Part shown: positions 1 through 40,649 of the stretch, in pieces
Position numbering within the stretch: the first letter of the stretch is position 1
How the letters are laid out: each line of letters opens with the position of its first letter
From: Candidatus Peregrinibacteria bacterium
GTDB taxonomy: Bacteria > Patescibacteriota > Gracilibacteria > Peribacterales > Peribacteraceae
Reading direction: 5' to 3'
DNA: 40,649 nucleotides
NCBI GenBank assembly: GCA_016201685.1
Contig: JACQCJ010000008.1
Coordinates: 1 to 40,649, forward strand
Position numbers and translations under genes: made by a program
The notes under the pieces: generated by a model
The model's database searches: none
Told to the model about the DNA's origin: nothing
The model's input: the letters and a program-made list of their open reading frames with translations, nothing else

Positions 1-1
1 C

Positions 2-589
2 GAATCGACCATCGCCGCGCTCGATGCGCTGGGGGACGACGTGCGGACGATCATCCTCGGCGGGCAGGACCGAGGGAACGATTTCACGGAACTGGGAAAG
101 AGGATTCTCGATTCGCGAATCGAGACCGTGATTCTCTTTCCAGGCAGTGGAGCGAGGATGCGGGAGGCGATTGCCGCCAATGCCTCCACCCCCGACCCCT
201 CCTCCGATGGAGGAGGAGGAAATGCTCCAATGATGGAAGTCACCCCTTTCTCCCCCGGAGAAAGGGGCTGGGGGATAGAGGAAAAAACAAAAAAAACAAA
301 CAACACGTCGCGCATTCGCTTCTTCGAAGCTTCCTCCATGCAACTAGCTGTCTCCATCGCCGTTCAAAAAACGAATAACGAAAAACGAAAAACGATACCG
401 ATCGTCCTCCTCTCCACCGCCTCCCCCAGCTACGGCATGTTCACGAATTTTGAGGAGAAGGGGGAACAGTTTCAGCACTGGATCCGTCCCCAACTTTCAC
501 TTTTGCAGGGCGCAGGAACTTCCCGTGGAGCTCGTAGCCGTCCTCGAAGACCTCGAGGATCTCGCCCTCCTTCCCGGGACCGACGGTGA
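2..589 (+). CDS. murD: UDP-N-acetylmuramoylalanine--D-glutamate ligase (MurD), C-terminal part; 5' end lies outside the window
   Basis: The frame is open from the window edge (ESTIAALDALGDDVRTIILGGQDRGNDF...). It shows the Mur-ligase C-terminal domain pattern and a MurD-type end, SPSYGMFTNFEEKGEQF. It carries a ~40-aa low-complexity insert (nt 183-304). Its 35-aa Arg-rich tail is antisense to grpE. Confidence 0.8.
   Translation, partial: ESTIAALDALGDDVRTIILGGQDRGNDFTELGKRILDSRIETVILFPGSGARMREAIAANASTPDPSSDGGGGNAPMMEVTPFSPGERGWGIEEKTKKTNNTSRIRFFEASSMQLAVSIAVQKTNNEKRKTIPIVLLSTASPSYGMFTNFEEKGEQFQHWIRPQLSLLQGAGTSRGARSRPRRPRGSRPPSRDRR
183..304 (+). repeat. GC-rich double-hairpin palindromic element, copy A (in frame inside murD)
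   Basis: Sequence: cctccacccccgacccctcctccGATggaggaggagg ... cccctttctccCCCggagaaaggggctggggg, followed by an A/C-rich tail aaaaaacaaaaaaaacaaacaac. It has the same module order as copies at 19658-19775 and 21083-21169 and the same termini as 15625-15778. Confidence 0.75.
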
Positions 590-1091
590 TGACTTCGTGG
601 CGGGCGGTATCCACCTGTTGACCCAAAACATCCATCTTTCGCAGACCAGACTCGGTGAGCTGCCGGAGGAAATCCTGCTCGATCGCGGTGATGCCTTTCA
701 CCCATTCGACGATCTCAGGGCGAGCCCATTCGAGAATCTCAGAGCTTGCCGATTCGTGATTCTGGAGATCGACGGGCAATTGCTGGAACGCGCGCTGGAA
801 GTGATCGACGACCGGGAGGAGCTTCTTGAGGAACGCTTCGGCCGCGTACTTGCGCAGATCATCGGCATCCTTCCCCATGCGCTGCTTGGCGTTCTGCAAG
901 TCCGCCTGGGCCCGTCCCGCGAGCTCCGCGAGCTTTGTCACCTGCTGCTGCAATTCGAGAATCTTGGCCTCGAGTTCTGCGACGCGCGCATCATTGCTCG
1001 TTGATGATCGCCCCTGACTGCCGACCATGGCGTCATTGGATGACTGTCCAGCCTTGCCGGATTTCTTCACGTCCTTTGGGGATGGTTCCAT
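441..1091 (-). CDS. grpE: Nucleotide exchange factor GrpE
   Basis: 216-aa ORF with an N-terminal coiled coil (ELEAKILELQQQVTKLAELAGRAQADLQNAKQR) and a GrpE core (LLPVVDHFQRAF ... HEVITVGPGKEGEILEVFEDGYELHGKFLRPAKVKV). Confidence 0.9.
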   Translation of the reverse strand: MEPSPKDVKKSGKAGQSSNDAMVGSQGRSSTSNDARVAELEAKILELQQQVTKLAELAGRAQADLQNAKQRMGKDADDLRKYAAEAFLKKLLPVVDHFQRAFQQLPVDLQNHESASSEILEWARPEIVEWVKGITAIEQDFLRQLTESGLRKMDVLGQQVDTARHEVITVGPGKEGEILEVFEDGYELHGKFLRPAKVKVGDGSSAETVPPSPQNS

Positions 1092-1256
1092 GGCATCATT
1101 CTAAAGAATCAAGGGAACGTGCTCAACTGGAAGCGGAAAGATGGTGCCAAACGACGTCACTGCACCCACCTGCAAGGCATTGTCGGCTCGAGAACAGAGC
1201 CATCGTTCGATCCATTGTTCTCTCCCGAGCTCCGTGAAACATGAATACCAATCACG

Positions 1257-3389
1257 TTAATCGGGGATTTGCTTCTTCTCGCCTCCCAGTTCCTTCCATG
1301 TGAGGCCGGGCAGTGATGCAGGCTCTACGCGTAAACCTTGTCGCGCGAGCTGTGGGCGGAGTTGGCTGAGCGCGGCCTGAATATCGTCGTGGTTGCCGTA
1401 GAGAAGTTCGGCAAGTTTCCAGGGGATGGAACCAGGCATCACTTCTGCGGCTGTGAGGACGGTTTCCACCTGTACCCACGCCGGATGTATGCCATCCTCG
1501 ATGCCCCGCAGGAGCTTTGCCAGCGTGCCATGATAGAGCTCGGGAAAGCGCGAAGCACTGAAAGCTTTTGCACTGATCTCCTGTGCGTGGATGAGTGTTA
1601 AGAGAAGGCGGCAGAGCGGGCGTCGCGACTGTCCTATATGCCCGAACCCCTCCTTCAGGAGTGTTTCTGGAAAGCGCGCATACCAATCGCGTTCGGTTTC
1701 CGGAGTGATCTCTGCACCGCAAGACTCCAGAAGACTTTTCAGCATCGGGAGAGGAGGGCAAGCGCGTTCTTCTGCAATTCTCCTGAGCATCGGCGCACTC
1801 ATGGATCTGCTGCGATCGCCGGTCTTCCGCTGTATGGCCTCCGTCAGGAAATCATAATTGCCCATTCCCTCTCGCAGCAGCAGGACAGTCTGAGCAACGG
1901 TGGTTCCCCGTTGGCAGTGTATGGGCAATTCCCCCTTTCTCCGTCTGCGGTTGAGGGCTTTTTCCGACCGCTTCTGCCCCAAGTCTTCGGTGAGACGAAG
2001 CAATGTTTGCATGATGGTCTCTGAGAGGAATCTTGTTTCAACATTGCCTCGTTCCGTCTCGATGATCTGTTCCCTCAGCAGCGTTGCATCTGCCGCATCA
2101 GCGCGGAGAGAAGATGCAAGTTGTCCCGGTGACACCCCGTTGAATTCCCGAGCAATGCGCAGGATCAATCCCTTGCCTTTTGCCCCCTCGCCGCCGCGCA
2201 GATAATGACGCTCGCGATCGGCATGGAAGAGCGCGCGCAATTGAGCTGTCAATTCCCTATCATCATCGCACACCAGGTCGACCAAGGCCCGCGGCGGCGC
2301 CAGCGTGGAGAGCCCATTTGCTTGCATCATCTTCCGGATGACACTGCTCGGCCGGAAACCCTCCTTCCGGGTTTTCTTGTAGCCTTCCGTTCTTTGCTCC
2401 GGAGGGGTGATGTTGAGACAGTAGGCGAGTTCTTGGTTGTTCCATCCATGTTCGTCGCGCGCCCTTTCCCAGGCGGTGGTGAATGACTGTCGCTTTTTAT
2501 CTTGTACAACCAAGGTCCGCCATGCCGTGTAAAACGCTCCAAGCTCCTTGGCTGGAATCACCCTGCGGGCGATCGATTCGATGGCATCCCATGGCAGGAT
2601 ATCCCCGTTGAGAATGCCGTTCGCTGTTTTTGACTGGAGATCGAACCAGCGGGACATCGTCTTGCCGTTGAGGGTTTCTCCTGCACTGCCCATCTGACGT
2701 TCTGCGCCGATGAGCAAACGTTGCAGCGGCTGTTCGAGTGTTCGCTGCGTATAGCGTGCTGTTTTCTCCCGTGTCCATATCCTTGTTCCCTGTTCGAGTC
2801 GCAGCCTGTGCTTCTTCTCCTGCTCCGCGCCATTGCCCGCATACAGTTCCCGCACAATACGAACCACTTCTGCGAGAGCCGGAACGACTTCTCCCTGTTC
2901 GCGTCCCCAGAGAGTTCCGATGTTGATGCCTGCGGCGCGCTCGAATGCGTCCACGCCGCATTCAATGCAGATCTTGCGATAGAATCCTTCGAAACCTCCT
3001 CCCCTATCCTCCTCGAGCAGTTCGAGCAATTGTTCCCGGATGCCGGAGACGATGCCCTGTTTTTCCCAGAAGCGGAGGATGGCTGTTTTGACGTGATACT
3101 GCTTTTTCTCGTGCCCTTCTCTCTCGAGTTCCAGAAGCGCGACAGCATTGGCGCTGATGCCCGTCGCCTTCGAGAACCGTTTGCGCGACAGATGCAAAAT
3201 GGACCAACGCACCGTTGCGAGGAGCCGTCCGATCTGCGCCGCAGGGAGAGGAAAATCCTTCTCGCTCCTCTCGAAGATGCTGCGCAGCAGATGGTTGTTC
3301 TTCTGGGCTCCTTCGCGCTGGCGCAGAGGCATGCACGCAGGATCCACATAGTCAGGCTGCCGGAGATCAAGGCGTTCATCGGCGTGCAT
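1257..3389 (-). CDS. Poly-HTH protein of unknown function, 710 aa (paralog 1 of 2)
   Basis: Long ORF that overlaps the upstream paralog by 14 nt. It aligns by eye along its whole length with the 3376-5535 product. It contains repeated XRE-like HTH-looking segments (LSRKRFSKATGISANAVALLE; GVDAFERAAGINIGTLWGREQG; NNQELAYCLNITPPEQ; NGVSPGQLASSL). I see no enzymatic motif. Confidence 0.8.
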   Translation of the reverse strand: MHADERLDLRQPDYVDPACMPLRQREGAQKNNHLLRSIFERSEKDFPLPAAQIGRLLATVRWSILHLSRKRFSKATGISANAVALLELEREGHEKKQYHVKTAILRFWEKQGIVSGIREQLLELLEEDRGGGFEGFYRKICIECGVDAFERAAGINIGTLWGREQGEVVPALAEVVRIVRELYAGNGAEQEKKHRLRLEQGTRIWTREKTARYTQRTLEQPLQRLLIGAERQMGSAGETLNGKTMSRWFDLQSKTANGILNGDILPWDAIESIARRVIPAKELGAFYTAWRTLVVQDKKRQSFTTAWERARDEHGWNNQELAYCLNITPPEQRTEGYKKTRKEGFRPSSVIRKMMQANGLSTLAPPRALVDLVCDDDRELTAQLRALFHADRERHYLRGGEGAKGKGLILRIAREFNGVSPGQLASSLRADAADATLLREQIIETERGNVETRFLSETIMQTLLRLTEDLGQKRSEKALNRRRRKGELPIHCQRGTTVAQTVLLLREGMGNYDFLTEAIQRKTGDRSRSMSAPMLRRIAEERACPPLPMLKSLLESCGAEITPETERDWYARFPETLLKEGFGHIGQSRRPLCRLLLTLIHAQEISAKAFSASRFPELYHGTLAKLLRGIEDGIHPAWVQVETVLTAAEVMPGSIPWKLAELLYGNHDDIQAALSQLRPQLARQGLRVEPASLPGLTWKELGGEKKQIPD

Positions 3390-5535
3390 GATCAGTCGTG
3401 AAGGAGGGAAGAGTCGCTGCGTCGTATCCGAGCTCTTCCGGCGTGAGCCCCGGGAGGTGGAACGGATGCACGTTCAGATGTTGCTTGCGCAGAAGAAGGC
3501 GCACATGCTTCAGCGCTTTTGCAACATCATCGTTGTTCTCGTACAGCGCTTGCGCCAAGTTCCATGCCAGGGAACGCGGCGACTCCTCCGCTGCGGTCAG
3601 AATCTGAGAGAGGTAATGCCAGTGAGGTCGTTCCCCTCTTTCCAGTCGCTGAATCGTCTGCAACGCCGTCGCTTGATGCATGTCCGGAATGCGCTCGCGA
3701 CAGAAGTCGCCGATGGTAATGGCATGAGCATGGATGAGTGTCAGGAGGAGTCGCGGCAAGGGTTTTGTGAGCGGGAGACGCCTCCTGGACTGGAGATGCA
3801 GAGGGAAGTGGACAAACCAATCCGCCATCACTTCTTCGGAGAGCGATGTGCCGCATGCCTCCAGCATTGTGCGCACGAGCGGCAAGGGGGGGCAATCTTC
3901 TCCGCTCGCGATTCTTCGCAGCCGCCCCGGTCCCAGCATCCATCGTACGTCCGATGCGTTCTCGCGCACTCGATCGGAGAGATGACGGAATCCCCGGAGG
4001 CCTTCCGCCGGGAGGGCTGCCGCCTCACGCACGGTCGCAGCATGGAGGCAGTGTTCGGGAATGACGCCCGGTCGGCGTTGCCTGGACCGCGCCGATGCGA
4101 GCTTCTGATATCCGATGGCATCGATCGCGCGGAGCATCCCGGCAATTTCCTTCCGATGCGTTTCCTCTTCGGGAATATAGCCCCACTCGATCCGGGCGAG
4201 TCGCGTGGCCAATCGAGACGCGTCGCTCGGATGCTTCCGACAGAGTTCCTCTGCGACTTGTATGGGTGTTGTGCCATTGCATTCCCGACTGATGCGGAGC
4301 CGAAGGCCGATGCCGCTTGTATCGCTGCCGCTGCGGCGGTAATGACGTTCCCGCTCAAGAAAAAAGAGCTCGAGCAGTCTTTTCTCCGTCTCCTCATCCC
4401 CTGCGACCAAGCCGATCTGCGTGCGGATACAGGCCTGATCGAAGAAGCCCCCCTCCCTGATGGAGCGCCGTATGGCAGCGGATTTGCGATAGTTCTGCTT
4501 TCGTTCGATGGCATGGGACTTTCCACGATCCTTGGAGTCGCGGATGTCTTGCGCATAGGCCAGCTCCGCGAGTTGTATGTGCCGCAGCTCGCGCACATGG
4601 TGGAATTCTTTTTCAAATGTGATCCTCCCCTGCTCTGTTTTCCACGCGTCATTCCATGCAACTGCGAGCGCGCGGCGACGTTCTTCGGGCAATACTGAGT
4701 GTGCCAGATGCTGCACGACATCCCATGGCACGAGCTTGCCGTTCATCAGATCGTTTGCAGCCTGCTGATTCATTCCCAACTTTTTCCAGAGAAGAGGGCC
4801 GGCCAGAATCTTCCCGTGCTCTTCCGCAACATGAATTTCCAGCGCGATGAGAAAGTCGGCCAGTGTCTCCTCGAGTGTCCGCTCGCGCAGTTGTTGTCTC
4901 TTCTCGTTGGACCATGCATTTTGTCCCTGGTGCAAGCGCGTCGCATGCAATGCATCATCCCTGTTCCTGCCGCCGAAGAGCTTCTGCACGATCGACTGCA
5001 CCGTGAGGTAGGGAGGAACGGTCGCACGTGCTTTGTGATGACTGAGTTTTTGCAGATCGATTCCGGAAAACGCTGTAAACCGCTCCGGGCCCACCTCGTA
5101 CATCAGCCGTTGGTAGAATCCTCCGAGTCCGCCGTGTTCTTCCTGCAGGAGCTCGAGGAGTTGTTCGCGGATTTCCCGGACAATGCCCTGCTTCCGCCAG
5201 AAGGCGAGGACACGTGCGAGAATGTCGCGGTGCGTGTTCTCCAATGGCCGTCCGTTCTCGAGATTCATGTACGAGGCGAGACCGATCCCCGCTTTGCGAA
5301 CGAACGCGCGTCGCGTCAATTCCAGGATGGGCCAGCGGACCGTCACCAGGAGCCGCCCGATCTGCGCTTGTGGGGATGGAAATGACTTCTCCGTCTTTCG
5401 AAAGACGCTGCGAATCATCTGATTATTCATGCTTGCATGACTGGATGCCGGAGACGGAAGTCCTTCCGTTGCGACGAGCAGCGGTTCTGCGAGGTCGATG
5501 GGATTGTGCGTCGCCATAGGAATGCGGTTGATCAT
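3376..5535 (-). CDS. Poly-HTH protein of unknown function, 719 aa (paralog 2 of 2)
   Basis: Long ORF whose start overlaps the upstream helicase stop by 4 nt (ATGA). Blocks shared with 1257-3389 include AQIGRLL.TVRW.IL, W.KQGIV..IREQLLELL, ERERHY.R.G and RLLLTLIHA. Confidence 0.8.
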   Translation of the reverse strand: MINRIPMATHNPIDLAEPLLVATEGLPSPASSHASMNNQMIRSVFRKTEKSFPSPQAQIGRLLVTVRWPILELTRRAFVRKAGIGLASYMNLENGRPLENTHRDILARVLAFWRKQGIVREIREQLLELLQEEHGGLGGFYQRLMYEVGPERFTAFSGIDLQKLSHHKARATVPPYLTVQSIVQKLFGGRNRDDALHATRLHQGQNAWSNEKRQQLRERTLEETLADFLIALEIHVAEEHGKILAGPLLWKKLGMNQQAANDLMNGKLVPWDVVQHLAHSVLPEERRRALAVAWNDAWKTEQGRITFEKEFHHVRELRHIQLAELAYAQDIRDSKDRGKSHAIERKQNYRKSAAIRRSIREGGFFDQACIRTQIGLVAGDEETEKRLLELFFLERERHYRRSGSDTSGIGLRLRISRECNGTTPIQVAEELCRKHPSDASRLATRLARIEWGYIPEEETHRKEIAGMLRAIDAIGYQKLASARSRQRRPGVIPEHCLHAATVREAAALPAEGLRGFRHLSDRVRENASDVRWMLGPGRLRRIASGEDCPPLPLVRTMLEACGTSLSEEVMADWFVHFPLHLQSRRRLPLTKPLPRLLLTLIHAHAITIGDFCRERIPDMHQATALQTIQRLERGERPHWHYLSQILTAAEESPRSLAWNLAQALYENNDDVAKALKHVRLLLRKQHLNVHPFHLPGLTPEELGYDAATLPSFTTDHARR

Positions 5536-7922
5536 GAAGGTGAGTTCACAGTGACGCGTCTCCTTCGCTCGTCAATGCTCTTCATTGCTCTTTTCATCTG
5601 CAGCAGAACGTAATTGCCAGAAAACCGTTTTCTCCTCGCTTCGGCAATATAGTCTTTCACGCGCGCCTCCATGGAAACCCTGTAAGAGCCCGTTCGTTCC
5701 GCGTAGAATCCGCGATCCCTTTCTTCCGCATATTGCATGAACGCTTCGATGCTGAGAAGGTCGCACGGCGTGTTGTACAGCTCCGCTTCCAATGTGTTTC
5801 CGAGTGAGGGAGCCGTGGCTTCCAGCGGCGTGCCGCGCTTCTCGGTCTTCGCGCGGTGCTCCATTGCCGAAGGAATCTTTGAGGAAGGGAATGCCTTGCC
5901 TCCCTGCGTCTTCTCACGATCCGCCTCGTACGCCTTGCTGCCCATGATGCAGTGATCATCGACCCAGGTGAGTGCATTCTTGGGCACGAGACCCTGGTCT
6001 TCCAACAGGCGCAGGATCGTCAGTTCCGGGTTCATGTCGCTCAGGAGCTGTTGCCAGAAGAGCGCGCGGTAATTCTGCGGACCACGGCGATGTCGCATGC
6101 TGTGCGTCAGCCGTCCGAAGAGTTGCATGAGCTGATGCTCGTTCATCTTCGCCATCGCGACGCACAGTTCAATGTTCTCAAGATGCACCGCCATGCCCAT
6201 GTTGGTCGTGGTTGAGACTGCGAAGTGGGGCAACTGGTCAGGCTGGTCCTGCTCGTTGACGAACCAGAGTTGGATTCCTTCTTTGTCATTCCCGGACTTG
6301 CCGTCGTGGCAGAGGACTTTCCCGGGCAAGTTCCGCTCTTTGAGCTGCCGTTCCAAACGGTGCGCCACTTCGCGAGTCGTCGACGGAGGGACGACGATGA
6401 GACTGTTGCGCTGCCACGGCTGTTTTTCTCCCAACTGCTTCAGAAGGAGTGATTCCTTGAAGAATGCTCCTTCGAACTGTGCGTACGCCTCCTCCGTTCC
6501 GCTTCCGTGGACGTCTCTTCCCTGTGTTCCAATCAACCGAAAGCCGATGTTCGGGAGGATGCCCCGCTCGACGGCTTCGGGAATGCTGAGGGAAGGCGAG
6601 CGTGTCCACAGAGGCACCAGCTGATCTTTTCCGGATGCGGCGATGATCACCGGCGGCTGTTTGCCTCCCGCCTCCCGCACGGGTGTCGCGAATTGGAGCG
6701 GGTTCATTGCCACTGCTTCATCGAGCGTGATGAACACGGTGCCTTTGAGGAGGTTGCCGATTGCTTCCCTTGACCGATGACCAGTGAAGGAACCTGACGT
6801 CAGCAACAAAAAGCGGGGTGTTGCCACAGCATCCTTGGGTTCAGGAGAGTTCTTCATTATTCGCCATTCTTTCCTTCCGACATGGATGGGAAAATCACTT
6901 GCAGGAATCCCATACGTCGCATCTCCTCCATACGCAAGTCGGTCTTTCTCTCCTAGTGGAGGAATGGGAGGAGCGGCAATCAGATCAGGGTGATTGTAGA
7001 TGCCTCTGACGATCACGTGCGATCCGTCGATCAGCTTGCCTATCTGTTCGATGCACGCATGTGCATTCGGTACGGTCTTCTCGAATTCTTCCAGTCGGTT
7101 TCGATCCTGCAGGGATCGGCGCACGATTTCCGCGCCGGCTGCAGTGCCCCGCTCGCCCGTGAACAATGGAGACCACACCTTTCGCGAGATACATCTCTGC
7201 ATCTTGTCCCCATAGAGCTTCGCAATATCGCGGTAGTACCGACTGATCTCTTGAGCAGTGACGGTATAGGGGGGGCTCCGGAGAATCCGTTGTTGTGCGC
7301 CGAAGGCCTGCTGGGCCATATGGGTCGGCTTTGCCGTGACGAATGCGCCGATTTTGGGATCCTCTCCTTCCTCCACACGGCGGTCTTGCCAGCGCAAGAA
7401 TGCTTCGTTGCAGACTCCAAGCTCGATCGTTTTGCCGCTTCCGGGGGGATTGCGGAGCAGAATCGCGGCCATCTCGCCGCGTTTCCCGGTGCACAACGAA
7501 GCCAGGACGTAGAAGAGATGTCCGATCTGGTCTTCGCGCATGTGCAGTCCGTTCACCTTCCACCGGCGCCATTCGAGTTCGGTGAGGAGGAGGGCGAGCT
7601 CACGGGTGAGTTCCTGCGAGAATGCGTCCGACTGCCGATACCGCTCTTGGATGAACAGCTGCGGATCCGCCGGTGACGGCTCAATCTTCTGACTCGATTC
7701 CGAGCGCATTCCCTTTCCCCACTTCCAATGCGATTCGTCATGGTAGACTTTGATCATGAGCCGATGCAGTTGCGTGTAGATTTTCCCGAATTCTCTTGTG
7801 GGAGACCCGTCGCGCTCGATTTCAGGCAAAGCCGGCAATGCGAAGAAGATCTTGGGAATCATGGAGGATGAGGAGGGCAATCCTAGTCGTATTCTTCGTT
7901 CATGGACAAGGGATTCATTCAT
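5532..7922 (-). CDS. Divergent SF2 helicase-like ATPase, 796 aa
   Basis: Motifs: Walker A-like PPGSGKT (nt 7428-7448), motif II FITLDEAVAM (LDEA at nt 6714-6725), IIAASG, a helicase C-domain-like STTTNMGMAV and QLFGRLTH. Motifs I and II are ~235 aa apart. The termini are unassignable. An alternative start exists at 7862. Confidence 0.75.
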   Translation of the reverse strand: MNESLVHERRIRLGLPSSSSMIPKIFFALPALPEIERDGSPTREFGKIYTQLHRLMIKVYHDESHWKWGKGMRSESSQKIEPSPADPQLFIQERYRQSDAFSQELTRELALLLTELEWRRWKVNGLHMREDQIGHLFYVLASLCTGKRGEMAAILLRNPPGSGKTIELGVCNEAFLRWQDRRVEEGEDPKIGAFVTAKPTHMAQQAFGAQQRILRSPPYTVTAQEISRYYRDIAKLYGDKMQRCISRKVWSPLFTGERGTAAGAEIVRRSLQDRNRLEEFEKTVPNAHACIEQIGKLIDGSHVIVRGIYNHPDLIAAPPIPPLGEKDRLAYGGDATYGIPASDFPIHVGRKEWRIMKNSPEPKDAVATPRFLLLTSGSFTGHRSREAIGNLLKGTVFITLDEAVAMNPLQFATPVREAGGKQPPVIIAASGKDQLVPLWTRSPSLSIPEAVERGILPNIGFRLIGTQGRDVHGSGTEEAYAQFEGAFFKESLLLKQLGEKQPWQRNSLIVVPPSTTREVAHRLERQLKERNLPGKVLCHDGKSGNDKEGIQLWFVNEQDQPDQLPHFAVSTTTNMGMAVHLENIELCVAMAKMNEHQLMQLFGRLTHSMRHRRGPQNYRALFWQQLLSDMNPELTILRLLEDQGLVPKNALTWVDDHCIMGSKAYEADREKTQGGKAFPSSKIPSAMEHRAKTEKRGTPLEATAPSLGNTLEAELYNTPCDLLSIEAFMQYAEERDRGFYAERTGSYRVSMEARVKDYIAEARRKRFSGNYVLLQMKRAMKSIDERRRRVTVNSPS

Positions 7923-7992
7923 TCTCCTCTCTGGCCTATCCTACAAACCTCCTCTTCCCGACCTTCACGATCAGCTCCTTACTCTCGCTTTC

Positions 7993-8991
7993 ATGCGCTC
8001 CGATGAATATCCGATTGTCCGGCACATTCTCGACGGCGGATCGCCGAAGGCTCACGTTTTCCATCTCGATGTTCTTCTGAACGGCACCTCCCGCGGACAC
8101 GCTCTTCTTGGTCCCACGATGTACATGGACCATGGTCGAGCGATCTCACCTTTGGGAGCAATCCGCTGCATCGCCGACGTGAACAGAACGGCGACTTTCC
8201 TGCGCGGCGTTCATGAAGCCATCCGCGACGTGCTCGCGAGGACGCGTCGCCGCCCGCTCCAGGTGCTCGATGCCGGGTGCGGGCCGTACGCCGCACTCAC
8301 GCTGCCTCTGCTCAGCCAGTTCGACGAGGGACAGATCCATCTCGATTGCGTGGACATGCACCCTTCTTCGTGTGAGCAGGTGGTGCGTACCGCCCGTGCG
8401 TTCCGCCAGGAATGCGTTCATGTGATCTGCGGCGATGTGATGAGACATCCCGAAGTCCGCCGACGCCTCTACGATGTGATCGTCACAGAAACGCTCTATT
8501 CGGCATTGTTGCAAGAGCCTCAAGCGGCGATCACGGCGTCGCTCGCGCCCCTGGTTCGACCGGATGGCGCGTGGGTTCCCGCATCGGTACACGTTCGCGC
8601 GTATCTCGCGGACAGGAGTTCTCGTGAGAACGTGGAGACGGAACATGTGGGACAGATTGCAGCGCTTTCCCCTGCGTCCGCCCAAGAACTTGTCGAACAA
8701 GGCATCGACCGAACGTTCGCGATTCCTCGTAGCGTCCAGCATGATGAACGAGAGCGCAAACTCATGCTCGGGACTTCGATCGACGTGTACGGCGCTCACA
8801 TGCTGCGCGAAGAGGGGGCGCTCCTGACCAGTGCCGCCCCGTTCGGGAGAATGCCTGTCGCGCCTCGGCCGGAAACTGTGCACATTCGCTACCGGCCGGG
8901 AGGCGAAGTGGATGAAGTGAAGATCGAATGGGGCTCGAGTGATGACGTCAGCGAATCGTCACGGAGACGAATCTCCTCTTCCCCACCTTGA
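7993..8991 (+). CDS. Class I SAM-dependent methyltransferase, PRMT-like
   Basis: Motif I is VLDAGCGPYA (from nt 8263). There is an acidic post-I residue (HLDCVDM). VTETLYSALLQE has E-x8-E spacing (nt 8488-8517), like the PRMT double-E loop. I chose the ATG at 7993; the upstream part of the ORF overlaps the divergent helicase gene. The 3' end overlaps tyrS by 44 nt. Confidence 0.7.
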   Translation: MRSDEYPIVRHILDGGSPKAHVFHLDVLLNGTSRGHALLGPTMYMDHGRAISPLGAIRCIADVNRTATFLRGVHEAIRDVLARTRRRPLQVLDAGCGPYAALTLPLLSQFDEGQIHLDCVDMHPSSCEQVVRTARAFRQECVHVICGDVMRHPEVRRRLYDVIVTETLYSALLQEPQAAITASLAPLVRPDGAWVPASVHVRAYLADRSSRENVETEHVGQIAALSPASAQELVEQGIDRTFAIPRSVQHDERERKLMLGTSIDVYGAHMLREEGALLTSAAPFGRMPVAPRPETVHIRYRPGGEVDEVKIEWGSSDDVSESSRRRISSSPP

Positions 8992-10114
8992 CGATGGCTT
9001 CTTCGGCCGTTTGGTTTGGGTCGCTCACGACATGATCGTTGACGTGAATCCCCTTCTGCGCGATCAATCTCCGAGCGTCGGATTTTGATGAGATGATTTT
9101 GTGCTCTACAAGAACGTCGATCAGGAGACTTCCCTTTTTCACTTTAATTTCCATCATCTCTTCCGGAAGTTCCTTCTTGGAGAAGACGCGCTGGAATTCC
9201 TCTTCGGCATGCTCGGCGGTTTTCGCGCCGTGATACAGCGTCACGATCTCCCGCGCGAGGCGCATTTTGAAATCTTTGGGATTCGAACCATGGTTCATGG
9301 CCTTTTCCGCCGCCGTGATGTCTTCCATCGGAAGATCAGTGCAGCATTCCATGTAGGTCGTGATCAGATTGTCGCTGATGGAGAGGAGCTTGCCGTACAT
9401 GTCGTTGGGCTCGTCGGTGAGATAGATGCAGTTGTCGTACGTCTTGCTCATTTTTCGTCCGTCGGTCCCCTCGACGAGTTTTGTCGTGAGAACGAACTTA
9501 TCGCGCTTGCCGTATGCCTTCTGCAGCGTGCGTCCCGCGAGCATGTTGAAGAGTTGATCATTGCCACCGAGTTCGCAGTCGACATCGAGGATGACGGAGT
9601 CATATCCGACGAAAAGCGGGTAGAGAAACTCGTGGATGCCGATCGGATTCCCCTCACCCATTCTCTTCTTGAACATGTCCCGCTGTTCCATCTGCTGAAC
9701 CGTGAAGTGGCTTGCGAGTCCGAGAATTTCTTTCCCGTTGAGCTTTTTCAGCCATTCCCCGTTTTCCCGCACTTCGATTTTTTTAAAATCGAGAATCAAC
9801 AATGCTTGTTGCTTGTACGTTTCGAAGTTTTTCATCACCTGCTCGCGCGTGAGCGGCTCGCGCTGCGAATCTCTGCCGGATGGATCGCCAATCATCGCCG
9901 TGAAACTGCCAATGACGAAAATCACGTGATGCCCTGCATCTTGAAATGCCTTCAGTTTCCGAAGTGGAACCGAATGTCCCAGATGGAGTTTGGCACCCGT
10001 GGGATCAATGCCGAGGTACACGCGAAGCTTTTGGCCGCTTGTGATCTTCTTCTCCGCCAGATCGCGCGGTACGACTTCCGAGACGGCACGGGTGAGGAGT
10101 TCAGAAGGATTCAT
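8948..10114 (-). CDS. tyrS: Tyrosine--tRNA ligase
   Basis: HIGH motif (KLHLGH), KMSKS motif (RKMSKT) and a C-terminal S4 domain (SKSDARRLIAQKGIHVNDHVV). I placed the start at MNPSELLTRAV (ATG at 10114); the longer ORF N-terminus looks non-coding. Confidence 0.93.
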   Translation of the reverse strand: MNPSELLTRAVSEVVPRDLAEKKITSGQKLRVYLGIDPTGAKLHLGHSVPLRKLKAFQDAGHHVIFVIGSFTAMIGDPSGRDSQREPLTREQVMKNFETYKQQALLILDFKKIEVRENGEWLKKLNGKEILGLASHFTVQQMEQRDMFKKRMGEGNPIGIHEFLYPLFVGYDSVILDVDCELGGNDQLFNMLAGRTLQKAYGKRDKFVLTTKLVEGTDGRKMSKTYDNCIYLTDEPNDMYGKLLSISDNLITTYMECCTDLPMEDITAAEKAMNHGSNPKDFKMRLAREIVTLYHGAKTAEHAEEEFQRVFSKKELPEEMMEIKVKKGSLLIDVLVEHKIISSKSDARRLIAQKGIHVNDHVVSDPNQTAEEAIVKVGKRRFVSVTIR

Positions 10115-10329
10115 GTACGGAAGTGTACAGTGGACCCGTCCGAACGGCCAAGCGGCCGAGCGGGCAGCAAAAAGTGGACACGAGGTTGGCTTTTTTGCTT
10201 CGGGGCTTTTTTTCGAGCAAAAAAGGGGCGAGCGCATCCATGCACTCGCCCGCGGCGGAGCAAAGAACCTGCGCGACGGCTCCTGCTCCTTCATTCTCCG
10301 CCTCTGCTCAGGAGAAGAATGATCGTTTA

Positions 10330-11331
10330 ATGCTACAGACTCTTGTTTTGAGTTCAACAAACTCTTGCAACTGCTACCATGCCGTCGTGCCCCAGTGGAT
10401 CGTCTCCCGGCCCGATCGCCTCGATTCCTTCCTCGCCTCGCAGAAGGAAGTGATCAGCCGCAGCAAGGCGCAGAAGAGCATTGAGCAGGGGCAGGTGCAG
10501 GTGAATGATGACGTGATCTCCAAACCCGCGCAGCGATTGCAGGAGGGAGACAGAGTGACCTTGATGGAATCGGAAGCGAAGACGGATGAAGCGATCGCGC
10601 CCACAGATCTGCATCTTTCGATTCTCTATGAAGACGATGCATGTTGCGTCATCGACAAGCCCGCCGGCATTGCCGTGCATCCGGGAGCGGGTATGGCGCT
10701 GGGCGAGAAGACCATTCTCCATGGAATTGCTTTTCTGTATGGGCAATGGAAATTGCCTTTCTCGACGGAGTCCGTCCTCGTTCATCGCTTGGATAAGGAG
10801 ACGACGGGATGCTTGCTCATCGCGCAAAATCCGCGCGCGCATCTCGAATTGCAGAAGCAGTTTGAAACTCGAACGGTGGAGAAGAAGTATCTCGCACTCG
10901 TCGCGGGAGTCCCCTCCCCCGCCACGGCAATGATCGATTCCCCCATTGGGCGCTCGGCCGCCAATCGCACGATGATGTCCGTGAGCGGAAGCGCTCAGGC
11001 GCGCGAAGCTCAAACCACCTATCGAACGGTCGGCGTGAATGATGCGCGTAATGCCGCCCTTCTCGAATGCGAATTGCACACGGGCCGCACACACCAGATC
11101 CGCGTCCACCTCTCCGCCATCGGGCATCCTGTGCTCGGCGATGGAACGTACACGAACGAACTGAGCGAGCGAGTCGCGCAGGAATTCGACATCCGGATTC
11201 TCTGTCTCCATGCCTGGAGGCTCACCTTTGAATCACCCGCCGATCATAAACGTCATGTCATCGAATCCCTTCTCCCATTCGAATTCCGGAAAGTCTTGAA
11301 GCGAATGAACGTCGAAGAACCCAGCTCGTAA
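10330..11331 (+). CDS. rluD: RluA-family 23S rRNA pseudouridine synthase (RluD-like)
   Basis: N-terminal S4 domain (RLDSFLASQKEVISRSKAQKSIEQGQVQVND) and a catalytic HRLDKETTGCLLIAQN motif, plus HTGRTHQIRVHL. The start at ATG 10330 is inferred. Confidence 0.85.
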   Translation: MLQTLVLSSTNSCNCYHAVVPQWIVSRPDRLDSFLASQKEVISRSKAQKSIEQGQVQVNDDVISKPAQRLQEGDRVTLMESEAKTDEAIAPTDLHLSILYEDDACCVIDKPAGIAVHPGAGMALGEKTILHGIAFLYGQWKLPFSTESVLVHRLDKETTGCLLIAQNPRAHLELQKQFETRTVEKKYLALVAGVPSPATAMIDSPIGRSAANRTMMSVSGSAQAREAQTTYRTVGVNDARNAALLECELHTGRTHQIRVHLSAIGHPVLGDGTYTNELSERVAQEFDIRILCLHAWRLTFESPADHKRHVIESLLPFEFRKVLKRMNVEEPSS

Positions 11332-11355
11332 TTCTCTTTTCTTCACCATTCTTCT

Positions 11356-11948
11356 ATGGATTATCCTCGCAAACCCGTGCAGACCACCATCCCGATTCTC
11401 GAGGCGATCCGCGATCGCTGGAGTCCGCTGGCTTTCAGTGATCACCCAATCGAGCAGGAGAAGATCGCCACACTCTTCGAAGCCGCGCGCTGGGCGCCGA
11501 GCAGTTTCAATGAGCAGCCGTGGCGGTACGTGTATGCGACAAAGGACGATAAAGACGATCGATTGAAACTGGAATCACTTTTAGTCGAAGGGAACAGCTG
11601 GGCGAAGAATGCGTACCTCCTCGTCCTCAGTTTTGCCGTGCCGACGTTCGCTCGCAACGGCAAGGAGAATCGGCATGCGATGCACGATCTGGGGGCAGCG
11701 ACGGGATTTCTGGCGCTCCAACTCCCCTCTCTGGGCCTCATCGGACATCAGATCAGATGGCGGGATTCAACCTCGCCCAGGCCAATGGCACGCTCGGCGT
11801 TCCTCCGGAATTGATCTCCGGTTCCATGATGGCGATCGGCTATTCAGGTGATTCTTCACTGCTCGATCCCAAGCTCAAGGAGAGGGAAAATTCGCCGCGG
11901 ACGCGCCGCCCGGTCAATGAGTTTGCGATGCGGGGGAGGTGGTATTGA
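11356..11948 (+). pseudogene. Nitroreductase-family gene interrupted by a frameshift
   Basis: Two ORFs, 11356-11814 (SSFNEQPWRYVYAT, nitroreductase-like) and 11757-11948 (MAGFNLAQANGTLGVPPELISGSMMAIGY), join into one protein (..LGLIGHQ|MAGFN..) if one copy of the tandem ATCAG at 11747-11756 is removed. Confidence 0.8.
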
Positions 11949-11949
11949 T

Positions 11950-11989
11950 CCTCCTTCGCTCTGCGGAGCTACGGAGGACAGGGAGGAAA
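11950..11989 (+). terminator. GC hairpin just after the nitroreductase stop; possible terminator or degenerate copy of the GC palindromic element
   Basis: cctccTTCgctcTGCGgagcTACggagg forms nested stems, followed by acagggaggaaa. This resembles the right end (ggagg..cagggggtggaggaaaa) of the element family. There is no U-run. Confidence 0.35.
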
Positions 11990-12021
11990 TTGAGAAGGCG
12001 AGGTCAAAACTTTCTCGGACA

Positions 12022-12276
12022 TCAGTAATGATGCCGACAAGCAAAGACGGTGATGGTGTCTTTCTCCACTCTGTACACAAGTCGATGCGTTTTATCGATT
12101 CGCCTCGACCAACATCCGTGTAGATCGAAGAGAAGAGGCTCTGGTTTCCCGATGCCATCAAACGGGTTTTGGACAATCGCCTGGCAGAGTGCACTGATCC
12201 GTTCGAACTTCTTCGGATCACGCCGTTTCCAGAAGAGATAATCCTCATACGCCGCATCCGTGAATTCGATCTGCAT
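12022..12276 (-). CDS. yoeB: YoeB/Txe-family toxin (ribosome-dependent mRNA interferase)
   Basis: 84-aa ORF MQIEFTDAAYEDYLFWKRRDPKKFERI...GIGKPEPL...GCWSRRIDKTHRLVYRV...ACRHHY, the typical YoeB signature. It starts 6 nt downstream of the antitoxin stop. Confidence 0.9.
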   Translation of the reverse strand: MQIEFTDAAYEDYLFWKRRDPKKFERISALCQAIVQNPFDGIGKPEPLLFDLHGCWSRRIDKTHRLVYRVEKDTITVFACRHHY

Positions 12277-12282
12277 TCGCGA

Positions 12283-12528
12283 TCAGAACTTCACGATACG
12301 TGTTTTGCCCCGTTTCGCTTCCTCAAGGGATCGTTCCAGATGCTTTCGATTCTTTTTCGATGAGAGCAAGTACGCGGTTTCCTGAAGCGACAGGAATTCA
12401 TCAAGCGAGAGGGTCACCGTTGTTCTTCCTTTCCCTCTACTCACGACAATCTCCTCACAATCCTGCTCGGCGCGATCGAGGAACTGCGCGAGATTGGCGC
12501 GGAAAGCTGTGTAGGTGACCGTAGTCAT
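12283..12528 (-). CDS. yefM: YefM/Phd-family antitoxin
   Basis: 81-aa ORF MTTVTYTAFRANLAQFLDRAEQDCEEIVVSR...ETAYLLSS, the typical Phd/YefM N-terminal domain, located directly upstream of yoeB. Confidence 0.88.
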   Translation of the reverse strand: MTTVTYTAFRANLAQFLDRAEQDCEEIVVSRGKGRTTVTLSLDEFLSLQETAYLLSSKKNRKHLERSLEEAKRGKTRIVKF

Positions 12529-12532
12529 AGTA

Positions 12533-12579
12533 AGTACGTGAAAACGTACTCATTGTACCAGAGCAGCAGCGCAGGTCAA
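12533..12579 (-). promoter_or_regulatory. Putative yefM-yoeB promoter with GTAC-core operator repeats
   Basis: On the minus strand: TTGACC (12574-12579), a 16-nt spacer, then TACAAT (12552-12557). A perfect inverted repeat AGTACGT-N4-ACGTACT (12533-12550) lies between the -10 and the ATG. Three GTAC cores sit at 12534, 12546 and 12555, and the first two are 12 bp apart. Confidence 0.5.
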
Positions 12580-12626
12580 CGCATTAGCAATGCAGGGGAG
12601 GTGGATGGAGAAGGGAAGTTGAGCAA

Positions 12627-13280
12627 TCATTGTTCTGATGCAGTATGGTCCAACGAATCGATGAGTTGGTCCAGAGATGCAATGAGCTTTTTTTTCAGAA
12701 TTTCGATCTCCCCTCCTTTGCTCAGTTGCTCCTCTTCTACTCGTTCGTGAAGCACATGAAGCTTTCCTTTTTTATGGAGTTTTGTGAATGACGGGACGGG
12801 AGATTTCTCGGGATTGATAGTGCCAATTCTCTCGAACCCAATGGCGACACGATCATCGTAACGACGCAGTCCATCCACTTTTTCCATGATCCCGTATGCT
12901 TGGCTCACTGCTTCATCACGCCCAAAGAGCCTTAACGCTTCGATGACGTTGGAGATAATTCTGAAGCAGCCGTCATACTTGTGATCAGCTGCATGGAGGC
13001 ACACGAGGTTATTCTTGCCCAAGGGGCAGTACACTCCTGTTCCGAGGCCTATGTGTTTTGGATGATCCGGGTCTTCGTGAATTGCGCCACATGGAGTAAT
13101 CTTGGTCCCATCAAGCGCATCACGAATTTGTCGTACTGTCAGGCCTGAGTACTCTTTGAGAAAATCCGGAATGATATCAAACCTGTGACACAATTGTTGA
13201 TCTTCAACAATTTCGTTGAGGGGGACCTTTGATGGTTTCGTTTCCCCTACTCGCATGGTAACTATTATATACTCATTCAT
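12627..13280 (-). CDS. Hypothetical protein, 217 aa, Cys/His-rich core plus C-terminal coiled coil
   Basis: Clean ORF in a lower-GC stretch. I recognise no family. Cys/His cluster: CHRF, TPCGAIHEDPDHPKH, YCPLG, VCLHAADHKYDGC. Confidence 0.6.
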   Translation of the reverse strand: MNEYIIVTMRVGETKPSKVPLNEIVEDQQLCHRFDIIPDFLKEYSGLTVRQIRDALDGTKITPCGAIHEDPDHPKHIGLGTGVYCPLGKNNLVCLHAADHKYDGCFRIISNVIEALRLFGRDEAVSQAYGIMEKVDGLRRYDDRVAIGFERIGTINPEKSPVPSFTKLHKKGKLHVLHERVEEEQLSKGGEIEILKKKLIASLDQLIDSLDHTASEQ

Positions 13281-13409
13281 TTCAGATGGGAAGACTTAAC
13301 CCCATCTCCTGTAGCCACGGCGCTTTCCTCAAGGGCTTGCTACAAACTAGTTACTTGGCGGCTGGTCGCACGAACGTTGGGTCAAGGCCAAGTTGAGCAA
13401 GTTGTCACT

Positions 13410-13770
13410 ATGGGAGATAGAAAAATTGCCAATCATGATGAGAGCGATTACAATACGGGCAACATTTCCTTCTTGCTCATGGATGTACCTCATGAACTGA
13501 CCCCCCCCCGACAATGGCATTCTCTTCAATGAAGCGCTCGAATACCGGGAGAATGATCCGTCATTTGCCGACAAAATAGCACCACAAGTGGATGCGATCA
13601 TCAGCGCATTGCAGGAGCATATGGGTGACGAATTTGAATTCTTTCTTCAGCAGATGCACAAAGGAGAAGAGGAGCTCCATCGGTTCAATTCCGATCAGAC
13701 ATACCGTGAAGCCGTTGCTCTTGAGGTTGAGGCCGCAATCACTCGCGCAACGACGCCGCCTCTCGGTTGA
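13410..13770 (+). pseudogene. Candidate small ORF split by a C9 homopolymer (unknown function)
   Basis: The frame from ATG 13410 (MGDRKIANHDESDYNTGNISFLLMDVPHELTPP) runs into a C9 tract at 13501-13509. With one extra C it continues as DNGILFNEALEYRENDPSFADKIAPQVDAIISALQEHMGDEF... to the stop at 13770. As it stands, only a 60-aa GTG-initiated ORF (13588-13770) is intact. Confidence 0.3.
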
Positions 13771-13799
13771 TAGAAGCAAGACGTTACGGCTTTTGCAAA

Positions 13800-15497
13800 T
13801 TACGGCTGAAACTCCACCGTGTAGTCGAGCGTGTCGAGGATCTCTCCTTTTCCATTGCGCGCGACGATGTGGTAGACGTTCGTGCCCGGCTTCAAATTCT
13901 TCAGATCCGGAGACGCGATGTAGTTCCAGGTCGTCTTACCGGGTTTGTAGAGCTGCAGACGGTAATCATTGATCCACAGGCTTACAGTTTTCGCCGAGGT
14001 CGCCCCTTCGAGCAGGAATCCCGTTCCCGTCGCGGTCGCTTGGGTGCCGGGCACGGGTCCCGTCACGGCCAATGATCCTGGCAGAAGCGGCGCATTGGTC
14101 GGGAGAGCAGCGGGATTCAGCGCGCTGCTCGAACTCCGTTGATCCGTGCTCACGATGCCCACTGGCCCAGCTTCGAGCAGGATCGTGATTGTGGCGGCGT
14201 TGCCCTTCGCCGTTCCATCGCCGAAGAGCGCGAAGACGTTGTACACGTTCTTCCCGGGTTGGAGGTTGCCTACCTTCGTCGTGGCGAGGTAACTCCACGT
14301 GCCCTTGCCGGGGTCGAAGAGCCGCAGTTTGTAATCGTTGACCATGATTGCCACGGCACTCGCAGGGGCGGTGCCCCGCAACACGATCTCTTCGCCCTGC
14401 ACGCGGTACGTCTGTCCCGCCGCCGCCGGCTCGGTGATGACGGGCGCGGGAAGAGCTTGTGCGCTTCGGTGCACCGTGCGCGTCACCTGCGCGAGGACCG
14501 TCCCATTCGCGCCGAGGGCCTGAATCGTGATCTCCGCGTCGCCTGTTCCCTGCGGCGAAATTTCCTGCGAGAACGCGTGCGTGGTTGTATCGATGGGGGC
14601 CGTGTGTCCATTGATCTGCACCTGCGTGACTCCCGCGCCCACGGCACCCGCAACGACGATGGTGCCCGTCGTGAGCATCGCGTTATTCTGCGGCTTGGAA
14701 ACGATGAGGATATCCGAGGTCGCACGCACGGCTACGGATACGTGCTCTCCTCCCGATGCCGCCATCATCCGGCTGTCGCGGATGAAGGGTGACTGCACCG
14801 CGAGCGGATCGAGCGGGGAACGATACGCGTAGAGGTCCGCTCCGGGGACGGTGTCGCTGGACACGCTCCACTTCTGCCCTTCTCCGATGAGAATGGAATC
14901 GCGTCCGCGCATGCGCACGGTGATGCCGAGTCCGTCGGCTGCGAAGACGGTCAGCGATGAGGGGCCGATCACCGCTTGGCTGCGAGATGGGAGATCGAGC
15001 GTGGAGGATGGCGTGACGATCTCACGTACGATGCTGCCGGAGAAGATCTTCATGGACGGAACATCGATCCACACGGCGCCATTGTTCACAGTGAGGCCGA
15101 TGGCGGAGGCTTTGGGATCGTGCGTGCTGCGATTGAGAGCGATATCGCTTCGTTCATCCAGACGAACGCGCGTGCCGTCGAAGAACGTGAGCGTCCCGTG
15201 TCCGCCCGTCGCGGTGTTCACTTTGTCCCCCGCGTAGAGTTTCATGTCGTTCTCCGCCCGTTGCCATCCGCCCCCTTCCACGGAGACGTTCACCGTCCCG
15301 CCGTCCTCCACCGCCAGCGCCGCCGCGGCTTTCTCTCCGCCGCTCCCGACTCCAAAGAGGCGCAGCACCCACGATCCGACCAGGTAGAGGAGCGCAAGGA
15401 TGACGACGAGCTTCACGATCGTCCACACCGCATTCGGCGCGAAGGAGGAATGTGCCAGCGCGTAGGGGCTTCTGCGTCGTCGGGGGGAGAGGAACAT
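13800..15497 (-). CDS. Membrane-anchored FecR-domain protein with two C-terminal Ig-like repeats
   Basis: N-terminal TM helix (VWTIVKLVVILALLYLVGSWVL) and a FecR-like segment (LYAGDKVNTATGGHGTLTFFDGTRVRLDERSDIAL). Two related ~75-aa C-terminal modules are present (VNDYKLRLFDPGKGTWSYLA..PGKNVY / INDYRLQLYKPGKTTWNYIA..PGTNVY). Confidence 0.7.
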   Translation of the reverse strand: MFLSPRRRRSPYALAHSSFAPNAVWTIVKLVVILALLYLVGSWVLRLFGVGSGGEKAAAALAVEDGGTVNVSVEGGGWQRAENDMKLYAGDKVNTATGGHGTLTFFDGTRVRLDERSDIALNRSTHDPKASAIGLTVNNGAVWIDVPSMKIFSGSIVREIVTPSSTLDLPSRSQAVIGPSSLTVFAADGLGITVRMRGRDSILIGEGQKWSVSSDTVPGADLYAYRSPLDPLAVQSPFIRDSRMMAASGGEHVSVAVRATSDILIVSKPQNNAMLTTGTIVVAGAVGAGVTQVQINGHTAPIDTTTHAFSQEISPQGTGDAEITIQALGANGTVLAQVTRTVHRSAQALPAPVITEPAAAGQTYRVQGEEIVLRGTAPASAVAIMVNDYKLRLFDPGKGTWSYLATTKVGNLQPGKNVYNVFALFGDGTAKGNAATITILLEAGPVGIVSTDQRSSSSALNPAALPTNAPLLPGSLAVTGPVPGTQATATGTGFLLEGATSAKTVSLWINDYRLQLYKPGKTTWNYIASPDLKNLKPGTNVYHIVARNGKGEILDTLDYTVEFQP

Positions 15498-15624
15498 GCG
15501 CGAGTGCGAGAAGGCTTGTGAAGAACGATTGTGAGGTAGGAAGATATGCTATGGAAGAGAGGGGTTTGAGTGCAAGGTGTTCGACATGCTTTATTGCACG
15601 CAATTCTGTGCTTGGATTGTGTGC

Positions 15625-15778
15625 TGTTTGTGTTGGTGTTTTGTAGGTGACCTCACCCCCTGGCCCCCTCTCCTGATCTTGGACTCTTCTTTTCATCAGA
15701 GCGTCTGCACGTTTCGCTCGTCCCCAGGACAGGAGAGGGGTTGGGGGTGAGGTCACACAAAAAACAACATACAAAACA
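15625..15778. repeat. GC-rich palindromic element, copy D (intergenic, ~50-bp terminal inverted repeats)
   Basis: The left end is tgtttgtgttggtgttttgtaggtgacctcaccccctggccccctctcctg. The reverse complement of the right end is tgttttgtatgttgttttttgtgtgacctcacccccaacccctctcctg. The core arms are 15647-15675 and 15730-15756, and the A/C-rich tail is present on both sides. Confidence 0.8.
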
Positions 15779-15809
15779 TTTCCATTCTCAACAAAATCAT
15801 CACCCTTTT

Positions 15810-16985
15810 TTATCCAATCGCCCGCGCCACTTCGAAGGGGGTGCTGATGCCCTGCGCCACGATCTTCGCCGCCCAGTCCTGCATCGAGACGAACCCTTCG
15901 GTTCTCGCTTGCTTCTCGAGGGCGGCCGTTTGCTCGAGCGAGAGGATCAGCTGCCCGATTGCCGGACTCATGAGGAAGAGCTCCGGGACGGAAATCTGTC
16001 CGCCGTAGCTGCTGTTCGACGCGGGGTCGCAGGCTGCGCCTTTCACCCGACAGTCGTCCGAGAGCGTTCGCACGAGTCTCTGTGCGAGCACGGCGCGCAG
16101 CGCCGGCGCGAGGGTGTAGGGGCTCACTCCCATCGAGAGCAGACGCGGCACGGCTTCGATCGCGGAATTCGTGTGGAGGGTGGAGAGGACGAGGTGTCCT
16201 GTGAGCGACGCATTCACCGCGGTCTGCGCCGTCTCCAGGTCACGAATCTCGCCCACGAGGATGACGTCCGGGTCGTGGCGGAGGATCGACCGCAGCCCGC
16301 TCGCGAAGGTGTAATCGTGCGCCGGATCGATCTCGCTCTGGATGATGCCGGCGAGCTCGTACTCCACGGGATCCTCGAGCGTGATGATGTTTCTGGCTTT
16401 GCCGACGATGGTCGAGAGGAGCGCGTAGAGCGTCGTCGTTTTCCCAGAGCCGGTCGGTCCCGTGACGAGGATGAGGCCGTGGGGAAGGTCGGCGAGTTCC
16501 TCGAGTGTTTTGCTGATCTCCGCAGGAAAGCCGAGCTTCTCGAGCGGCAGGATGCCGCGATCCGGATCGAGAAGACGCAACGTGAGCGCTTCGCCGAAGC
16601 GGGAGGGAAGCGTGGCCACGCGTACGTTCACGGTTCGACTGCGTTCACCCCGAGTTCCGTCGAGGGGCTCACCGTTTTCGGCGGTTCGTATTCTTTCACC
16701 TTGCGGCGTCTTCTGCGAGACTTGGAACGTGTACTGCCCGTCCTGGGGAATGTTCGTGATATTCAGTTTCAACTTGGATTCGAACTTTATGCGCCGCAGC
16801 AGTTCCGCATAGGTCTTCGGCGTCACCGAAGCGATCTGCTGCAGCACGCCGTGGAGGCGGACTTCGAGCCGCACGTCCTTCTTCTGCGGTGAGAGGTGGA
16901 TGTCGGATGCACCCTGCCGGGTGCAGTCTTCTTGCAGTTCCTTCAGCAGGGTTTCGCCGTCGAGCGCCGCGAAGTCGATAGGCAT
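15810..16985 (-). CDS. Type II/IV secretion system ATPase (GspE/PilB family)
   Basis: Walker A LILVTGPTGSGKTTTLYALL, Asp box and Walker B DPDVILVGEIRDLETA, His box LTGHLVLSTLHTN. Short N-terminus. A ~20-aa insert precedes the RVATLP segment. Confidence 0.85.
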   Translation of the reverse strand: MPIDFAALDGETLLKELQEDCTRQGASDIHLSPQKKDVRLEVRLHGVLQQIASVTPKTYAELLRRIKFESKLKLNITNIPQDGQYTFQVSQKTPQGERIRTAENGEPLDGTRGERSRTVNVRVATLPSRFGEALTLRLLDPDRGILPLEKLGFPAEISKTLEELADLPHGLILVTGPTGSGKTTTLYALLSTIVGKARNIITLEDPVEYELAGIIQSEIDPAHDYTFASGLRSILRHDPDVILVGEIRDLETAQTAVNASLTGHLVLSTLHTNSAIEAVPRLLSMGVSPYTLAPALRAVLAQRLVRTLSDDCRVKGAACDPASNSSYGGQISVPELFLMSPAIGQLILSLEQTAALEKQARTEGFVSMQDWAAKIVAQGISTPFEVARAIG

Positions 16986-17201
16986 CAGGGGATTATACCA
17001 TGGATTGGGTCGAATGGGTACTTCAACTCTTCGTAGGAAAATCCAAGTGCCAAGCGCCAGAGGCCAAACAATTCATCAAGAAAACAATCCTTGAATTTTC
17101 AAACATTGTTCATTGATACATTTCTTGGCGTTTGGAAGCTTGGTACTTGGCTCTTTATCTCCTCCCCCTCCTCTCCCTCGTTCGTTACACTCCCCCATCG
17201 T

Positions 17202-19643
17202 GTGATCACACGCGCCTCGCTCCACCGGTCGGAAGTGCAGAAGAAGCGTTCACTCGTCCGACGCATGACGGTTCTGCATGGCATGTTTCTGATCATCGTG
17301 CTCGTGATCATCTCGCGGCTGATGGAGCTGCAGATTCTCAAGGGCGCTGAGACCAGGGAGAAGAACATCTTCGCCACGAACACGACCCTCGATCTCCTCT
17401 ACGTCGATCCGCTCATCACCGACGATCCCGACAGCGTTGCGAACAAACTTGCAGATCTCCTCCTCACTCCGGAATTTCATGCCGCTTGTTCCCACGGAAC
17501 AGAGATCTGCCCGAAGGAGCTCATTCCCCTCTACGCGGTGGCGTTCGATCCTCTCCTCCAACAGAGGCTCCTTTCCTCCGGGGCTCTTCTGGAGCCGCTC
17601 CCGCCGGGAGCCCTCCCCGCTCCCCTCCTCCATCTCCCCAATCTCCTGGAGGCGCGTCGGGACTTCTCGGCGTTCATCCGGCGTCGGGTGTCGGAGAAGC
17701 GCGTGACGTTCGTGCCCCTCAAGTACGGCGCCACCAAGGTCCAGATGACCGCCGCTTCCGCCATGAGCATCCCCGGCATCACCGTCGATCGCCATCAGAA
17801 TCTCATCTATGCAAACCCCGAACAGGTTCCGCAGTCGTTCGTCTCCACGTTCGCGCGAGCGCTCGCGGGGAGACTGCAGATCGATGGCGCAACGATCGCG
17901 GACGCGCTGCAATCGCGGCCGCTGCGCTACGCCCCCATCATGCGCAAGCTCCCCCCGTCGCTCTCGCTGCGGATCAAAGAGGAGCAGCTCGCGGAGCTCC
18001 AGAATGCGCTCGCGAACATCGATCCCAAGAAGCGCGGTGAGACCCAGGATCTCCATTATCCCCTGCGCAGTGTGGCGCTCCTGCCGGAGCACTGGCGGTT
18101 CTACCCCGATACCACCATCGCTTCGCACGTGGTTGGCTTCGTGAACACGAGCCAGGAGCCGCAGTACGGCATCGAGCGCACCTTCAATCCGCAGCTTCGC
18201 GGCCAGGAAGGCGTCATCAGCACTGTCAACGATCCCCAAGGGGGCCAGATCCTCACAGCCGCGCAGACGATCGTCGATCCCAAGGACGGCGATACCGTGG
18301 TCCTCACGCTCGACCGAGCCGTCCAGAAGGAACTCGAGACGCTCATGCAGGATGCCGTCATCAAATACAAGGCCGACAGCGGGCAGGCGATCGTGATGGA
18401 TCCCTTCACGGGCCGCATCCTCGCGATGGTCAACGCTCCCCTCTTCGACAGCAACAACTACGCCGACGTGTACCAGAAGGAAGTGATTCGTTTCGATTCC
18501 GCAACCCAGAAGAAGCTCGTGGTCGAAGTCTACAACCCCGAGAGGAATGCTCGCGTGGTGAAGGCGTACAAAGATGAAGTCTTCACCGAATCGGGGCGCA
18601 CGCTGCTCAGTCTCAAGACGCGCAAGCAGATTGAGGATCTGGAGCAACTCTATGATGTGCGTGACCTCACCCGCTACTACAACTACATCGGAGACAACAT
18701 TCGCCGCGAAGTGTTCCCGACTGATGATCCCGGCGTTTGGCTCAAATTCAAGAACGACATCGGAGTGGGCGCGTACCTGAACCGCACTGTGCAGGAGATC
18801 TACGAGCCGGGGAGCGTCATGAAGGCCGTGACGATGGGTATCGCCCTCGATCAGGGCGAGGTGACGCCGGATTCCACCTACGACGACACCGGGCCGGTGC
18901 AGGTGGATGAGTACACGATCAAGAACGCGCTGCTCACGTACTATGGCCACGTCACCATGACGAACTGTCTGGAACTCTCCATCAACACCTGCCTCACGAG
19001 TGTCGGCTTCAAGCTTGGACCCAAGCTCCTCCATGACGAAATGGTGCGGTTCGGGTTCGGAAGCATCACTGGTATTCAGCTTGAAGACGAGCTTCCCGGC
19101 GAGATCCGTCCGTGGCGCGAATGGTCGCGGTCTCTCCTCGCCACCACGGCCTTCGGACAGGGCATCTCCGTCACGCCGCTCCAGATGGTCACGGCGTGGG
19201 CGGCGCTCGCCAACGGTGGCAAGCTGATGAAGCCCACGATCATCGACAGCATCGAGCACGCCGATGGCACGGTGGAGAAGACTCAGCCAAAAGTCATCGA
19301 TCAGGTGATCTCGCCGCAGGCATCCGAGACCATCACCGCAATGCTCGTGAGTTCCGCGGACAGAGGGTTCGCCAAATCCGGCAAAGTCCCCGGCTACACG
19401 ATCGCCGCGAAAACCGGTACGAGCCAGATCGCCGGTCCGGGAGGAAAATACGAAGAAGGCTCGGGCACGACGATCGCGACGTACGCCGGCTACGCTCCGG
19501 CATCCCACCCCAAATTCCTCATCCTCATCAAGATCGACCGTCCCAAGAATACCGTCTTCGGCGTCGTGGCCGCGGCGCCGGTCTTCAAACAAATGGCGAA
19601 ATTCCTTTTTGAGTATTATGGGATACCGCCGGATGAGAAGTGA
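17202..19643 (+). CDS. Class B penicillin-binding protein (PBP2/FtsI-type transpeptidase)
   Basis: TM anchor (MTVLHGMFLIIVLVIISRL), a dimerisation-domain pattern (RFYPDTTIASHVVGFV..YGIERTFNPQLRGQEG), SxxK (SVMK), SxN (SINT) and KTG (KTGTS). The start is uncertain: GTG 17202 or ATG 17265. The N-terminal module is unusually long. Confidence 0.88.
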   Translation: MITRASLHRSEVQKKRSLVRRMTVLHGMFLIIVLVIISRLMELQILKGAETREKNIFATNTTLDLLYVDPLITDDPDSVANKLADLLLTPEFHAACSHGTEICPKELIPLYAVAFDPLLQQRLLSSGALLEPLPPGALPAPLLHLPNLLEARRDFSAFIRRRVSEKRVTFVPLKYGATKVQMTAASAMSIPGITVDRHQNLIYANPEQVPQSFVSTFARALAGRLQIDGATIADALQSRPLRYAPIMRKLPPSLSLRIKEEQLAELQNALANIDPKKRGETQDLHYPLRSVALLPEHWRFYPDTTIASHVVGFVNTSQEPQYGIERTFNPQLRGQEGVISTVNDPQGGQILTAAQTIVDPKDGDTVVLTLDRAVQKELETLMQDAVIKYKADSGQAIVMDPFTGRILAMVNAPLFDSNNYADVYQKEVIRFDSATQKKLVVEVYNPERNARVVKAYKDEVFTESGRTLLSLKTRKQIEDLEQLYDVRDLTRYYNYIGDNIRREVFPTDDPGVWLKFKNDIGVGAYLNRTVQEIYEPGSVMKAVTMGIALDQGEVTPDSTYDDTGPVQVDEYTIKNALLTYYGHVTMTNCLELSINTCLTSVGFKLGPKLLHDEMVRFGFGSITGIQLEDELPGEIRPWREWSRSLLATTAFGQGISVTPLQMVTAWAALANGGKLMKPTIIDSIEHADGTVEKTQPKVIDQVISPQASETITAMLVSSADRGFAKSGKVPGYTIAAKTGTSQIAGPGGKYEEGSGTTIATYAGYAPASHPKFLILIKIDRPKNTVFGVVAAAPVFKQMAKFLFEYYGIPPDEK

Positions 19644-19657
19644 GGAATGGCACATTT

Positions 19658-19775
19658 CCTCTCCCCCCAACCCCCTCTCCGATGGAGAGGGGGAGCAATG
19701 TTCCAATGTTCCATTCCTCCCCTCCTCCACCGGAGGAGGGGCAGGGGGTGGAGGAAAACACAAACAACAAACAAG
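19658..19775 (+). repeat. GC-rich double-hairpin palindromic element, copy B (intergenic, between the convergent PBP gene and glmS)
   Basis: Sequence: cctctccccccaaccccctctccGATggagagggggagcaatgttccaatg...cccctcctccACCggaggaggggcagggggtggagg, followed by the tail aaaacacaaacaacaaacaag. It is colinear with copy A. Confidence 0.8.
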
Positions 19776-19786
19776 ACCCTTTTCTC

Positions 19787-19886
19787 GCTCAGGATGACAA
19801 TGTTCTTATTTCACAGTGACCGACTTCGCCATCCTTCGACAAGCTCAGGATGACGATGCCATCATTTCACAGTGACTGATTTCGCG
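19787..19886. repeat. Two 44-bp direct repeats at a 56-bp period: the glmS 3' end and a diverged duplicate
   Basis: R2 (19843-19886) contains the last glmS codons AKSVTVK plus TGA. R1 (19787-19830) is about 36/44 identical and on the minus strand also reads AKSVTVK plus TAA. Confidence 0.7.
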
Positions 19887-21718
19887 AGGTTGCGTGGCAT
19901 ATCAGGGTCCTTCCCTCGCTTCACCGCCAAAAAGTACGCGAGCACTTGGATGGGGATGATGTTCACGATCGCCTGGGCGGCCCCGGCGTCGGGGGCTTTG
20001 ATCCATTCATCGAAGAGGTCGTGACGCTCGGGTGACACACCGATGATCGCAGCACCCCGCGCCTTGAGTTCCATCGCGTTGTTCAACATGTCCTGCGTCA
20101 CTTCGTCATTGCCGATGAGGGCGATGCACGGCGTTCCCTGCTCGATCAACGCGATCGGGCCGTGCTTGAGCTCTCCTCCCGCGAATCCCTCCGCGTGCAC
20201 GTAGCTCACTTCCTGGATCTTGATCGCGCTCTCGAGGGCCATCGGGTAGTTCCAGCTCTTGCCAATGATGTAGAGGTCTTCCTCATCCTTGATGTGCTCG
20301 GCCAGATCTCGGAGTCGCTCGACGTAGCGCGGGTTCAACATGTCGTTGATCTTCGCGCAGGTTTCGAGGAGCAGCGTCCTGCCCTCCCGGAGTTTGTCCG
20401 CAAGCGCGTACGCGATGAGGAGGAGCACGGCGAGTTGCCCCGTCAACGCTTTCGTCGAGGCCACCGCGCGCTCCGGTCCGGCATTGATGAGGAGCATCGC
20501 ATCCGCCTCCCGCGCGATCGTCGATCCCTCCACGTTCACTATCGCGAGCACCTTGGATCCCTTCGCCTTCGCCACGCGCATCGCCTCGAGCACGTCCGCC
20601 GTCTCCCCGCTCTGGCTCACGACGATGAGGAGGCTCTCGGGTTTGAGGAAGTGATGGTAGAGCTTGAACTCGCTCGCCGGCGCGAAGTTCACGTGCTTCT
20701 CCGCGATCACGGAGAAGAAGTACTCCGCCGCCATGCACGCCTTGCCAGCCGTGCCGCATCCCACGAGGAACGTCCCTTTTGCCTCCCGGATCGCTTTCGC
20801 GACTTTGAGAATCTGCTCTTCGGACTGATTCACGGCCCGCGCGATGCTCTCCTTCTGATCCATGATTTCTTTGAGCATGTAGTGCTCGAAATCCCCCTTG
20901 TGCGCCTGTTCGATGGACCACGTGATCTCGATCTCCCGCTTTGGGCGTTCGTCTCCCGTCTGGATGTCCGAGAAGAAGATGCCCTTGCCGTCGGTGACGA
21001 CCATCTCGCCGTCGTCGAGGTACTGGACGGTGCGCGTGTGCGAAAGGAAGGCGGGAATGTCGGAGGCGATAAAGTACCCATTGACCTCCATCCTCCGGCT
21101 CCTTCCTCCACGGGAGGAAGGAGAGGTCTCCCCTCCTCCTCCGGAGGAGGGGTTGGGGGTGGAGGAATGTTCCACTCCGACAATCAACGGCGATCCTGTT
21201 CTCGCTGCAACCAACGTATTCGACTCCGTATGGAGTGCGAGAATGGCGTAGCGGCCCTTGAAGCGCAGGCACGCAGCGCGCACCGCCGCGGCAAAGTCCT
21301 TGGTCCGGCGGTACTCCTCTTCGATCAAATGCGGAATGACCTCGGTGTCGGTCTGCGAAAGGAACGTGTGTCCTTTCTTCTGGAGATCCTTGCGAATGGC
21401 CTCGTAATTTTCCACGATGCCATTGTGGATCACGGCGATCGTCCCGTCGCAGCTCAGGTGCGGGTGCGCGTTGATCTGCGTCACGCCCCCGTGCGTGGCC
21501 CAGCGCGTGTGCGCGATGGCGAAGCCGCAGTCATGATCGAATTCGCTGCTGTCCACATTCCCGATCCGGCCGATGTCCTTCTTCACGTGCAATGCCCCGC
21601 CGTCCTTGCAGGCCACTCCCCACGAATCGTACCCGCGGTACTCGAGGTTCTTGAGACCTTCGACCACGAGCGTCCCCGCATTCCTCCGGTCTCCCACATA
21701 CCCAAAGATACCGCACAT
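19862..21718 (-). CDS. glmS: Glutamine--fructose-6-phosphate aminotransferase (isomerising)
   Basis: N-terminal MCGIFGYVG (Cys nucleophile), two SIS domains and a C-terminal NLAKSVTVK. It carries a ~29-aa in-frame insert in the glutaminase domain. Confidence 0.95.
   Translation of the reverse strand: MCGIFGYVGDRRNAGTLVVEGLKNLEYRGYDSWGVACKDGGALHVKKDIGRIGNVDSSEFDHDCGFAIAHTRWATHGGVTQINAHPHLSCDGTIAVIHNGIVENYEAIRKDLQKKGHTFLSQTDTEVIPHLIEEEYRRTKDFAAAVRAACLRFKGRYAILALHTESNTLVAARTGSPLIVGVEHSSTPNPSSGGGGETSPSSRGGRSRRMEVNGYFIASDIPAFLSHTRTVQYLDDGEMVVTDGKGIFFSDIQTGDERPKREIEITWSIEQAHKGDFEHYMLKEIMDQKESIARAVNQSEEQILKVAKAIREAKGTFLVGCGTAGKACMAAEYFFSVIAEKHVNFAPASEFKLYHHFLKPESLLIVVSQSGETADVLEAMRVAKAKGSKVLAIVNVEGSTIAREADAMLLINAGPERAVASTKALTGQLAVLLLIAYALADKLREGRTLLLETCAKINDMLNPRYVERLRDLAEHIKDEEDLYIIGKSWNYPMALESAIKIQEVSYVHAEGFAGGELKHGPIALIEQGTPCIALIGNDEVTQDMLNNAMELKARGAAIIGVSPERHDLFDEWIKAPDAGAAQAIVNIIPIQVLAYFLAVKRGKDPDMPRNLAKSVTVK
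21083..21169 (-). repeat. GC-rich double-hairpin palindromic element, copy C (in frame inside glmS)
   Basis: On the coding strand: cctccacccccaacccctcctccggaggaggagg ... ctccttcctccCGTggaggaaggag. It encodes HSSTPNPSSGGGGETSPSSRGGRSRRMEV at the position where E. coli GlmS (from memory) has only GLGMGENFIASD. Confidence 0.7.
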
Positions 21719-21772
21719 AGGAGCGGATTGTAGAGGAGGAGTGTGGTTGAGGGAAGAGGGAAATCAATGAAA

Positions 21773-21845
21773 AATTGCGAGTTGCAAGTGGCGAATTGCG
21801 AATTCTGGTTATTGCTTCGCAACTCGCAATTCGCCCTTCGCAATT
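21773..21845. repeat. Word-repeat hairpin H1 (AATTGCGA words) in the divergent glmS / ORF-21934 promoter region
   Basis: ggcgaattgcga (21790-21801) pairs perfectly with tcgcaattcgcc (21824-21835). aattgcga (21773-21780) pairs perfectly with tcgcaatt (21838-21845). An extended -10-like TGCTATACT follows at 21878-21886. Confidence 0.7.
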
Positions 21846-21933
21846 GGTCAGGGAGCCTTTCGTTAAAGCTCAAATTCTGCTATACTTTCCTGATTCATGG
21901 ACTTTCCCCGAATTCGGAGTACCATCCGTTCCA

Positions 21934-22407
21934 ATGCGTACCGCCACACGCTCCGCAGCAAAGAAGAAATTCCCTTCCTCCTCTGTTATGCCGCATGTGA
22001 TGTTCCTGACGAAGGATGAGCAGAAGCTCTTCTCGAAACTCCCTTCTTCTTTGCAGGAGGGGTGGGAGGTAAAGGAGGAGATGCTGACGTTTGATGATTC
22101 GGACGAACGCCGACGCATGAGGATTGCCGTGATGCATCTGCATGATCCCAAATTACTCTCATTCCAAGAGAAAGCAGGAACAATCACAAATGCTGAGGAG
22201 TTGTTCAAACTCGCTGGAAAAATCGACCTGACGAAAGTGCAGGAAAGCGACTTGGCGGAGATCTACTTCGCCCTCGGCCCCTCAGGCATTTCCATGTTTG
22301 TCATTCCTCTTCTCGAGGAAGCACAGTCCGATGACAAAGTAGAATCTGTCGCTGCCCTCACACATGTTCGGCACGCTCTCCTGGAATCCATGCAGCCCGT
22401 TTCCTAA
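21934..22407 (+). CDS. Hypothetical protein (~157 aa)
   Basis: ORF with coding-like composition. It is the first gene of a tightly spaced same-strand trio. The start is uncertain (ATG 21934 or 21988). No family recognised. Confidence 0.55.
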   Translation: MRTATRSAAKKKFPSSSVMPHVMFLTKDEQKLFSKLPSSLQEGWEVKEEMLTFDDSDERRRMRIAVMHLHDPKLLSFQEKAGTITNAEELFKLAGKIDLTKVQESDLAEIYFALGPSGISMFVIPLLEEAQSDDKVESVAALTHVRHALLESMQPVS

Positions 22408-22414
22408 TTTTCGT

Positions 22415-22996
22415 ATGGCAACTGAACAAGAGGAAATCCCTCGCCCAGATCGATCGGCTTCCCCAGAGAAAATCCTTGCCCCCAAGGATATCGCCCGCAT
22501 CCTCGGCCGTCCAGTGGCGGAAGTGGAGAGCGATCTCAAGAGTAAGGATGACCGGGATGTGCTCATCTCCAAGCTTGAGAATCAGCAAGAAGTGAAGGAG
22601 ATGTTCGGGAAGAACGTCCCGAAGTTGCGTGAACAAGTGAATCTCCTCGGCGAAACCCTGAACCAGAAGAAGGGATTCTTCGGAAAGCTGAAAGAGATGG
22701 GCGGCTGGGTATGGGAAAAGACGAAGGCGGTGTTGGGTAATAAGTGGGTGCAGCTTGGCATCTTAGCTGTGCTCGTATACCTGGGTTATCGCAATTGGGA
22801 CAAGATCATGAGTATAGCGAAGGAAGTAACAGGCAAGGTCTTTGCCTCTGCAAAAGAGGTTGGGATGGGGGCTCCATCAACGACTGCCGCTCCCATCACA
22901 GAAACTCTTCGGAACACGGCAGGATCTGCTGGTGTCGGTCCTATGAGTGGCGGAACGGTTGCGGAGAAAGCAGGAAAAGCGTTCTATCCGAATTGA
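22415..22996 (+). CDS. Hypothetical single-pass membrane protein (193 aa)
   Basis: ATG at 22415, 7 nt after the previous stop. One predicted TM helix (WVQLGILAVLVYLGY) and charged, coiled-coil-like flanks. Confidence 0.6.
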   Translation: MATEQEEIPRPDRSASPEKILAPKDIARILGRPVAEVESDLKSKDDRDVLISKLENQQEVKEMFGKNVPKLREQVNLLGETLNQKKGFFGKLKEMGGWVWEKTKAVLGNKWVQLGILAVLVYLGYRNWDKIMSIAKEVTGKVFASAKEVGMGAPSTTAAPITETLRNTAGSAGVGPMSGGTVAEKAGKAFYPN

Positions 22997-23035
22997 GAAG
23001 TTTCTTAAAAATACACATTCTATACCAATTCCCGT

Positions 23036-26000
23036 ATGCCGTTGGATCAGCTGAAAGAAAGTGCAGAGAACGATTCGCCGAAAGAATTGGCGCGACTTGC
23101 TGATGAAGTGCTGCGATTGTCCGGATATGTTGAAGGTCCCTTGAATTCTGGAAAGAACCGGCTGCCGCTCATCGCAACGCCGGAATGGAAAGTGTGGGCT
23201 GAGGAATCGCCGCGACCAATTAATGGCACAGAACTCTTTCAAAAAGCAGATCCTTTGGAAAAACTTGTTCTCTCTCCGAATGCTACAAGTTTCGCCAATG
23301 TAGTTCAGTATGCATTCTTGCAGTTTGTTGGCGACTCAACGCAGCTTGAGCAGAAGTCCCGAGATGTAGAACTCTTGAAAGACGTCAATCTCAAGAAGAT
23401 TCTGTGGGTTTTCGAAGAAGGAATGCTCTTTGACTTCGTCAGCACGGTCAAAAAGTATGCGGAATACTGCGAGACCCACCAATCGACTCTTGGCGAAGCG
23501 CGAAATAAAGGTTGGGAAAGGGAAGTGAAGAGTATTTTGACAAACTTAAAAGCAGTGCTTCCAAAGATTGCCATTGCCTTGCAAATCAATTATGTCGAAC
23601 AGACCGCAGGTCTCGCTCAGAAACAGAATGACCCGAACCGCGCTGCGAAGATGAAACAAAATTCGGGTGATCTTCGCAAAGAACTACTCAAAATCACAGG
23701 CAAGGAAACGGTGAAACTCAAGGTCGATGGCAAAGAAGAAGATATTTCCATCAGCCAAGACATTTCACCCGAGCAACTCGAAAAAGCCCTTTGGGAATGG
23801 GATCGACAATTGCGCGATACACTCGGAACGCATGTACCGTACGAAGTGAAAGCGGATTACTTCGGCAAGAGAATGGAGAAACTATTCCAAGAGATTGCGA
23901 AATACACCAATACGGAACAATTTATCTTCGGGAAAGAGAATCCGCAGATGCGACAAACGCGCATCGCACACGCGATGTACGGAACGATGGTCATGAAACA
24001 TTTGCATGAGGTGACTGATCAGATCTTTCCAACGGAGAAGGATGGCAAGAGGGTCCCCGTTTCCGTCGAGCGCATTGATGAATTATCCCGCACGCTGGAA
24101 AAAATGGACGGGGCATGGCAGGAGTACGCTCCCGCAATTGTTGGATTTCAGCTCGATACGACGTCAATGCTCTATCTGATGGGACAAATGGGTCCGTATG
24201 TCAGACAAGCTGTTGAGGATTTGACCCCCGACGAAAAGGAATTTTATCGCAAGCACATGCTCCCGAAGGAAATCGTTGGTGAACTAGAAAAAAAACAACC
24301 CGAACTGAATATTGCACATCTCATTCAATATACATCTCTTCTTCAGAAGGACCTGACAGCGAAAGTTGGTCAGGCTCAAGCCTTGGATACGCTTGTCACG
24401 GGCATGGAAGAATCCATCCTCAATACGATCATTCAAGGTCTCAACGACGTAAAAATCACGGCAATAGATGTGACATGGTGGTTACCAGGTAAAGCTCTTG
24501 ATCTTGTGAACCTCTCGCGATTGAAACCTGAGGATGTTCGCAGAGTGCAGCAGATTGCGGCGTTGTACAGCAGGCTCACAGCGATGAAAGAGCGCGTTGT
24601 GCGGGGCCGCGAGAAGATTCGAAATACGAAGAAAGCTCTCCAAGAGGCGGCAAAGCTTTCCCAAGAAACGCTCCAGAAAATGGAGAAGAAACTCGCGTCG
24701 GAGGGCCAGAGACAAGTGACGCAAGCAGATCTGCAGGATGTTCGTCTGATGAACCAACGTGTGATGGCAGCAACCAATTATCTCGTGGATATGAATGCCG
24801 ATTTGACGACCATGATGATCTTCAATGCCTTGGGCTCCAGTGGATACGCGAATAAGCACGATCTCAGTGTGTGGACTGCTATCGAAATTGCACCATTCTA
24901 CGATTGGCTATTAATGGGAGGTTGGGGTGGGCGCGCGGTGACAGAGACTCCTGGTGCATTACTTCGCGGCACCGCGCGCCTTGTCGGAGCCGTCGGTGGA
25001 AAAATTCCCGGCTCCAAACTTGCGGCAAAACTTATCGGAAAGATTCCAGGTGCTACCAAGTTTGGCAATGCTCTTAATTCGGTGACATATGGCCCTGGCT
25101 ACATCGGGCGCGCATATCAGTATACAAGTCCTTCCCATTTCGTGGGACGAGTGGTAAACGAGAGACGGCAATTAGCGAATAGCGCCAATTCAGCGGCTGC
25201 ACGTTCTTTGCATGAATTATCATTAGATAAAGCTGGACGTATTGGCCTTTCAGAGCGTGCAATGGCGCTGGAATCTTCACTGAAATTCGATCCATCGAAG
25301 CTCACTGCCGAAGCGAAGAGTGCAATCGGTGATGCTATTTGGAATGCTCATGATATCGAGATGACTGGTCCGAAATGGACGTACAAGGAGTTGCGGGCAA
25401 AGATCGATATACTCAAAGGAGCAGGGCTTTCGAAGGATCAGGCATTTTTCCTCGTGAAAAATGGTTTCTGTGGCGATTTCACGGTCGAGGAAATTGCTGC
25501 GATGTTGCAGAAGAACGTTGGTCCTCAGGCCGCAGAGGAGTTCCTTGTATCGGCTCAAAAATTATTGATGAGTGCAGAGACAGCGAACATTATGGCCAAG
25601 CTCTCCATCGGTGCCGCTGCCATTGGAGAGGGCATCGCATTGCGATCGAGCCTCAATGATCTGGCCGACCAAATGAATCGCATCACCAAAGTAAAAGAAC
25701 AGATGCATCAGACACTGATCGGCTTGGGTTTCATCTACGATGCAAAAACCGAGACATATATGAATGAAGAGGCGGGCGTGAAGGTCTCACTCCAGCAGCT
25801 ACAGAAACCACTCGACGTCACAACCCAGCCGGATCTTCTCCGCAGCATCGGTCATGGCGCCAACCTCACGGCAATTCTTGGTGGAGGAGCTGCGCTGTAC
25901 TTGGGTGCGGAGATCGCGTTGGGGCCTGCGGGAATTGCGATTGCCGCCGTCGGGGTGACGGTCGAAGTCGTCGCGTCCGCCATTCGGAATCGTCAACACA

Positions 26001-28450
26001 GGCAACTGATCGCACAATGGCCGGCGTGGTTGCTTGCAGCGATGGGCGGCGCGAAAGTCCTCGGCAGAACGGAATACGACATGATCACAAACGCGTCTTC
26101 CTGGACGCTGATCCCGGAGAACGAGCGAACGATGAAGGATGTCCGAGACAAGAATTACTTCATGCTCTTCAGTTCGGAACTCGCTGAACGGGCTCGCCCT
26201 CTGTACGACCGCATCTTCCGCAGCAAGAATGATCCGCGCAGCATAGAGGATTTCTTCCGCGGGGACTTCAGGACCGTCACGCTCCCGTATCTTTTCCTCT
26301 GCCTCGCGCGCGCGGCGCAGAAGATGGGCGTGCCCCCACAACAACTGGATGAGTTGAGGCAAGGCAGGATTGATACCGGTCTTGGGATTCTTCCGCGAGC
26401 CGTCTGCGAGACGCTCGTTCGACAAGCGTGTCTGGAAGCAGCAGTGTTCACACTGCAAGATTTCGAGCAGATGCGCCTGAACCGACTTCTCTACGCGCGG
26501 AAGGACTATGAAGATCAGCCGGAATCGGAGGAATACAAGCGCCTGTCACGCGCAGTTGAACTTCAGAGTCAGAAGAAAATTTTCGGGAAAACGATGGGAG
26601 AACTCGTCGGGCAGAAGTCGAGGCTCGATGACCCCAGCGTCCCTCCAACGCTTGCCCGCTGCATTCTGCGCGACCTGCAGCGTCAGCTCGAGAATGGAGG
26701 AACGATGACACTCACTGGTCTTTCATCCAAGTATCCCGGTCTTCCCGATACTCTCGATTTTGGCGCATCGGATACGCTCGCGAGTCTCTGCATCAGCGAC
26801 CCGGCTCTTCGTTATAATCTCAAGAAAATCGGCCCGAAGACCGTGGAAGAGCAGCACGCCATGCCGCTCTTTGGAACGGCGTTCGCCCCAAACGAACCCG
26901 AGCGCATCGTTCACCGCGAAACGGTCAATGTTCTCCTCCGTACCGCAACGGGAAAGGAAGACGGGAAACTTCCGGAGAATGCAAGCGAGTACGCTACGCA
27001 CGACGTTCTGACGCGTGCTGCTGTTGCACTGTTTCAGAAAGAGCCTCAGAAACTTGAGGAATTTCGCATGCTCTCAAGTGCTTCCCCATTCCACTATTTC
27101 CGTGGTGAGGGAGATCCGTTGCCATTCGAGGGCGCAGCACAGAAACAAGCATTCCAAGGCGAAAAGCTCGTCGCGATCTTCCAGCAACAGAGAGTCCTCA
27201 CCGATGGCAACACACTCGCGCTCTTCACGTGCGTCTACGGCGATTCCGGAAATCCGCGAGACATAATCGTCTCGCAAGAAGCGCAGGAAAAAATCCAGTA
27301 CGTCAGCGGGCACCATCGCTTCGAGAACAAGGCGCTCTCCCTCTTGCCGGATCTCACGGAATCCTCCGCAAAAATGAAGGAAGAAATGAAGGAACGTCGC
27401 GAGCCCGTGCGCGGCGAGCCCGAACACTTCATCGGCATTCCCGACATTCAGATGCTCTCCTCTCTCGGGCACACCGGTCAGTATCTTCTGGATCAGATTC
27501 AATCGACGGAAGCCTCGGAACGTGAACGAACGGAGATACGGGCGATGATCGATGCACTCCGCGGTGATAACCCCCCTCTTCCAACTCCGTCGCGCTACAG
27601 TAACCAAGAACTCCTTTTCTTTCCCGACGAGCTGCGTACTTCTCATAAGGAGCTCGGCGTGAAGTCCTTGCAAATCGAGAATCGTCGCACGGAATACATG
27701 ACAATGAAGAATCGTTTCCTTACCGAACTCCGCCAACGTGATTCTTCTCGTGGCCAAAGTACTGCTTCATCGTCGGAGATCGAGCAGATTCGCTCGCAGT
27801 ATGAGGAGATCCAAAGAGTTCGCAGTACGTATGAGGTCTCCGAGAAACAGTATCGGTCGGAAATCGAGAGTCTGCGGGAAAGTATTCTCGGCATGAAGAA
27901 TGTCACGAGCACGGCGTTGCGATCACTCAGTGCGCGGGAGCAATTTCAGAATCGTCTTGAGGCACAGCTTCCGAAAACCGGGCCGGGCGCTCTTTCGCTC
28001 CTTCCGACAAAATCCGCACAGGAAGATACGGCCGTTCGCGATACCCTCTTTCCAACCGAGAAACCGTACGTGGCAGTGAGCGGAAATCTCGACAAGCAAT
28101 CGGACATACCCGTTCTGCAGTCGATTCTTGCGATGCCTTCTCTCCCGCGCAAAAACCTTCTTGCCGTCTACATCGGCAAGGACTCGGATCCGAAGACAGG
28201 CGATCGTCTGTTGCTCGAATTGCTGTACAGCGAGGATGTGCGAGCGAATCCTCCCATACTGCAGCGACTGTCTCTCGGATGTCAGCACATCGATGGCCAA
28301 TGGGAAATTGGATTGCCGATCGCGAATGCGAGTCGATATCCAGTCGATCGGACTGAGCGAAAAGCGGATGCTGTCTTCAATCCTACTCTTCCGAATTACC
28401 TCGTATCCCTTGTGGATGCAGCGAGAGCGAAATTGTCGAAGCAGCCATGA
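23036..28450 (+). CDS. Giant hypothetical membrane protein, 1804 aa
   Basis: Uninterrupted 5.4-kb ORF. It has no signal peptide. Hydrophobic segments lie near nt 24870-24935 (VWTAIEIAPFYDWLLMGGWGG), 25861-25980 (NLTAILGGGAALYLGAEIALGPAGIAIAAVGVTVEVVASAI) and 26010-26060 (WPAWLLAAMGGAKVLG). It is otherwise helical and charged, with no recognisable domain. Confidence 0.85.
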   Translation: MPLDQLKESAENDSPKELARLADEVLRLSGYVEGPLNSGKNRLPLIATPEWKVWAEESPRPINGTELFQKADPLEKLVLSPNATSFANVVQYAFLQFVGDSTQLEQKSRDVELLKDVNLKKILWVFEEGMLFDFVSTVKKYAEYCETHQSTLGEARNKGWEREVKSILTNLKAVLPKIAIALQINYVEQTAGLAQKQNDPNRAAKMKQNSGDLRKELLKITGKETVKLKVDGKEEDISISQDISPEQLEKALWEWDRQLRDTLGTHVPYEVKADYFGKRMEKLFQEIAKYTNTEQFIFGKENPQMRQTRIAHAMYGTMVMKHLHEVTDQIFPTEKDGKRVPVSVERIDELSRTLEKMDGAWQEYAPAIVGFQLDTTSMLYLMGQMGPYVRQAVEDLTPDEKEFYRKHMLPKEIVGELEKKQPELNIAHLIQYTSLLQKDLTAKVGQAQALDTLVTGMEESILNTIIQGLNDVKITAIDVTWWLPGKALDLVNLSRLKPEDVRRVQQIAALYSRLTAMKERVVRGREKIRNTKKALQEAAKLSQETLQKMEKKLASEGQRQVTQADLQDVRLMNQRVMAATNYLVDMNADLTTMMIFNALGSSGYANKHDLSVWTAIEIAPFYDWLLMGGWGGRAVTETPGALLRGTARLVGAVGGKIPGSKLAAKLIGKIPGATKFGNALNSVTYGPGYIGRAYQYTSPSHFVGRVVNERRQLANSANSAAARSLHELSLDKAGRIGLSERAMALESSLKFDPSKLTAEAKSAIGDAIWNAHDIEMTGPKWTYKELRAKIDILKGAGLSKDQAFFLVKNGFCGDFTVEEIAAMLQKNVGPQAAEEFLVSAQKLLMSAETANIMAKLSIGAAAIGEGIALRSSLNDLADQMNRITKVKEQMHQTLIGLGFIYDAKTETYMNEEAGVKVSLQQLQKPLDVTTQPDLLRSIGHGANLTAILGGGAALYLGAEIALGPAGIAIAAVGVTVEVVASAIRNRQHRQLIAQWPAWLLAAMGGAKVLGRTEYDMITNASSWTLIPENERTMKDVRDKNYFMLFSSELAERARPLYDRIFRSKNDPRSIEDFFRGDFRTVTLPYLFLCLARAAQKMGVPPQQLDELRQGRIDTGLGILPRAVCETLVRQACLEAAVFTLQDFEQMRLNRLLYARKDYEDQPESEEYKRLSRAVELQSQKKIFGKTMGELVGQKSRLDDPSVPPTLARCILRDLQRQLENGGTMTLTGLSSKYPGLPDTLDFGASDTLASLCISDPALRYNLKKIGPKTVEEQHAMPLFGTAFAPNEPERIVHRETVNVLLRTATGKEDGKLPENASEYATHDVLTRAAVALFQKEPQKLEEFRMLSSASPFHYFRGEGDPLPFEGAAQKQAFQGEKLVAIFQQQRVLTDGNTLALFTCVYGDSGNPRDIIVSQEAQEKIQYVSGHHRFENKALSLLPDLTESSAKMKEEMKERREPVRGEPEHFIGIPDIQMLSSLGHTGQYLLDQIQSTEASERERTEIRAMIDALRGDNPPLPTPSRYSNQELLFFPDELRTSHKELGVKSLQIENRRTEYMTMKNRFLTELRQRDSSRGQSTASSSEIEQIRSQYEEIQRVRSTYEVSEKQYRSEIESLRESILGMKNVTSTALRSLSAREQFQNRLEAQLPKTGPGALSLLPTKSAQEDTAVRDTLFPTEKPYVAVSGNLDKQSDIPVLQSILAMPSLPRKNLLAVYIGKDSDPKTGDRLLLELLYSEDVRANPPILQRLSLGCQHIDGQWEIGLPIANASRYPVDRTERKADAVFNPTLPNYLVSLVDAARAKLSKQP

Positions 28451-28462
28451 TCGGAACTTTCC

Positions 28463-28491
28463 TTGACGCAGAGGATCAATTGCCGTAATTT
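28463..28491 (+). promoter_or_regulatory. Putative sigma-70-type promoter of rpsT
   Basis: TTGACG (28463-28468), a 17-nt spacer, then TAATTT (28486-28491), about 40 nt upstream of the rpsT ATG. Confidence 0.4.
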
Positions 28492-28530
28492 TTCGCCGCT
28501 CTCGATTCGTTCTTCGTCCTCTCATTCCTC

Positions 28531-28785
28531 ATGCCCCTCACCCTCTCCGCCATCAAAGCCGCCAAGCAAGCCGAAGCGCGCCGCATCCGGCGCCAGCCGT
28601 TCAAGACGCAGCTCAAGACGACGATGCGCGCTTTCATCGATCTTATTAAGGATGGGAAGAAGGATGAAGCCGCCAAGATCCTCCCGCGCGTGTACAAGGT
28701 GATCGATACCGCAGCGAAGAAGCACATTCTGCATCCCAAGAACGCCGCGCGGAAGAAGTCGAGGATGGCGAGACTCTTGAAATGA
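28531..28785 (+). CDS. rpsT: 30S ribosomal protein S20
   Basis: 84-aa basic protein MPLTLSAIKAAKQAEARRIRRQPFKTQLKT...AAKKHILHPKNAARKKSRMARLL, the typical S20 pattern. Confidence 0.92.
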   Translation: MPLTLSAIKAAKQAEARRIRRQPFKTQLKTTMRAFIDLIKDGKKDEAAKILPRVYKVIDTAAKKHILHPKNAARKKSRMARLLK

Positions 28786-28884
28786 AAAATGTAGAATGAA
28801 GAATGTAAAATGCGGAAGTAATTTTGTTGTCTGAGTCGCAATCGCATTTTTCATTCTACATTTTACATTCTACATTTTTCATGC
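28779..28884. repeat. Word-repeat hairpin H2 (ATGTAGAATG / ATGTAAAATG words) bridging the rpsT stop and the ruvX start
   Basis: 28782-28798 pairs over 17 bp with 28866-28882. Inner pairings are 28807-28814 with 28843-28850, and 28800-28805 with 28852-28857. The rpsT TGA (28783-28785) lies in the left arm and the ruvX ATG (28881-28883) lies in the right arm. Confidence 0.75.
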
Positions 28885-29288
28885 ATTACCTCTCCCTCGA
28901 CATCGGCATGCGGCATACGGGCATCGCGTACGGCGATGACGTTGCGAAGATTCCCCTCCCACTCCCGACCATCCATCACCGAAACACGTCAGAACTCATT
29001 GCGTCGGTAAGTGAACTTCTCGGGAAACGGAACATTGATGCCATCGTTGTTGGACTCCCGCTTCTTCCTTCCGGAGAGGAAGGATCGCAGGCGCGCTCTG
29101 TGCGAGAGTGCATCCCTTTCCTCCTGGCGCAGGGCCTGCCTGTCACGACGATCGACGAGCGCTTCACGAGCGCTTCGTCTCGTCCTCAGACGAGTGGAAT
29201 TCCTGCCAAGAACTACGATGGCGATAGTGCGGCCGCCTGCGCGATTCTGCAGAGTTTTCTCGATCGAAAAGAGGGTTTGACAAGATAA
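28881..29288 (+). CDS. ruvX: YqgF/RuvX-family putative pre-16S rRNA nuclease
   Basis: MHYLSLDIGMRHTGIAYGD (the YqgF N-terminal motif with a catalytic Asp), IDAIVVGLPL and DERFTS. The start at ATG 28881 is inferred. Confidence 0.85.
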   Translation: MHYLSLDIGMRHTGIAYGDDVAKIPLPLPTIHHRNTSELIASVSELLGKRNIDAIVVGLPLLPSGEEGSQARSVRECIPFLLAQGLPVTTIDERFTSASSRPQTSGIPAKNYDGDSAAACAILQSFLDRKEGLTR

Positions 29289-29335
29289 ATTTAAGTCATT
29301 ACTATAGTATCTCAAGGTCTTTGGAATATCCCGCG

Positions 29336-29379
29336 CTCCCGTGTTGTGGTCCTGATCTCCCCCGTGTTGTGGTCCTGAT
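29336..29379 (+). repeat. Tandem direct repeat (21 + 23 bp) upstream of the sigma-r4/HARE-HTH gene
   Basis: ctcccGTGTTGTGGTCCTGAT is followed immediately by ctcccccGTGTTGTGGTCCTGAT. The 19-nt core CCCGTGTTGTGGTCCTGAT is identical in both units. A -10-like TATAGT sits at 29303-29308. Confidence 0.85.
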
Positions 29380-29565
29380 ATCCTGAAGGAATTCGCCTTC
29401 TCCTCGGGAGACTGGAATTGTCAGAATCGAGCAGTGAAGTATTCAATTCTCGACATTACACAAGCAAGTCACAACTCAGAGAAGCCGTCTACCCGAACCG
29501 TTCGAAGAACTTTTACTCCTGTCAATCTTCTGGTAGAACGAGGGATGTTCTTCCCCCTGCCCCGC

Positions 29566-30681
29566 ATGTCACCCACGGCAACCCCCGTATCCGCTCAGCA
29601 GACTGCTTCGGCCCAGCTCACGATCAATCTTCAAGAGCTGCTCAATAACCTCTTCCTCGTCCTGACGGAGAAGGAAGTGACGGTGGTCAAGAAGCGCTTC
29701 GCCTTGTTCGGGCACCCCAAGCAAACGCTCGAGAAGATCGGGAAGCACTTCAAGGTCACGCGCGAGCGCATCCGCCAGATCGAGAGCATTGCGCTCAGCA
29801 AGCTCAAGCGCACGGTGCGCACCACCCGCCTCGACGAGGTGAATGAGATGGCCAAGAGCGTGCTGCGGGCCCACGGGGGTCTTCTGCCGGAGGAGGATCT
29901 GATCAGCGCGGTCCTCAAGCGCATCCAAGGCGCCACGGCCGTCGACGGTGCGGTGCTCCGCCTCTCGTTCTCCATCGATCACGAGATGAGTTCCACCGGT
30001 CGCAGCAACACCTTCGTCCCGTTCTGGCGGCTCACCTCGCTCTCCGCCGAGGATGTGAACATCATCGTCGAGTCCATCGTGAAGATCCTCAAGAAGCGCA
30101 AGACGTGCATGAAGCAGGAGGAACTCATCTCCGCCATCCAGTCCATCAACCTCTTCAAGGATCGCATGCCGAGCCCCGAACTCATCGGCAGCTGCCTGAA
30201 GATCGACGAGCGTCTCCGCGAGATCGAAGACGGCTGGGGGCTCACCGAGTGGCGCTTCGTGCGGCCCCGCAGCATCCGTGATAAGGTCGAGATCATCCTC
30301 AAGAAGACCGGCGAGCCGCTGCACTTTATGGACATCGCCAATCGCATTCGTGATGCCCATTTCGATCACAAGAACGTGACCGTGCAGGCCGTCCATAACG
30401 AACTCATCCGCTATCCCCAATTCGTCCTCGTCGGGCGAGGACTGTATGCGCTGCGCGAGTGGGGCTACGAGCCGGGAACCGTCGCCGACGTCATCGAGCG
30501 GATCCTGCGGGAGAAGGGACCGCTCAGCAAGAAGGAGATCATCGCCGAAGTGGCCAAGCAGCGCACGGTGAAGGTGGGTACGATTTCGCTCAACTTGCAA
30601 AAGATGCCGTACTTCACCCGTGTGGGCCGCGCCGTGTACGCCCTCGATGCGAGCAAGAAGAATCCATCGAGTGTTTCCTGA
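29566..30681 (+). CDS. Sigma-70 region-4 domain protein with multiple HARE-HTH-like modules
   Basis: Region 4: LTEKEVTVVKKRFALFGHPKQTLEKIGKHFKVTRERIRQIESIALSKLKR. It is followed by 3-4 modules with the RpoE-delta/HARE-HTH pattern (e.g. LHFMDIANRI...VHNELIRYPQFVLVGRGLYALREW; SKKEIIAEV...SLNLQKMPYFTRVGRAVYAL). No sigma region 2 is present. The start is uncertain (29566, 29545 or 29434). Confidence 0.75.
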   Translation: MSPTATPVSAQQTASAQLTINLQELLNNLFLVLTEKEVTVVKKRFALFGHPKQTLEKIGKHFKVTRERIRQIESIALSKLKRTVRTTRLDEVNEMAKSVLRAHGGLLPEEDLISAVLKRIQGATAVDGAVLRLSFSIDHEMSSTGRSNTFVPFWRLTSLSAEDVNIIVESIVKILKKRKTCMKQEELISAIQSINLFKDRMPSPELIGSCLKIDERLREIEDGWGLTEWRFVRPRSIRDKVEIILKKTGEPLHFMDIANRIRDAHFDHKNVTVQAVHNELIRYPQFVLVGRGLYALREWGYEPGTVADVIERILREKGPLSKKEIIAEVAKQRTVKVGTISLNLQKMPYFTRVGRAVYALDASKKNPSSVS

Positions 30682-30715
30682 GGGCTCGGCAGATGGTATG
30701 GCGAGGTACAAACTA

Positions 30716-30744
30716 TTGACTATTTGACTTTCATAAATTAAAAT
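30716..30744 (+). promoter_or_regulatory. Putative promoter giving a leaderless mRNA for the AAA ATPase gene
   Basis: TTGACT (30716-30721), a 17-nt spacer, then TAAAAT (30739-30744). The ATG at 30751 is 7 nt past the -10. Confidence 0.45.
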
Positions 30745-30750
30745 AGACGC

Positions 30751-31965
30751 ATGTACATCACCCGTTCCTGTGAAGGGACCATCCGGCGGCTCAGCCGAAC
30801 CTTCAAAGTCGTCTACGTGGGTGGGCCGCGGCAGGTCGGTAAGACGACAGTGCTCCGACATCTCGTTCGGCGTGGAGAACGCCGAATCCTCTCTCTCGAC
30901 GACCCTGCCATCCGTCGCCTTGCGCAGACGGATCCGGAACTCTTGCTCGACCGCTTTCCACCGCCGCTTCTCATCGATGAGGTCCAGTACGCGCCGGAGA
31001 TTTTCCCGGCGATCAAGAGGCGCGTCGATGCGTCGGATGCGCGCGGACGATACTGGCTCACGGGATCCCAGCAGTTCTCGGTTCTGCAAGGACTGCGCGA
31101 ATCCCTCGCAGGGCGCGTGGGCATTCTCCACCTCCTCGGGTTTTCGCTCGCGGAGATCCTCCGCAAGCCAGTGTCAAAAGGACCCTTCCCTTTTCCGAAG
31201 ACCGGCACCGGTCTGATGCCACTCTCCGAGCGATCACTCTTTGAACATATCTGGAGAGGTTCATTTCCCGCTCTCTGGGTTTCCCACTCGCCGGACTGGT
31301 CCGCGTTTTACAGTGCGTACGTGCAGACATATCTTGAGCGCGACGTGAGCCTCATTGCCGGCGTGACCAAACTCGGCGCGTTTCAGGATTTCATCGCGCT
31401 CTGCGCGGCGCGCACCGGTCAGCTGCTTCATGTTTCAGAACTTGCGAGGGATGCGGGCATCTCTGTCCATGCTGCCCGTGCGTGGCTCAGCATTCTCGAG
31501 CAGAGCCTTATCGTCTTCCGCCTCCGTCCCTACCATGCGAACCTGACGAAACGCATGGTGAAGATGTCGAAGCTCTATATGCTCGATACCGGCCTTGCGT
31601 CCTTCCTTTGCCGATGGCAGACACCCGGGACGCTCATGGCGGGAGCGATGAGCGGGCCGTTGTTCGAGACATTCGTGGTCGGTGAGATCATCAAGAGCTA
31701 CTTCCTGCGCGGCCTGCCGCCGCCGATTACGTTTTTTCGGGACAAAGAAGGTCACGAGGTGGATCTCCTCATCGAAGCCGACGGTGCTCTCCATCCGTTC
31801 GAGATCAAGCGCGCCGTGCAGGTCAGGCCCGATGCGCTCGCTCAAATCGCGTTCCTCCGGTCCCGCATCCCGAGGATCGGCCGCGGCGGCGTCATCTCGC
31901 TCGTGCCGGAGGTAGTGCCGCTCTCACGGGAAGATGACGTGATCCCCGTGGGAGCGATCTCGTGA
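30751..31965 (+). CDS. AAA-family ATPase with a DUF4143-type C-terminal domain (COG1373-like)
   Basis: Walker A VVYVGGPRQVGKTTVL and Walker B PLLIDEVQY. The C-terminal pattern FETFVVGEIIKSY...FFRDKEGHEVDLLIE is typical of DUF4143 ATPases. Confidence 0.85.
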   Translation: MYITRSCEGTIRRLSRTFKVVYVGGPRQVGKTTVLRHLVRRGERRILSLDDPAIRRLAQTDPELLLDRFPPPLLIDEVQYAPEIFPAIKRRVDASDARGRYWLTGSQQFSVLQGLRESLAGRVGILHLLGFSLAEILRKPVSKGPFPFPKTGTGLMPLSERSLFEHIWRGSFPALWVSHSPDWSAFYSAYVQTYLERDVSLIAGVTKLGAFQDFIALCAARTGQLLHVSELARDAGISVHAARAWLSILEQSLIVFRLRPYHANLTKRMVKMSKLYMLDTGLASFLCRWQTPGTLMAGAMSGPLFETFVVGEIIKSYFLRGLPPPITFFRDKEGHEVDLLIEADGALHPFEIKRAVQVRPDALAQIAFLRSRIPRIGRGGVISLVPEVVPLSREDDVIPVGAIS

Positions 31966-31997
31966 TGCATACCGGTCAAAGATCGAGGTACAGTAGC

Positions 31998-32027
31998 TTG
32001 CTTTTTATCGTTGCTTTAGGCTATAAT
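31998..32027 (+). promoter_or_regulatory. Putative promoter of the PAS kinase operon
   Basis: TTGCTT (31998-32003), an 18-nt spacer, then TATAAT (32022-32027). This implies a ~210-nt leader. Confidence 0.4.
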
Positions 32028-32065
32028 AGAAGCAATCACCTCATAATCAAAACCGCGCATGGAAA

Positions 32066-32093
32066 CTCTCTCTCTCTCTCTCTCTCACACACA
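32066..32093. repeat. Dinucleotide microsatellite (CT)10 followed by (CA)4
   Basis: ctctctctctctctctctctc acacaca, read directly from the sequence. It lies in the predicted 5' leader of the kinase gene. Confidence 0.95.
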
Positions 32094-32243
32094 ATAGTCT
32101 CCCTGTAAGAGTCTCCCCAAGAGACCCTGCTTCTTCTACCGACGCCTGCCCCGTACCGAGTCTACTCTGGTGCGGGGTTCGCGTGGGCCCGCTTCGCCGG
32201 AGCTTCAGCGAGGCGAGTAGTTTTTGTGTATAAATTTTCTCCT

Positions 32244-34841
32244 ATGGCAATGATACCAAAACAAAATCAACCAAGCTTCATCAACCCAGAGCAGGGACCC
32301 TCTTTTTATGCGGCCATCATTCAATCTTCTGAAGACGCCATTCTTGGTATGACACTCGATGGTAACGTCATGAGCTGGAACAAAGGCGCAGAGAAGATGT
32401 TCGGCTATTCCGAGAAAGAAATTCTCGGACAACCAGTAAGTATTCTCTATCCCCCAGAGCGCATAGAGGAACATGCCGATATTCTCATGAAAATTAAAAA
32501 GGGACGGCCCATCGAACATTATGAAACTCAAAGGAAGAGAAAAGGCGGAGTCCTTCTTGATGTCTCTTTGAGTATTTCTCCGATTAAAGATCCAGTCGGA
32601 GAGGTTATAGGCTTTTCAAAAATTCTCCGTGATATTTCCGCAACGAAACGGGGAGCCCAATACGCTCGCTCGCTTATTGAGGCAAGTCTTGACCCGCTCG
32701 TGACTATCAGCCCCGAGGGAAAGATTACGGACGTGAATGAAGCAACCGTGCAAGTAACGGGGATCACTCGAGAGAAGCTTGTCGGCAGCGATTTCTCCGA
32801 CTATTTCACGGAGCCGGAGAAAGCCCGTGACGGGTACCGTAAAGTGCTGAAAGAAGGAGTCGTACGGGACTACCCCCTAACGATTAGTCAGGGCTCTGGT
32901 AAAACCACCGACGTACTGTATAACGCGTCAGTCTACAAGGATGAAAAAGGAAACGTGCTGGGAGTATTTGCTGCGGCTCGCGATATTACTACACAAAAGC
33001 AGGCTTCCCAATACAGCCGCTCGCTCATCGAAGCCAGTGTTGACCCGCTCGTCACCATCAGCCCCGAGGGAAAGATTACGGACGTGAATGAAGCATCGGT
33101 ACAGGTCACTGGTGTTGCAAGAGAAACGCTGATCGGCAGTGACTTCTCGAATTACTTCACCGATCCGGAAGAAGCACGCCTTGGCTATCAGCAAGTATTC
33201 AAGGAGGGATCTGTCCGGGATTATCCTCTGACGATTCATCATGCTTCAGGCATGCTTACCGATGTTCTCTATAACGCGACGGTCTATAAGGACGTGGCAG
33301 GAAAGGTGCTGGGGGTCTTCGCCGCAGCCCGTGATGTCACTGCACGAAAGAAAGCAGAGGCGCAGCAGCACGAGACGTCGGCCTATGCGAGAAGTCTTAT
33401 CGAATCAAGTATTGATCCGCTCGTCACCATCAGTCCCGATGGAAAAATCACGGACGTGAATCATGCGACGGAAGAGGCCACCGGCGTCTCTCGCGAGTGG
33501 CTCATTGGCACGGATTTCTCTACCTATTTCACCGAGCCCCGCAAGGCCCGGGAAGGGTACCGTCGCGTGTTGAAAGAAGGATCCGTACGCGATTACCCGT
33601 TGGCTATTCATCATGCTTCAGGAAAAATCACTGATGTCTTGTACAATGCATCGGTCTATAAGGATGAAGCGGGGAAAGTGCGCGGAATATTTGCGGCGGC
33701 TCGCGATGTCACGCAGACCAAACAATCGTCTCAATATGCCCGCTCGTTAATCGAATCAAGTCTTGACCCGTTCGTGACCATCAGCGCCGAGGGAAAGGTT
33801 ACGGACGTCAATGAAGCCACGATAAAGGTAACGGGGATTAAACGCGATAAGCTTATCGGCACCGACTTTTCTATCTATTTCACCGAACCACAAAAGGCAC
33901 GCGAGGGGTATGAGCAGGTATTTAACAAGGGGTTTGTGACTGACTATCCACTGACTATTCGCTCGATGGATGGAAAGCTCACCGATGTTCTCTATAACGC
34001 GGCAGTGTACAAGGATGAGAAAGGAAACGTGCTGGGAGTCTTTGCGGCGGCGCGTGAGTACACAAGGGTCAAGAAAGCCACCCAGGTACTGGAGACCAGC
34101 AACAAAGAGCTTGAAGCATTCAGTTTTTCCGTATCCCATGACCTCAGAGCGCCGCTGCGGGCGATCGACGGCTTCTCCAAGATACTGCTTGAGGAATATG
34201 CACCCAAACTTGGTGATGAGGGAGTGCGACTCACCTCGACCATCCGGAAAAACACTCAACAGATGGGCAGACTCATTGATGATTTGCTTGCCTTCTCCAA
34301 AATTGGGCGTGAACAGATGAAGACGCAAGACGTCGAAATGAACGAGATGGCTACAACGATATTTGAAGAGCTGAAAGGCGCCGTACCCAAACGAAAAATA
34401 ACGTTGAGTATCCAGAAAATCCCCCGAGCCAAGGTGGATTCAGCGCTCATGAGGCAGGTCTGGACGAACCTGCTCTCCAATGCCATCAAATTTACCAAGC
34501 CCCGGGAAGAGGCGGTGATTGATGTCACATGCAAGACCGATGGGGAGATGATCTACTCTGTAAAAGATAATGGTGTGGGCTTCGATATGCAGCATGTTGA
34601 TAAACTCTTCGGAGTGTTCCAGCGACTCCACGACCCAGCAGAATTTGAAGGGACTGGCGTTGGTCTTGCGATAGTCAAGCGCATTGTGGAACGACATGGT
34701 GGCAGGGTGTGGGCCGAAGGGAAGGTCGATGGAGGCGCCACATTTTACTTTGCGCTGCCAGTGATGAAGAATCCCATCCCATCTGCAGAAACCAAACCAA
34801 CAGCTCCAGCAACCCCTGCATCATCCCCAACAAAAATATGA
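32244..34841 (+). CDS. Multi-PAS sensor histidine kinase (cytoplasmic)
   Basis: One N-terminal PAS domain plus four tandem near-identical PAS modules. H-box [15 protein letters not shown]. The HATPase_c N, G1 and G2 boxes are present ([25 protein letters not shown]). I see no TM segment. Start ATG 32244 (GTG 32226 is also possible). Confidence 0.9.
32655..34064 (+). repeat. Intragenic tandem array of four PAS-module repeats (units of 351, 372, 351 and 336 nt)
   Basis: The units start at aa motifs [90 protein letters not shown] and [30 protein letters not shown]. Long identical nucleotide runs occur, e.g. cagccccgagggaaagattacggacgtgaatgaagca in units 1 and 2. Confidence 0.85.
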
Positions 34842-35287
34842 ACACGAATTGTAAAGAAGCCGGAATACTCCTTGTGGAAGATAATGCCAATGATGTGGAG
34901 TTTACGCTGCGGGCATTAGAGAAGCATGCTCTTGCCAACAAAGTCTATGTAACAAAAGACGGAGAAGAAGCGCTTGAATTTATTTTTGCCACAGGCCGCT
35001 ACGCGCAGCGGTGCACTTCCCCTTTCCCAAAAGTTATCCTTCTCGACTTGAAACTCCCGAAGGTGAACGGCCTTGAGGTTCTCAAAAAAATGAAAGCAGA
35101 TGAGCGCACCCGCATCATTCCGGTCGTCGTCGTCACGTCCTCCCGCGAAGATTCTGACCTCAAAGAAAGTTACAAACTCGGGGTCAACAGTTACATCATG
35201 AAGCCCATTGAATTCGATGATTTTTCCAATGCACTCTCGCAAGTCGGTCTGTATTGGATGGTCATCAATAAGCTTCCGCCACAATGA
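34838..35287 (+). CDS. Stand-alone response regulator receiver (CheY-like)
   Basis: ATGA overlap with the kinase stop. [13 protein letters not shown]...[17 protein letters not shown]...[10 protein letters not shown]...NSYIMKP contains the phospho-acceptor Asp, Thr/Ser and Lys positions. No output domain. Confidence 0.88.
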
Positions 35288-35308
35288 GAACACGTCACAC
35301 AAATACAT

Positions 35309-36391
35309 ATGAAAGAATGTAAAATCTTACTACTCGAAGACGTACTGGCTGATGCGGAATTGATAGAACGCGCATTGCGCAAAGGCGGTTTGGCATTCGT
35401 GTCAAAGCGCGTGATGACGAGAGAAGATTTTTCGCATGAACTCGATGCCTTTGCGCCAGATCTCATTCTTGCAGACTATCAACTCCCTCAATTTGACGGT
35501 CTTTCGGCCCTCGCGATCACACACGAAAGGCATCCCGACATACCTTTCATTTTTGTTACCGGGGCAATGGGGGAGGAACGCGCAGTGGAGACGCTGAAGA
35601 AAGGAGCGATGGATTACGTGTTAAAGGACAAACTCCTGCATCTGATGCCGGCAGTGGAGCGCGCCTTCCGTTCTGTTGAAGTCGAAAATGACCGCAGATC
35701 GGTGGAAAGAGTCAGGATTGAATTCATCTCCTTCGTATCCCATCAGCTGCGCACGCCGCTGACGGCGGTGCGTCTGGGATTGGAAAGACTGCAGAAATGC
35801 AGCGCAGCCTGGAAGATCCCCATGGAAGGCAGCGAGTATCTCGCACAGATGATGCGGTACGCCCTTCACATGTCGGAAACCATCCGTACCATGCTCAACG
35901 TATCAAAAATTGAAATAGGGAGAATGCAGCCTGACATCGTCAAAGCAAATATCAGGGAACTGCTCTCGGACATCCAAAAACAGTATGCGCCTGACGCCGC
36001 GCAGAAGCGGCAGACGCTCTCTGTGCAGGCGCGAAGTCTCATGCACATGACCGATCCGGCACTGCTCAAAGAGGTTCTCTCCAACCTGGTCAGCAACGCG
36101 GTCAAATACACTCCCGATGGCGGCCGGATCGGCCTCGGCGCTCAGGAGGACACAAAGTTTCTCACGATCTCCGTAGAGGACAACGGCTACGGCATTCCCC
36201 AGGACGAGCAACCGCAGATCTTCACGAAGTTCTTCCGCGGCAGCAATGTCCTTGAGCGGGACGTCAACGGCACCGGGCTCGGTCTCTATCTCGTCCATGA
36301 ACTGATCTCTCTCCTCGGAGGCTCGATCACGTTGCAGTCGAAGGAGAACAGCGGTACAACCTTCCTTATCCAGTTCCCTCTGTCAGTATGA
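35309..36391 (+). CDS. Hybrid REC-histidine kinase
   Basis: N-terminal receiver (ILLLEDVLADAE...LILADYQLPQFDG...FIFVTG...DYVLK), H-box FISFVSHQLRTPLTAV and HATPase_c (NLVSNAVKYT, DNGYGI, GTGLGLYLV). Confidence 0.88.
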   Translation: MKECKILLLEDVLADAELIERALRKGGLAFVSKRVMTREDFSHELDAFAPDLILADYQLPQFDGLSALAITHERHPDIPFIFVTGAMGEERAVETLKKGAMDYVLKDKLLHLMPAVERAFRSVEVENDRRSVERVRIEFISFVSHQLRTPLTAVRLGLERLQKCSAAWKIPMEGSEYLAQMMRYALHMSETIRTMLNVSKIEIGRMQPDIVKANIRELLSDIQKQYAPDAAQKRQTLSVQARSLMHMTDPALLKEVLSNLVSNAVKYTPDGGRIGLGAQEDTKFLTISVEDNGYGIPQDEQPQIFTKFFRGSNVLERDVNGTGLGLYLVHELISLLGGSITLQSKENSGTTFLIQFPLSV

Positions 36392-36777
36392 AACACCTCA
36401 CGAAACCCCGCGTACTTATTTGTGAAGATGAGAGGTTTATCGCTGATCTCTACCGGTTGGAGATTGAGTCACACGGAGTCGATGCAGAGATCGTCAGTAA
36501 CGGAAAAGAAGCGCTGGAGATCATCAAGGAGAAGAAATTCGATCTCATCCTCTTGGATCTTGTGATGCCGGTGATGGACGGATTTCACGTTCTCGCCGAA
36601 CTCAAGAAAGACAAAATCCGCATACCGGTGGTGATTGTCATCACCAATCTGAGCCAGGATATCAACAAGGAGAAGTGCAGGGAAATGGGCGCCGAGGGCT
36701 ACATCGTGAAGAGCGACGTGAATGCCGCGGATGTGTGGGCGAAGGTAAAGACCTTCTTGCCGCATTTCGAGGGCTGA
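36388..36777 (+). CDS. Stand-alone response regulator receiver
   Basis: ATGA overlap with the previous stop. VLICEDERF...LILLDLVMPVMDGFHVL...VVIVITNL...GYIVKS. No output domain. Confidence 0.88.
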   Translation: MKHLTKPRVLICEDERFIADLYRLEIESHGVDAEIVSNGKEALEIIKEKKFDLILLDLVMPVMDGFHVLAELKKDKIRIPVVIVITNLSQDINKEKCREMGAEGYIVKSDVNAADVWAKVKTFLPHFEG

Positions 36778-36837
36778 CGCATGGACAAGAATCTATTCTA
36801 TGTGTAGATGGGGACGGGGCATGGTGGAAAGGATACC

Positions 36838-36857
36838 GATTTTGGTTGACGGCGGAT
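36838..36857 (+). repeat. 20-bp direct repeat, left copy, flanking the NYN gene
   Basis: gattTtggttgacggcggat is 19/20 identical to 37456-37475. Confidence 0.8.
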
Positions 36858-36874
36858 TGGGCTGGTGCTACACT
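36846..36874 (+). promoter_or_regulatory. Promoter-like motif inside the left direct repeat
   Basis: TTGACG (36846-36851), a 17-nt spacer, then TACACT (36869-36874). It points into the 3' end of the NYN gene, in antisense. Confidence 0.35.
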
Positions 36875-37419
36875 GAGTGGGAATTACGATGATGAGGTAG
36901 TGCGGATGCGGTGCGTCCCTCCGCGTTGCCTCGTTTTTTGTATTCAAGTTTTTCGCGGGCATATTTGAGGTAGGCGATGAGGCTCTTTGCGGCACGGCGC
37001 AGGAGGACGGAGCACGTTTCATACTGGGGACTCAAGACCATTGCGAGCTTGTTTTTCTCCGCGAGGTACTTTACCAGACAGGCGAAATCACCATCACTCG
37101 TCACGATGAGAGCGCGACCATAGCGGGGATACTCGATCATGGAATGCAGAACAAGTTCGGCATCGACATTGCCCTTCGTCTTGCCCTTTCCTGTCAATAC
37201 CGGCTTGAAAATCAGAATGTAACCGGCTTGCTGCAGAGCACTGTAGAGTCGCTGGTTTTCCGAAACATAGCCGATGAAGAGGAATGCTTTCTCAATGCGG
37301 TACTTGTGCTGCAGGTAGACGCGAAAGCGCTTCCAATCGAGTTTCCACCCCATGCTCTGCACTCCCAAATTGAGATTTTGTGCATCGATGAAAGCGTAGG
37401 TGACGGGACGATTGGCCAT
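36868..37419 (-). CDS. NYN-domain (LabA-like) putative ribonuclease
   Basis: MANRPVTYAFIDAQNLNLG..., NVDAELVLHSMI and LIVTSDGDFACLVKYL match the NYN/LabA pattern. I chose the start at ATG 37419. The last ~25 codons run antisense through the plus-strand terminator. Confidence 0.8.
   Translation of the reverse strand: MANRPVTYAFIDAQNLNLGVQSMGWKLDWKRFRVYLQHKYRIEKAFLFIGYVSENQRLYSALQQAGYILIFKPVLTGKGKTKGNVDAELVLHSMIEYPRYGRALIVTSDGDFACLVKYLAEKNKLAMVLSPQYETCSVLLRRAAKSLIAYLKYAREKLEYKKRGNAEGRTASALPHHRNSHSV
36894..36939 (+). terminator. Plus-strand intrinsic terminator (13-bp stem plus T6)
   Basis: gaggtagtgcgga (36894-36906) pairs with tccgcgttgcctc (36920-36932), including 3 G-U pairs that exist only in plus-strand RNA. 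The loop is 13 nt, followed by gTTTTTTg (T6 at 36934-36939). It lies 117 nt downstream of the last response-regulator gene. Confidence 0.55.
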
Positions 37420-37455
37420 GGCGGGGACAAGGCAAGATTGGCGCGAAGAATAGCA

Positions 37456-37475
37456 GATTGTGGTTGACGGCGGAT
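37456..37475 (+). repeat. 20-bp direct repeat, right copy, flanking the NYN gene
   Basis: gattGtggttgacggcggat is 19/20 identical to 36838-36857. Confidence 0.8.
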
Positions 37476-37598
37476 AGATCTCGTCGAAATTGTCATCGGT
37501 TGGATCATTCCGAGCATTGACCATGGTCGAATGACGGGTGGAACATTGGGTGTTCGCCATGATGGGGCAGGCCTGCTATCGTTTTCGCCTTCTTTCCT

Positions 37599-38492
37599 AT
37601 GCAACGCAGTCTTTTCTCCATCATTCTTCTCTCCTCTGTGCTCGTCACCGCGTGCGGATCCAACCCGTCGGGGCCGCTTCCCCAAGGAGAACAATCCGTC
37701 ACCGGTATCCTCAAGCCCCTCGCGTTTTCACTCCATCGTCGCGGGACGCACGTTCTGCTCCAGCAGGGGATTCCTCTCTTCGATGTCGAGAGCGCTGCGG
37801 TCAATCTCCATGTGCACGAAGGAGAGCGCGTGACGCTCAAGGGAGTGATCGAACCCAACACCGATGCCACCGCGTTGCCGGTCCTCGTCGCCCGATCTCT
37901 CATGATTGCCAGCGGCTCGATGTTGTATCACACAGTCCCCTTCCCGCTCCTCCAGATCTCCTTCGATGTTCCCACGGATTGGACGAGCCATGCGGAAGAC
38001 GAATTCGCACAGTTCACGGCATCGGGATCGAGTGAGCCGCTTTTGACCCTCTTCCTCCAGCCGATTGCGGGGTCAGATTTCGAGACAGGAGCCGCCGCGC
38101 ACGCGACCGTCACGCGCACGCCGTTCTCGATCGGTTCCAAGCGGGCCATCCGCGCCATCGATGCCGTCACGGGCGCCGAGACGATTTCGATCGATCGGGG
38201 GATCGATCCTTCCATTGCCCCCGAGAAGCGCGTGATCACTCTCGTCTTCGTCGCGTTCTCTCCTTCGGATGAGACCATGGCGGAAATCCAGGCGCACGTG
38301 GAGCATTCGCTCCGTGCCGTCGGACAATTCTCATCCTCCAGCGCGAGCATCAACCAGAAAAAGTCCTCGTCGTCGGCGAGCGCTTCGGCTGGACAACCTT
38401 GCGGTGGAATTGCGGGAATTCTCTGTCCCGCCGGATTCTACTGCGCCGTCACGGATCCGAAGAACAATATCGGGGTGTGTCGGGCGTTCTGA
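37599..38492 (+). CDS. Putative lipoprotein with a Cys-rich C-terminal module
   Basis: Signal peptide plus a lipobox-like LVTAC (Cys19). A Ser-rich linker (SSSSASINQKKSSSSASASA) precedes a 4-Cys end QPCGGIAGILCPAGFYCAVTDPKNNIGVCRAF. Confidence 0.7.
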   Translation: MQRSLFSIILLSSVLVTACGSNPSGPLPQGEQSVTGILKPLAFSLHRRGTHVLLQQGIPLFDVESAAVNLHVHEGERVTLKGVIEPNTDATALPVLVARSLMIASGSMLYHTVPFPLLQISFDVPTDWTSHAEDEFAQFTASGSSEPLLTLFLQPIAGSDFETGAAAHATVTRTPFSIGSKRAIRAIDAVTGAETISIDRGIDPSIAPEKRVITLVFVAFSPSDETMAEIQAHVEHSLRAVGQFSSSSASINQKKSSSSASASAGQPCGGIAGILCPAGFYCAVTDPKNNIGVCRAF

Positions 38493-38514
38493 ACAAGAGG
38501 ATCGATGCTGGTGT

Positions 38515-38675
38515 CAATGAAGGAAGAATGAAGGAAGAATGATGGTGAGATGGTTGGATGGTTCGCAAGCGATTCTGAAGAATTCATGACAGGGTCTGGT
38601 CTTGCCTGGCAACCATCTAGCCATCGAACCATGTAACCATTTATTTCTACTTCCTACCAATTCCATGAATTTTCA
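38515..38675. repeat. Word-repeat hairpin H3 (AATGAAGGAAG x2 and GATGGT/ACCATC words) downstream of the lipoprotein gene
   Basis: A tandem AATGAAGGAAG lies at 38516-38526 and 38527-38537. The left arm gatggtgagatggttggatggttcg faces the right arm caaccatctagccatcgaaccatgtaaccat. For example, gatggttg (38549-38556) is the exact complement of caaccatc (38610-38617), and several pairing registers are possible. Confidence 0.65.
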
Positions 38676-38686
38676 AGTCCTTTCTT

Positions 38687-38715
38687 TTGACAGGTGAAAG
38701 CCGCAGCGGAATACT
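38687..38715 (+). promoter_or_regulatory. Putative recA promoter
   Basis: TTGACA (38687-38692), a 17-nt spacer, then AATACT (38710-38715), 47 nt upstream of the recA ATG. Confidence 0.45.
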
Positions 38716-38718
38716 GGT

Positions 38719-38730
38719 GAACGTTCGTAC
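38719..38730 (+). promoter_or_regulatory. Possible LexA (Cheo-box-like) operator
   Basis: GAACgttcGTAC differs at one position from GAAC-N4-GTTC. It starts 4 nt after the -10. It also contains the 8-bp palindrome GAACGTTC. Confidence 0.25.
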
Positions 38731-38761
38731 ACCTTCTCTCCTTCCCTTCCTCCCGAGTACT

Positions 38762-39853
38762 ATGGCCAAGACTTCCTCCTCCACCACCGTTATGTCCTCT
38801 CCTTCTCCGAAGACAAAAGCTGATTCTTCCATATCGTCGAGTGGCGATGCCAAGATCGATGCGATCAAGAGTGCTCTTGCACAGATTAAGAAGCGCTACG
38901 GCGACGGCGCCATCATGCAGATGGGCGATGTGCCTGTCGCGCAGATCGAGCGCTTTTCCTCCGGATCGCTTACCCTGGATATCGCTCTTGGTGGCGGCAT
39001 GCCTAAGGGTCGCATCGTCGAGATCTTCGGGCCGGAATCCTCGGGAAAGACCACGCTCGCCCTGCACTCGATCGCCCAAGTGCAGAAGAAGGGGGGACGG
39101 GCCGCATTCATCGATGCCGAGCATGCTCTCGACGTGAATTACGCCAAGAAGATCGGCGTCGACATCGATCAACTCCTCGTCTCGCAGCCCGATTGCGGCG
39201 AGCAGGCGCTCGAAATCGCCGAGACGCTCGTGCGTTCGGGTGCCATCGATATCGTCGTGATCGATTCCGTCGCGGCTCTTACGCCGCAGGCGGAAATCGA
39301 CGGCATGATGGGCGATTCGCACATGGGCCTCCAGGCGCGCCTGATGAGTCAGGCACTGCGGAAGCTCACTTCCATCGTGAGCAAGACGAACTGTTCGATC
39401 ATTTTCATCAATCAAATCCGCATGAAGATCGGCATCATGTTCGGGAATCCCGAGACGACCACCGGCGGCAACGCCCTCAAGTTCTACGCGTCGCTGCGTC
39501 TCGACGTCCGCCGCATCGATAAAGTCGTGGAGAAGACGGGGAAAGGACAGGAGAACGACGGCCAGGAGATCATCGGCAACCGGACGCGCGTGAAGGTGGT
39601 GAAGAACAAAGTCGCACCGCCGTTTCGCCAGGCGGAATTCGATATTCTCTACGCCACCGGCATCAGCAAGACGGGCGAGATCATCGATCTCGGCGTGAAG
39701 TACGCCATTCTCGAGAAATCCGGCGCGTTCTTCCGTTACGGCGAAGAGACGCTCGGGCAGGGCCGCGAGCAGGCCAGAATCTTCCTCCTCCAGAATCCGA
39801 AAATCGCCGAGAAGATCGAGAAGGAGATTCGGGACGTGGCGATGGTTGTGTGA
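38762..39853 (+). CDS. recA: Recombinase RecA
   Basis: [16 protein letters not shown] (Walker A), [20 protein letters not shown] and [38 protein letters not shown] Ser/Thr-rich N-terminal extension is present. Start ATG 38762. Confidence 0.95.
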
Positions 39854-39889
39854 GTGAAAGATCTACTGTGCACTGTTTATGAACCACAT

Positions 39890-39956
39890 GTCCCCTTCGA
39901 TACGCGCCGCGATGTCATCCTCGTAGCGAGGCAGTGCCGAGCGTACCGAAGGGGAC
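39890..39956. repeat. Long GC hairpin downstream of recA (possible terminator or REP-like element)
   Basis: gtccccttcgatacgc (39890-39905) pairs at 15 of 16 positions with gcgtaccgaaggggac (39941-39956). The 35-nt loop contains a nested cctcg/cgagg stem. No U-run follows. Confidence 0.6.
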
Positions 39957-40030
39957 GAGGGTGACATGCTTGGGGGAAGTTCTTGTTTCTTGATCTATGG
40001 AAGGACATCATTCTGTCGATTCCTTCATTC

Positions 40031-40414
40031 ATGCAAAAAGAGGTCCTCTACGACGGCTACGGCTGGAAACTGATGATCGACGAATCGGCGTTGCCGGATG
40101 GGCGCGTCAAGCGAGCGGTCGTTGTGCATCGGTGCGATTCCGTCCACATTCTGGCATTTCCCACTCCCTCGAGGGTTCTCCTCGTTCGCGAGTTTCGCCC
40201 GCGCTACGGCACGTACCTCTGGATGCTCCCGAGCGGGCGAGCAGACAAAGAGGACGATCATGAGGAGGCGGCTCAGCGTGAACTGCAGGAGGAGACGGGT
40301 TTTCGAGCAGAGCGGTTGACGTACTACTGCTCAACACGTCATTCCGAAACGTTTGATTGCGCGAATCATATTACTCCAAACACTAAACATCCGACACCCG
40401 CTCATGCTGCATAG
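40031..40414 (+). CDS. Nudix hydrolase (ADP-ribose pyrophosphatase-like), probably 3'-truncated
   Basis: Nudix box SGRADKEDDHEEAAQRELQEETGF. After ..YYCSTRHSETF the sequence loses family resemblance, and the ORF ends inside the neighbouring transposase remnant. Confidence 0.75.
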   Translation: MQKEVLYDGYGWKLMIDESALPDGRVKRAVVVHRCDSVHILAFPTPSRVLLVREFRPRYGTYLWMLPSGRADKEDDHEEAAQRELQEETGFRAERLTYYCSTRHSETFDCANHITPNTKHPTPAHAA

Positions 40415-40649
40415 CTGACAGAAGCCTTTTTGAAGTAGTCGATGACTGAACCTGCATCACGCTGTTTTCGCATCATGAAGGATCGAATGGCGTGTTTCAT
40501 CTCCATGAGCGGTGAACGGGGTGGCGGTCAAGAATGACGAATGGTTTTCTCTTGCGGTGTTTGACCAAGCGTTTGAGAAAATCGATGCAGAGCGGCGCAG
40601 TGAACGTGCGATCGTAGAGCATGAATCGCAGCTCCCCCTTGTTCGTGAG
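40402..40649 (-). mobile_element. IS630-family (DDE_3) transposase remnant, frameshifted and internally deleted; continues beyond the window
   Basis: The minus strand reads LTNKGELRFMLYDRTFTAPLCIDFLKRLVKHRKRKPFVILDRHPVHRS, then a stop at 40497-40499. Another frame (40402-40506) gives MEMKHAIRSFMMRKQRDAGSVIDYFKKASVSYAA*, resembling the usual IS630 C-terminus. The segment that should carry the catalytic Glu (NP.E) is missing. Confidence 0.7.

What the first reader, a model, noticed from the sequence alone, without database searches (positions are those of the whole stretch)
1257..7922. Translationally coupled operon: divergent SF2 helicase-like ATPase plus two tandem ~715-aa poly-HTH paralogs (candidate undescribed system)
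Three same-strand ORFs are packed with a 4-nt ATGA overlap (5532-5535) and a 14-nt overlap (3376-3389), so they are probably co-translated.

The first ORF (796 aa) keeps SF2-type motifs: PPGSGKT, LDEA, IIAASG, STTTNMGMAV and QLFGRLTH. However, motifs I and II are ~235 aa apart. The first ~150 aa and the last ~180 aa resemble nothing I recognise.

The next two ORFs are clear paralogs of each other. Examples: AQIGRLLVTVRWPILELTRRAF vs AQIGRLLATVRWSILHLSRKRF; WRKQGIVREIREQLLELLQEE vs WEKQGIVSGIREQLLELLEED; ERERHYRRSG vs DRERHYLRGG; RLLLTLIHAHAI vs RLLLTLIHAQEI. Each looks like a string of six or seven degenerate XRE-like helix-turn-helix modules with no catalytic motif.

I know of no named system that pairs a helicase with a duplicated giant poly-HTH partner. 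A motor ATPase with large multivalent DNA binders fits a defence, mobile-DNA control or nucleoid-organising role. A PRMT-like methyltransferase is transcribed divergently 70 bp away.
Basis: partly seen in the sequence, partly recalled or inferred. Interest (0 to 1): 0.75.

Follow-up and report, generated by a model that had tools for sequence, protein, structure and literature searches.

The report
Conserved helicase plus HTH-partner gene pair
A candidate-phylum bacterium (Peregrinibacteria) carries a previously undescribed gene module, a new family of SF2 helicase-like motor tightly coupled to one or two large all-helical partner proteins with helix-turn-helix DNA-binding domains; the module is conserved and inherited with the chromosome across the lineage, but its function is unknown.

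Summary
Three minus-strand ORFs (796, 719 and 710 aa) overlap by 4 and 14 nt. The quoted motifs are present. The two downstream proteins are full-length paralogs (35% identity, E 2e-131).

The first protein founds a real but unnamed SF2 helicase family. Exhaustive phmmer found 68 representatives. The AF2 model (pLDDT 87.8) matches only generic SF2 motors (Ssl2/XPB, Snf2, DEAH) at 10-15% identity. The Q motif, Walker A, Walker B and motif VI arginine are invariant.

The partner is all-alpha. It has one reasonably supported XRE-type HTH (residues ~55-118) and two to five weaker ones. "Six or seven" is not shown.

The helicase-partner pairing is conserved in 15 distinct loci. It was found from the helicase side (10 of 12 loci) and from the partner side (7 of 8). 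Two members are attributable to Candidatus Peregrinibacteria.

Identities of both proteins track LigA identity. ligA lies nearby in 6 loci. There are no phage, plasmid, PADLOC or PHROG matches.

I read it as a chromosomally fixed motor-plus-HTH complex acting in a DNA transaction, rather than a mobile defence island. The neighbouring methyltransferase is unrelated. The module is new and uncharacterised, but it is a variant of a known kind.

The parts
5532..7922 (-). SF2 helicase-like ATPase (H). The longest ORF is 796 aa. The probable true start is M21 at nt 7862 (776 aa).
   Evidence: ORF; translation. The family has 68 representatives. AF2 gives pLDDT 87.8 and pTM 0.86. Foldseek matches SF2 motors only. 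The public gene call is 776 aa.
7527..7529 (-). Codon of Q132, the invariant Q-motif glutamine upstream of Walker A.
   Evidence: Invariant in the 42-sequence alignment A2.
7428..7448 (-). Walker A / motif I, PPGSGKT (residues 159-165).
   Evidence: G163 and K164 are invariant in A2.
6717..6722 (-). Walker B / motif II, D401-E402 of LDEA.
   Evidence: invariant in A2. Aligned to the Hef helicase motif II region.
6102..6113 (-). Motif VI-like GRLTH (R604...H607).
   Evidence: R604 and H607 are invariant in A2.
3376..5535 (-). Partner A: 719-aa all-alpha protein with XRE-type HTH content.
5182..5373 (-). Best-supported XRE-like HTH module of partner A (residues ~55-118).
   Evidence: hhalign against an XRE reference gives 58-69% probability. 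The family profile matches MqsA and a designed HTH at E 0.25-0.66. HTH_19 at residues 72-96.
3835..3936 (-). Second HTH-like stretch of partner A (residues 534-567).
   Evidence: Pfam HTH_31 scores 27.2 bits for the whole protein (cut-off 27) and HTH_3 scores 19.3 bits.
1257..3389 (-). Partner B: 710-aa paralog of A.
   Evidence: B keeps all family-invariant columns.
5532..5535 (-). ATGA stop/start overlap between H and A.
3376..3389 (-). 14-nt overlap between the end of A and the start of B.

Best explanation
This is a chromosomally fixed, vertically inherited module of Peregrinibacteria-type bacteria.

It encodes a nucleic-acid motor complex with two kinds of component:
- A catalytically intact SF2 ATPase or translocase. 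It belongs to a new family whose core is closest to the ResIII/COG1061 (Ssl2/XPB-like) helicases.
- One large all-helical partner, or two in this lineage. The partner's XRE-type helix-turn-helix module(s) tether or target the motor to DNA.

Shown here:
- The SF2 fold and the invariant ATPase motifs.
- Homology and full-length conservation of the partners.
- Conserved adjacency and tight spacing of the genes, and concordant divergence of helicase and partner.
- A chromosomal, housekeeping context with recurrent ligA synteny.

Inferred, not shown:
- That the proteins form a stoichiometric complex. The basis is the stop/start overlap and co-evolution.
- That the substrate is DNA. The basis is the HTH content, the Ssl2/Snf2-like best structural matches and the ligA neighbourhood.
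- That the role is a housekeeping DNA transaction (repair, recombination, replication restart or transcription-linked remodelling) rather than defence.
- That A and B act together, for example as a heteromer, in the window's clade.
For: Helicase:
- Exhaustive phmmer found 68 representatives, mostly 730-930 aa and full length.
- Q132, G163-K164, D401-E402 and R604/H607 are invariant.
- Family members give weak ResIII, DEAD and SLFN-helicase Pfam hits.
- The family profile aligns to Hef helicase on motif II and the second RecA domain.
- The AF2 model has pLDDT 87.8.
- Foldseek top hits are Ssl2/XPB, Snf2/BAF, Chd1, CSB, DEAH helicases and Lhr. Viral 'SSL2 superfamily II' helicases also match.

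Partner:
- Fifteen full-length homologues align end to end.
- HTH_31 or HTH_3 hits occur in 3 of 9 members.
- Local Foldseek matches to HipB, C.Esp1396I and XRE regulators reach probability 0.9-1.0.
- hhalign and PDB-profile matches fall on residues ~49-118.

Pairing:
- The partner is adjacent to the helicase in the window, L003, L004, L005, L006, L007, L008, L011, L015 and L016.
- In the search that started from the partner, 7 of 8 loci have the helicase directly upstream.
- Gene spacing ranges from a 38-nt overlap to a 26-nt gap in the same-strand loci.
- Helicase and partner pairwise scores correlate, r = 0.69.

Vertical inheritance:
- Helicase and partner identities track LigA identity across 5 genomes.
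- ligA lies within about 4.5 kb in 6 loci, although their helicases are as little as 23% identical.
- Flanking genes are housekeeping.
- The module's GC content matches the contig.

No mobile or defence signal:
- Searches found none.

Duplication:
- The duplication predates the split of the window lineage from the L003 lineage.
Against: - No biochemical data exist. Complex formation is inferred only from gene arrangement.
- Two clades (L006, L016) have the partner transcribed divergently, so translational coupling is not universal.
- The most distant helicase relatives (L012/L013, L014) lack the large partner.
- Only one HTH module has reasonable statistical support, and the partner model is poor (pLDDT 48.9).
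- Partner pI ranges from 5.2 to 9.7. This does not suggest non-specific DNA coating.
- The helicase also resembles DEAD/DEAH RNA helicases at similar scores, so an RNA substrate is not excluded.
- Both proteins evolve roughly twice as fast as LigA. That rate would also fit a conflict-related role.
- Taxonomy is established for only two members.
Confidence: 0.5

Rival explanations
1. A new anti-phage or anti-plasmid defence system. The HTH partner(s) sense or bind foreign DNA, and the SF2 motor acts as the effector or translocase, as in the helicase-plus-partner systems Hachiman and DISARM.
For: - The helicase-plus-accessory-protein architecture is common in defence systems, and DrmA appears among the structural matches (rank 44).
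- Some family members give weak PADLOC hits: mad8 in 8 of 42, plus AbiO and Nhi.
- Both proteins evolve about twice as fast as LigA.
- The partner is duplicated and, in one case (L004), highly divergent.
- The partner is replaced by another HTH protein in L012.
Against: - The window proteins have no PADLOC hit. Hits in other members are at P-loop level, with E no better than about 6e-5.
- No nuclease, methylase or other effector domain was detected.
- Flanks are housekeeping genes, not a defence island.
- Synteny with ligA persists at 23-25% helicase identity.
- Divergence tracks LigA.
- No homologues were found in phages, plasmids or IMG/VR.
- The module is retained on a 724-kb contig, possibly most of a very small genome; its completeness was not assessed.
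Confidence: 0.15
2. An RNA helicase module. The SF2 protein remodels RNA or RNP (ribosome biogenesis, RNA decay). The helical partner is a scaffold or cofactor whose HTH-like folds mediate protein or RNA contacts rather than DNA binding.
For: - DEAD Pfam hits occur in 6 of 42 members.
- DHX15, Prp43, Spb4, UAP56 and M. jannaschii DEAD-box structures are among the top Foldseek matches.
- The Q motif is invariant.
- XRE-fold MBF1/EDF1, which bind ribosomes, are among the partner's local matches.
- Neighbours include S16 and KhpA in L015, and S2 and EF-Ts in L004.
Against: - The best structural matches are dsDNA translocases: Ssl2, Snf2, Chd1 and CSB.
- ResIII hits outnumber DEAD hits.
- The partner's best sequence and structure matches are DNA-binding XRE repressors.
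- The recurrent neighbour is ligA.
Confidence: 0.12
3. There is no complex. The large HTH protein is simply a transcription factor that regulates the adjacent helicase gene, or itself, and the helicase works alone.
For: XRE-type regulators commonly sit next to, and often divergent from, their targets. The divergent arrangement exists in L006 and L016. The distant relative L012 has a small winged-helix regulator-like gene downstream.
Against: - A conserved, co-evolving protein of 710-780 aa is far larger than a local regulator.
- Stop/start overlap or gaps of 26 nt or less occur in most lineages.
- Conservation extends along the whole length, not only the HTH.
Confidence: 0.1
4. Cargo of an integrated mobile element, or a selfish addiction-type module.
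For: XRE HTH proteins and SF2 helicases are common on mobile elements. The module's position differs between distant genomes.
Against: - No integrase, transposase, tRNA or flanking repeats occur nearby.
- There is no GC anomaly.
- No phage, plasmid or viral-contig homologues were found.
- Synteny and divergence are concordant with LigA.
Confidence: 0.03

Closest known systems
XPB/Ssl2 (Rad25, COG1061 'SSL2') helicases and the archaeal/bacterial XPB-Bax1 pair
   Same: Ssl2 is the best PDB structural match (7o4k chain 7, E 1.2e-6). The best viral matches are annotated SSL2-type SF2 helicases. Both are SF2 cores with a Q motif. The motor is encoded next to a dedicated partner of similar size.
   Different: Identity is only 10-15% and TM is 0.24-0.31. 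There is no Pfam or NCBIfam hit to XPB/ERCC3 models. A family-specific insertion of about 235 aa separates motifs I and II. The partner is an all-alpha HTH protein, not a Bax1-type nuclease.
Snf2-type remodellers with HTH-like DNA-binding modules (Chd1 and ISWI with SANT-SLIDE; bacterial RapA)
   Same: Snf2/BAF, Chd1, ISWI and CSB are among the top structural matches. The logic is shared: an SF2 dsDNA translocase combined with helical, HTH-type DNA-anchoring domains.
   Different: There is no SNF2 Pfam signature. Here the DNA-binding part is a separate polypeptide of XRE type, not a fused SANT/SLIDE domain. The resemblance is functional analogy only.
Helicase-plus-partner defence systems (DISARM DrmA/DrmB, Hachiman HamA/HamB, MADS, Nhi, AbiO)
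   Same: Both have a two- or three-gene operon with a large SF2-type helicase and uncharacterised partner(s). DrmA is a structural match at rank 44. Weak mad8, AbiO and Nhi hits occur in a minority of family members.
   Different: The window proteins have no PADLOC hit. There is no nuclease or DUF1998-type partner. The chromosomal context is housekeeping and syntenic, and inheritance is vertical.
XRE/Cro-C1 family HTH regulators (HipB, MqsA, C.Esp1396I)
   Same: At least one module of the partner matches this fold by sequence and by predicted structure.
   Different: Known members are about 70-130 aa with a single HTH. The partner is 710-780 aa with about 35 helices, and most of it matches nothing.

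Membership tests
SF2 helicase superfamily | Two tandem RecA-like domains | tested here: met
   The AF2 model has pLDDT 87.8 and alternating beta-alpha cores at about 150-430 and 455-625. Foldseek gives probability 1.0 to many SF2 helicases: 187 PDB hits at E <= 1e-3, and all of the 50 listed are SF2.
SF2 helicase superfamily | Motif I (Walker A GxGKT) and motif II (DExx) | tested here: met
   GSGKT at 161-165 and DEA at 401-403. G163, K164, D401 and E402 are invariant in 42 sequences.
SF2 helicase superfamily | Q motif upstream of motif I, and a motif VI arginine | tested here: met
   Q132 and R604 (in GRLxH) are invariant.
SF2 helicase superfamily | Nucleic-acid-dependent ATPase, unwinding or translocation activity | not testable with these tools
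   Needs purified protein.
XPB/Ssl2 (Rad25) family | Match to the family profiles (ERCC3/RAD25-type models) | tested here: not met
   The window protein has no Pfam or NCBIfam hit. Family members hit only generic ResIII, DEAD and AAA models. Structural TM is only 0.24-0.31.
XPB/Ssl2 (Rad25) family | XPB-specific elements (RED motif, thumb insertion) | not tested
   Neither the RED motif nor the thumb insertion was examined. The protein instead carries a family-specific insertion of about 235 aa between motifs I and II.
Snf2 family | SNF2-type ATPase signature (SNF2_N profile, helical protrusions) | tested here: not met
   No SNF2 Pfam hit in any of 42 members at E <= 0.01.
XRE/Cro-C1 HTH family (partner proteins) | Match to HTH_3 or HTH_31 profiles at the curated threshold | tested here: inconclusive
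   Partner A scores 27.2 bits on HTH_31 against a cut-off of 27, but only as a sum of sub-threshold stretches. B has no hit. Three of 9 partners hit HTH_31.
XRE/Cro-C1 HTH family (partner proteins) | Five-helix XRE fold | tested here: inconclusive
   Local Foldseek matches to HipB (TMt 0.67, rmsd 2.0 over 57 columns, probability 1.0), C.Esp1396I and 2ofy. However, E is about 1 and the model is low-confidence.
   BLAST self-comparison finds no internal repeats. hhalign between putative modules gives at most 30% probability. Against an XRE reference, only 71-111 (58-69%) and 306-332 (about 33%) stand out.
Known anti-phage defence systems (PADLOC-DB 2.0) | Profile match of the components to a catalogued system | tested here: not met
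   No hit for H, A or B at E <= 1. Only weak hits appear in a minority of family members.
Restriction-type ResIII helicases (type I HsdR, type III Res) | Associated nuclease domain and cognate methyltransferase/specificity genes | tested here: not met
   No nuclease domain was detected. The adjacent methyltransferase is not conserved with the module in any other locus.

The most novel reading that the evidence does not exclude
The module could be a lineage-defining, possibly essential DNA-remodelling machine of Peregrinibacteria. It would be a bacterial counterpart of the eukaryotic and archaeal XPB/Snf2-type dsDNA translocases. Its DNA-anchoring subunit would be a separate giant multi-HTH protein, duplicated into a heteromer in some lineages. 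It would act with the replication or repair apparatus, given the ligA neighbourhood. It might take over functions that other bacteria assign to other motor proteins.
Probability: 0.2. Interest if true: 0.75.

Novelty: new variant of a known kind. Interest (0 to 1): 0.55.

Why it matters
Candidate-phyla-radiation bacteria have tiny genomes, yet this lineage keeps 4.5-6.7 kb for a helicase and partner module. No curated family, defence catalogue, solved structure or paper describes it.

The work here turns three "hypothetical proteins" into a defined two-family module with:
- a confident structural model of the motor;
- family signature residues;
- a phyletic and syntenic pattern pointing to a core DNA transaction.

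The result is directly testable by co-expression, ATPase and EMSA assays, and multimer prediction. It could reveal how these uncultured bacteria handle DNA repair or transcription-coupled remodelling. It also illustrates that an apparent orphan in a word-indexed search was not an orphan.

Tried and rejected
1. Word-indexed homology searches. Searches with H, A and the 42-sequence profile returned only self and missed even the in-window paralog. I rejected these as evidence of orphan status once exhaustive phmmer found 68 representatives.

2. My own early idea that the motifs (GxPGSGKT, DEA, GKDQL) indicate SF1 rather than SF2. I rejected it because the family has an invariant Q motif and every listed structural match is SF2.

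3. Pattern-based locus scans. GTDB genomes with A1 and A4, JGI metagenomes with A4 and IMG/VR with A4 and A6 found nothing. A2 and A3 were too divergent to give patterns. Only the partner pattern [GEA][VI]REQ[LCI]L[DE]L[LYI] worked, in metagenomes. The negatives in GTDB genomes reflect narrow patterns, not absence.

4. Internal-repeat detection in the partners. I used BLAST, a home-made 4-sequence XRE HMM, Pfam on 110-aa segments and hhalign module against module. Signals were weak, so the poly-HTH count is left open.

5. Foldseek on the low-confidence partner model. It gave only local HTH hits at E about 1. I use it as supporting evidence, not as proof.

6. The divergent methyltransferase as part of the system. 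Rejected, because it is not conserved.

7. Operator-like repeats in the upstream intergenic region. Nothing convincing was found.

8. Organism names for the other loci via cluster look-ups. None was obtained.
Full report
**Observation**

The window carries three long ORFs on the minus strand:
- H, 5532-7922, 796 aa.
- A, 3376-5535, 719 aa.
- B, 1257-3389, 710 aa (translations).

The H stop and A start share ATGA at 5532-5535. The end of A and the start of B overlap by 14 nt at 3376-3389.

Walker A K164 and Walker B D401 are 237 residues apart. A and B align over their whole length at 35% identity, E 2e-131.

One correction concerns the start of H. The public gene call, and the alignment with homologues, favour M21 (nt 7862, 776 aa). 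That leaves 130 bp to the divergent methyltransferase gene, which starts at 7993.

**Context**

The contig is chromosomal. It carries:
- grpE at 441-1091;
- a Methyltransf_25 protein at 7993-8991;
- tyrS, an RluD-like pseudouridine synthase and pilT;
- a PBP2-type transpeptidase, glmS and recA.

No tRNA or Rfam element is present. The module's GC content (0.565-0.59) matches the contig average.

The GlmS protein falls in a 90%-identity cluster with a protein named as from 'Candidatus Peregrinibacteria bacterium'. One helicase homologue, P0037 (MBM3231139.1), is a 'hypothetical protein' from the same candidate phylum. The same operon occurs on two Logan contigs from runs SRR12113409 and SRR12113410.

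**Curated libraries and literature**

- Pfam, NCBIfam, PADLOC and PHROGs give nothing for H and B. For A they give only a borderline HTH_31 score of 27.2 bits against a cut-off of 27.
- PDB sequence searches with the single proteins give nothing.
- Two full-text searches found no paper linking Peregrinibacteria with such a helicase and HTH pair.

**The helicase is a real family, not an orphan**

The word-indexed homology search returned only self for H, for A, and even for a family profile. It missed the in-window paralog, so those negatives carry no weight.

Exhaustive phmmer over 1.84 billion representatives found 68 proteins at E <= 1e-3, of which 33 are at E <= 1e-30. Most are 730-930 aa and match nearly end to end.

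In a 42-sequence alignment the invariant positions are:
- Q132 (Q motif);
- G163-K164 (Walker A);
- G333, with D334 nearly invariant, inside the insertion between motifs I and II;
- D401, with E402 nearly invariant (Walker B);
- R604 and H607, in a GRLxH motif VI.

Scanned one by one, family members give only weak generic hits: AAA_16 in 11 of 42, ResIII in 8, DEAD in 6 and SLFN-type helicase in 5. The family profile aligns to the archaeal Hef helicase across motif II and the second RecA domain, E 8e-4.

An AlphaFold2 model built on the 42-sequence alignment is confident, with mean pLDDT 87.8 and pTM 0.86. This includes the N-terminal ~120 residues, most of the ~165-residue insertion, and the C-terminal region, where confidence is somewhat lower.

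Foldseek against the PDB returns only SF2 motors among the matches listed:
- Ssl2/XPB in TFIIH as the best hit (E 1.2e-6);
- the Snf2-type ATPases of BAF and PBAF, plus Chd1, ISWI and CSB;
- DHX15, Prp43 and Lhr;
- RECQL5, HsdR and DrmA.

All these are at 8-15% identity with a query-normalised TM of 0.17-0.33. Against viral models, the best hits are 'SSL2 superfamily II' helicases at about 10% identity.

So H is an SF2 ATPase with an intact catalytic apparatus. It is nearest the broad ResIII/COG1061 group but belongs to none of the named families. My early suspicion that the motifs were SF1-like is rejected by these results.

**The partner**

The AF2 model of A was built from only two sequences. 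It is all-alpha with about 35 helices and is poor (pLDDT 48.9).

Its Foldseek matches are meaningless globally. Locally they hit XRE-fold proteins: HipB (57 columns, rmsd 2.0, TMt 0.67, probability 1.0), C.Esp1396I, 2ofy and 1y9q.

Fifteen full-length partners from different loci align end to end at 18-36% identity to A. Three of nine give HTH_31 hits and two give HTH_3 hits. The family profile matches MqsA and a designed HTH protein at profile positions ~49-118, with E 0.25-0.66.

| Test of the poly-HTH claim | Result |
|---|---|
| BLAST self-comparison | No internal repeats |
| Pfam on 110-aa segments of A | Only residues 72-96 and 535-567 stand out |
| hhalign against a small XRE reference | 58-69% probability for 71-111, about 33% for 306-332, under 5% elsewhere |
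| hhalign module against module | At most 30% probability |

The fair statement is one reasonably supported XRE-type HTH, two to five weaker candidates, and a large remainder with no detectable relatives.

Partner pI ranges from 5.2 to 9.7 across lineages. That argues against a generic DNA-coating role.

**Conserved pairing**

Contig look-ups for helicase representatives show the following arrangements.

| Locus | Arrangement |
|---|---|
| L003 | H followed by two partners |
| L004, L005 (partner cut by the contig end), L007, L008-L010, L011, L015 | H followed by one partner |
| L006, L016 | Partner transcribed divergently from H |

Homology of these neighbours to A and B was confirmed with a partner HMM, with E values from 1e-15 to 1e-289.

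Two distant helicase relatives lack the large partner:
- L012/L013 carry a 219-aa double winged-helix gene directly downstream instead.
- L014 has no partner within reach.

Searching from the partner side in JGI metagenomes gave eight loci. Seven have the helicase immediately upstream on the same strand. The eighth contig is too short to tell.

Fifteen distinct loci therefore carry the pair. Host-contig GC ranges from 42% to 61%. The ancestral unit is H plus one partner. The tandem duplicate is seen only in the window and in L003. L003's first partner is much closer to A (380 bits) than to its own neighbour (201 bits), so the duplication predates the split of those two lineages.

**Mode of inheritance**

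- Helicase and partner pairwise scores are concordant (Pearson r = 0.69). The L004 partner is a fast-evolving outlier.
- ligA lies convergent within about 4.5 kb downstream of the module in L003, L008, L011, L019, L022 and L024. The helicases of L003 and of L008/L011 are only about 23% identical.
- In the five genomes with complete ligA, helicase and partner identities rise and fall with LigA identity. LigA is 65-83% identical, H 38-65% and the partner 42-70%. The two closest LigA pairs are also the two closest helicase and partner pairs.
- Flanks elsewhere are housekeeping genes: topA, HU, dnaJ, recJ, tsf, rpsB, purB, rpsP and msrB.
- One host contig is 724 kb.
- H and A have no tblastn match in 50,697 phage or 72,556 plasmid records.
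- No relative was found in IMG/VR with patterns from either protein.
- PADLOC hits in family members are weak and partial.
- The divergent methyltransferase recurs next to the module in no other locus.

**Interpretation**

The evidence fits a chromosomally fixed, vertically inherited motor-plus-adaptor module. It comprises an active SF2 ATPase and a dedicated, co-evolving helical partner whose XRE-type HTH(s) provide nucleic-acid binding, most probably to DNA. The proteins are probably made in fixed proportion through translational coupling.

A housekeeping DNA transaction is more likely than defence, mobile-DNA control or bulk nucleoid organisation. Candidates are repair, recombination, replication restart or transcription-linked remodelling. 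The specific process is not determined. Complex formation, substrate and activity are all inferences.

Several points leave the rivals open:
- Both proteins evolve fast.
- Partner arrangements vary: tandem, duplicated, divergent, or replaced by a small winged-helix protein.
- The helicase resembles DEAD/DEAH helicases about as well as DNA translocases.

This keeps a defence role (about 0.15), an RNA role (about 0.12) and a simple regulator role (about 0.1) alive.

**Novelty and score**

Both protein families are unnamed, and the pairing is undescribed in every library and text I could search.

Conceptually, though, an SF2 motor with a dedicated nucleic-acid-binding partner is a familiar design. 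Examples are XPB-Bax1, Snf2 motors with SANT/SLIDE domains, and helicase-plus-partner defence systems. I rate it a new variant of a known kind, with interest 0.55.

It is a solid, testable, lineage-specific module in a poorly understood phylum. It is not, on present evidence, a categorically new mechanism.

Noticed in passing
window 22364-28450 (+): An 1804-aa ORF (23036-28450) has no Pfam hit and only a faint PHROG hit. It is preceded by a 210-aa ORF that also has no Pfam hit. Both lie in a lower-GC stretch (0.46-0.52 against about 0.57 for the contig). This may be a giant surface or foreign protein.
   Followed up: no
L012 12642-13791 and L013 5425-6574: In the most distant helicase clade sampled (P0055/P0078), the large partner is absent. 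A 219-aa protein with two winged-helix domains (HTH_5/HTH_20) and a 160-aa protein sit directly downstream of the helicase instead. This suggests the DNA-binding partner has been swapped.
   Followed up: partly
L003 7733-8845; L008 10712-12946; L011 8708-10861; L019 10446-12581; L022 10123-12231; L024 8636-10744: NAD-dependent DNA ligase (ligA) lies convergent within about 4.5 kb downstream of the module in six loci, across helicase identities as low as about 23%. In four of them a TPR protein and a response-regulator gene lie in between. The window itself has grpE at this position.
   Followed up: partly
window 7993-8991 (+): The Methyltransf_25-domain protein transcribed divergently from the helicase is not found next to the module in any related locus, so it is not part of it. 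The 'PRMT-like' assignment was not tested beyond Pfam.
   Followed up: partly
window 29434-31965 and 36868-37560: Three unstudied genes: a Sigma70_r4 plus HARE-HTH protein, an AAA_14/DUF4143 ATPase, and a NYN-domain (putative RNase) protein.
   Followed up: no
method (versus 34): The word-indexed protein search returned only the query itself for H, for A and for a 42-sequence profile, and it missed the 35%-identical paralog in the same window. The exhaustive HMMER search found 68 family representatives. Apparent orphans from the word index should not be trusted for such divergent families.
   Followed up: yes
L004 2621-4924: The partner in L004 is far more divergent (18% identity to A; BLAST barely detects it) than its helicase (34% identity to the window's). 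It also carries a C-terminal insertion of about 65 aa. This is an unusually fast-evolving partner in one lineage.
   Followed up: no

Follow-up and report, generated by a model that had tools for sequence, protein, structure and literature searches.

The 40.6-kb window (the whole stretch of DNA that was analysed) contains four copies, A to D, of a dispersed repeat (Table 1), and each copy consists, as judged from its sequence, of two inverted triple-helix-forming motifs of the kind already known from Escherichia coli (BoxC/PIT/TMECO). The host belongs to the Peribacteria (CPR) and is a groundwater bacterium with a tiny genome. The repeat is probably a structure-defined selfish element made of paired triplex motifs, which spreads by copy-and-paste; we infer this mobility from few copies, with this genome represented by four. 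The observations behind this reading are the architecture, the co-variation of three strands, the copies at non-orthologous sites and the absence from orthologous genes. The motif class is already described; distinctive here are the divergent pairing, the A/C tail contained in the unit, the in-frame genic copies and the CPR host. An earlier reading of the letters alone (the sequence-only reading) had located the four copies correctly: their sequences were verified, and the terminus motif is far above chance.

Table 1. Coordinates of the repeat copies, their parts and their host genes in the window. Blocks of a motif are separated by slashes.
Feature	Positions	Strand or reading	Sequence and remarks
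murD, 3' part (UDP-N-acetylmuramoylalanine--D-glutamate ligase)	2-589	+	host of copy A; frame open through the element
Copy A, core and tail	183-310
Copy A core	183-281	+	two inverted triplex motifs; triplex-motif finder, covariance model 96 bits
Copy A left motif	183-218	minus-strand reading	CTCCTCCTCC/ATC/GGAGGAGGGG/TCG/GGGGTGGAGG
Copy A spacer	219-242
Copy A right motif	243-281	plus-strand reading	CCCCTTTCTCC/CCC/GGAGAAAGGGG/CTG/GGGGATAGAGG
Copy A tail	282-310	+	AAAAAACAAAAAAAACAAACAACAC..., A and C only
Copy D, one-hairpin variant	15625-15778	.	inverted repeat; fold z -7.8; covariance model 29 bits
Copy D G/T tail	15625-15650
Copy D pyrimidine third strand and Y-stem	15651-15673		CCTCACCCCC/TGG/CCCCCTCTCC
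Copy D centre	15674-15731		unrelated
Copy D purine stem and third strand	15732-15752		GGAGAGGGG/TTG/GGGGTGAGG
Copy D A/C tail	15753-15778
Copy B, core and tail	19658-19776
Copy B core	19658-19754	+	triplex-motif finder, covariance model 94 bits
Copy B left motif	19658-19693	minus-strand reading	CCCCCTCTCC/ATC/GGAGAGGGGG/TTG/GGGGGAGAGG
Copy B spacer	19694-19718
Copy B right motif	19719-19754	plus-strand reading	CCCCTCCTCC/ACC/GGAGGAGGGG/CAG/GGGGTGGAGG
Copy B A/C tail	19755-19776	+	AAAACACAAACAACAAACAAGA
glmS (glutamine--fructose-6-phosphate aminotransferase)	19862-21718	-	host of copy C
Copy C	21085-21165	-	tail-less; triplex-motif finder, covariance model 81 bits
Copy C motif 2	21085-21123	minus-strand reading	GGAGGAAGGAG/CCG/GAGGATGGAGG
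Copy C motif 1	21130-21165	plus-strand reading	GGAGGAGGGG/TTG/GGGGTGGAGG

Each motif shows the same order of blocks: a Y-stem, a 3-nt loop, a purine stem, a second 3-nt loop and a purine third strand which mirrors the purine stem, with G opposite G and A or T opposite A. The triplex-motif finder locates six local motifs in copies A-C, with stems of 10-11 nt, both loops of 3 nt and 0-1 mismatch, and none in 30 dinucleotide shuffles; by triplet count, 10-11 each, all six are perfect. Copy D has a long first loop, and both of its termini obey the third-strand rule by hand inspection; counted over the four copies, every terminus (8/8) is a third strand that mirrors the hairpin next to it. The paired motifs are divergent, with the third strands pointing outward, and the short spacer between them shows a conserved core, (T)CCAATG. 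Fold z-scores of copy A are -5.3 with RNA parameters and -4.4 with DNA parameters, from ViennaRNA, which considers Watson-Crick folds only. The double-hairpin plan given by the sequence-only reading is retained and the hairpins it quoted for copies A and B are exact, but it overlooked the termini as third strands of their own hairpins. Copy C, which it took for a short form without tail and right end, is indeed tail-less but has its right end: the terminus CCG-GAGGATGGAGG only looks degenerate, since it mirrors the arm of its own hairpin, GGAGGAAGGAG, exactly. The copy lies on the minus strand, and CGT, given earlier as its hairpin loop, is the reading of that strand. Copy D was said to combine the same termini with a different centre, which was confirmed, and its G/T-rich and A/C-rich tails form an inverted repeat.

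In ten two-hairpin copies, a terminus shows 0-1 mismatch to its own hairpin and 2-4 to the partner hairpin, and between the two termini of one element 0-3 of 10-11 positions are mismatched. An outer stem or three-way junction formed by the termini was rejected, since the termini mismatch where the hairpins differ, yet each fits its own hairpin. The hairpin arms change together, as had been noticed in the first place: across ten aligned copies, 97% of the cells are paired, nine pairs are changed on both sides, and none of 500 shuffles (0/500) reaches this. Two explanations had been offered for this behaviour. Structure-preserving variation stands, but a mechanism which copies a hairpin fails, because it is unable to yield the mirror symmetry of terminus and arm, which is non-complementary.

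The terminus motif GGGGNNGGGGGTGGAGG has, with up to 3 mismatches, 17 matches in the window against 1.2 expected, and a 23-nt pattern of terminus plus arm has six against 0.01. A covariance model of ten copies, applied to the window with filters off, separates the four copies from all other window sequence, and it shows no further genuine copies there; its match at 21973-22075 was rejected as a false positive because it codes for QEGWEVKE, the conserved N-terminus of a small protein. A weaker fifth copy, suspected at 11950-11989, finds no support, being missed by the pattern search, the triplex-motif finder and the unfiltered covariance model. Against Rfam, the whole window gave no family match at the gathering threshold, and the locus gave only sub-threshold miRNA-hairpin noise at a permissive E-value. 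The composition is simple, and the matches listed from a metagenome scan with CCTCCACCCCCNNCCCCTCCTCC are mostly proline-rich or poly-C low complexity, as chance CCTCC/GGAGG similarity without any real family would produce. The probability of this explanation is practically nil: the 30 shuffles are free of triplex motifs, the 23-nt pattern far exceeds its expectation, and the copies keep the order of their modules, the lengths of their loops and the match of the three strands, so the low-complexity refutation foreseen in the sequence-only reading fails, and the explanation is already refuted.

The terminus pattern served as the seed of both collection scans, so the counts across phyla are ascertainment-biased and refer to the matches listed. 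Among these, 77 of 213 purine/pyrimidine hairpins, at 119 loci, carry a perfect third strand, against 28.6 on average and 38 at most with permuted arms, and 85 of 98 second loops are 3 nt long. Where the purine arm has an A, its partner in the third strand is A (67%), T (28%) or, more seldom, G or C (5%); in the permuted control it is G in 51%. The T at 28% of these positions speaks against a pyrimidine-type (RNA-capable) triplex on the C-rich strand; the fold of the G-rich strand as DNA is favoured because a third-strand T becomes A on the complementary strand, a mismatch in the pyrimidine-type triplex. The scan with CCTCCACCCCCNNCCCCTCCTCC also found a Sphingomonas-type family of single motifs, different from the window family, and few double-hairpin relatives among the matches listed (L154, L201 and L165). 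Because few sequences satisfy the third-strand rule, convergence may account for near-identical motifs in distant phyla. The window copies and the loci from many phyla provide natural co-variation, with each third strand tracking its own hairpin by the purine-motif rule, and such matching is hard to explain unless the predicted triplex fold is selected or needed for propagation.

To our knowledge, BoxC, PIT and TMECO elements, known for about 30 years, have no agreed function or mode of spread, and their triplex has never been shown in vivo. They are class II intrastrand triplex motifs, rich in G/C, from E. coli and other bacteria; BoxC goes back to Bachellier et al. in the 1990s, PIT to Hoyne, Maher et al. 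(2000) and TMECO to Holder et al. (2015; PMC4666352). The class is defined by a pyrimidine stem, a loop of 1-6 nt, a purine stem, a loop (3 nt in TMECO) and a second purine stem, with stems of 6-15 nt, at most one mismatch, and a third strand antiparallel to the purine arm in G.G-C and A.A-T or T.A-T triplets (PMC4666352). Triplex formation by the E. coli BoxC/TMECO motif is proven by NMR/CD, and in vivo DMS footprinting in E. coli did not detect the triplex (PMC4666352). The window elements are like these motifs in block order, in the 3-nt loop before the third strand and in T or A opposite A, and both are found singly or in inverted ("palindromic") pairs, dispersed in many copies, without known transposase or function. 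The stems here differ from TMECO in their length of 10-11 nt and in their sequences. The literal TMECO consensus, CCCTCNCCC-N3-6-GGGNGAGGG-N3-GGGNGAGGG, is in no window element, even with 2 mismatches, though it is present in L165, a tailed relative; the window elements are thus assigned to the triplex class of the E. coli motifs and to a different sequence family. Class membership means here block order, loop sizes and the third-strand rule, with the triplex fold itself predicted. The sequence-only reading was unable to place the elements in a described family, but their halves can be placed, as class II intrastrand triplex motifs. In the natural E. coli hrpB-mrcB pair the third strands face the spacer, whereas here they form the outer ends; the A/C tail, which belongs to the unit, and the CPR host are further differences from BoxC/PIT/TMECO. 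TMECO is "always intergenic" in E. coli K-12 (PMC4666352), whereas copies A and C are genic, a difference in a descriptive trait and not in the structural definition.

The tail, built of A and C alone, differs among copies in length and sequence and sits 3' of the G-rich third strand; long A/C tracts are found in the window only beside these elements. Core and tail of copy A form a 126-nt (42-codon) in-frame insertion in murD, at 185-310, and the tail is part of the inserted unit because MurD orthologues lack exactly these 42 aa (a PDB MurD alignment was also used). Tails were seen, among the matches listed, only in the window, in L080 and L103, which come from one Peregrinibacteria genome, and in the metagenome contig L165. 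Copy D and the L103 copy show tails at both ends, and copy C shows none. A variable A/C-only tail in this position, which entered murD together with the core, is what a retroposed unit would leave if a CCA-adding or poly(A)-polymerase-type nucleotidyltransferase added it untemplated to a structured transcript or to single-stranded DNA, followed by SINE-like copy-back. Such an origin is highly improbable, since two-ended tails and a tail-less copy speak against it, no reverse transcriptase is encoded among the ORFs of the window, target duplications are absent, and purine-motif triplexes do not form in RNA (PMC4666352).

The in-frame position of copies A and C within murD and glmS had been overlooked by the sequence-only reading. 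Copy C adds about 28 aa to GlmS and encodes ...SSTPNPSSGGGGETSPSSRGGRSRRMEV...; the site contains 32 residues here against 4 in E. coli GlmS, and 3-8 residues in most of 120 orthologues. An AlphaFold model of GlmS places the insert between two strands, as a disordered loop with pLDDT <50 at residues 187-208. The same GlmS loop holds unrelated palindromic inserts in relatives, and for this reason part of the glmS insertion signal may reflect a generally permissive loop. Other in-frame cases, each flanked by Pfam domains, are found in uvrC, murF, Treponema gltB and a FAD oxidase. The peptide S-T-P-x-P-S-S-(D)-G-G-G recurs in murD, glmS and a relative's uvrC, and the common reading frame of the three genic copies (n=3) may be due to chance. 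STPDPSSDGGGG is an example of the peptides from the murD and glmS inserts. A protein search with three element-encoded peptides for more genic insertions gave nothing at E <=10. Each element has 4-6 of 6 frames free of stops, against 2.7-3.4 for random segments. Genic insertions would survive because the purine/pyrimidine/A-C composition leaves these frames stop-free, because retained copies would be multiples of three, and because the sites would be surface loops in which the insert forms a Ser/Thr/Pro/Gly-rich coil. The in-frame copies (murD, glmS, uvrC, murF, gltB and others) mean that the motifs reshape proteins, an RPE-like phenomenon outside Rickettsia; for annotation, they break Pfam domain matches and may fuse ORFs in CPR and MAG data.

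Rickettsia palindromic elements (RPEs) are palindromic repeats of ~100-150 bp, intergenic and also in frame in unrelated housekeeping genes (Ogata et al. 2000, 2002, summarised in PMC10969869). They also resemble the window elements in a peptide added at a tolerated site, a recurring peptide and an unknown mobilising mechanism (PMC10969869). RPEs differ in being A/T-rich, restricted to Rickettsia and not triplex motifs, whereas the window elements are fold-defined with variable stems. The resemblance is one of behaviour only: a sequence relationship is not expected, and, given the Peribacteria host and the G/C-rich composition, no membership in an RPE family of Rickettsia is claimed.

The other two copies are intergenic. 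Copy B lies between convergent genes and starts 14 nt past the stop codon of a penicillin-binding protein gene, and copy D has a T2SSE ATPase gene on one side and a FecR-like gene on the other. Their position just downstream of gene 3' ends, the very stable folds and a related element in the glmS-PBP spacer of a relative would suit an RNA or DNA signal serving the host (a terminator, an mRNA stabiliser or a protein-binding site) in place of selfish DNA. We regard this as very unlikely, since copies A and C, like the ones in uvrC and murF, are translated within essential genes, no Rfam family was matched, and PIT elements showed neither promoter nor terminator activity in E. coli (PMC4666352). 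An intrinsic (Rho-independent) terminator was rejected, as no T-tract follows the hairpin at any copy and the tails are A/C-rich.

Another Peregrinibacteria genome has, between genes and at a site not orthologous to that of copy A, a copy which matches copy A at 88% identity with the spacer counted in, in line with the expectation of further copies in related genomes and metagenomes. Absence from relatives was also observed: the syntenic relative L119 has the spacer of copy D without such an element, and MurD and GlmS orthologues lack the inserts of copies A and C. No polymorphism between close strains was seen. A scan of viral contigs found no double-hairpin copies and thus gives no sign of a phage vector. 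Target-site duplications of at least 4 nt are absent from every copy, with 3 nt of slack and with boundaries set with and without tails, and the ORFs of the 40.6-kb window include no transposase, no Y1 transposase and no reverse transcriptase. The label of MITE/REP-type mobile repeat proposed by the sequence-only reading is accordingly kept as far as a dispersed repeat family goes, but not as MITE or REP, in the absence of duplications of at least 4 nt, of tags and of a window transposase.

A classical MITE would be a non-autonomous IS derivative whose terminal inverted repeats are bound by a transposase which leaves target-site duplications. The size of 83-154 nt, the inverted ends of ~34 nt, the several copies, the presence that differs from orthologues and the occasional in-frame ORF fusions are shared with Correia, ERIC, Nezha and other MITEs (PMC10969869). 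This origin is nevertheless quite unlikely: besides the missing duplications, with tails included or not, and the lack of a transposase or parent IS in the window, the termini of one element differ exactly where its hairpins differ, each matching its own hairpin and not a common sequence, which a protein-binding inverted repeat does not predict. Moreover, the E. coli motif has no association with transposons, phages or plasmids (PMC4666352).

A REPIN-like doublet, moved by a Y1 transposase (RAYT or IS200/IS605 type) which acts on single strands and recognises folded hairpins, would be compatible with the missing target duplications. With REP, BIME and REPIN elements the repeat shares short structured units, singly or as inverted doublets with a short spacer, mosaics (elements are clustered in one in L103), a location mostly at gene ends, a single-stranded DNA structure and a fold kept while the sequence varies. 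The GTAG and CGTC tags define the two REP super-families (PMC3733652), however, and GTAG and its complement are absent from copies A, B and C, and CGTC from B and C; CGTC occurs once in the tail region of copy A (306), and copy D has one GTAG in a tail and two CGTC in its unrelated centre. The window contains no Y1 transposase or RAYT gene, the elements are also genic, and their third strand is left unexplained by hairpin recognition alone. A REPIN-like origin is thus unlikely.

The copy-and-paste spread of a fold-defined selfish repeat could proceed as follows. A hairpin would form when the G-rich strand is single-stranded (in replication, repair or transcription bubbles), and the terminal purine run would fold back antiparallel on the purine arm through G.G-C, A.A-T or T.A-T triplets, giving a "paperclip" triple helix as biophysically proven for the E. 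coli BoxC/TMECO motif. In this Peribacteria lineage two different motifs stand back to back, with third strands outward and an A/C tail after the G-rich third strand, and this unit would spread as selfish DNA. Competence for spreading would be set by the folded triplex and not by a fixed terminal sequence, and the three strands would stay matched because spread depends on the folded triplex.

A stronger version, possible but doubtful, is a hitherto unrecognised class of selfish DNA that would be tagged by a folded purine-motif triplex in single-stranded DNA and not by a sequence, copied in a structure-specific way and inserted in frame in essential genes of reduced CPR genomes, much like RPEs in Rickettsia. 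Stems, loops and third strand would then have to mutate together to stay mobile, and copying would take place by replication-fork template switching, or by tailing and copy-back that leaves the A/C tail. If true, the co-variation of the three strands across phyla would be the first evolutionary evidence of an intrastrand triplex forming and mattering in vivo. An A/C tail made by tailing and copy-back would be a new mechanism; otherwise, the elements would extend the described motif class. The third-strand co-variation makes the question of the in vivo triplex testable by comparative genomics and oligonucleotide biophysics. Oligonucleotide sequences for native triplex-motif ends are, for example, CCCCTCCTCCACCGGAGGAGGGGCAGGGGGTGGAGG and CCCCTTTCTCCCCCGGAGAAAGGGGCTGGGGGATAGAGG.

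The window contains four copies (A-D) of a G/C-rich repeat, found where the sequence-only reading had placed them and statistically far above chance. The terminus motif, with up to three mismatches, shows 17 matches in the window against 1.2 expected, and a 23-nt terminus-plus-arm pattern shows six against 0.01 expected. All copies fold better than shuffles, with z-scores of -2.7 to -7.8 under RNA parameters and -3.6 to -4.4 under DNA parameters. In an alignment of ten two-hairpin copies, drawn partly from the window and partly from related loci, 97% of the cells are paired and nine pairs show two-sided changes, which 0 of 500 shuffles reached; this bears out the structure-preserving variation proposed earlier. 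A covariance model built on the same ten copies, with which the window was searched without filters, separates A, B and C (60-96 bits) and D (29 bits) and found no genuine copy beyond these in the whole window. Its match at 21973-22075 was rejected, since it codes for a protein's conserved N-terminus, and the suspected fifth copy at 11950-11989 was recovered by none of the methods. The repeat family is real and statistically solid. In copy D, the left G/T-rich and right A/C-rich tracts pair as a 46-nt imperfect inverted repeat.

Copies of the repeat in the window and block order of their ends (pyrimidine stem / loop / purine stem / loop / third strand)
Feature	Position	Strand	Blocks or remarks
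Copy A	183-281, A/C tract to about 310	plus	
Copy B	19658-19754, A/C tract to 19776	plus	
Copy C	21085-21165		aligns with A and B only once reverse-complemented
Copy D	15625-15778		termini as in the other copies; unrelated 58-nt centre
A, right end		G-rich strand	CCCCTTTCTCC / CCC / GGAGAAAGGGG / CTG / GGGGATAGAGG
B, left end		minus	CCCCCTCTCC / ATC / GGAGAGGGGG / TTG / GGGGGAGAGG
B, right end			CCCCTCCTCC / ACC / GGAGGAGGGG / CAG / GGGGTGGAGG
C, end		minus	CTCCTTCCTCC / CGT / GGAGGAAGGAG / CCG / GAGGATGGAGG

The terminal run repeats the purine arm of the hairpin next to it, 3 nt away, in mirror order (reversed but not complemented), so that each end shows a three-block triplex motif and two motifs back to back form a pair. 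The left end of A and the other end of C show the plan, purine stem and third strand of the right end of B with loops of their own, and the pyrimidine stem of A left (CTCCTCCTCC) differs slightly. A purpose-written motif finder (stems of 8-13 nt, 3-7 nt in the first loop and 1-5 nt in the second, antiparallel third strand that sets G against G and either A or T against A) found six perfect motifs in the window, one pair in each of copies A, B and C, and none in 30 dinucleotide shuffles. Copy D also fits the third-strand rule, its two third strands flanking a single long-range hairpin. The view that the ends are simply inverted repeats of each other did not stand, as each run mirrors the purine arm of its own hairpin. 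The decisive comparison used ten two-hairpin copies whose hairpins differ: each terminus shows 0-1 mismatches to its own hairpin and 2-4 to the other hairpin of the same element, and the two termini of one element show 0-3 mismatches to each other in 10-11 positions. Since each terminus tracks its own hairpin, the termini are third strands of the adjacent hairpins and not a shared transposase-binding inverted repeat. Their reading as primarily an outer stem was rejected, because the fit to the own hairpin is better than the fit between termini.

Scans of genome collections and metagenomes gave at least about 240 related loci in many phyla. The double-hairpin plan is found in at least about twenty genome loci, belonging to Armatimonadota, Oscillochloris, Fibrobacter, Hymenobacter, Gemmatimonadetes, Treponema, Parcubacteria and Peregrinibacteria; a Planctomycetota locus (L016) shows only the single-hairpin form. 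Among 213 perfect purine/pyrimidine hairpins of at least 9 bp from the window and the first 118 loci, 77 have a perfect third strand, against 28.6 on average and never more than 38 when arms are permuted within equal lengths; the scans were seeded by the terminus pattern, so that one end of each match is ascertained, a bias only partly met by the permutation controls and by tests on the non-seeded end. Of the 98 hairpins whose third strand has no more than one mismatch, 85 have a second loop of 3 nt. Across 79 distinct motifs, an A of the purine arm faces A (67%), T (28%) or G or C (5%) in the third strand; in the permuted control it faces G in 51%. Having A or T face an A follows the reverse-Hoogsteen (purine-motif) rule. 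The pyrimidine-type triplex is the only type possible for RNA (PMC4666352), and a T opposite A reads as A on the complementary strand, a mismatch in a pyrimidine triplex; the base preference therefore points to a constraint acting on the G-rich DNA strand. A distinct high-G+C, Sphingomonas-like family shows a single triplex motif (CCCCTCCTCC-TTG-GAGGAGGGG-TT-GGGGGTGGAGG) fused to a conserved flank of ~40 nt (GATTCCAGAACG..GTTGGTCTC..GAGACAC.GCCCC). This family includes loci L125, L137, L138, L140, L150, L155, L163, L196 and others, and the IMG/VR contigs L245, L251, L256 and L258 (probably prophage).

The same structural class is known from E. coli, where it was named first BoxC, then PIT elements (Hoyne, Maher and colleagues) and in 2015 TMECO (PMC4666352). 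The consensus of the G/C-rich class II intrastrand triplex motif is CCCTCNCCC N3-6 GGGNGAGGG N3 GGGNGAGGG (Holder et al., 2015; PMC4666352). TMECO has 3,610 copies across 262 proteobacterial genomes, and cyanobacteria have many G/C-rich motifs; the isolated strand forms a stable triplex by NMR and CD, with no in vivo footprint, and the class lacks promoter and terminator activity and any transposon link, is associated with local genomic instability, occurs in part as "palindromic" pairs and is "always intergenic" in E. coli K-12 (PMC4666352). A synthetic paired query matches 5,377 of 5,426 complete E. coli genomes, at a median of 30 places per genome. In the E. coli hrpB-mrcB spacer the first motif (TCCCTCTCCC-TGT-GGGAGAGGG-CCG-GGGTGAGGG) is followed, after a 14 nt gap, by a second (CCCTCACCC-TAA-CCCTCTCCC-TCAA-GGGAGAGGG), and the third strands point at the spacer, whereas the window pairs are divergent, with the third strands outermost. 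The window stems are also longer and of other sequences, none matching the literal consensus, and the window elements, unlike TMECO, show A/C tails and in some copies lie within genes. In-frame residence, not reported for TMECO in the E. coli-centred literature (PMC4666352), is parallel to the behaviour of the Rickettsia palindromic elements (RPE; PMC10969869). The elements are thus a variant of the BoxC/PIT/TMECO class, new in divergent pairing, A/C tails, CPR host and RPE-like in-frame residence, and their description as a MITE/REP-type repeat assignable to no described family was only partly right. The motif class is known but its biology has long been blank, and the co-variation and the genic copies offer a concrete entry point.

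GlmS homologues, with matches named Candidatus Peribacteria or Peregrinibacteria, assign the window to this CPR group (best outside match 80% identical). The window G+C, 48-65% per kilobase, suits the 58.5% of the 1.25-Mb Peribacter genomes, for which such repeats are unmentioned (PMC4736985). Copy B lies 14 nt 3' of the stop codon of a penicillin-binding protein (PBP) gene, between convergent genes, and copy D is flanked by a PilT/T2SSE-type ATPase gene and a FecR-like gene. Copy A is within murD, whose reading frame is open across the whole element: PDB MurD aligns on either side of the insert, with about 43 additional residues between, and 13 MurD orthologues (50-64% identical) lack exactly 42 residues, STPDPSS...KTNNTS. 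These correspond to 126 nt, the 99-nt core plus the 27-nt tail, so the A/C tail belongs to the inserted unit. A second A-rich low-complexity stretch of murD (361-400, AAAAAACGAATAACGAAAAACGAAAAACG, encoding KTNNEKRK) lies 50 nt downstream of this tail and adds about 5 residues relative to PDB MurD. Copy C is within glmS: the 4 residues that separate positions 183 and 188 of E. coli GlmS correspond to 32 residues here; 120 Peribacteria-type orthologues mostly have 3-8 at this site. In an AlphaFold model (mean pLDDT 79.5), residues 187-208 form a low-confidence coil between strands 179-184 and 212-218, a predicted disordered loop that holds the insert. The same loop (PLIVGV...GYFIASD) shows unrelated insertions of 20-36 aa in Peribacteria relatives P0002, P0003, P0004, P0007, P0011 and P0035; two checked in DNA (L119 10001-11881 and L121 10001-11833) also form palindromic hairpins (z -2.6 and -3.5) but lack the triplex motif. 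Insertions seem to land, or to be tolerated, at this loop repeatedly.

Segments made only of purines, only of pyrimidines or only of A and C leave no room for stop codons on either strand, which would explain why genes tolerate the elements. B, C and the L080 copy, in uvrC of the Peregrinibacteria MAG JACOTD01, have six of six frames open, A and the copy at L103 have four, and D, with its unrelated centre, one; random window segments have on average 3.4 (84 nt) or 2.7 (126 nt). The murD, glmS and uvrC pairs share one orientation and frame, giving S-T-P-x-P-S-S-(D)-G-G-G, which only suggests selection for a polar, flexible peptide (n=3). In-frame motifs extend to several phyla beyond this lineage. 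Pfam domains lie on both sides of in-frame motifs in Treponema gltB (L074, between Glu_synthase and GXGXG), an FAD-linked oxidase (L118) and Peribacteria murF (L115 4786-4827), and of the uvrC copy (L080 33-147). In a Falkowbacteria MAG, a motif lies in the linker of a Tmk-dUTPase fusion ORF (L079 4207-5541) with a single stop-free frame; this may be a gene fusion brought about by the element, or simply an ORF call that runs across an intergenic element. Long ORFs of L070 (cyanobacterial helicase-like) and L179 (DNA methylase) also contain in-frame motifs. The UvrC of L080 (2-2008) shows a GNAT domain (Acetyltransf_7, residues 409-487) inserted between RNase H-like domains.

Copies at non-orthologous sites outside the window speak for spread by copy-and-paste. 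JACOTD01 has, besides the B-like uvrC copy, a copy 88% identical to A, spacer included, between divergent genes (one encoding endonuclease III), in a cluster with a D-like unit. Empty sites, which the sequence-only reading had proposed to look for, are found in the MurD orthologues and in the syntenic relative L119 (retrieved from glmS homologue P0002), whose T2SSE-FecR spacer lacks the element; its glmS-PBP spacer contains a divergent triplex pair at a different offset. The spacers of the elements have a common core, (T)CCAATG. The window copies show no flanking direct repeats of at least 4 nt and no consistent GTAG/CGTC tags, no transposase or reverse transcriptase is encoded in the window, and the viral-contig scan gave no double-hairpin copies. 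Within the window, A/C-only tracts of at least 16 nt with an A majority are confined to positions immediately 3' of the G-rich third strands of copies A, B and D, and the sole long G/T tract is D's own mirror tail. Among all loci, the scan shows long tails only in the window, L103 and L165; the L080 tail is shorter, under the threshold, and L165 has an A/C-rich spacer and, as second motif, the literal TMECO consensus. D and the L103 copy are tailed on both sides, which argues against simple retroposition. The tail could be a templated part of this sub-family, a microsatellite-like tract or the trace of untemplated A/C addition. Mirror symmetry cannot be produced by template copying, which argues that it is kept by selection on the fold. 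The fold would form transiently on single-stranded DNA in vivo, and spread or persistence would depend on it; the unit may be copied by template switching at stalled forks, by a structure-specific transposase that acts on single strands, or by tailing followed by copy-back.

The window also contains other repeats. Adjoining copy B, two tandem 56-nt-spaced repeats (19787-19885; 84% identical over 43 nt), each with GCTCAGGATGAC...TTTCACAGTGAC, overlap glmS at its 3' end (19862); their GTCATCCTGAGC core may resemble a short palindromic repeat that is widespread among bacterial genomes. Direct repeats of 31 nt at 11912-11942 and 12574-12604 (81% identical, GGTCAAYG..GCRATGCRGGGGAGGTGG) bracket a pair of small ORFs on the minus strand (11856-12257 and about 12266-12530) in a region of lower G+C (0.49); the arrangement resembles an inserted cassette of two genes, possibly of toxin-antitoxin type. 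An A/T-rich inverted repeat at 28782-28882 (ATGAAAAATGTAGAATGAAGAATGTAAAATG) has 31-nt arms that are 90% complementary and separated by 39 nt; it is situated close to ORF ends and has no relation to the G/C-rich elements. Four direct repeats at 32628-34057 (351-372 nt, 65-71% identical) correspond to the repeated PAS domains of one sensor histidine kinase (ORF 32226-34841), an ordinary domain repetition.

Follow-up and report, generated by a model that had tools for sequence, protein, structure and literature searches.

The glmS locus and its insertion

The window (the whole 40,649-nucleotide stretch of Candidatus Peregrinibacteria DNA that was analysed) contains glmS, an essential cell-wall gene, whose glutaminase domain harbours a palindromic element, here named copy C (Table 1). 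The product of the gene starts with MCGIFGY, the catalytic Cys following Met1, and comprises an Ntn glutaminase domain and two SIS domains (Pfam GATase_6/7, then SIS twice). It matches the solved GlmS structures over the full length (phmmer against the PDB, E = 5e-107; 4amv and 2j6h about 1e-106), residues 1-182 and 215-617 aligning to E. coli GlmS 1-183 and 188-608 with a surplus of about 28-29 residues between the two segments. The 87 nt inserted there correspond to 29 stop-free codons, after which the alignment with E. coli GlmS picks up again in frame.

The AlphaFold model of the product (overall pLDDT 87) superposes on E. coli GlmS 2J6H with a Foldseek TM of 0.83/0.84. The insert is located at the tip of a hairpin between strands 179-184 and 212-218, and residues 188-208 have pLDDT values below 50 and no secondary structure, the remainder of the model being confident. 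Copy C is thus predicted to form a disordered surface loop compatible with the fold, as modelling of the kind suggested by the first-pass annotation was meant to reveal. The same structural match, together with the Pfam domains, bears out the earlier view that the rest of glmS is intact.

Table 1. Positions in the window of glmS, copy C and its parts, and the other copies of the element
Feature	Position	Strand	Remarks
murD, 3' part	2..589	+	Truncated by the window start; hosts copy A; assigned by translation and PDB MurD matches
Copy A, long form with A/C tail	176..307	+	In frame in the murD C-terminal domain; peptide ANASTPDPSSDGGGGNAPMMEVTPFSPGERGWGIEEKTKKTNNT
Element D, related	15625..15778		Terminal inverted repeats of 46 nt, GT- and AC-rich tails included; GGAGAGGGGTTGGGGGTGAGG module
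Copy B, long form with A/C tail	19650..19776	+	Intergenic, between the convergent PBP gene (stop 19643) and glmS (stop 19862)
glmS, glutamine--fructose-6-phosphate aminotransferase	19862..21718	-	618-aa ORF; hosts the copy C insertion
Copy C, short form, 87 nt	21083..21169	-	Codons H184-V212 of glmS; peptide HSSTPNPSSGGGGETSPSSRGGRSRRMEV
C-tract of copy C	21085..21098	+	CCTCCATCCTCCGG; imperfect complement of the G-tract; outer stem of the DNA fold
Hairpin 1 of copy C	21099..21123	+	CTCCTTCCTCC acg GGAGGAAGGAG; perfect 11-bp stem
Hairpin 2 of copy C	21130..21152	+	CCCCTCCTCC tcc GGAGGAGGGG; perfect 10-bp stem
G-tract of copy C	21155..21165	+	GGGGGTGGAGG; exact motif match

Anatomy of copy C and of the other copies in the window

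The architecture of the family is a C-tract, two perfect 10-11 bp hairpins and a G-tract. In the orientation of the family model copy C is on the + strand (21082-21168) and is matched with E = 6e-21 (nhmmer). The right arm of its hairpin 2 and the G-tract together make up the 23-mer family motif GGAGGAGGGGNNGGGGGTGGAGG (21143-21165), present three times in the window, where the expected number is 0.00. This recurrence and the nhmmer match confirm that the 29 extra residues of GlmS stem from a copy of a dispersed palindromic element, as had been noticed from the letters alone, and both hairpins are indeed perfect on the DNA. Copy C folds as DNA with -31.3 kcal/mol (z = -4.5), a value equalled by none of 200 shuffled sequences, and the structure of the mRNA on the gene strand reaches -56 kcal/mol.

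The short form represented by copy C lacks the A/C tail and a central spacer of roughly 25 nt. It is a subfamily that is also found elsewhere, for instance in frame in the IleRS gene of the Peribacteria MAG L032, where the hairpin 1 stem differs from that of copy C in both arms (C/G to T/A) with pairing kept. Since MurD accepts the long form with its tail and the short form occurs at other sites, a size limit specific to the glmS site is not demonstrated; the absence of the tail in copy C was correctly observed, and the proposal that only the short form is tolerated there is unproven.

Copy A reads on the minus strand in the model orientation (287-180), and the PDB MurD alignment matches on either side of it. 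As previously stated, copies A and C are inserted in their genes in the same orientation and frame, giving ASTPDPSSDGGGG in murD (180-287) and SSTPNPSSGGGG in glmS. The A/C tail is the heptamer AAACAAC repeated 2.9 times, and the G-tract reads GGGGTTG GGGGTGG; in copy A the orientation of the tail is the one that gives the hydrophilic EEKTKKTNNT and not Cys/Val/Phe. Element D, a related variant missed by the family model, is intergenic, flanked by genes for a FecR-like protein and a T2SSE ATPase, and folds with -41.9 kcal/mol (z = -6.95). Hence two of the four copies in the window are inside genes (A and C).

The ends of the copies grade into GT/AC-rich tails, T-rich on one side and A-rich on the other, which are mutually complementary, and because of this fading target-site duplications are not definable. 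No transposase domain was present in the 21 large ORFs of the window that were scanned, and neither a RAYT nor an autonomous parent was found in the window. The loci fetched from other genomes contained no inverted pair of modules 0.7-3 kb apart and no transposase or RAYT flanked by modules.

The family in Peregrinibacteria and in other phyla

In the Peregrinibacteria sequence that was searched, the family model detected 15 full, distinct copies: three in the window (A-C) and 12 in other loci, including two in L040 (the MAG JACOTD01) that are orthologues of B and C. Twelve further loci of the family were retrieved from metagenomes. The copies occupy both intergenic DNA, where they adjoin stop codons, and several unrelated genes: GlmS, MurD and IleRS carry in-frame copies, TrmD carries half an element, and UvrC probably carries one too, graded so because confirmation with a solved structure failed and the locus is cut upstream. 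The insertions in MurD, IleRS and TrmD resemble that in GlmS in having a length that is a multiple of three, no stop codon and conserved flanks. Of the Peregrinibacteria copies, about 17 in number, at least four to five lie in frame within genes, and the five intragenic ones (counting the probable UvrC copy) all have a 3n length and all read S-T-P-x-P-S-S-x-G-G-G. Since stop codons are almost absent from the element in each of the six frames, an open frame is by itself little proof.

Thirteen copies were aligned, 12 of them independent and one the orthologue of copy B. Every hairpin is perfectly Watson-Crick paired, with at least six different stem sequences and free loops, and no G-T pair occurs among the about 26 hairpins. 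These were counted by direct hairpin detection because the automatic alignment mis-registers hairpin 1 between subfamilies. The module formed by hairpin and G-tract recurs in six phyla, and unannotated copies are present on Sphingomonas plasmids. Strains of Sphingomonas, which can be cultivated, have dozens of copies.

The phage collection gave no match to the element. Rfam had no match at gathering score in the window, and in L008 and L040 only sub-threshold matches of miRNA hairpins to palindromes. No description of the family was found in the literature on palindromic repeats of Peregrinibacteria and on in-frame repeats of CPR bacteria. At the protein level, a concatenated 58-aa query of insert peptides gave three word-sharing candidates, none of which scored, and an exhaustive phmmer search of 1.84 billion representatives with the copy B peptide gave three unrelated low-complexity matches; a census of hosts by protein search is a dead end for peptides of such low complexity.

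Age and conservation of the insertion

An independent MAG from another sample, JACOTD01, has the insertion at the same codon of glmS, at about 90% DNA identity. The glmS flanks have diverged between both genomes with dN 0.033, dS 0.46 and omega 0.07, values which point to strong purifying selection on the gene. A ratio of 0.07 since the insertion implies that the gene is functional, which agrees with the earlier expectation that it probably was. The element itself has a dS of 0.043, about 10-fold fewer synonymous changes than the flanks as judged from two orthologous copies only, and is identical at 80 of 81 positions, compared with an identity of 89.9% for the flanks (binomial P about 0.001). 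Its single change is in the 3-nt loop of hairpin 2. By this comparison the element appears better conserved as DNA than the surrounding gene. Copy B, with 104 of 105 positions identical to JACOTD01, has a two-sided, compensatory stem change. A diverged copy with intact hairpins occupies the same glmS/PBP intergenic site in L112, a genome whose GlmS has 80% identity.

Repeats can break assemblies, and in a third assembly a Logan contig ends inside the element, as would be expected if the repeat had been mis-joined into glmS. However, the same insertion in the independent JACOTD01 MAG, at the same codon and between diverged flanks, means that it is not an artefact; moreover, the frame and the downstream GlmS protein are intact, and we attach a negligible probability to a mis-joined assembly. 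Comparison with other MAGs, which had been proposed to reveal presence or absence, thus yielded a shared insertion but no empty-site allele, the next-nearest orthologues having only about 80% protein identity and inserts of their own.

The same loop in other GlmS proteins

Alignment of the orthologues, as the first-pass annotation had recommended, placed the insert sequence in none of 119 Peregrinibacteria GlmS proteins: it is absent or different in all of them and does not belong to their basic GlmS form. Of 120 orthologues, 32 have unrelated inserts of 5-39 residues in the same loop. Six long inserts were analysed: short tandem repeats of heptamers or 9-mers occur in five, and three show a significant palindromic character. 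No further copies of the L112, L114 and L116 inserts were found within ±10 kb; the flanks available for L129-L131 are shorter. These genomes also commonly contain, between their genes, repeat-palindromes whose heptamers are genome-specific.

Comparison with known repeat elements

The family is a previously undescribed one, RPE-like and REPIN-like: the anatomy of copy C resembles that of MITEs or REPINs, and its behaviour that of the Rickettsia palindromic elements (RPEs). Ogata et al. reportedly described in 2000 RPEs inserted in frame in Rickettsia genes. RPEs, short dispersed repeats of palindromic sequence, occur between genes and in frame in housekeeping genes (PMC10969869). Both they and the family of copy C are short (about 100-150 bp) palindromic repeats placed between genes and in frame within unrelated genes, with an added peptide judged compatible with the fold, in small genomes of host-dependent bacteria. 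Copy C behaves like an RPE in its in-frame 3n length, in its predicted position in a surface loop and in belonging to a family found in several genes and in intergenic DNA. The differences lie in the host, which is an unrelated lineage (CPR/Peregrinibacteria), in the composition, G+C-rich homopurine/homopyrimidine against an A+T-rich Rickettsia genome, in the anatomy of C-tract, two perfect 10-11 bp hairpins with 3-nt loops, G-tract and GT/AC tails, and in the terminal module common to six phyla. Since the composition differs, sequence homology with RPEs is unlikely, and the likeness is claimed for behaviour only.

REPINs are inverted hairpin doublets with a short spacer, predicted to fold as single-stranded DNA, often located past stop codons and well conserved (PMC3116915). 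The family shares with them the inverted doublet of hairpin modules folding as one unit and the copies just beyond stop codons. REPINs, which RAYT (Y1) transposases mobilise, are extragenic, whereas copies A and C are inside murD and glmS and others inside the IleRS and TrmD genes; in addition, no RAYT was found in the window, the family has no conserved 5' tetranucleotide of the GTAG type, and its hairpins are perfect. With MITEs such as Correia, ERIC and BOX, the family has in common a size below 300 bp, terminal inverted repeats, multiple copies and the lack of an ORF of its own, but neither a target-site duplication nor a parent IS with matching ends could be demonstrated in the window and the fetched loci. 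Bacterial MITEs include occasional in-frame fusions (PMC10969869). An analogy may also exist with cyanobacterial repeats, in view of the 7-nt periodicity of the A/C tail, of the G-tract and of the heptamer palindromes in the window and in the GlmS loops of relatives. Cyanobacterial heptamer repeats (STRR) and small dispersed repeats involve 7-nt periodic tracts; their hosts belong to a different phylum.

Origin and maintenance of the element

Taken together, it is highly probable that copy C is a non-autonomous palindromic dispersed repeat that inserted into glmS and is translated through, with the enzyme remaining functional. In the model that we propose, the element would have arrived by a transposition-like insertion in the beta-hairpin turn of the glutaminase domain of this essential gene, before the genome of the window and the JACOTD01 MAG split. 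Copies found in frame would be the survivors of selection, and copy C would persist because it is 3n long, free of stops and in the frame that gives a peptide rich in Ser/Thr/Pro/Gly. Ribosomes would read through it, yielding a disordered surface loop on a still functional enzyme. The palindrome, in turn, would be kept perfect by a process acting on the DNA and not by a function of the RNA or protein, either recognition of the hairpins in single-stranded or cruciform DNA or correction of one arm by the other.

Local growth of the insert in a hypervariable loop, through tandem-repeat slippage and hairpin-templated synthesis, would account for the unrelated inserts of 5-39 residues that 32 of the 120 orthologues carry at this place, for the tandem repeats (5/6) and palindromes (3/6) of the long inserts, for which no second copy was found within the flanks available, and for the abundance of genome-specific heptamer repeat-palindromes in intergenic DNA; the inserts of other lineages may have arisen in this manner. 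For copy C it is contradicted, because the same 80-nt sequence at unlinked loci cannot be produced locally: the insert matches a multi-copy family from end to end (E = 6e-21), and a nearly identical short form is present in the IleRS gene of another MAG, L032. We hold it very improbable. The same applies to the removal of the element from the mRNA or its bypass by the ribosome, in the style of mitochondrial byp or T4 gene 60, leaving the protein unchanged. Some yeast mitochondria do bypass such GC-rich palindromes, and the mRNA structure of copy C is very stable (-56 kcal/mol on the gene strand). Nevertheless, all five intragenic copies are 3n long (about (1/3)^5 = 0.4% if length were free), all five share one reading frame, and the tail-bearing copy reads hydrophilic EEKTKKTNNT. 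Length, frame and tail orientation therefore indicate selection on a translated product. An intein was ruled out on size, and an intrinsic terminator on the order of its parts, the U-rich tail preceding the hairpin and the A/C-rich tail following it.

A different question is what keeps the element in place. A function at the level of the nucleic acid would make it a selected cis-element of glmS and not a tolerated parasite, acting as an mRNA structure or stabiliser, as a protein-binding hairpin or as an internal translation start (AAGGAG-N7-AUG at M210). This reading, which does not exclude an origin by insertion, is favoured by a synonymous divergence about 10-fold below that of the flanks with the lone change in a loop, by the two-sided change that preserved the copy B hairpin, by the diverged L112 copy, whose hairpins are intact at the same glmS/PBP site at 80% GlmS identity, by the intergenic copies that adjoin stop codons, and by the conservation of the hairpin and G-tract module in six phyla. 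On the other hand, the about 26 hairpins are perfectly Watson-Crick paired with no G-U or G-T pairs, so that a process at the DNA level is favoured over selection on RNA. Furthermore, the tails are reversed with respect to a terminator (GT before the hairpin, A/C after it), Rfam gave no match, most GlmS orthologues do not have the element, and the orthologous comparisons are only two. We consider a cis-element unlikely, although it is an alternative that retains some weight.

A bolder extension of the insertion model concerns the 33-nt module, composed of the 10-bp CCCCTCCTCC/GGAGGAGGGG hairpin and NN-GGGGGTGGAGG. It might be the recognition unit of a cross-phylum system of mobilisation or maintenance acting on single-stranded or cruciform DNA, which would routinely colonise and remodel the loops of essential proteins in the streamlined genomes of CPR bacteria, keep the hairpins perfectly Watson-Crick paired and constrain the copies more than synonymous sites. 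This is a speculative proposal, to which we give only a small chance; if it were true, the glmS copy would be one visible outcome of a relationship between element and host that forms a class of its own, and not a dead MITE.

Significance

In-frame colonisation of housekeeping genes by palindromic elements has hitherto been regarded mostly as a peculiarity of Rickettsia. The same behaviour of an unrelated element in Peregrinibacteria suggests that it arises generally in small genomes of host-dependent bacteria. Such inserts may supply loop and linker variation in essential enzymes, the inserts of the GlmS loop differing among lineages, and in CPR genomes they split gene calls, break assemblies and inflate the apparent divergence of proteins. 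Moreover, its low divergence and perfect hairpins, and a module that extends over six phyla, make the family a promising place to look for the machinery that mobilises or maintains it.

The insert in GlmS

The first-pass annotation had read positions 21083-21169 as a palindromic element copy adding about 29 residues to an intact and probably functional GlmS. These coordinates coincide exactly with codons H184-V212 (87 nt; peptide HSSTPNPSSGGGGETSPSSRGGRSRRMEV) of a protein that starts MCGIFGY and gives a glutamine amidotransferase match and two SIS matches in a domain search. When compared with the PDB by phmmer, residues 1-182 and 215-617 align with residues 1-183 and 188-608 of E. coli GlmS, and some 28-29 residues are left without counterpart. 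In an AlphaFold model built with a 120-sequence alignment (mean pLDDT 87, pTM 0.85; TM 0.83/0.84 to E. coli GlmS 2J6H), residues 188-208 have pLDDT below 50 and no secondary structure, and lie between strands 179-184 and 212-218, as expected of the disordered loop for which such a model had been suggested. The related MAG JACOTD01 (glmS locus L040) has the same insertion and, since it lies at the same codon, the insertion predates the split of the two genomes. The flanking codons, compared between the two (dN 0.033, dS 0.46, omega 0.07), indicate that glmS has been under strong purifying selection since then; fold and flanks thus bear out the view of a functional gene.

On the glmS mRNA the element (21083-21125, gene strand) yields AAGGAG-N7-AUG, with Met210 (MEVNGYF...) as the start: a good Shine-Dalgarno sequence ahead of an AUG, and a putative site of internal initiation. 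This AUG was chosen as start by a gene caller on a truncated Logan contig (P0122). The murD copy carries, in a similar way, GGAGGAGGAGGAAATG.

The window belongs to a Peregrinibacteria/Peribacteria bacterium, and the best 120 GlmS relatives, all Peregrinibacteria-like, have a basic length of 590-591 aa. None of them shares the window's insert sequence, so that the ortholog alignment proposed in the annotation shows no conservation of it. The turn between GSPLIVGV and GYFIASD varies in length, with extra residues in 32 of the 120, 14-30 of them in eight, and loops of up to ~39 residues. The six loop inserts examined as DNA are unlike each other and unlike the window's element; for three the palindrome is significant (z = -2.6, -3.4 and -3.7), and five consist of short tandem repeats, heptamers or 9-mers (CAGCAAT x3 plus inverse or CTCGAAG x4, for example). 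Second copies were not found within ±10 kb of L112, L114 and L116. The length variation and the unrelated inserts argue that the turn is a permissive hotspot, repeatedly hit by lineage-specific sequences, among which only the window's insert demonstrably belongs to a multi-copy family.

Coordinates of the features (window positions unless a locus is named)
Feature	Position	Strand	Remarks
glmS	19862..21718	minus	ORF, 618 aa
C-tract, copy C	21085-21098	+ reading	sequence
Hairpin 1, copy C	21099-21123	+ reading	perfect, 11 bp; sequence, hairpin detection
Linker, copy C	between hairpins 1 and 2	+ reading	6 nt
Hairpin 2, copy C	21130-21152	+ reading	perfect, 10 bp; TT follows
G-tract GGGGGTGGAGG, copy C	21155-21165	+ reading	
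23-mer site, murD (copy A)	180-287		long form with A/C tail
23-mer site, PBP/glmS spacer (copy B)	19650-19776		intergenic
23-mer site three, glmS (copy C)	21083-21169		
Related element	15625-15778		46-nt inverted ends
Degenerate module-like stretch	22038-22077		within hypothetical ORF 21775-22407
Second murD repeat	367-395		in frame, downstream of copy A
Direct duplication	19787-19885		56 nt, 84% identical
Intergenic palindromes	21773-21850, 28780-28882, 38516-38640		
Heptamer palindromes	L114: 1385-1452, 9840-9937		
Large ORF adjoining glmS	23036-28450		1804 aa
IleRS	L032:1-3915	minus	~1300 aa
UvrC, JACOTD01	L007:2-2005		
RsmG (GidB)	L071:470-1384		Patescibacteria MAG
Nested composites, JACOTD01	L010:1190-1440, L035:60-300, L056:930-1200		
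GlmS loop inserts	L112:10550-10663, L114:10547-10663, L116, L129, L130, L131		69-117 nt
Example module loci	L017:2135-2255, L008:3130-3368, L005:130-280, L030, L084		

Anatomy and dispersal of the element

As single-stranded DNA, copy C folds with -31.3 kcal/mol (z = -4.5), and 0 of 200 shuffles were as good. A full element of the family runs from a GT-rich tail through the C-tract and hairpin 1 to a ~25-nt spacer, followed by hairpin 2, the G-tract and an AC-rich tail; the glmS copy is a short form without the spacer, and a second short form lies in L032, from another Peribacteria MAG. That the insert is a repeat copy, as first claimed, is confirmed by the 23-mer GGAGGAGGGGNNGGGGGTGGAGG, with three occurrences in the window against 0.00 expected, and by a family profile built from 12 copies. 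The profile matched full elements in nine contigs of JACOTD01, in three other Peregrinibacteria/Peribacteria-type MAGs, and on the contig that encodes orthologue P0002 (80% identical), where the element again occupies the spacer between glmS and the PBP gene. A metagenome scan gave 12 further loci of a TTCCTCC-hairpin subfamily. At three JACOTD01 loci the long form is nested within a further inverted pair (GGAGAGGGGA ... TCCCCTCTCC), the palindrome reaching past the GT/AC tails. The degenerate stretch at 63% identity (CTCCCTTCTTCTTTGCAGGAGGGGTGGGAGGTAAAGGAG) may represent a copy in decay, or its similarity may be due to chance.

The 33-nt module, CCCCTCCTCC hairpin, NN and GGGGGTGGAGG, extends further. 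An exact-pattern scan of species-representative genomes for the G-tract motif gave at least 111 loci (L001-L111); among the matches listed, a matching hairpin arm precedes the motif in 74 of 111, and the identical module occurs in at least six phyla. Spacers and loop lengths vary with the lineage while the module is constant: loops have 3 nt in Patescibacteria, 2 nt in Prevotella, 12 nt in Fimbriimonadaceae and 36 nt in Kiritimatiellales, and a Polyangiales MAG has the module, with 15-nt loops, as paired ends of a ~240-nt element. Sphingomonas has dozens per genome, with 2-nt loops, directly after stop codons and arranged hairpin-G-tract...C-tract-hairpin; copies on its plasmids are unannotated.

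Copies within genes

MurD of the window has ~42 extra residues between two segments aligning to solved MurD; IleRS (L032) has FSSTPNPSSKGGGGSPFLPWRKGPGDGGI between YAQQHYPF and FPADFIAEGIDQTRGWFY; and in JACOTD01, TrmD has a half-element of 13 residues and UvrC a probable copy, its locus being cut upstream. Including GlmS, and UvrC as probable only, the length is 3n in 5/5 copies and the module reads S-T-P-x-P-S-S-x-G-G-G in 5/5 genes, in agreement with the earlier statement that the glmS and murD copies share orientation and frame. Because the element is almost without stops in all six frames, an open frame is uninformative by itself; the 3n length and the common frame are informative and point to selection on a translated product. 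The other copies examined appear intergenic, often with adjoining stop codons.

The second murD repeat, (AAAAACG) x4.1 read as ~KTNNEKRKT, sits in a stretch without counterpart in solved MurD. The IleRS of L032 also has two inserted His_Phos_1 (histidine-phosphatase) domains, the JACOTD01 UvrC a GNAT acetyltransferase domain in its RNase H-like endonuclease region, and RsmG has two insertions, a DUF559 endonuclease-like domain and an element module, the latter in a different reading frame.

Divergence of the hairpins

Between the window and JACOTD01, 1 of 81 bases differs in the glmS element, in a hairpin loop, against 89.9% identity in the flanks (binomial P ~0.001); dS is 0.043 against 0.46, and only 5% of the 87-nt windows along glmS reach this level of conservation. 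Copy B is identical at 104/105 positions, with one stem change matched on both arms. Both hairpins are perfectly Watson-Crick in 13/13 copies, and G-T pairs are absent, although hairpin 1 has at least six distinct stem sequences; the 3-nt loops vary freely. DNA-level constraint or arm-to-arm correction may fit better than RNA-structure selection, a lead from two orthologous comparisons.

Other repeats around glmS

The direct duplication comprises the last glmS codons and downstream sequence, leaves a second 'SVTVK-stop' remnant after the real stop, and is missing from the JACOTD01 orthologue; the extra segment has a hairpin, CATCCT-gagcttgtcga-AGGATG. The three intergenic palindromes are tandem short repeats with their inverse: AATTGCG x4.6 just upstream of glmS, AATGTAG with CATTCTA upstream of ruvX, and GATGGTTA with AACCATCT upstream of recA. 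Those of L114 have other heptamers, the architecture being common and the sequence not. A Pfam search with the large ORF found nothing at E<=1e-4, and L112 and L116 also have large unannotated proteins at the syntenic position.

Discussion

We propose, with considerable confidence, that copy C arose when a non-autonomous palindromic element entered glmS at a permissive turn. The copy would have survived by being 3n long, stop-free and in a frame giving a flexible hydrophilic peptide, and would be translated as a disordered loop. No transposase was found among the 21 large ORFs scanned in the window, no target-site duplication can be defined, the copy ends fading into GT/AC-rich tails, and no empty site was found among the glmS orthologues searched. 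A selected cis-function of the element, itself compatible with an origin by insertion, is possible but rather unlikely.

Growth of the insert within the GlmS loop itself is very improbable, given a near-identical short form in a different gene and MAG. Removal of the element from the RNA, or its bypass by the ribosome, is hardly to be expected with the 3n length and regular frame of the intragenic copies. An assembly artefact, which the annotation had named as fatal to its reading, has a negligible chance: JACOTD01 has the insertion at the same codon, the flanks are under selection and the contig of a third assembly ends within the element, and an artefact is therefore excluded.

The family to which the inserted element belongs behaves like the Rickettsia palindromic elements (review PMC10969869). 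Its anatomy resembles that of REPINs, described in PMC3116915 as inverted doublets of hairpin modules; REPINs are held to be extragenic, whereas this family also enters genes, and no RAYT was found in the window. By structural criteria it classes with MITEs, with no parent IS shown among the window ORFs and fetched loci. Rfam has no family for the element, and no description of the motif, or of such repeats in Peregrinibacteria or CPR, was found in the literature. The family is therefore a newly found case of in-frame palindromic repeat insertion, a kind already known.
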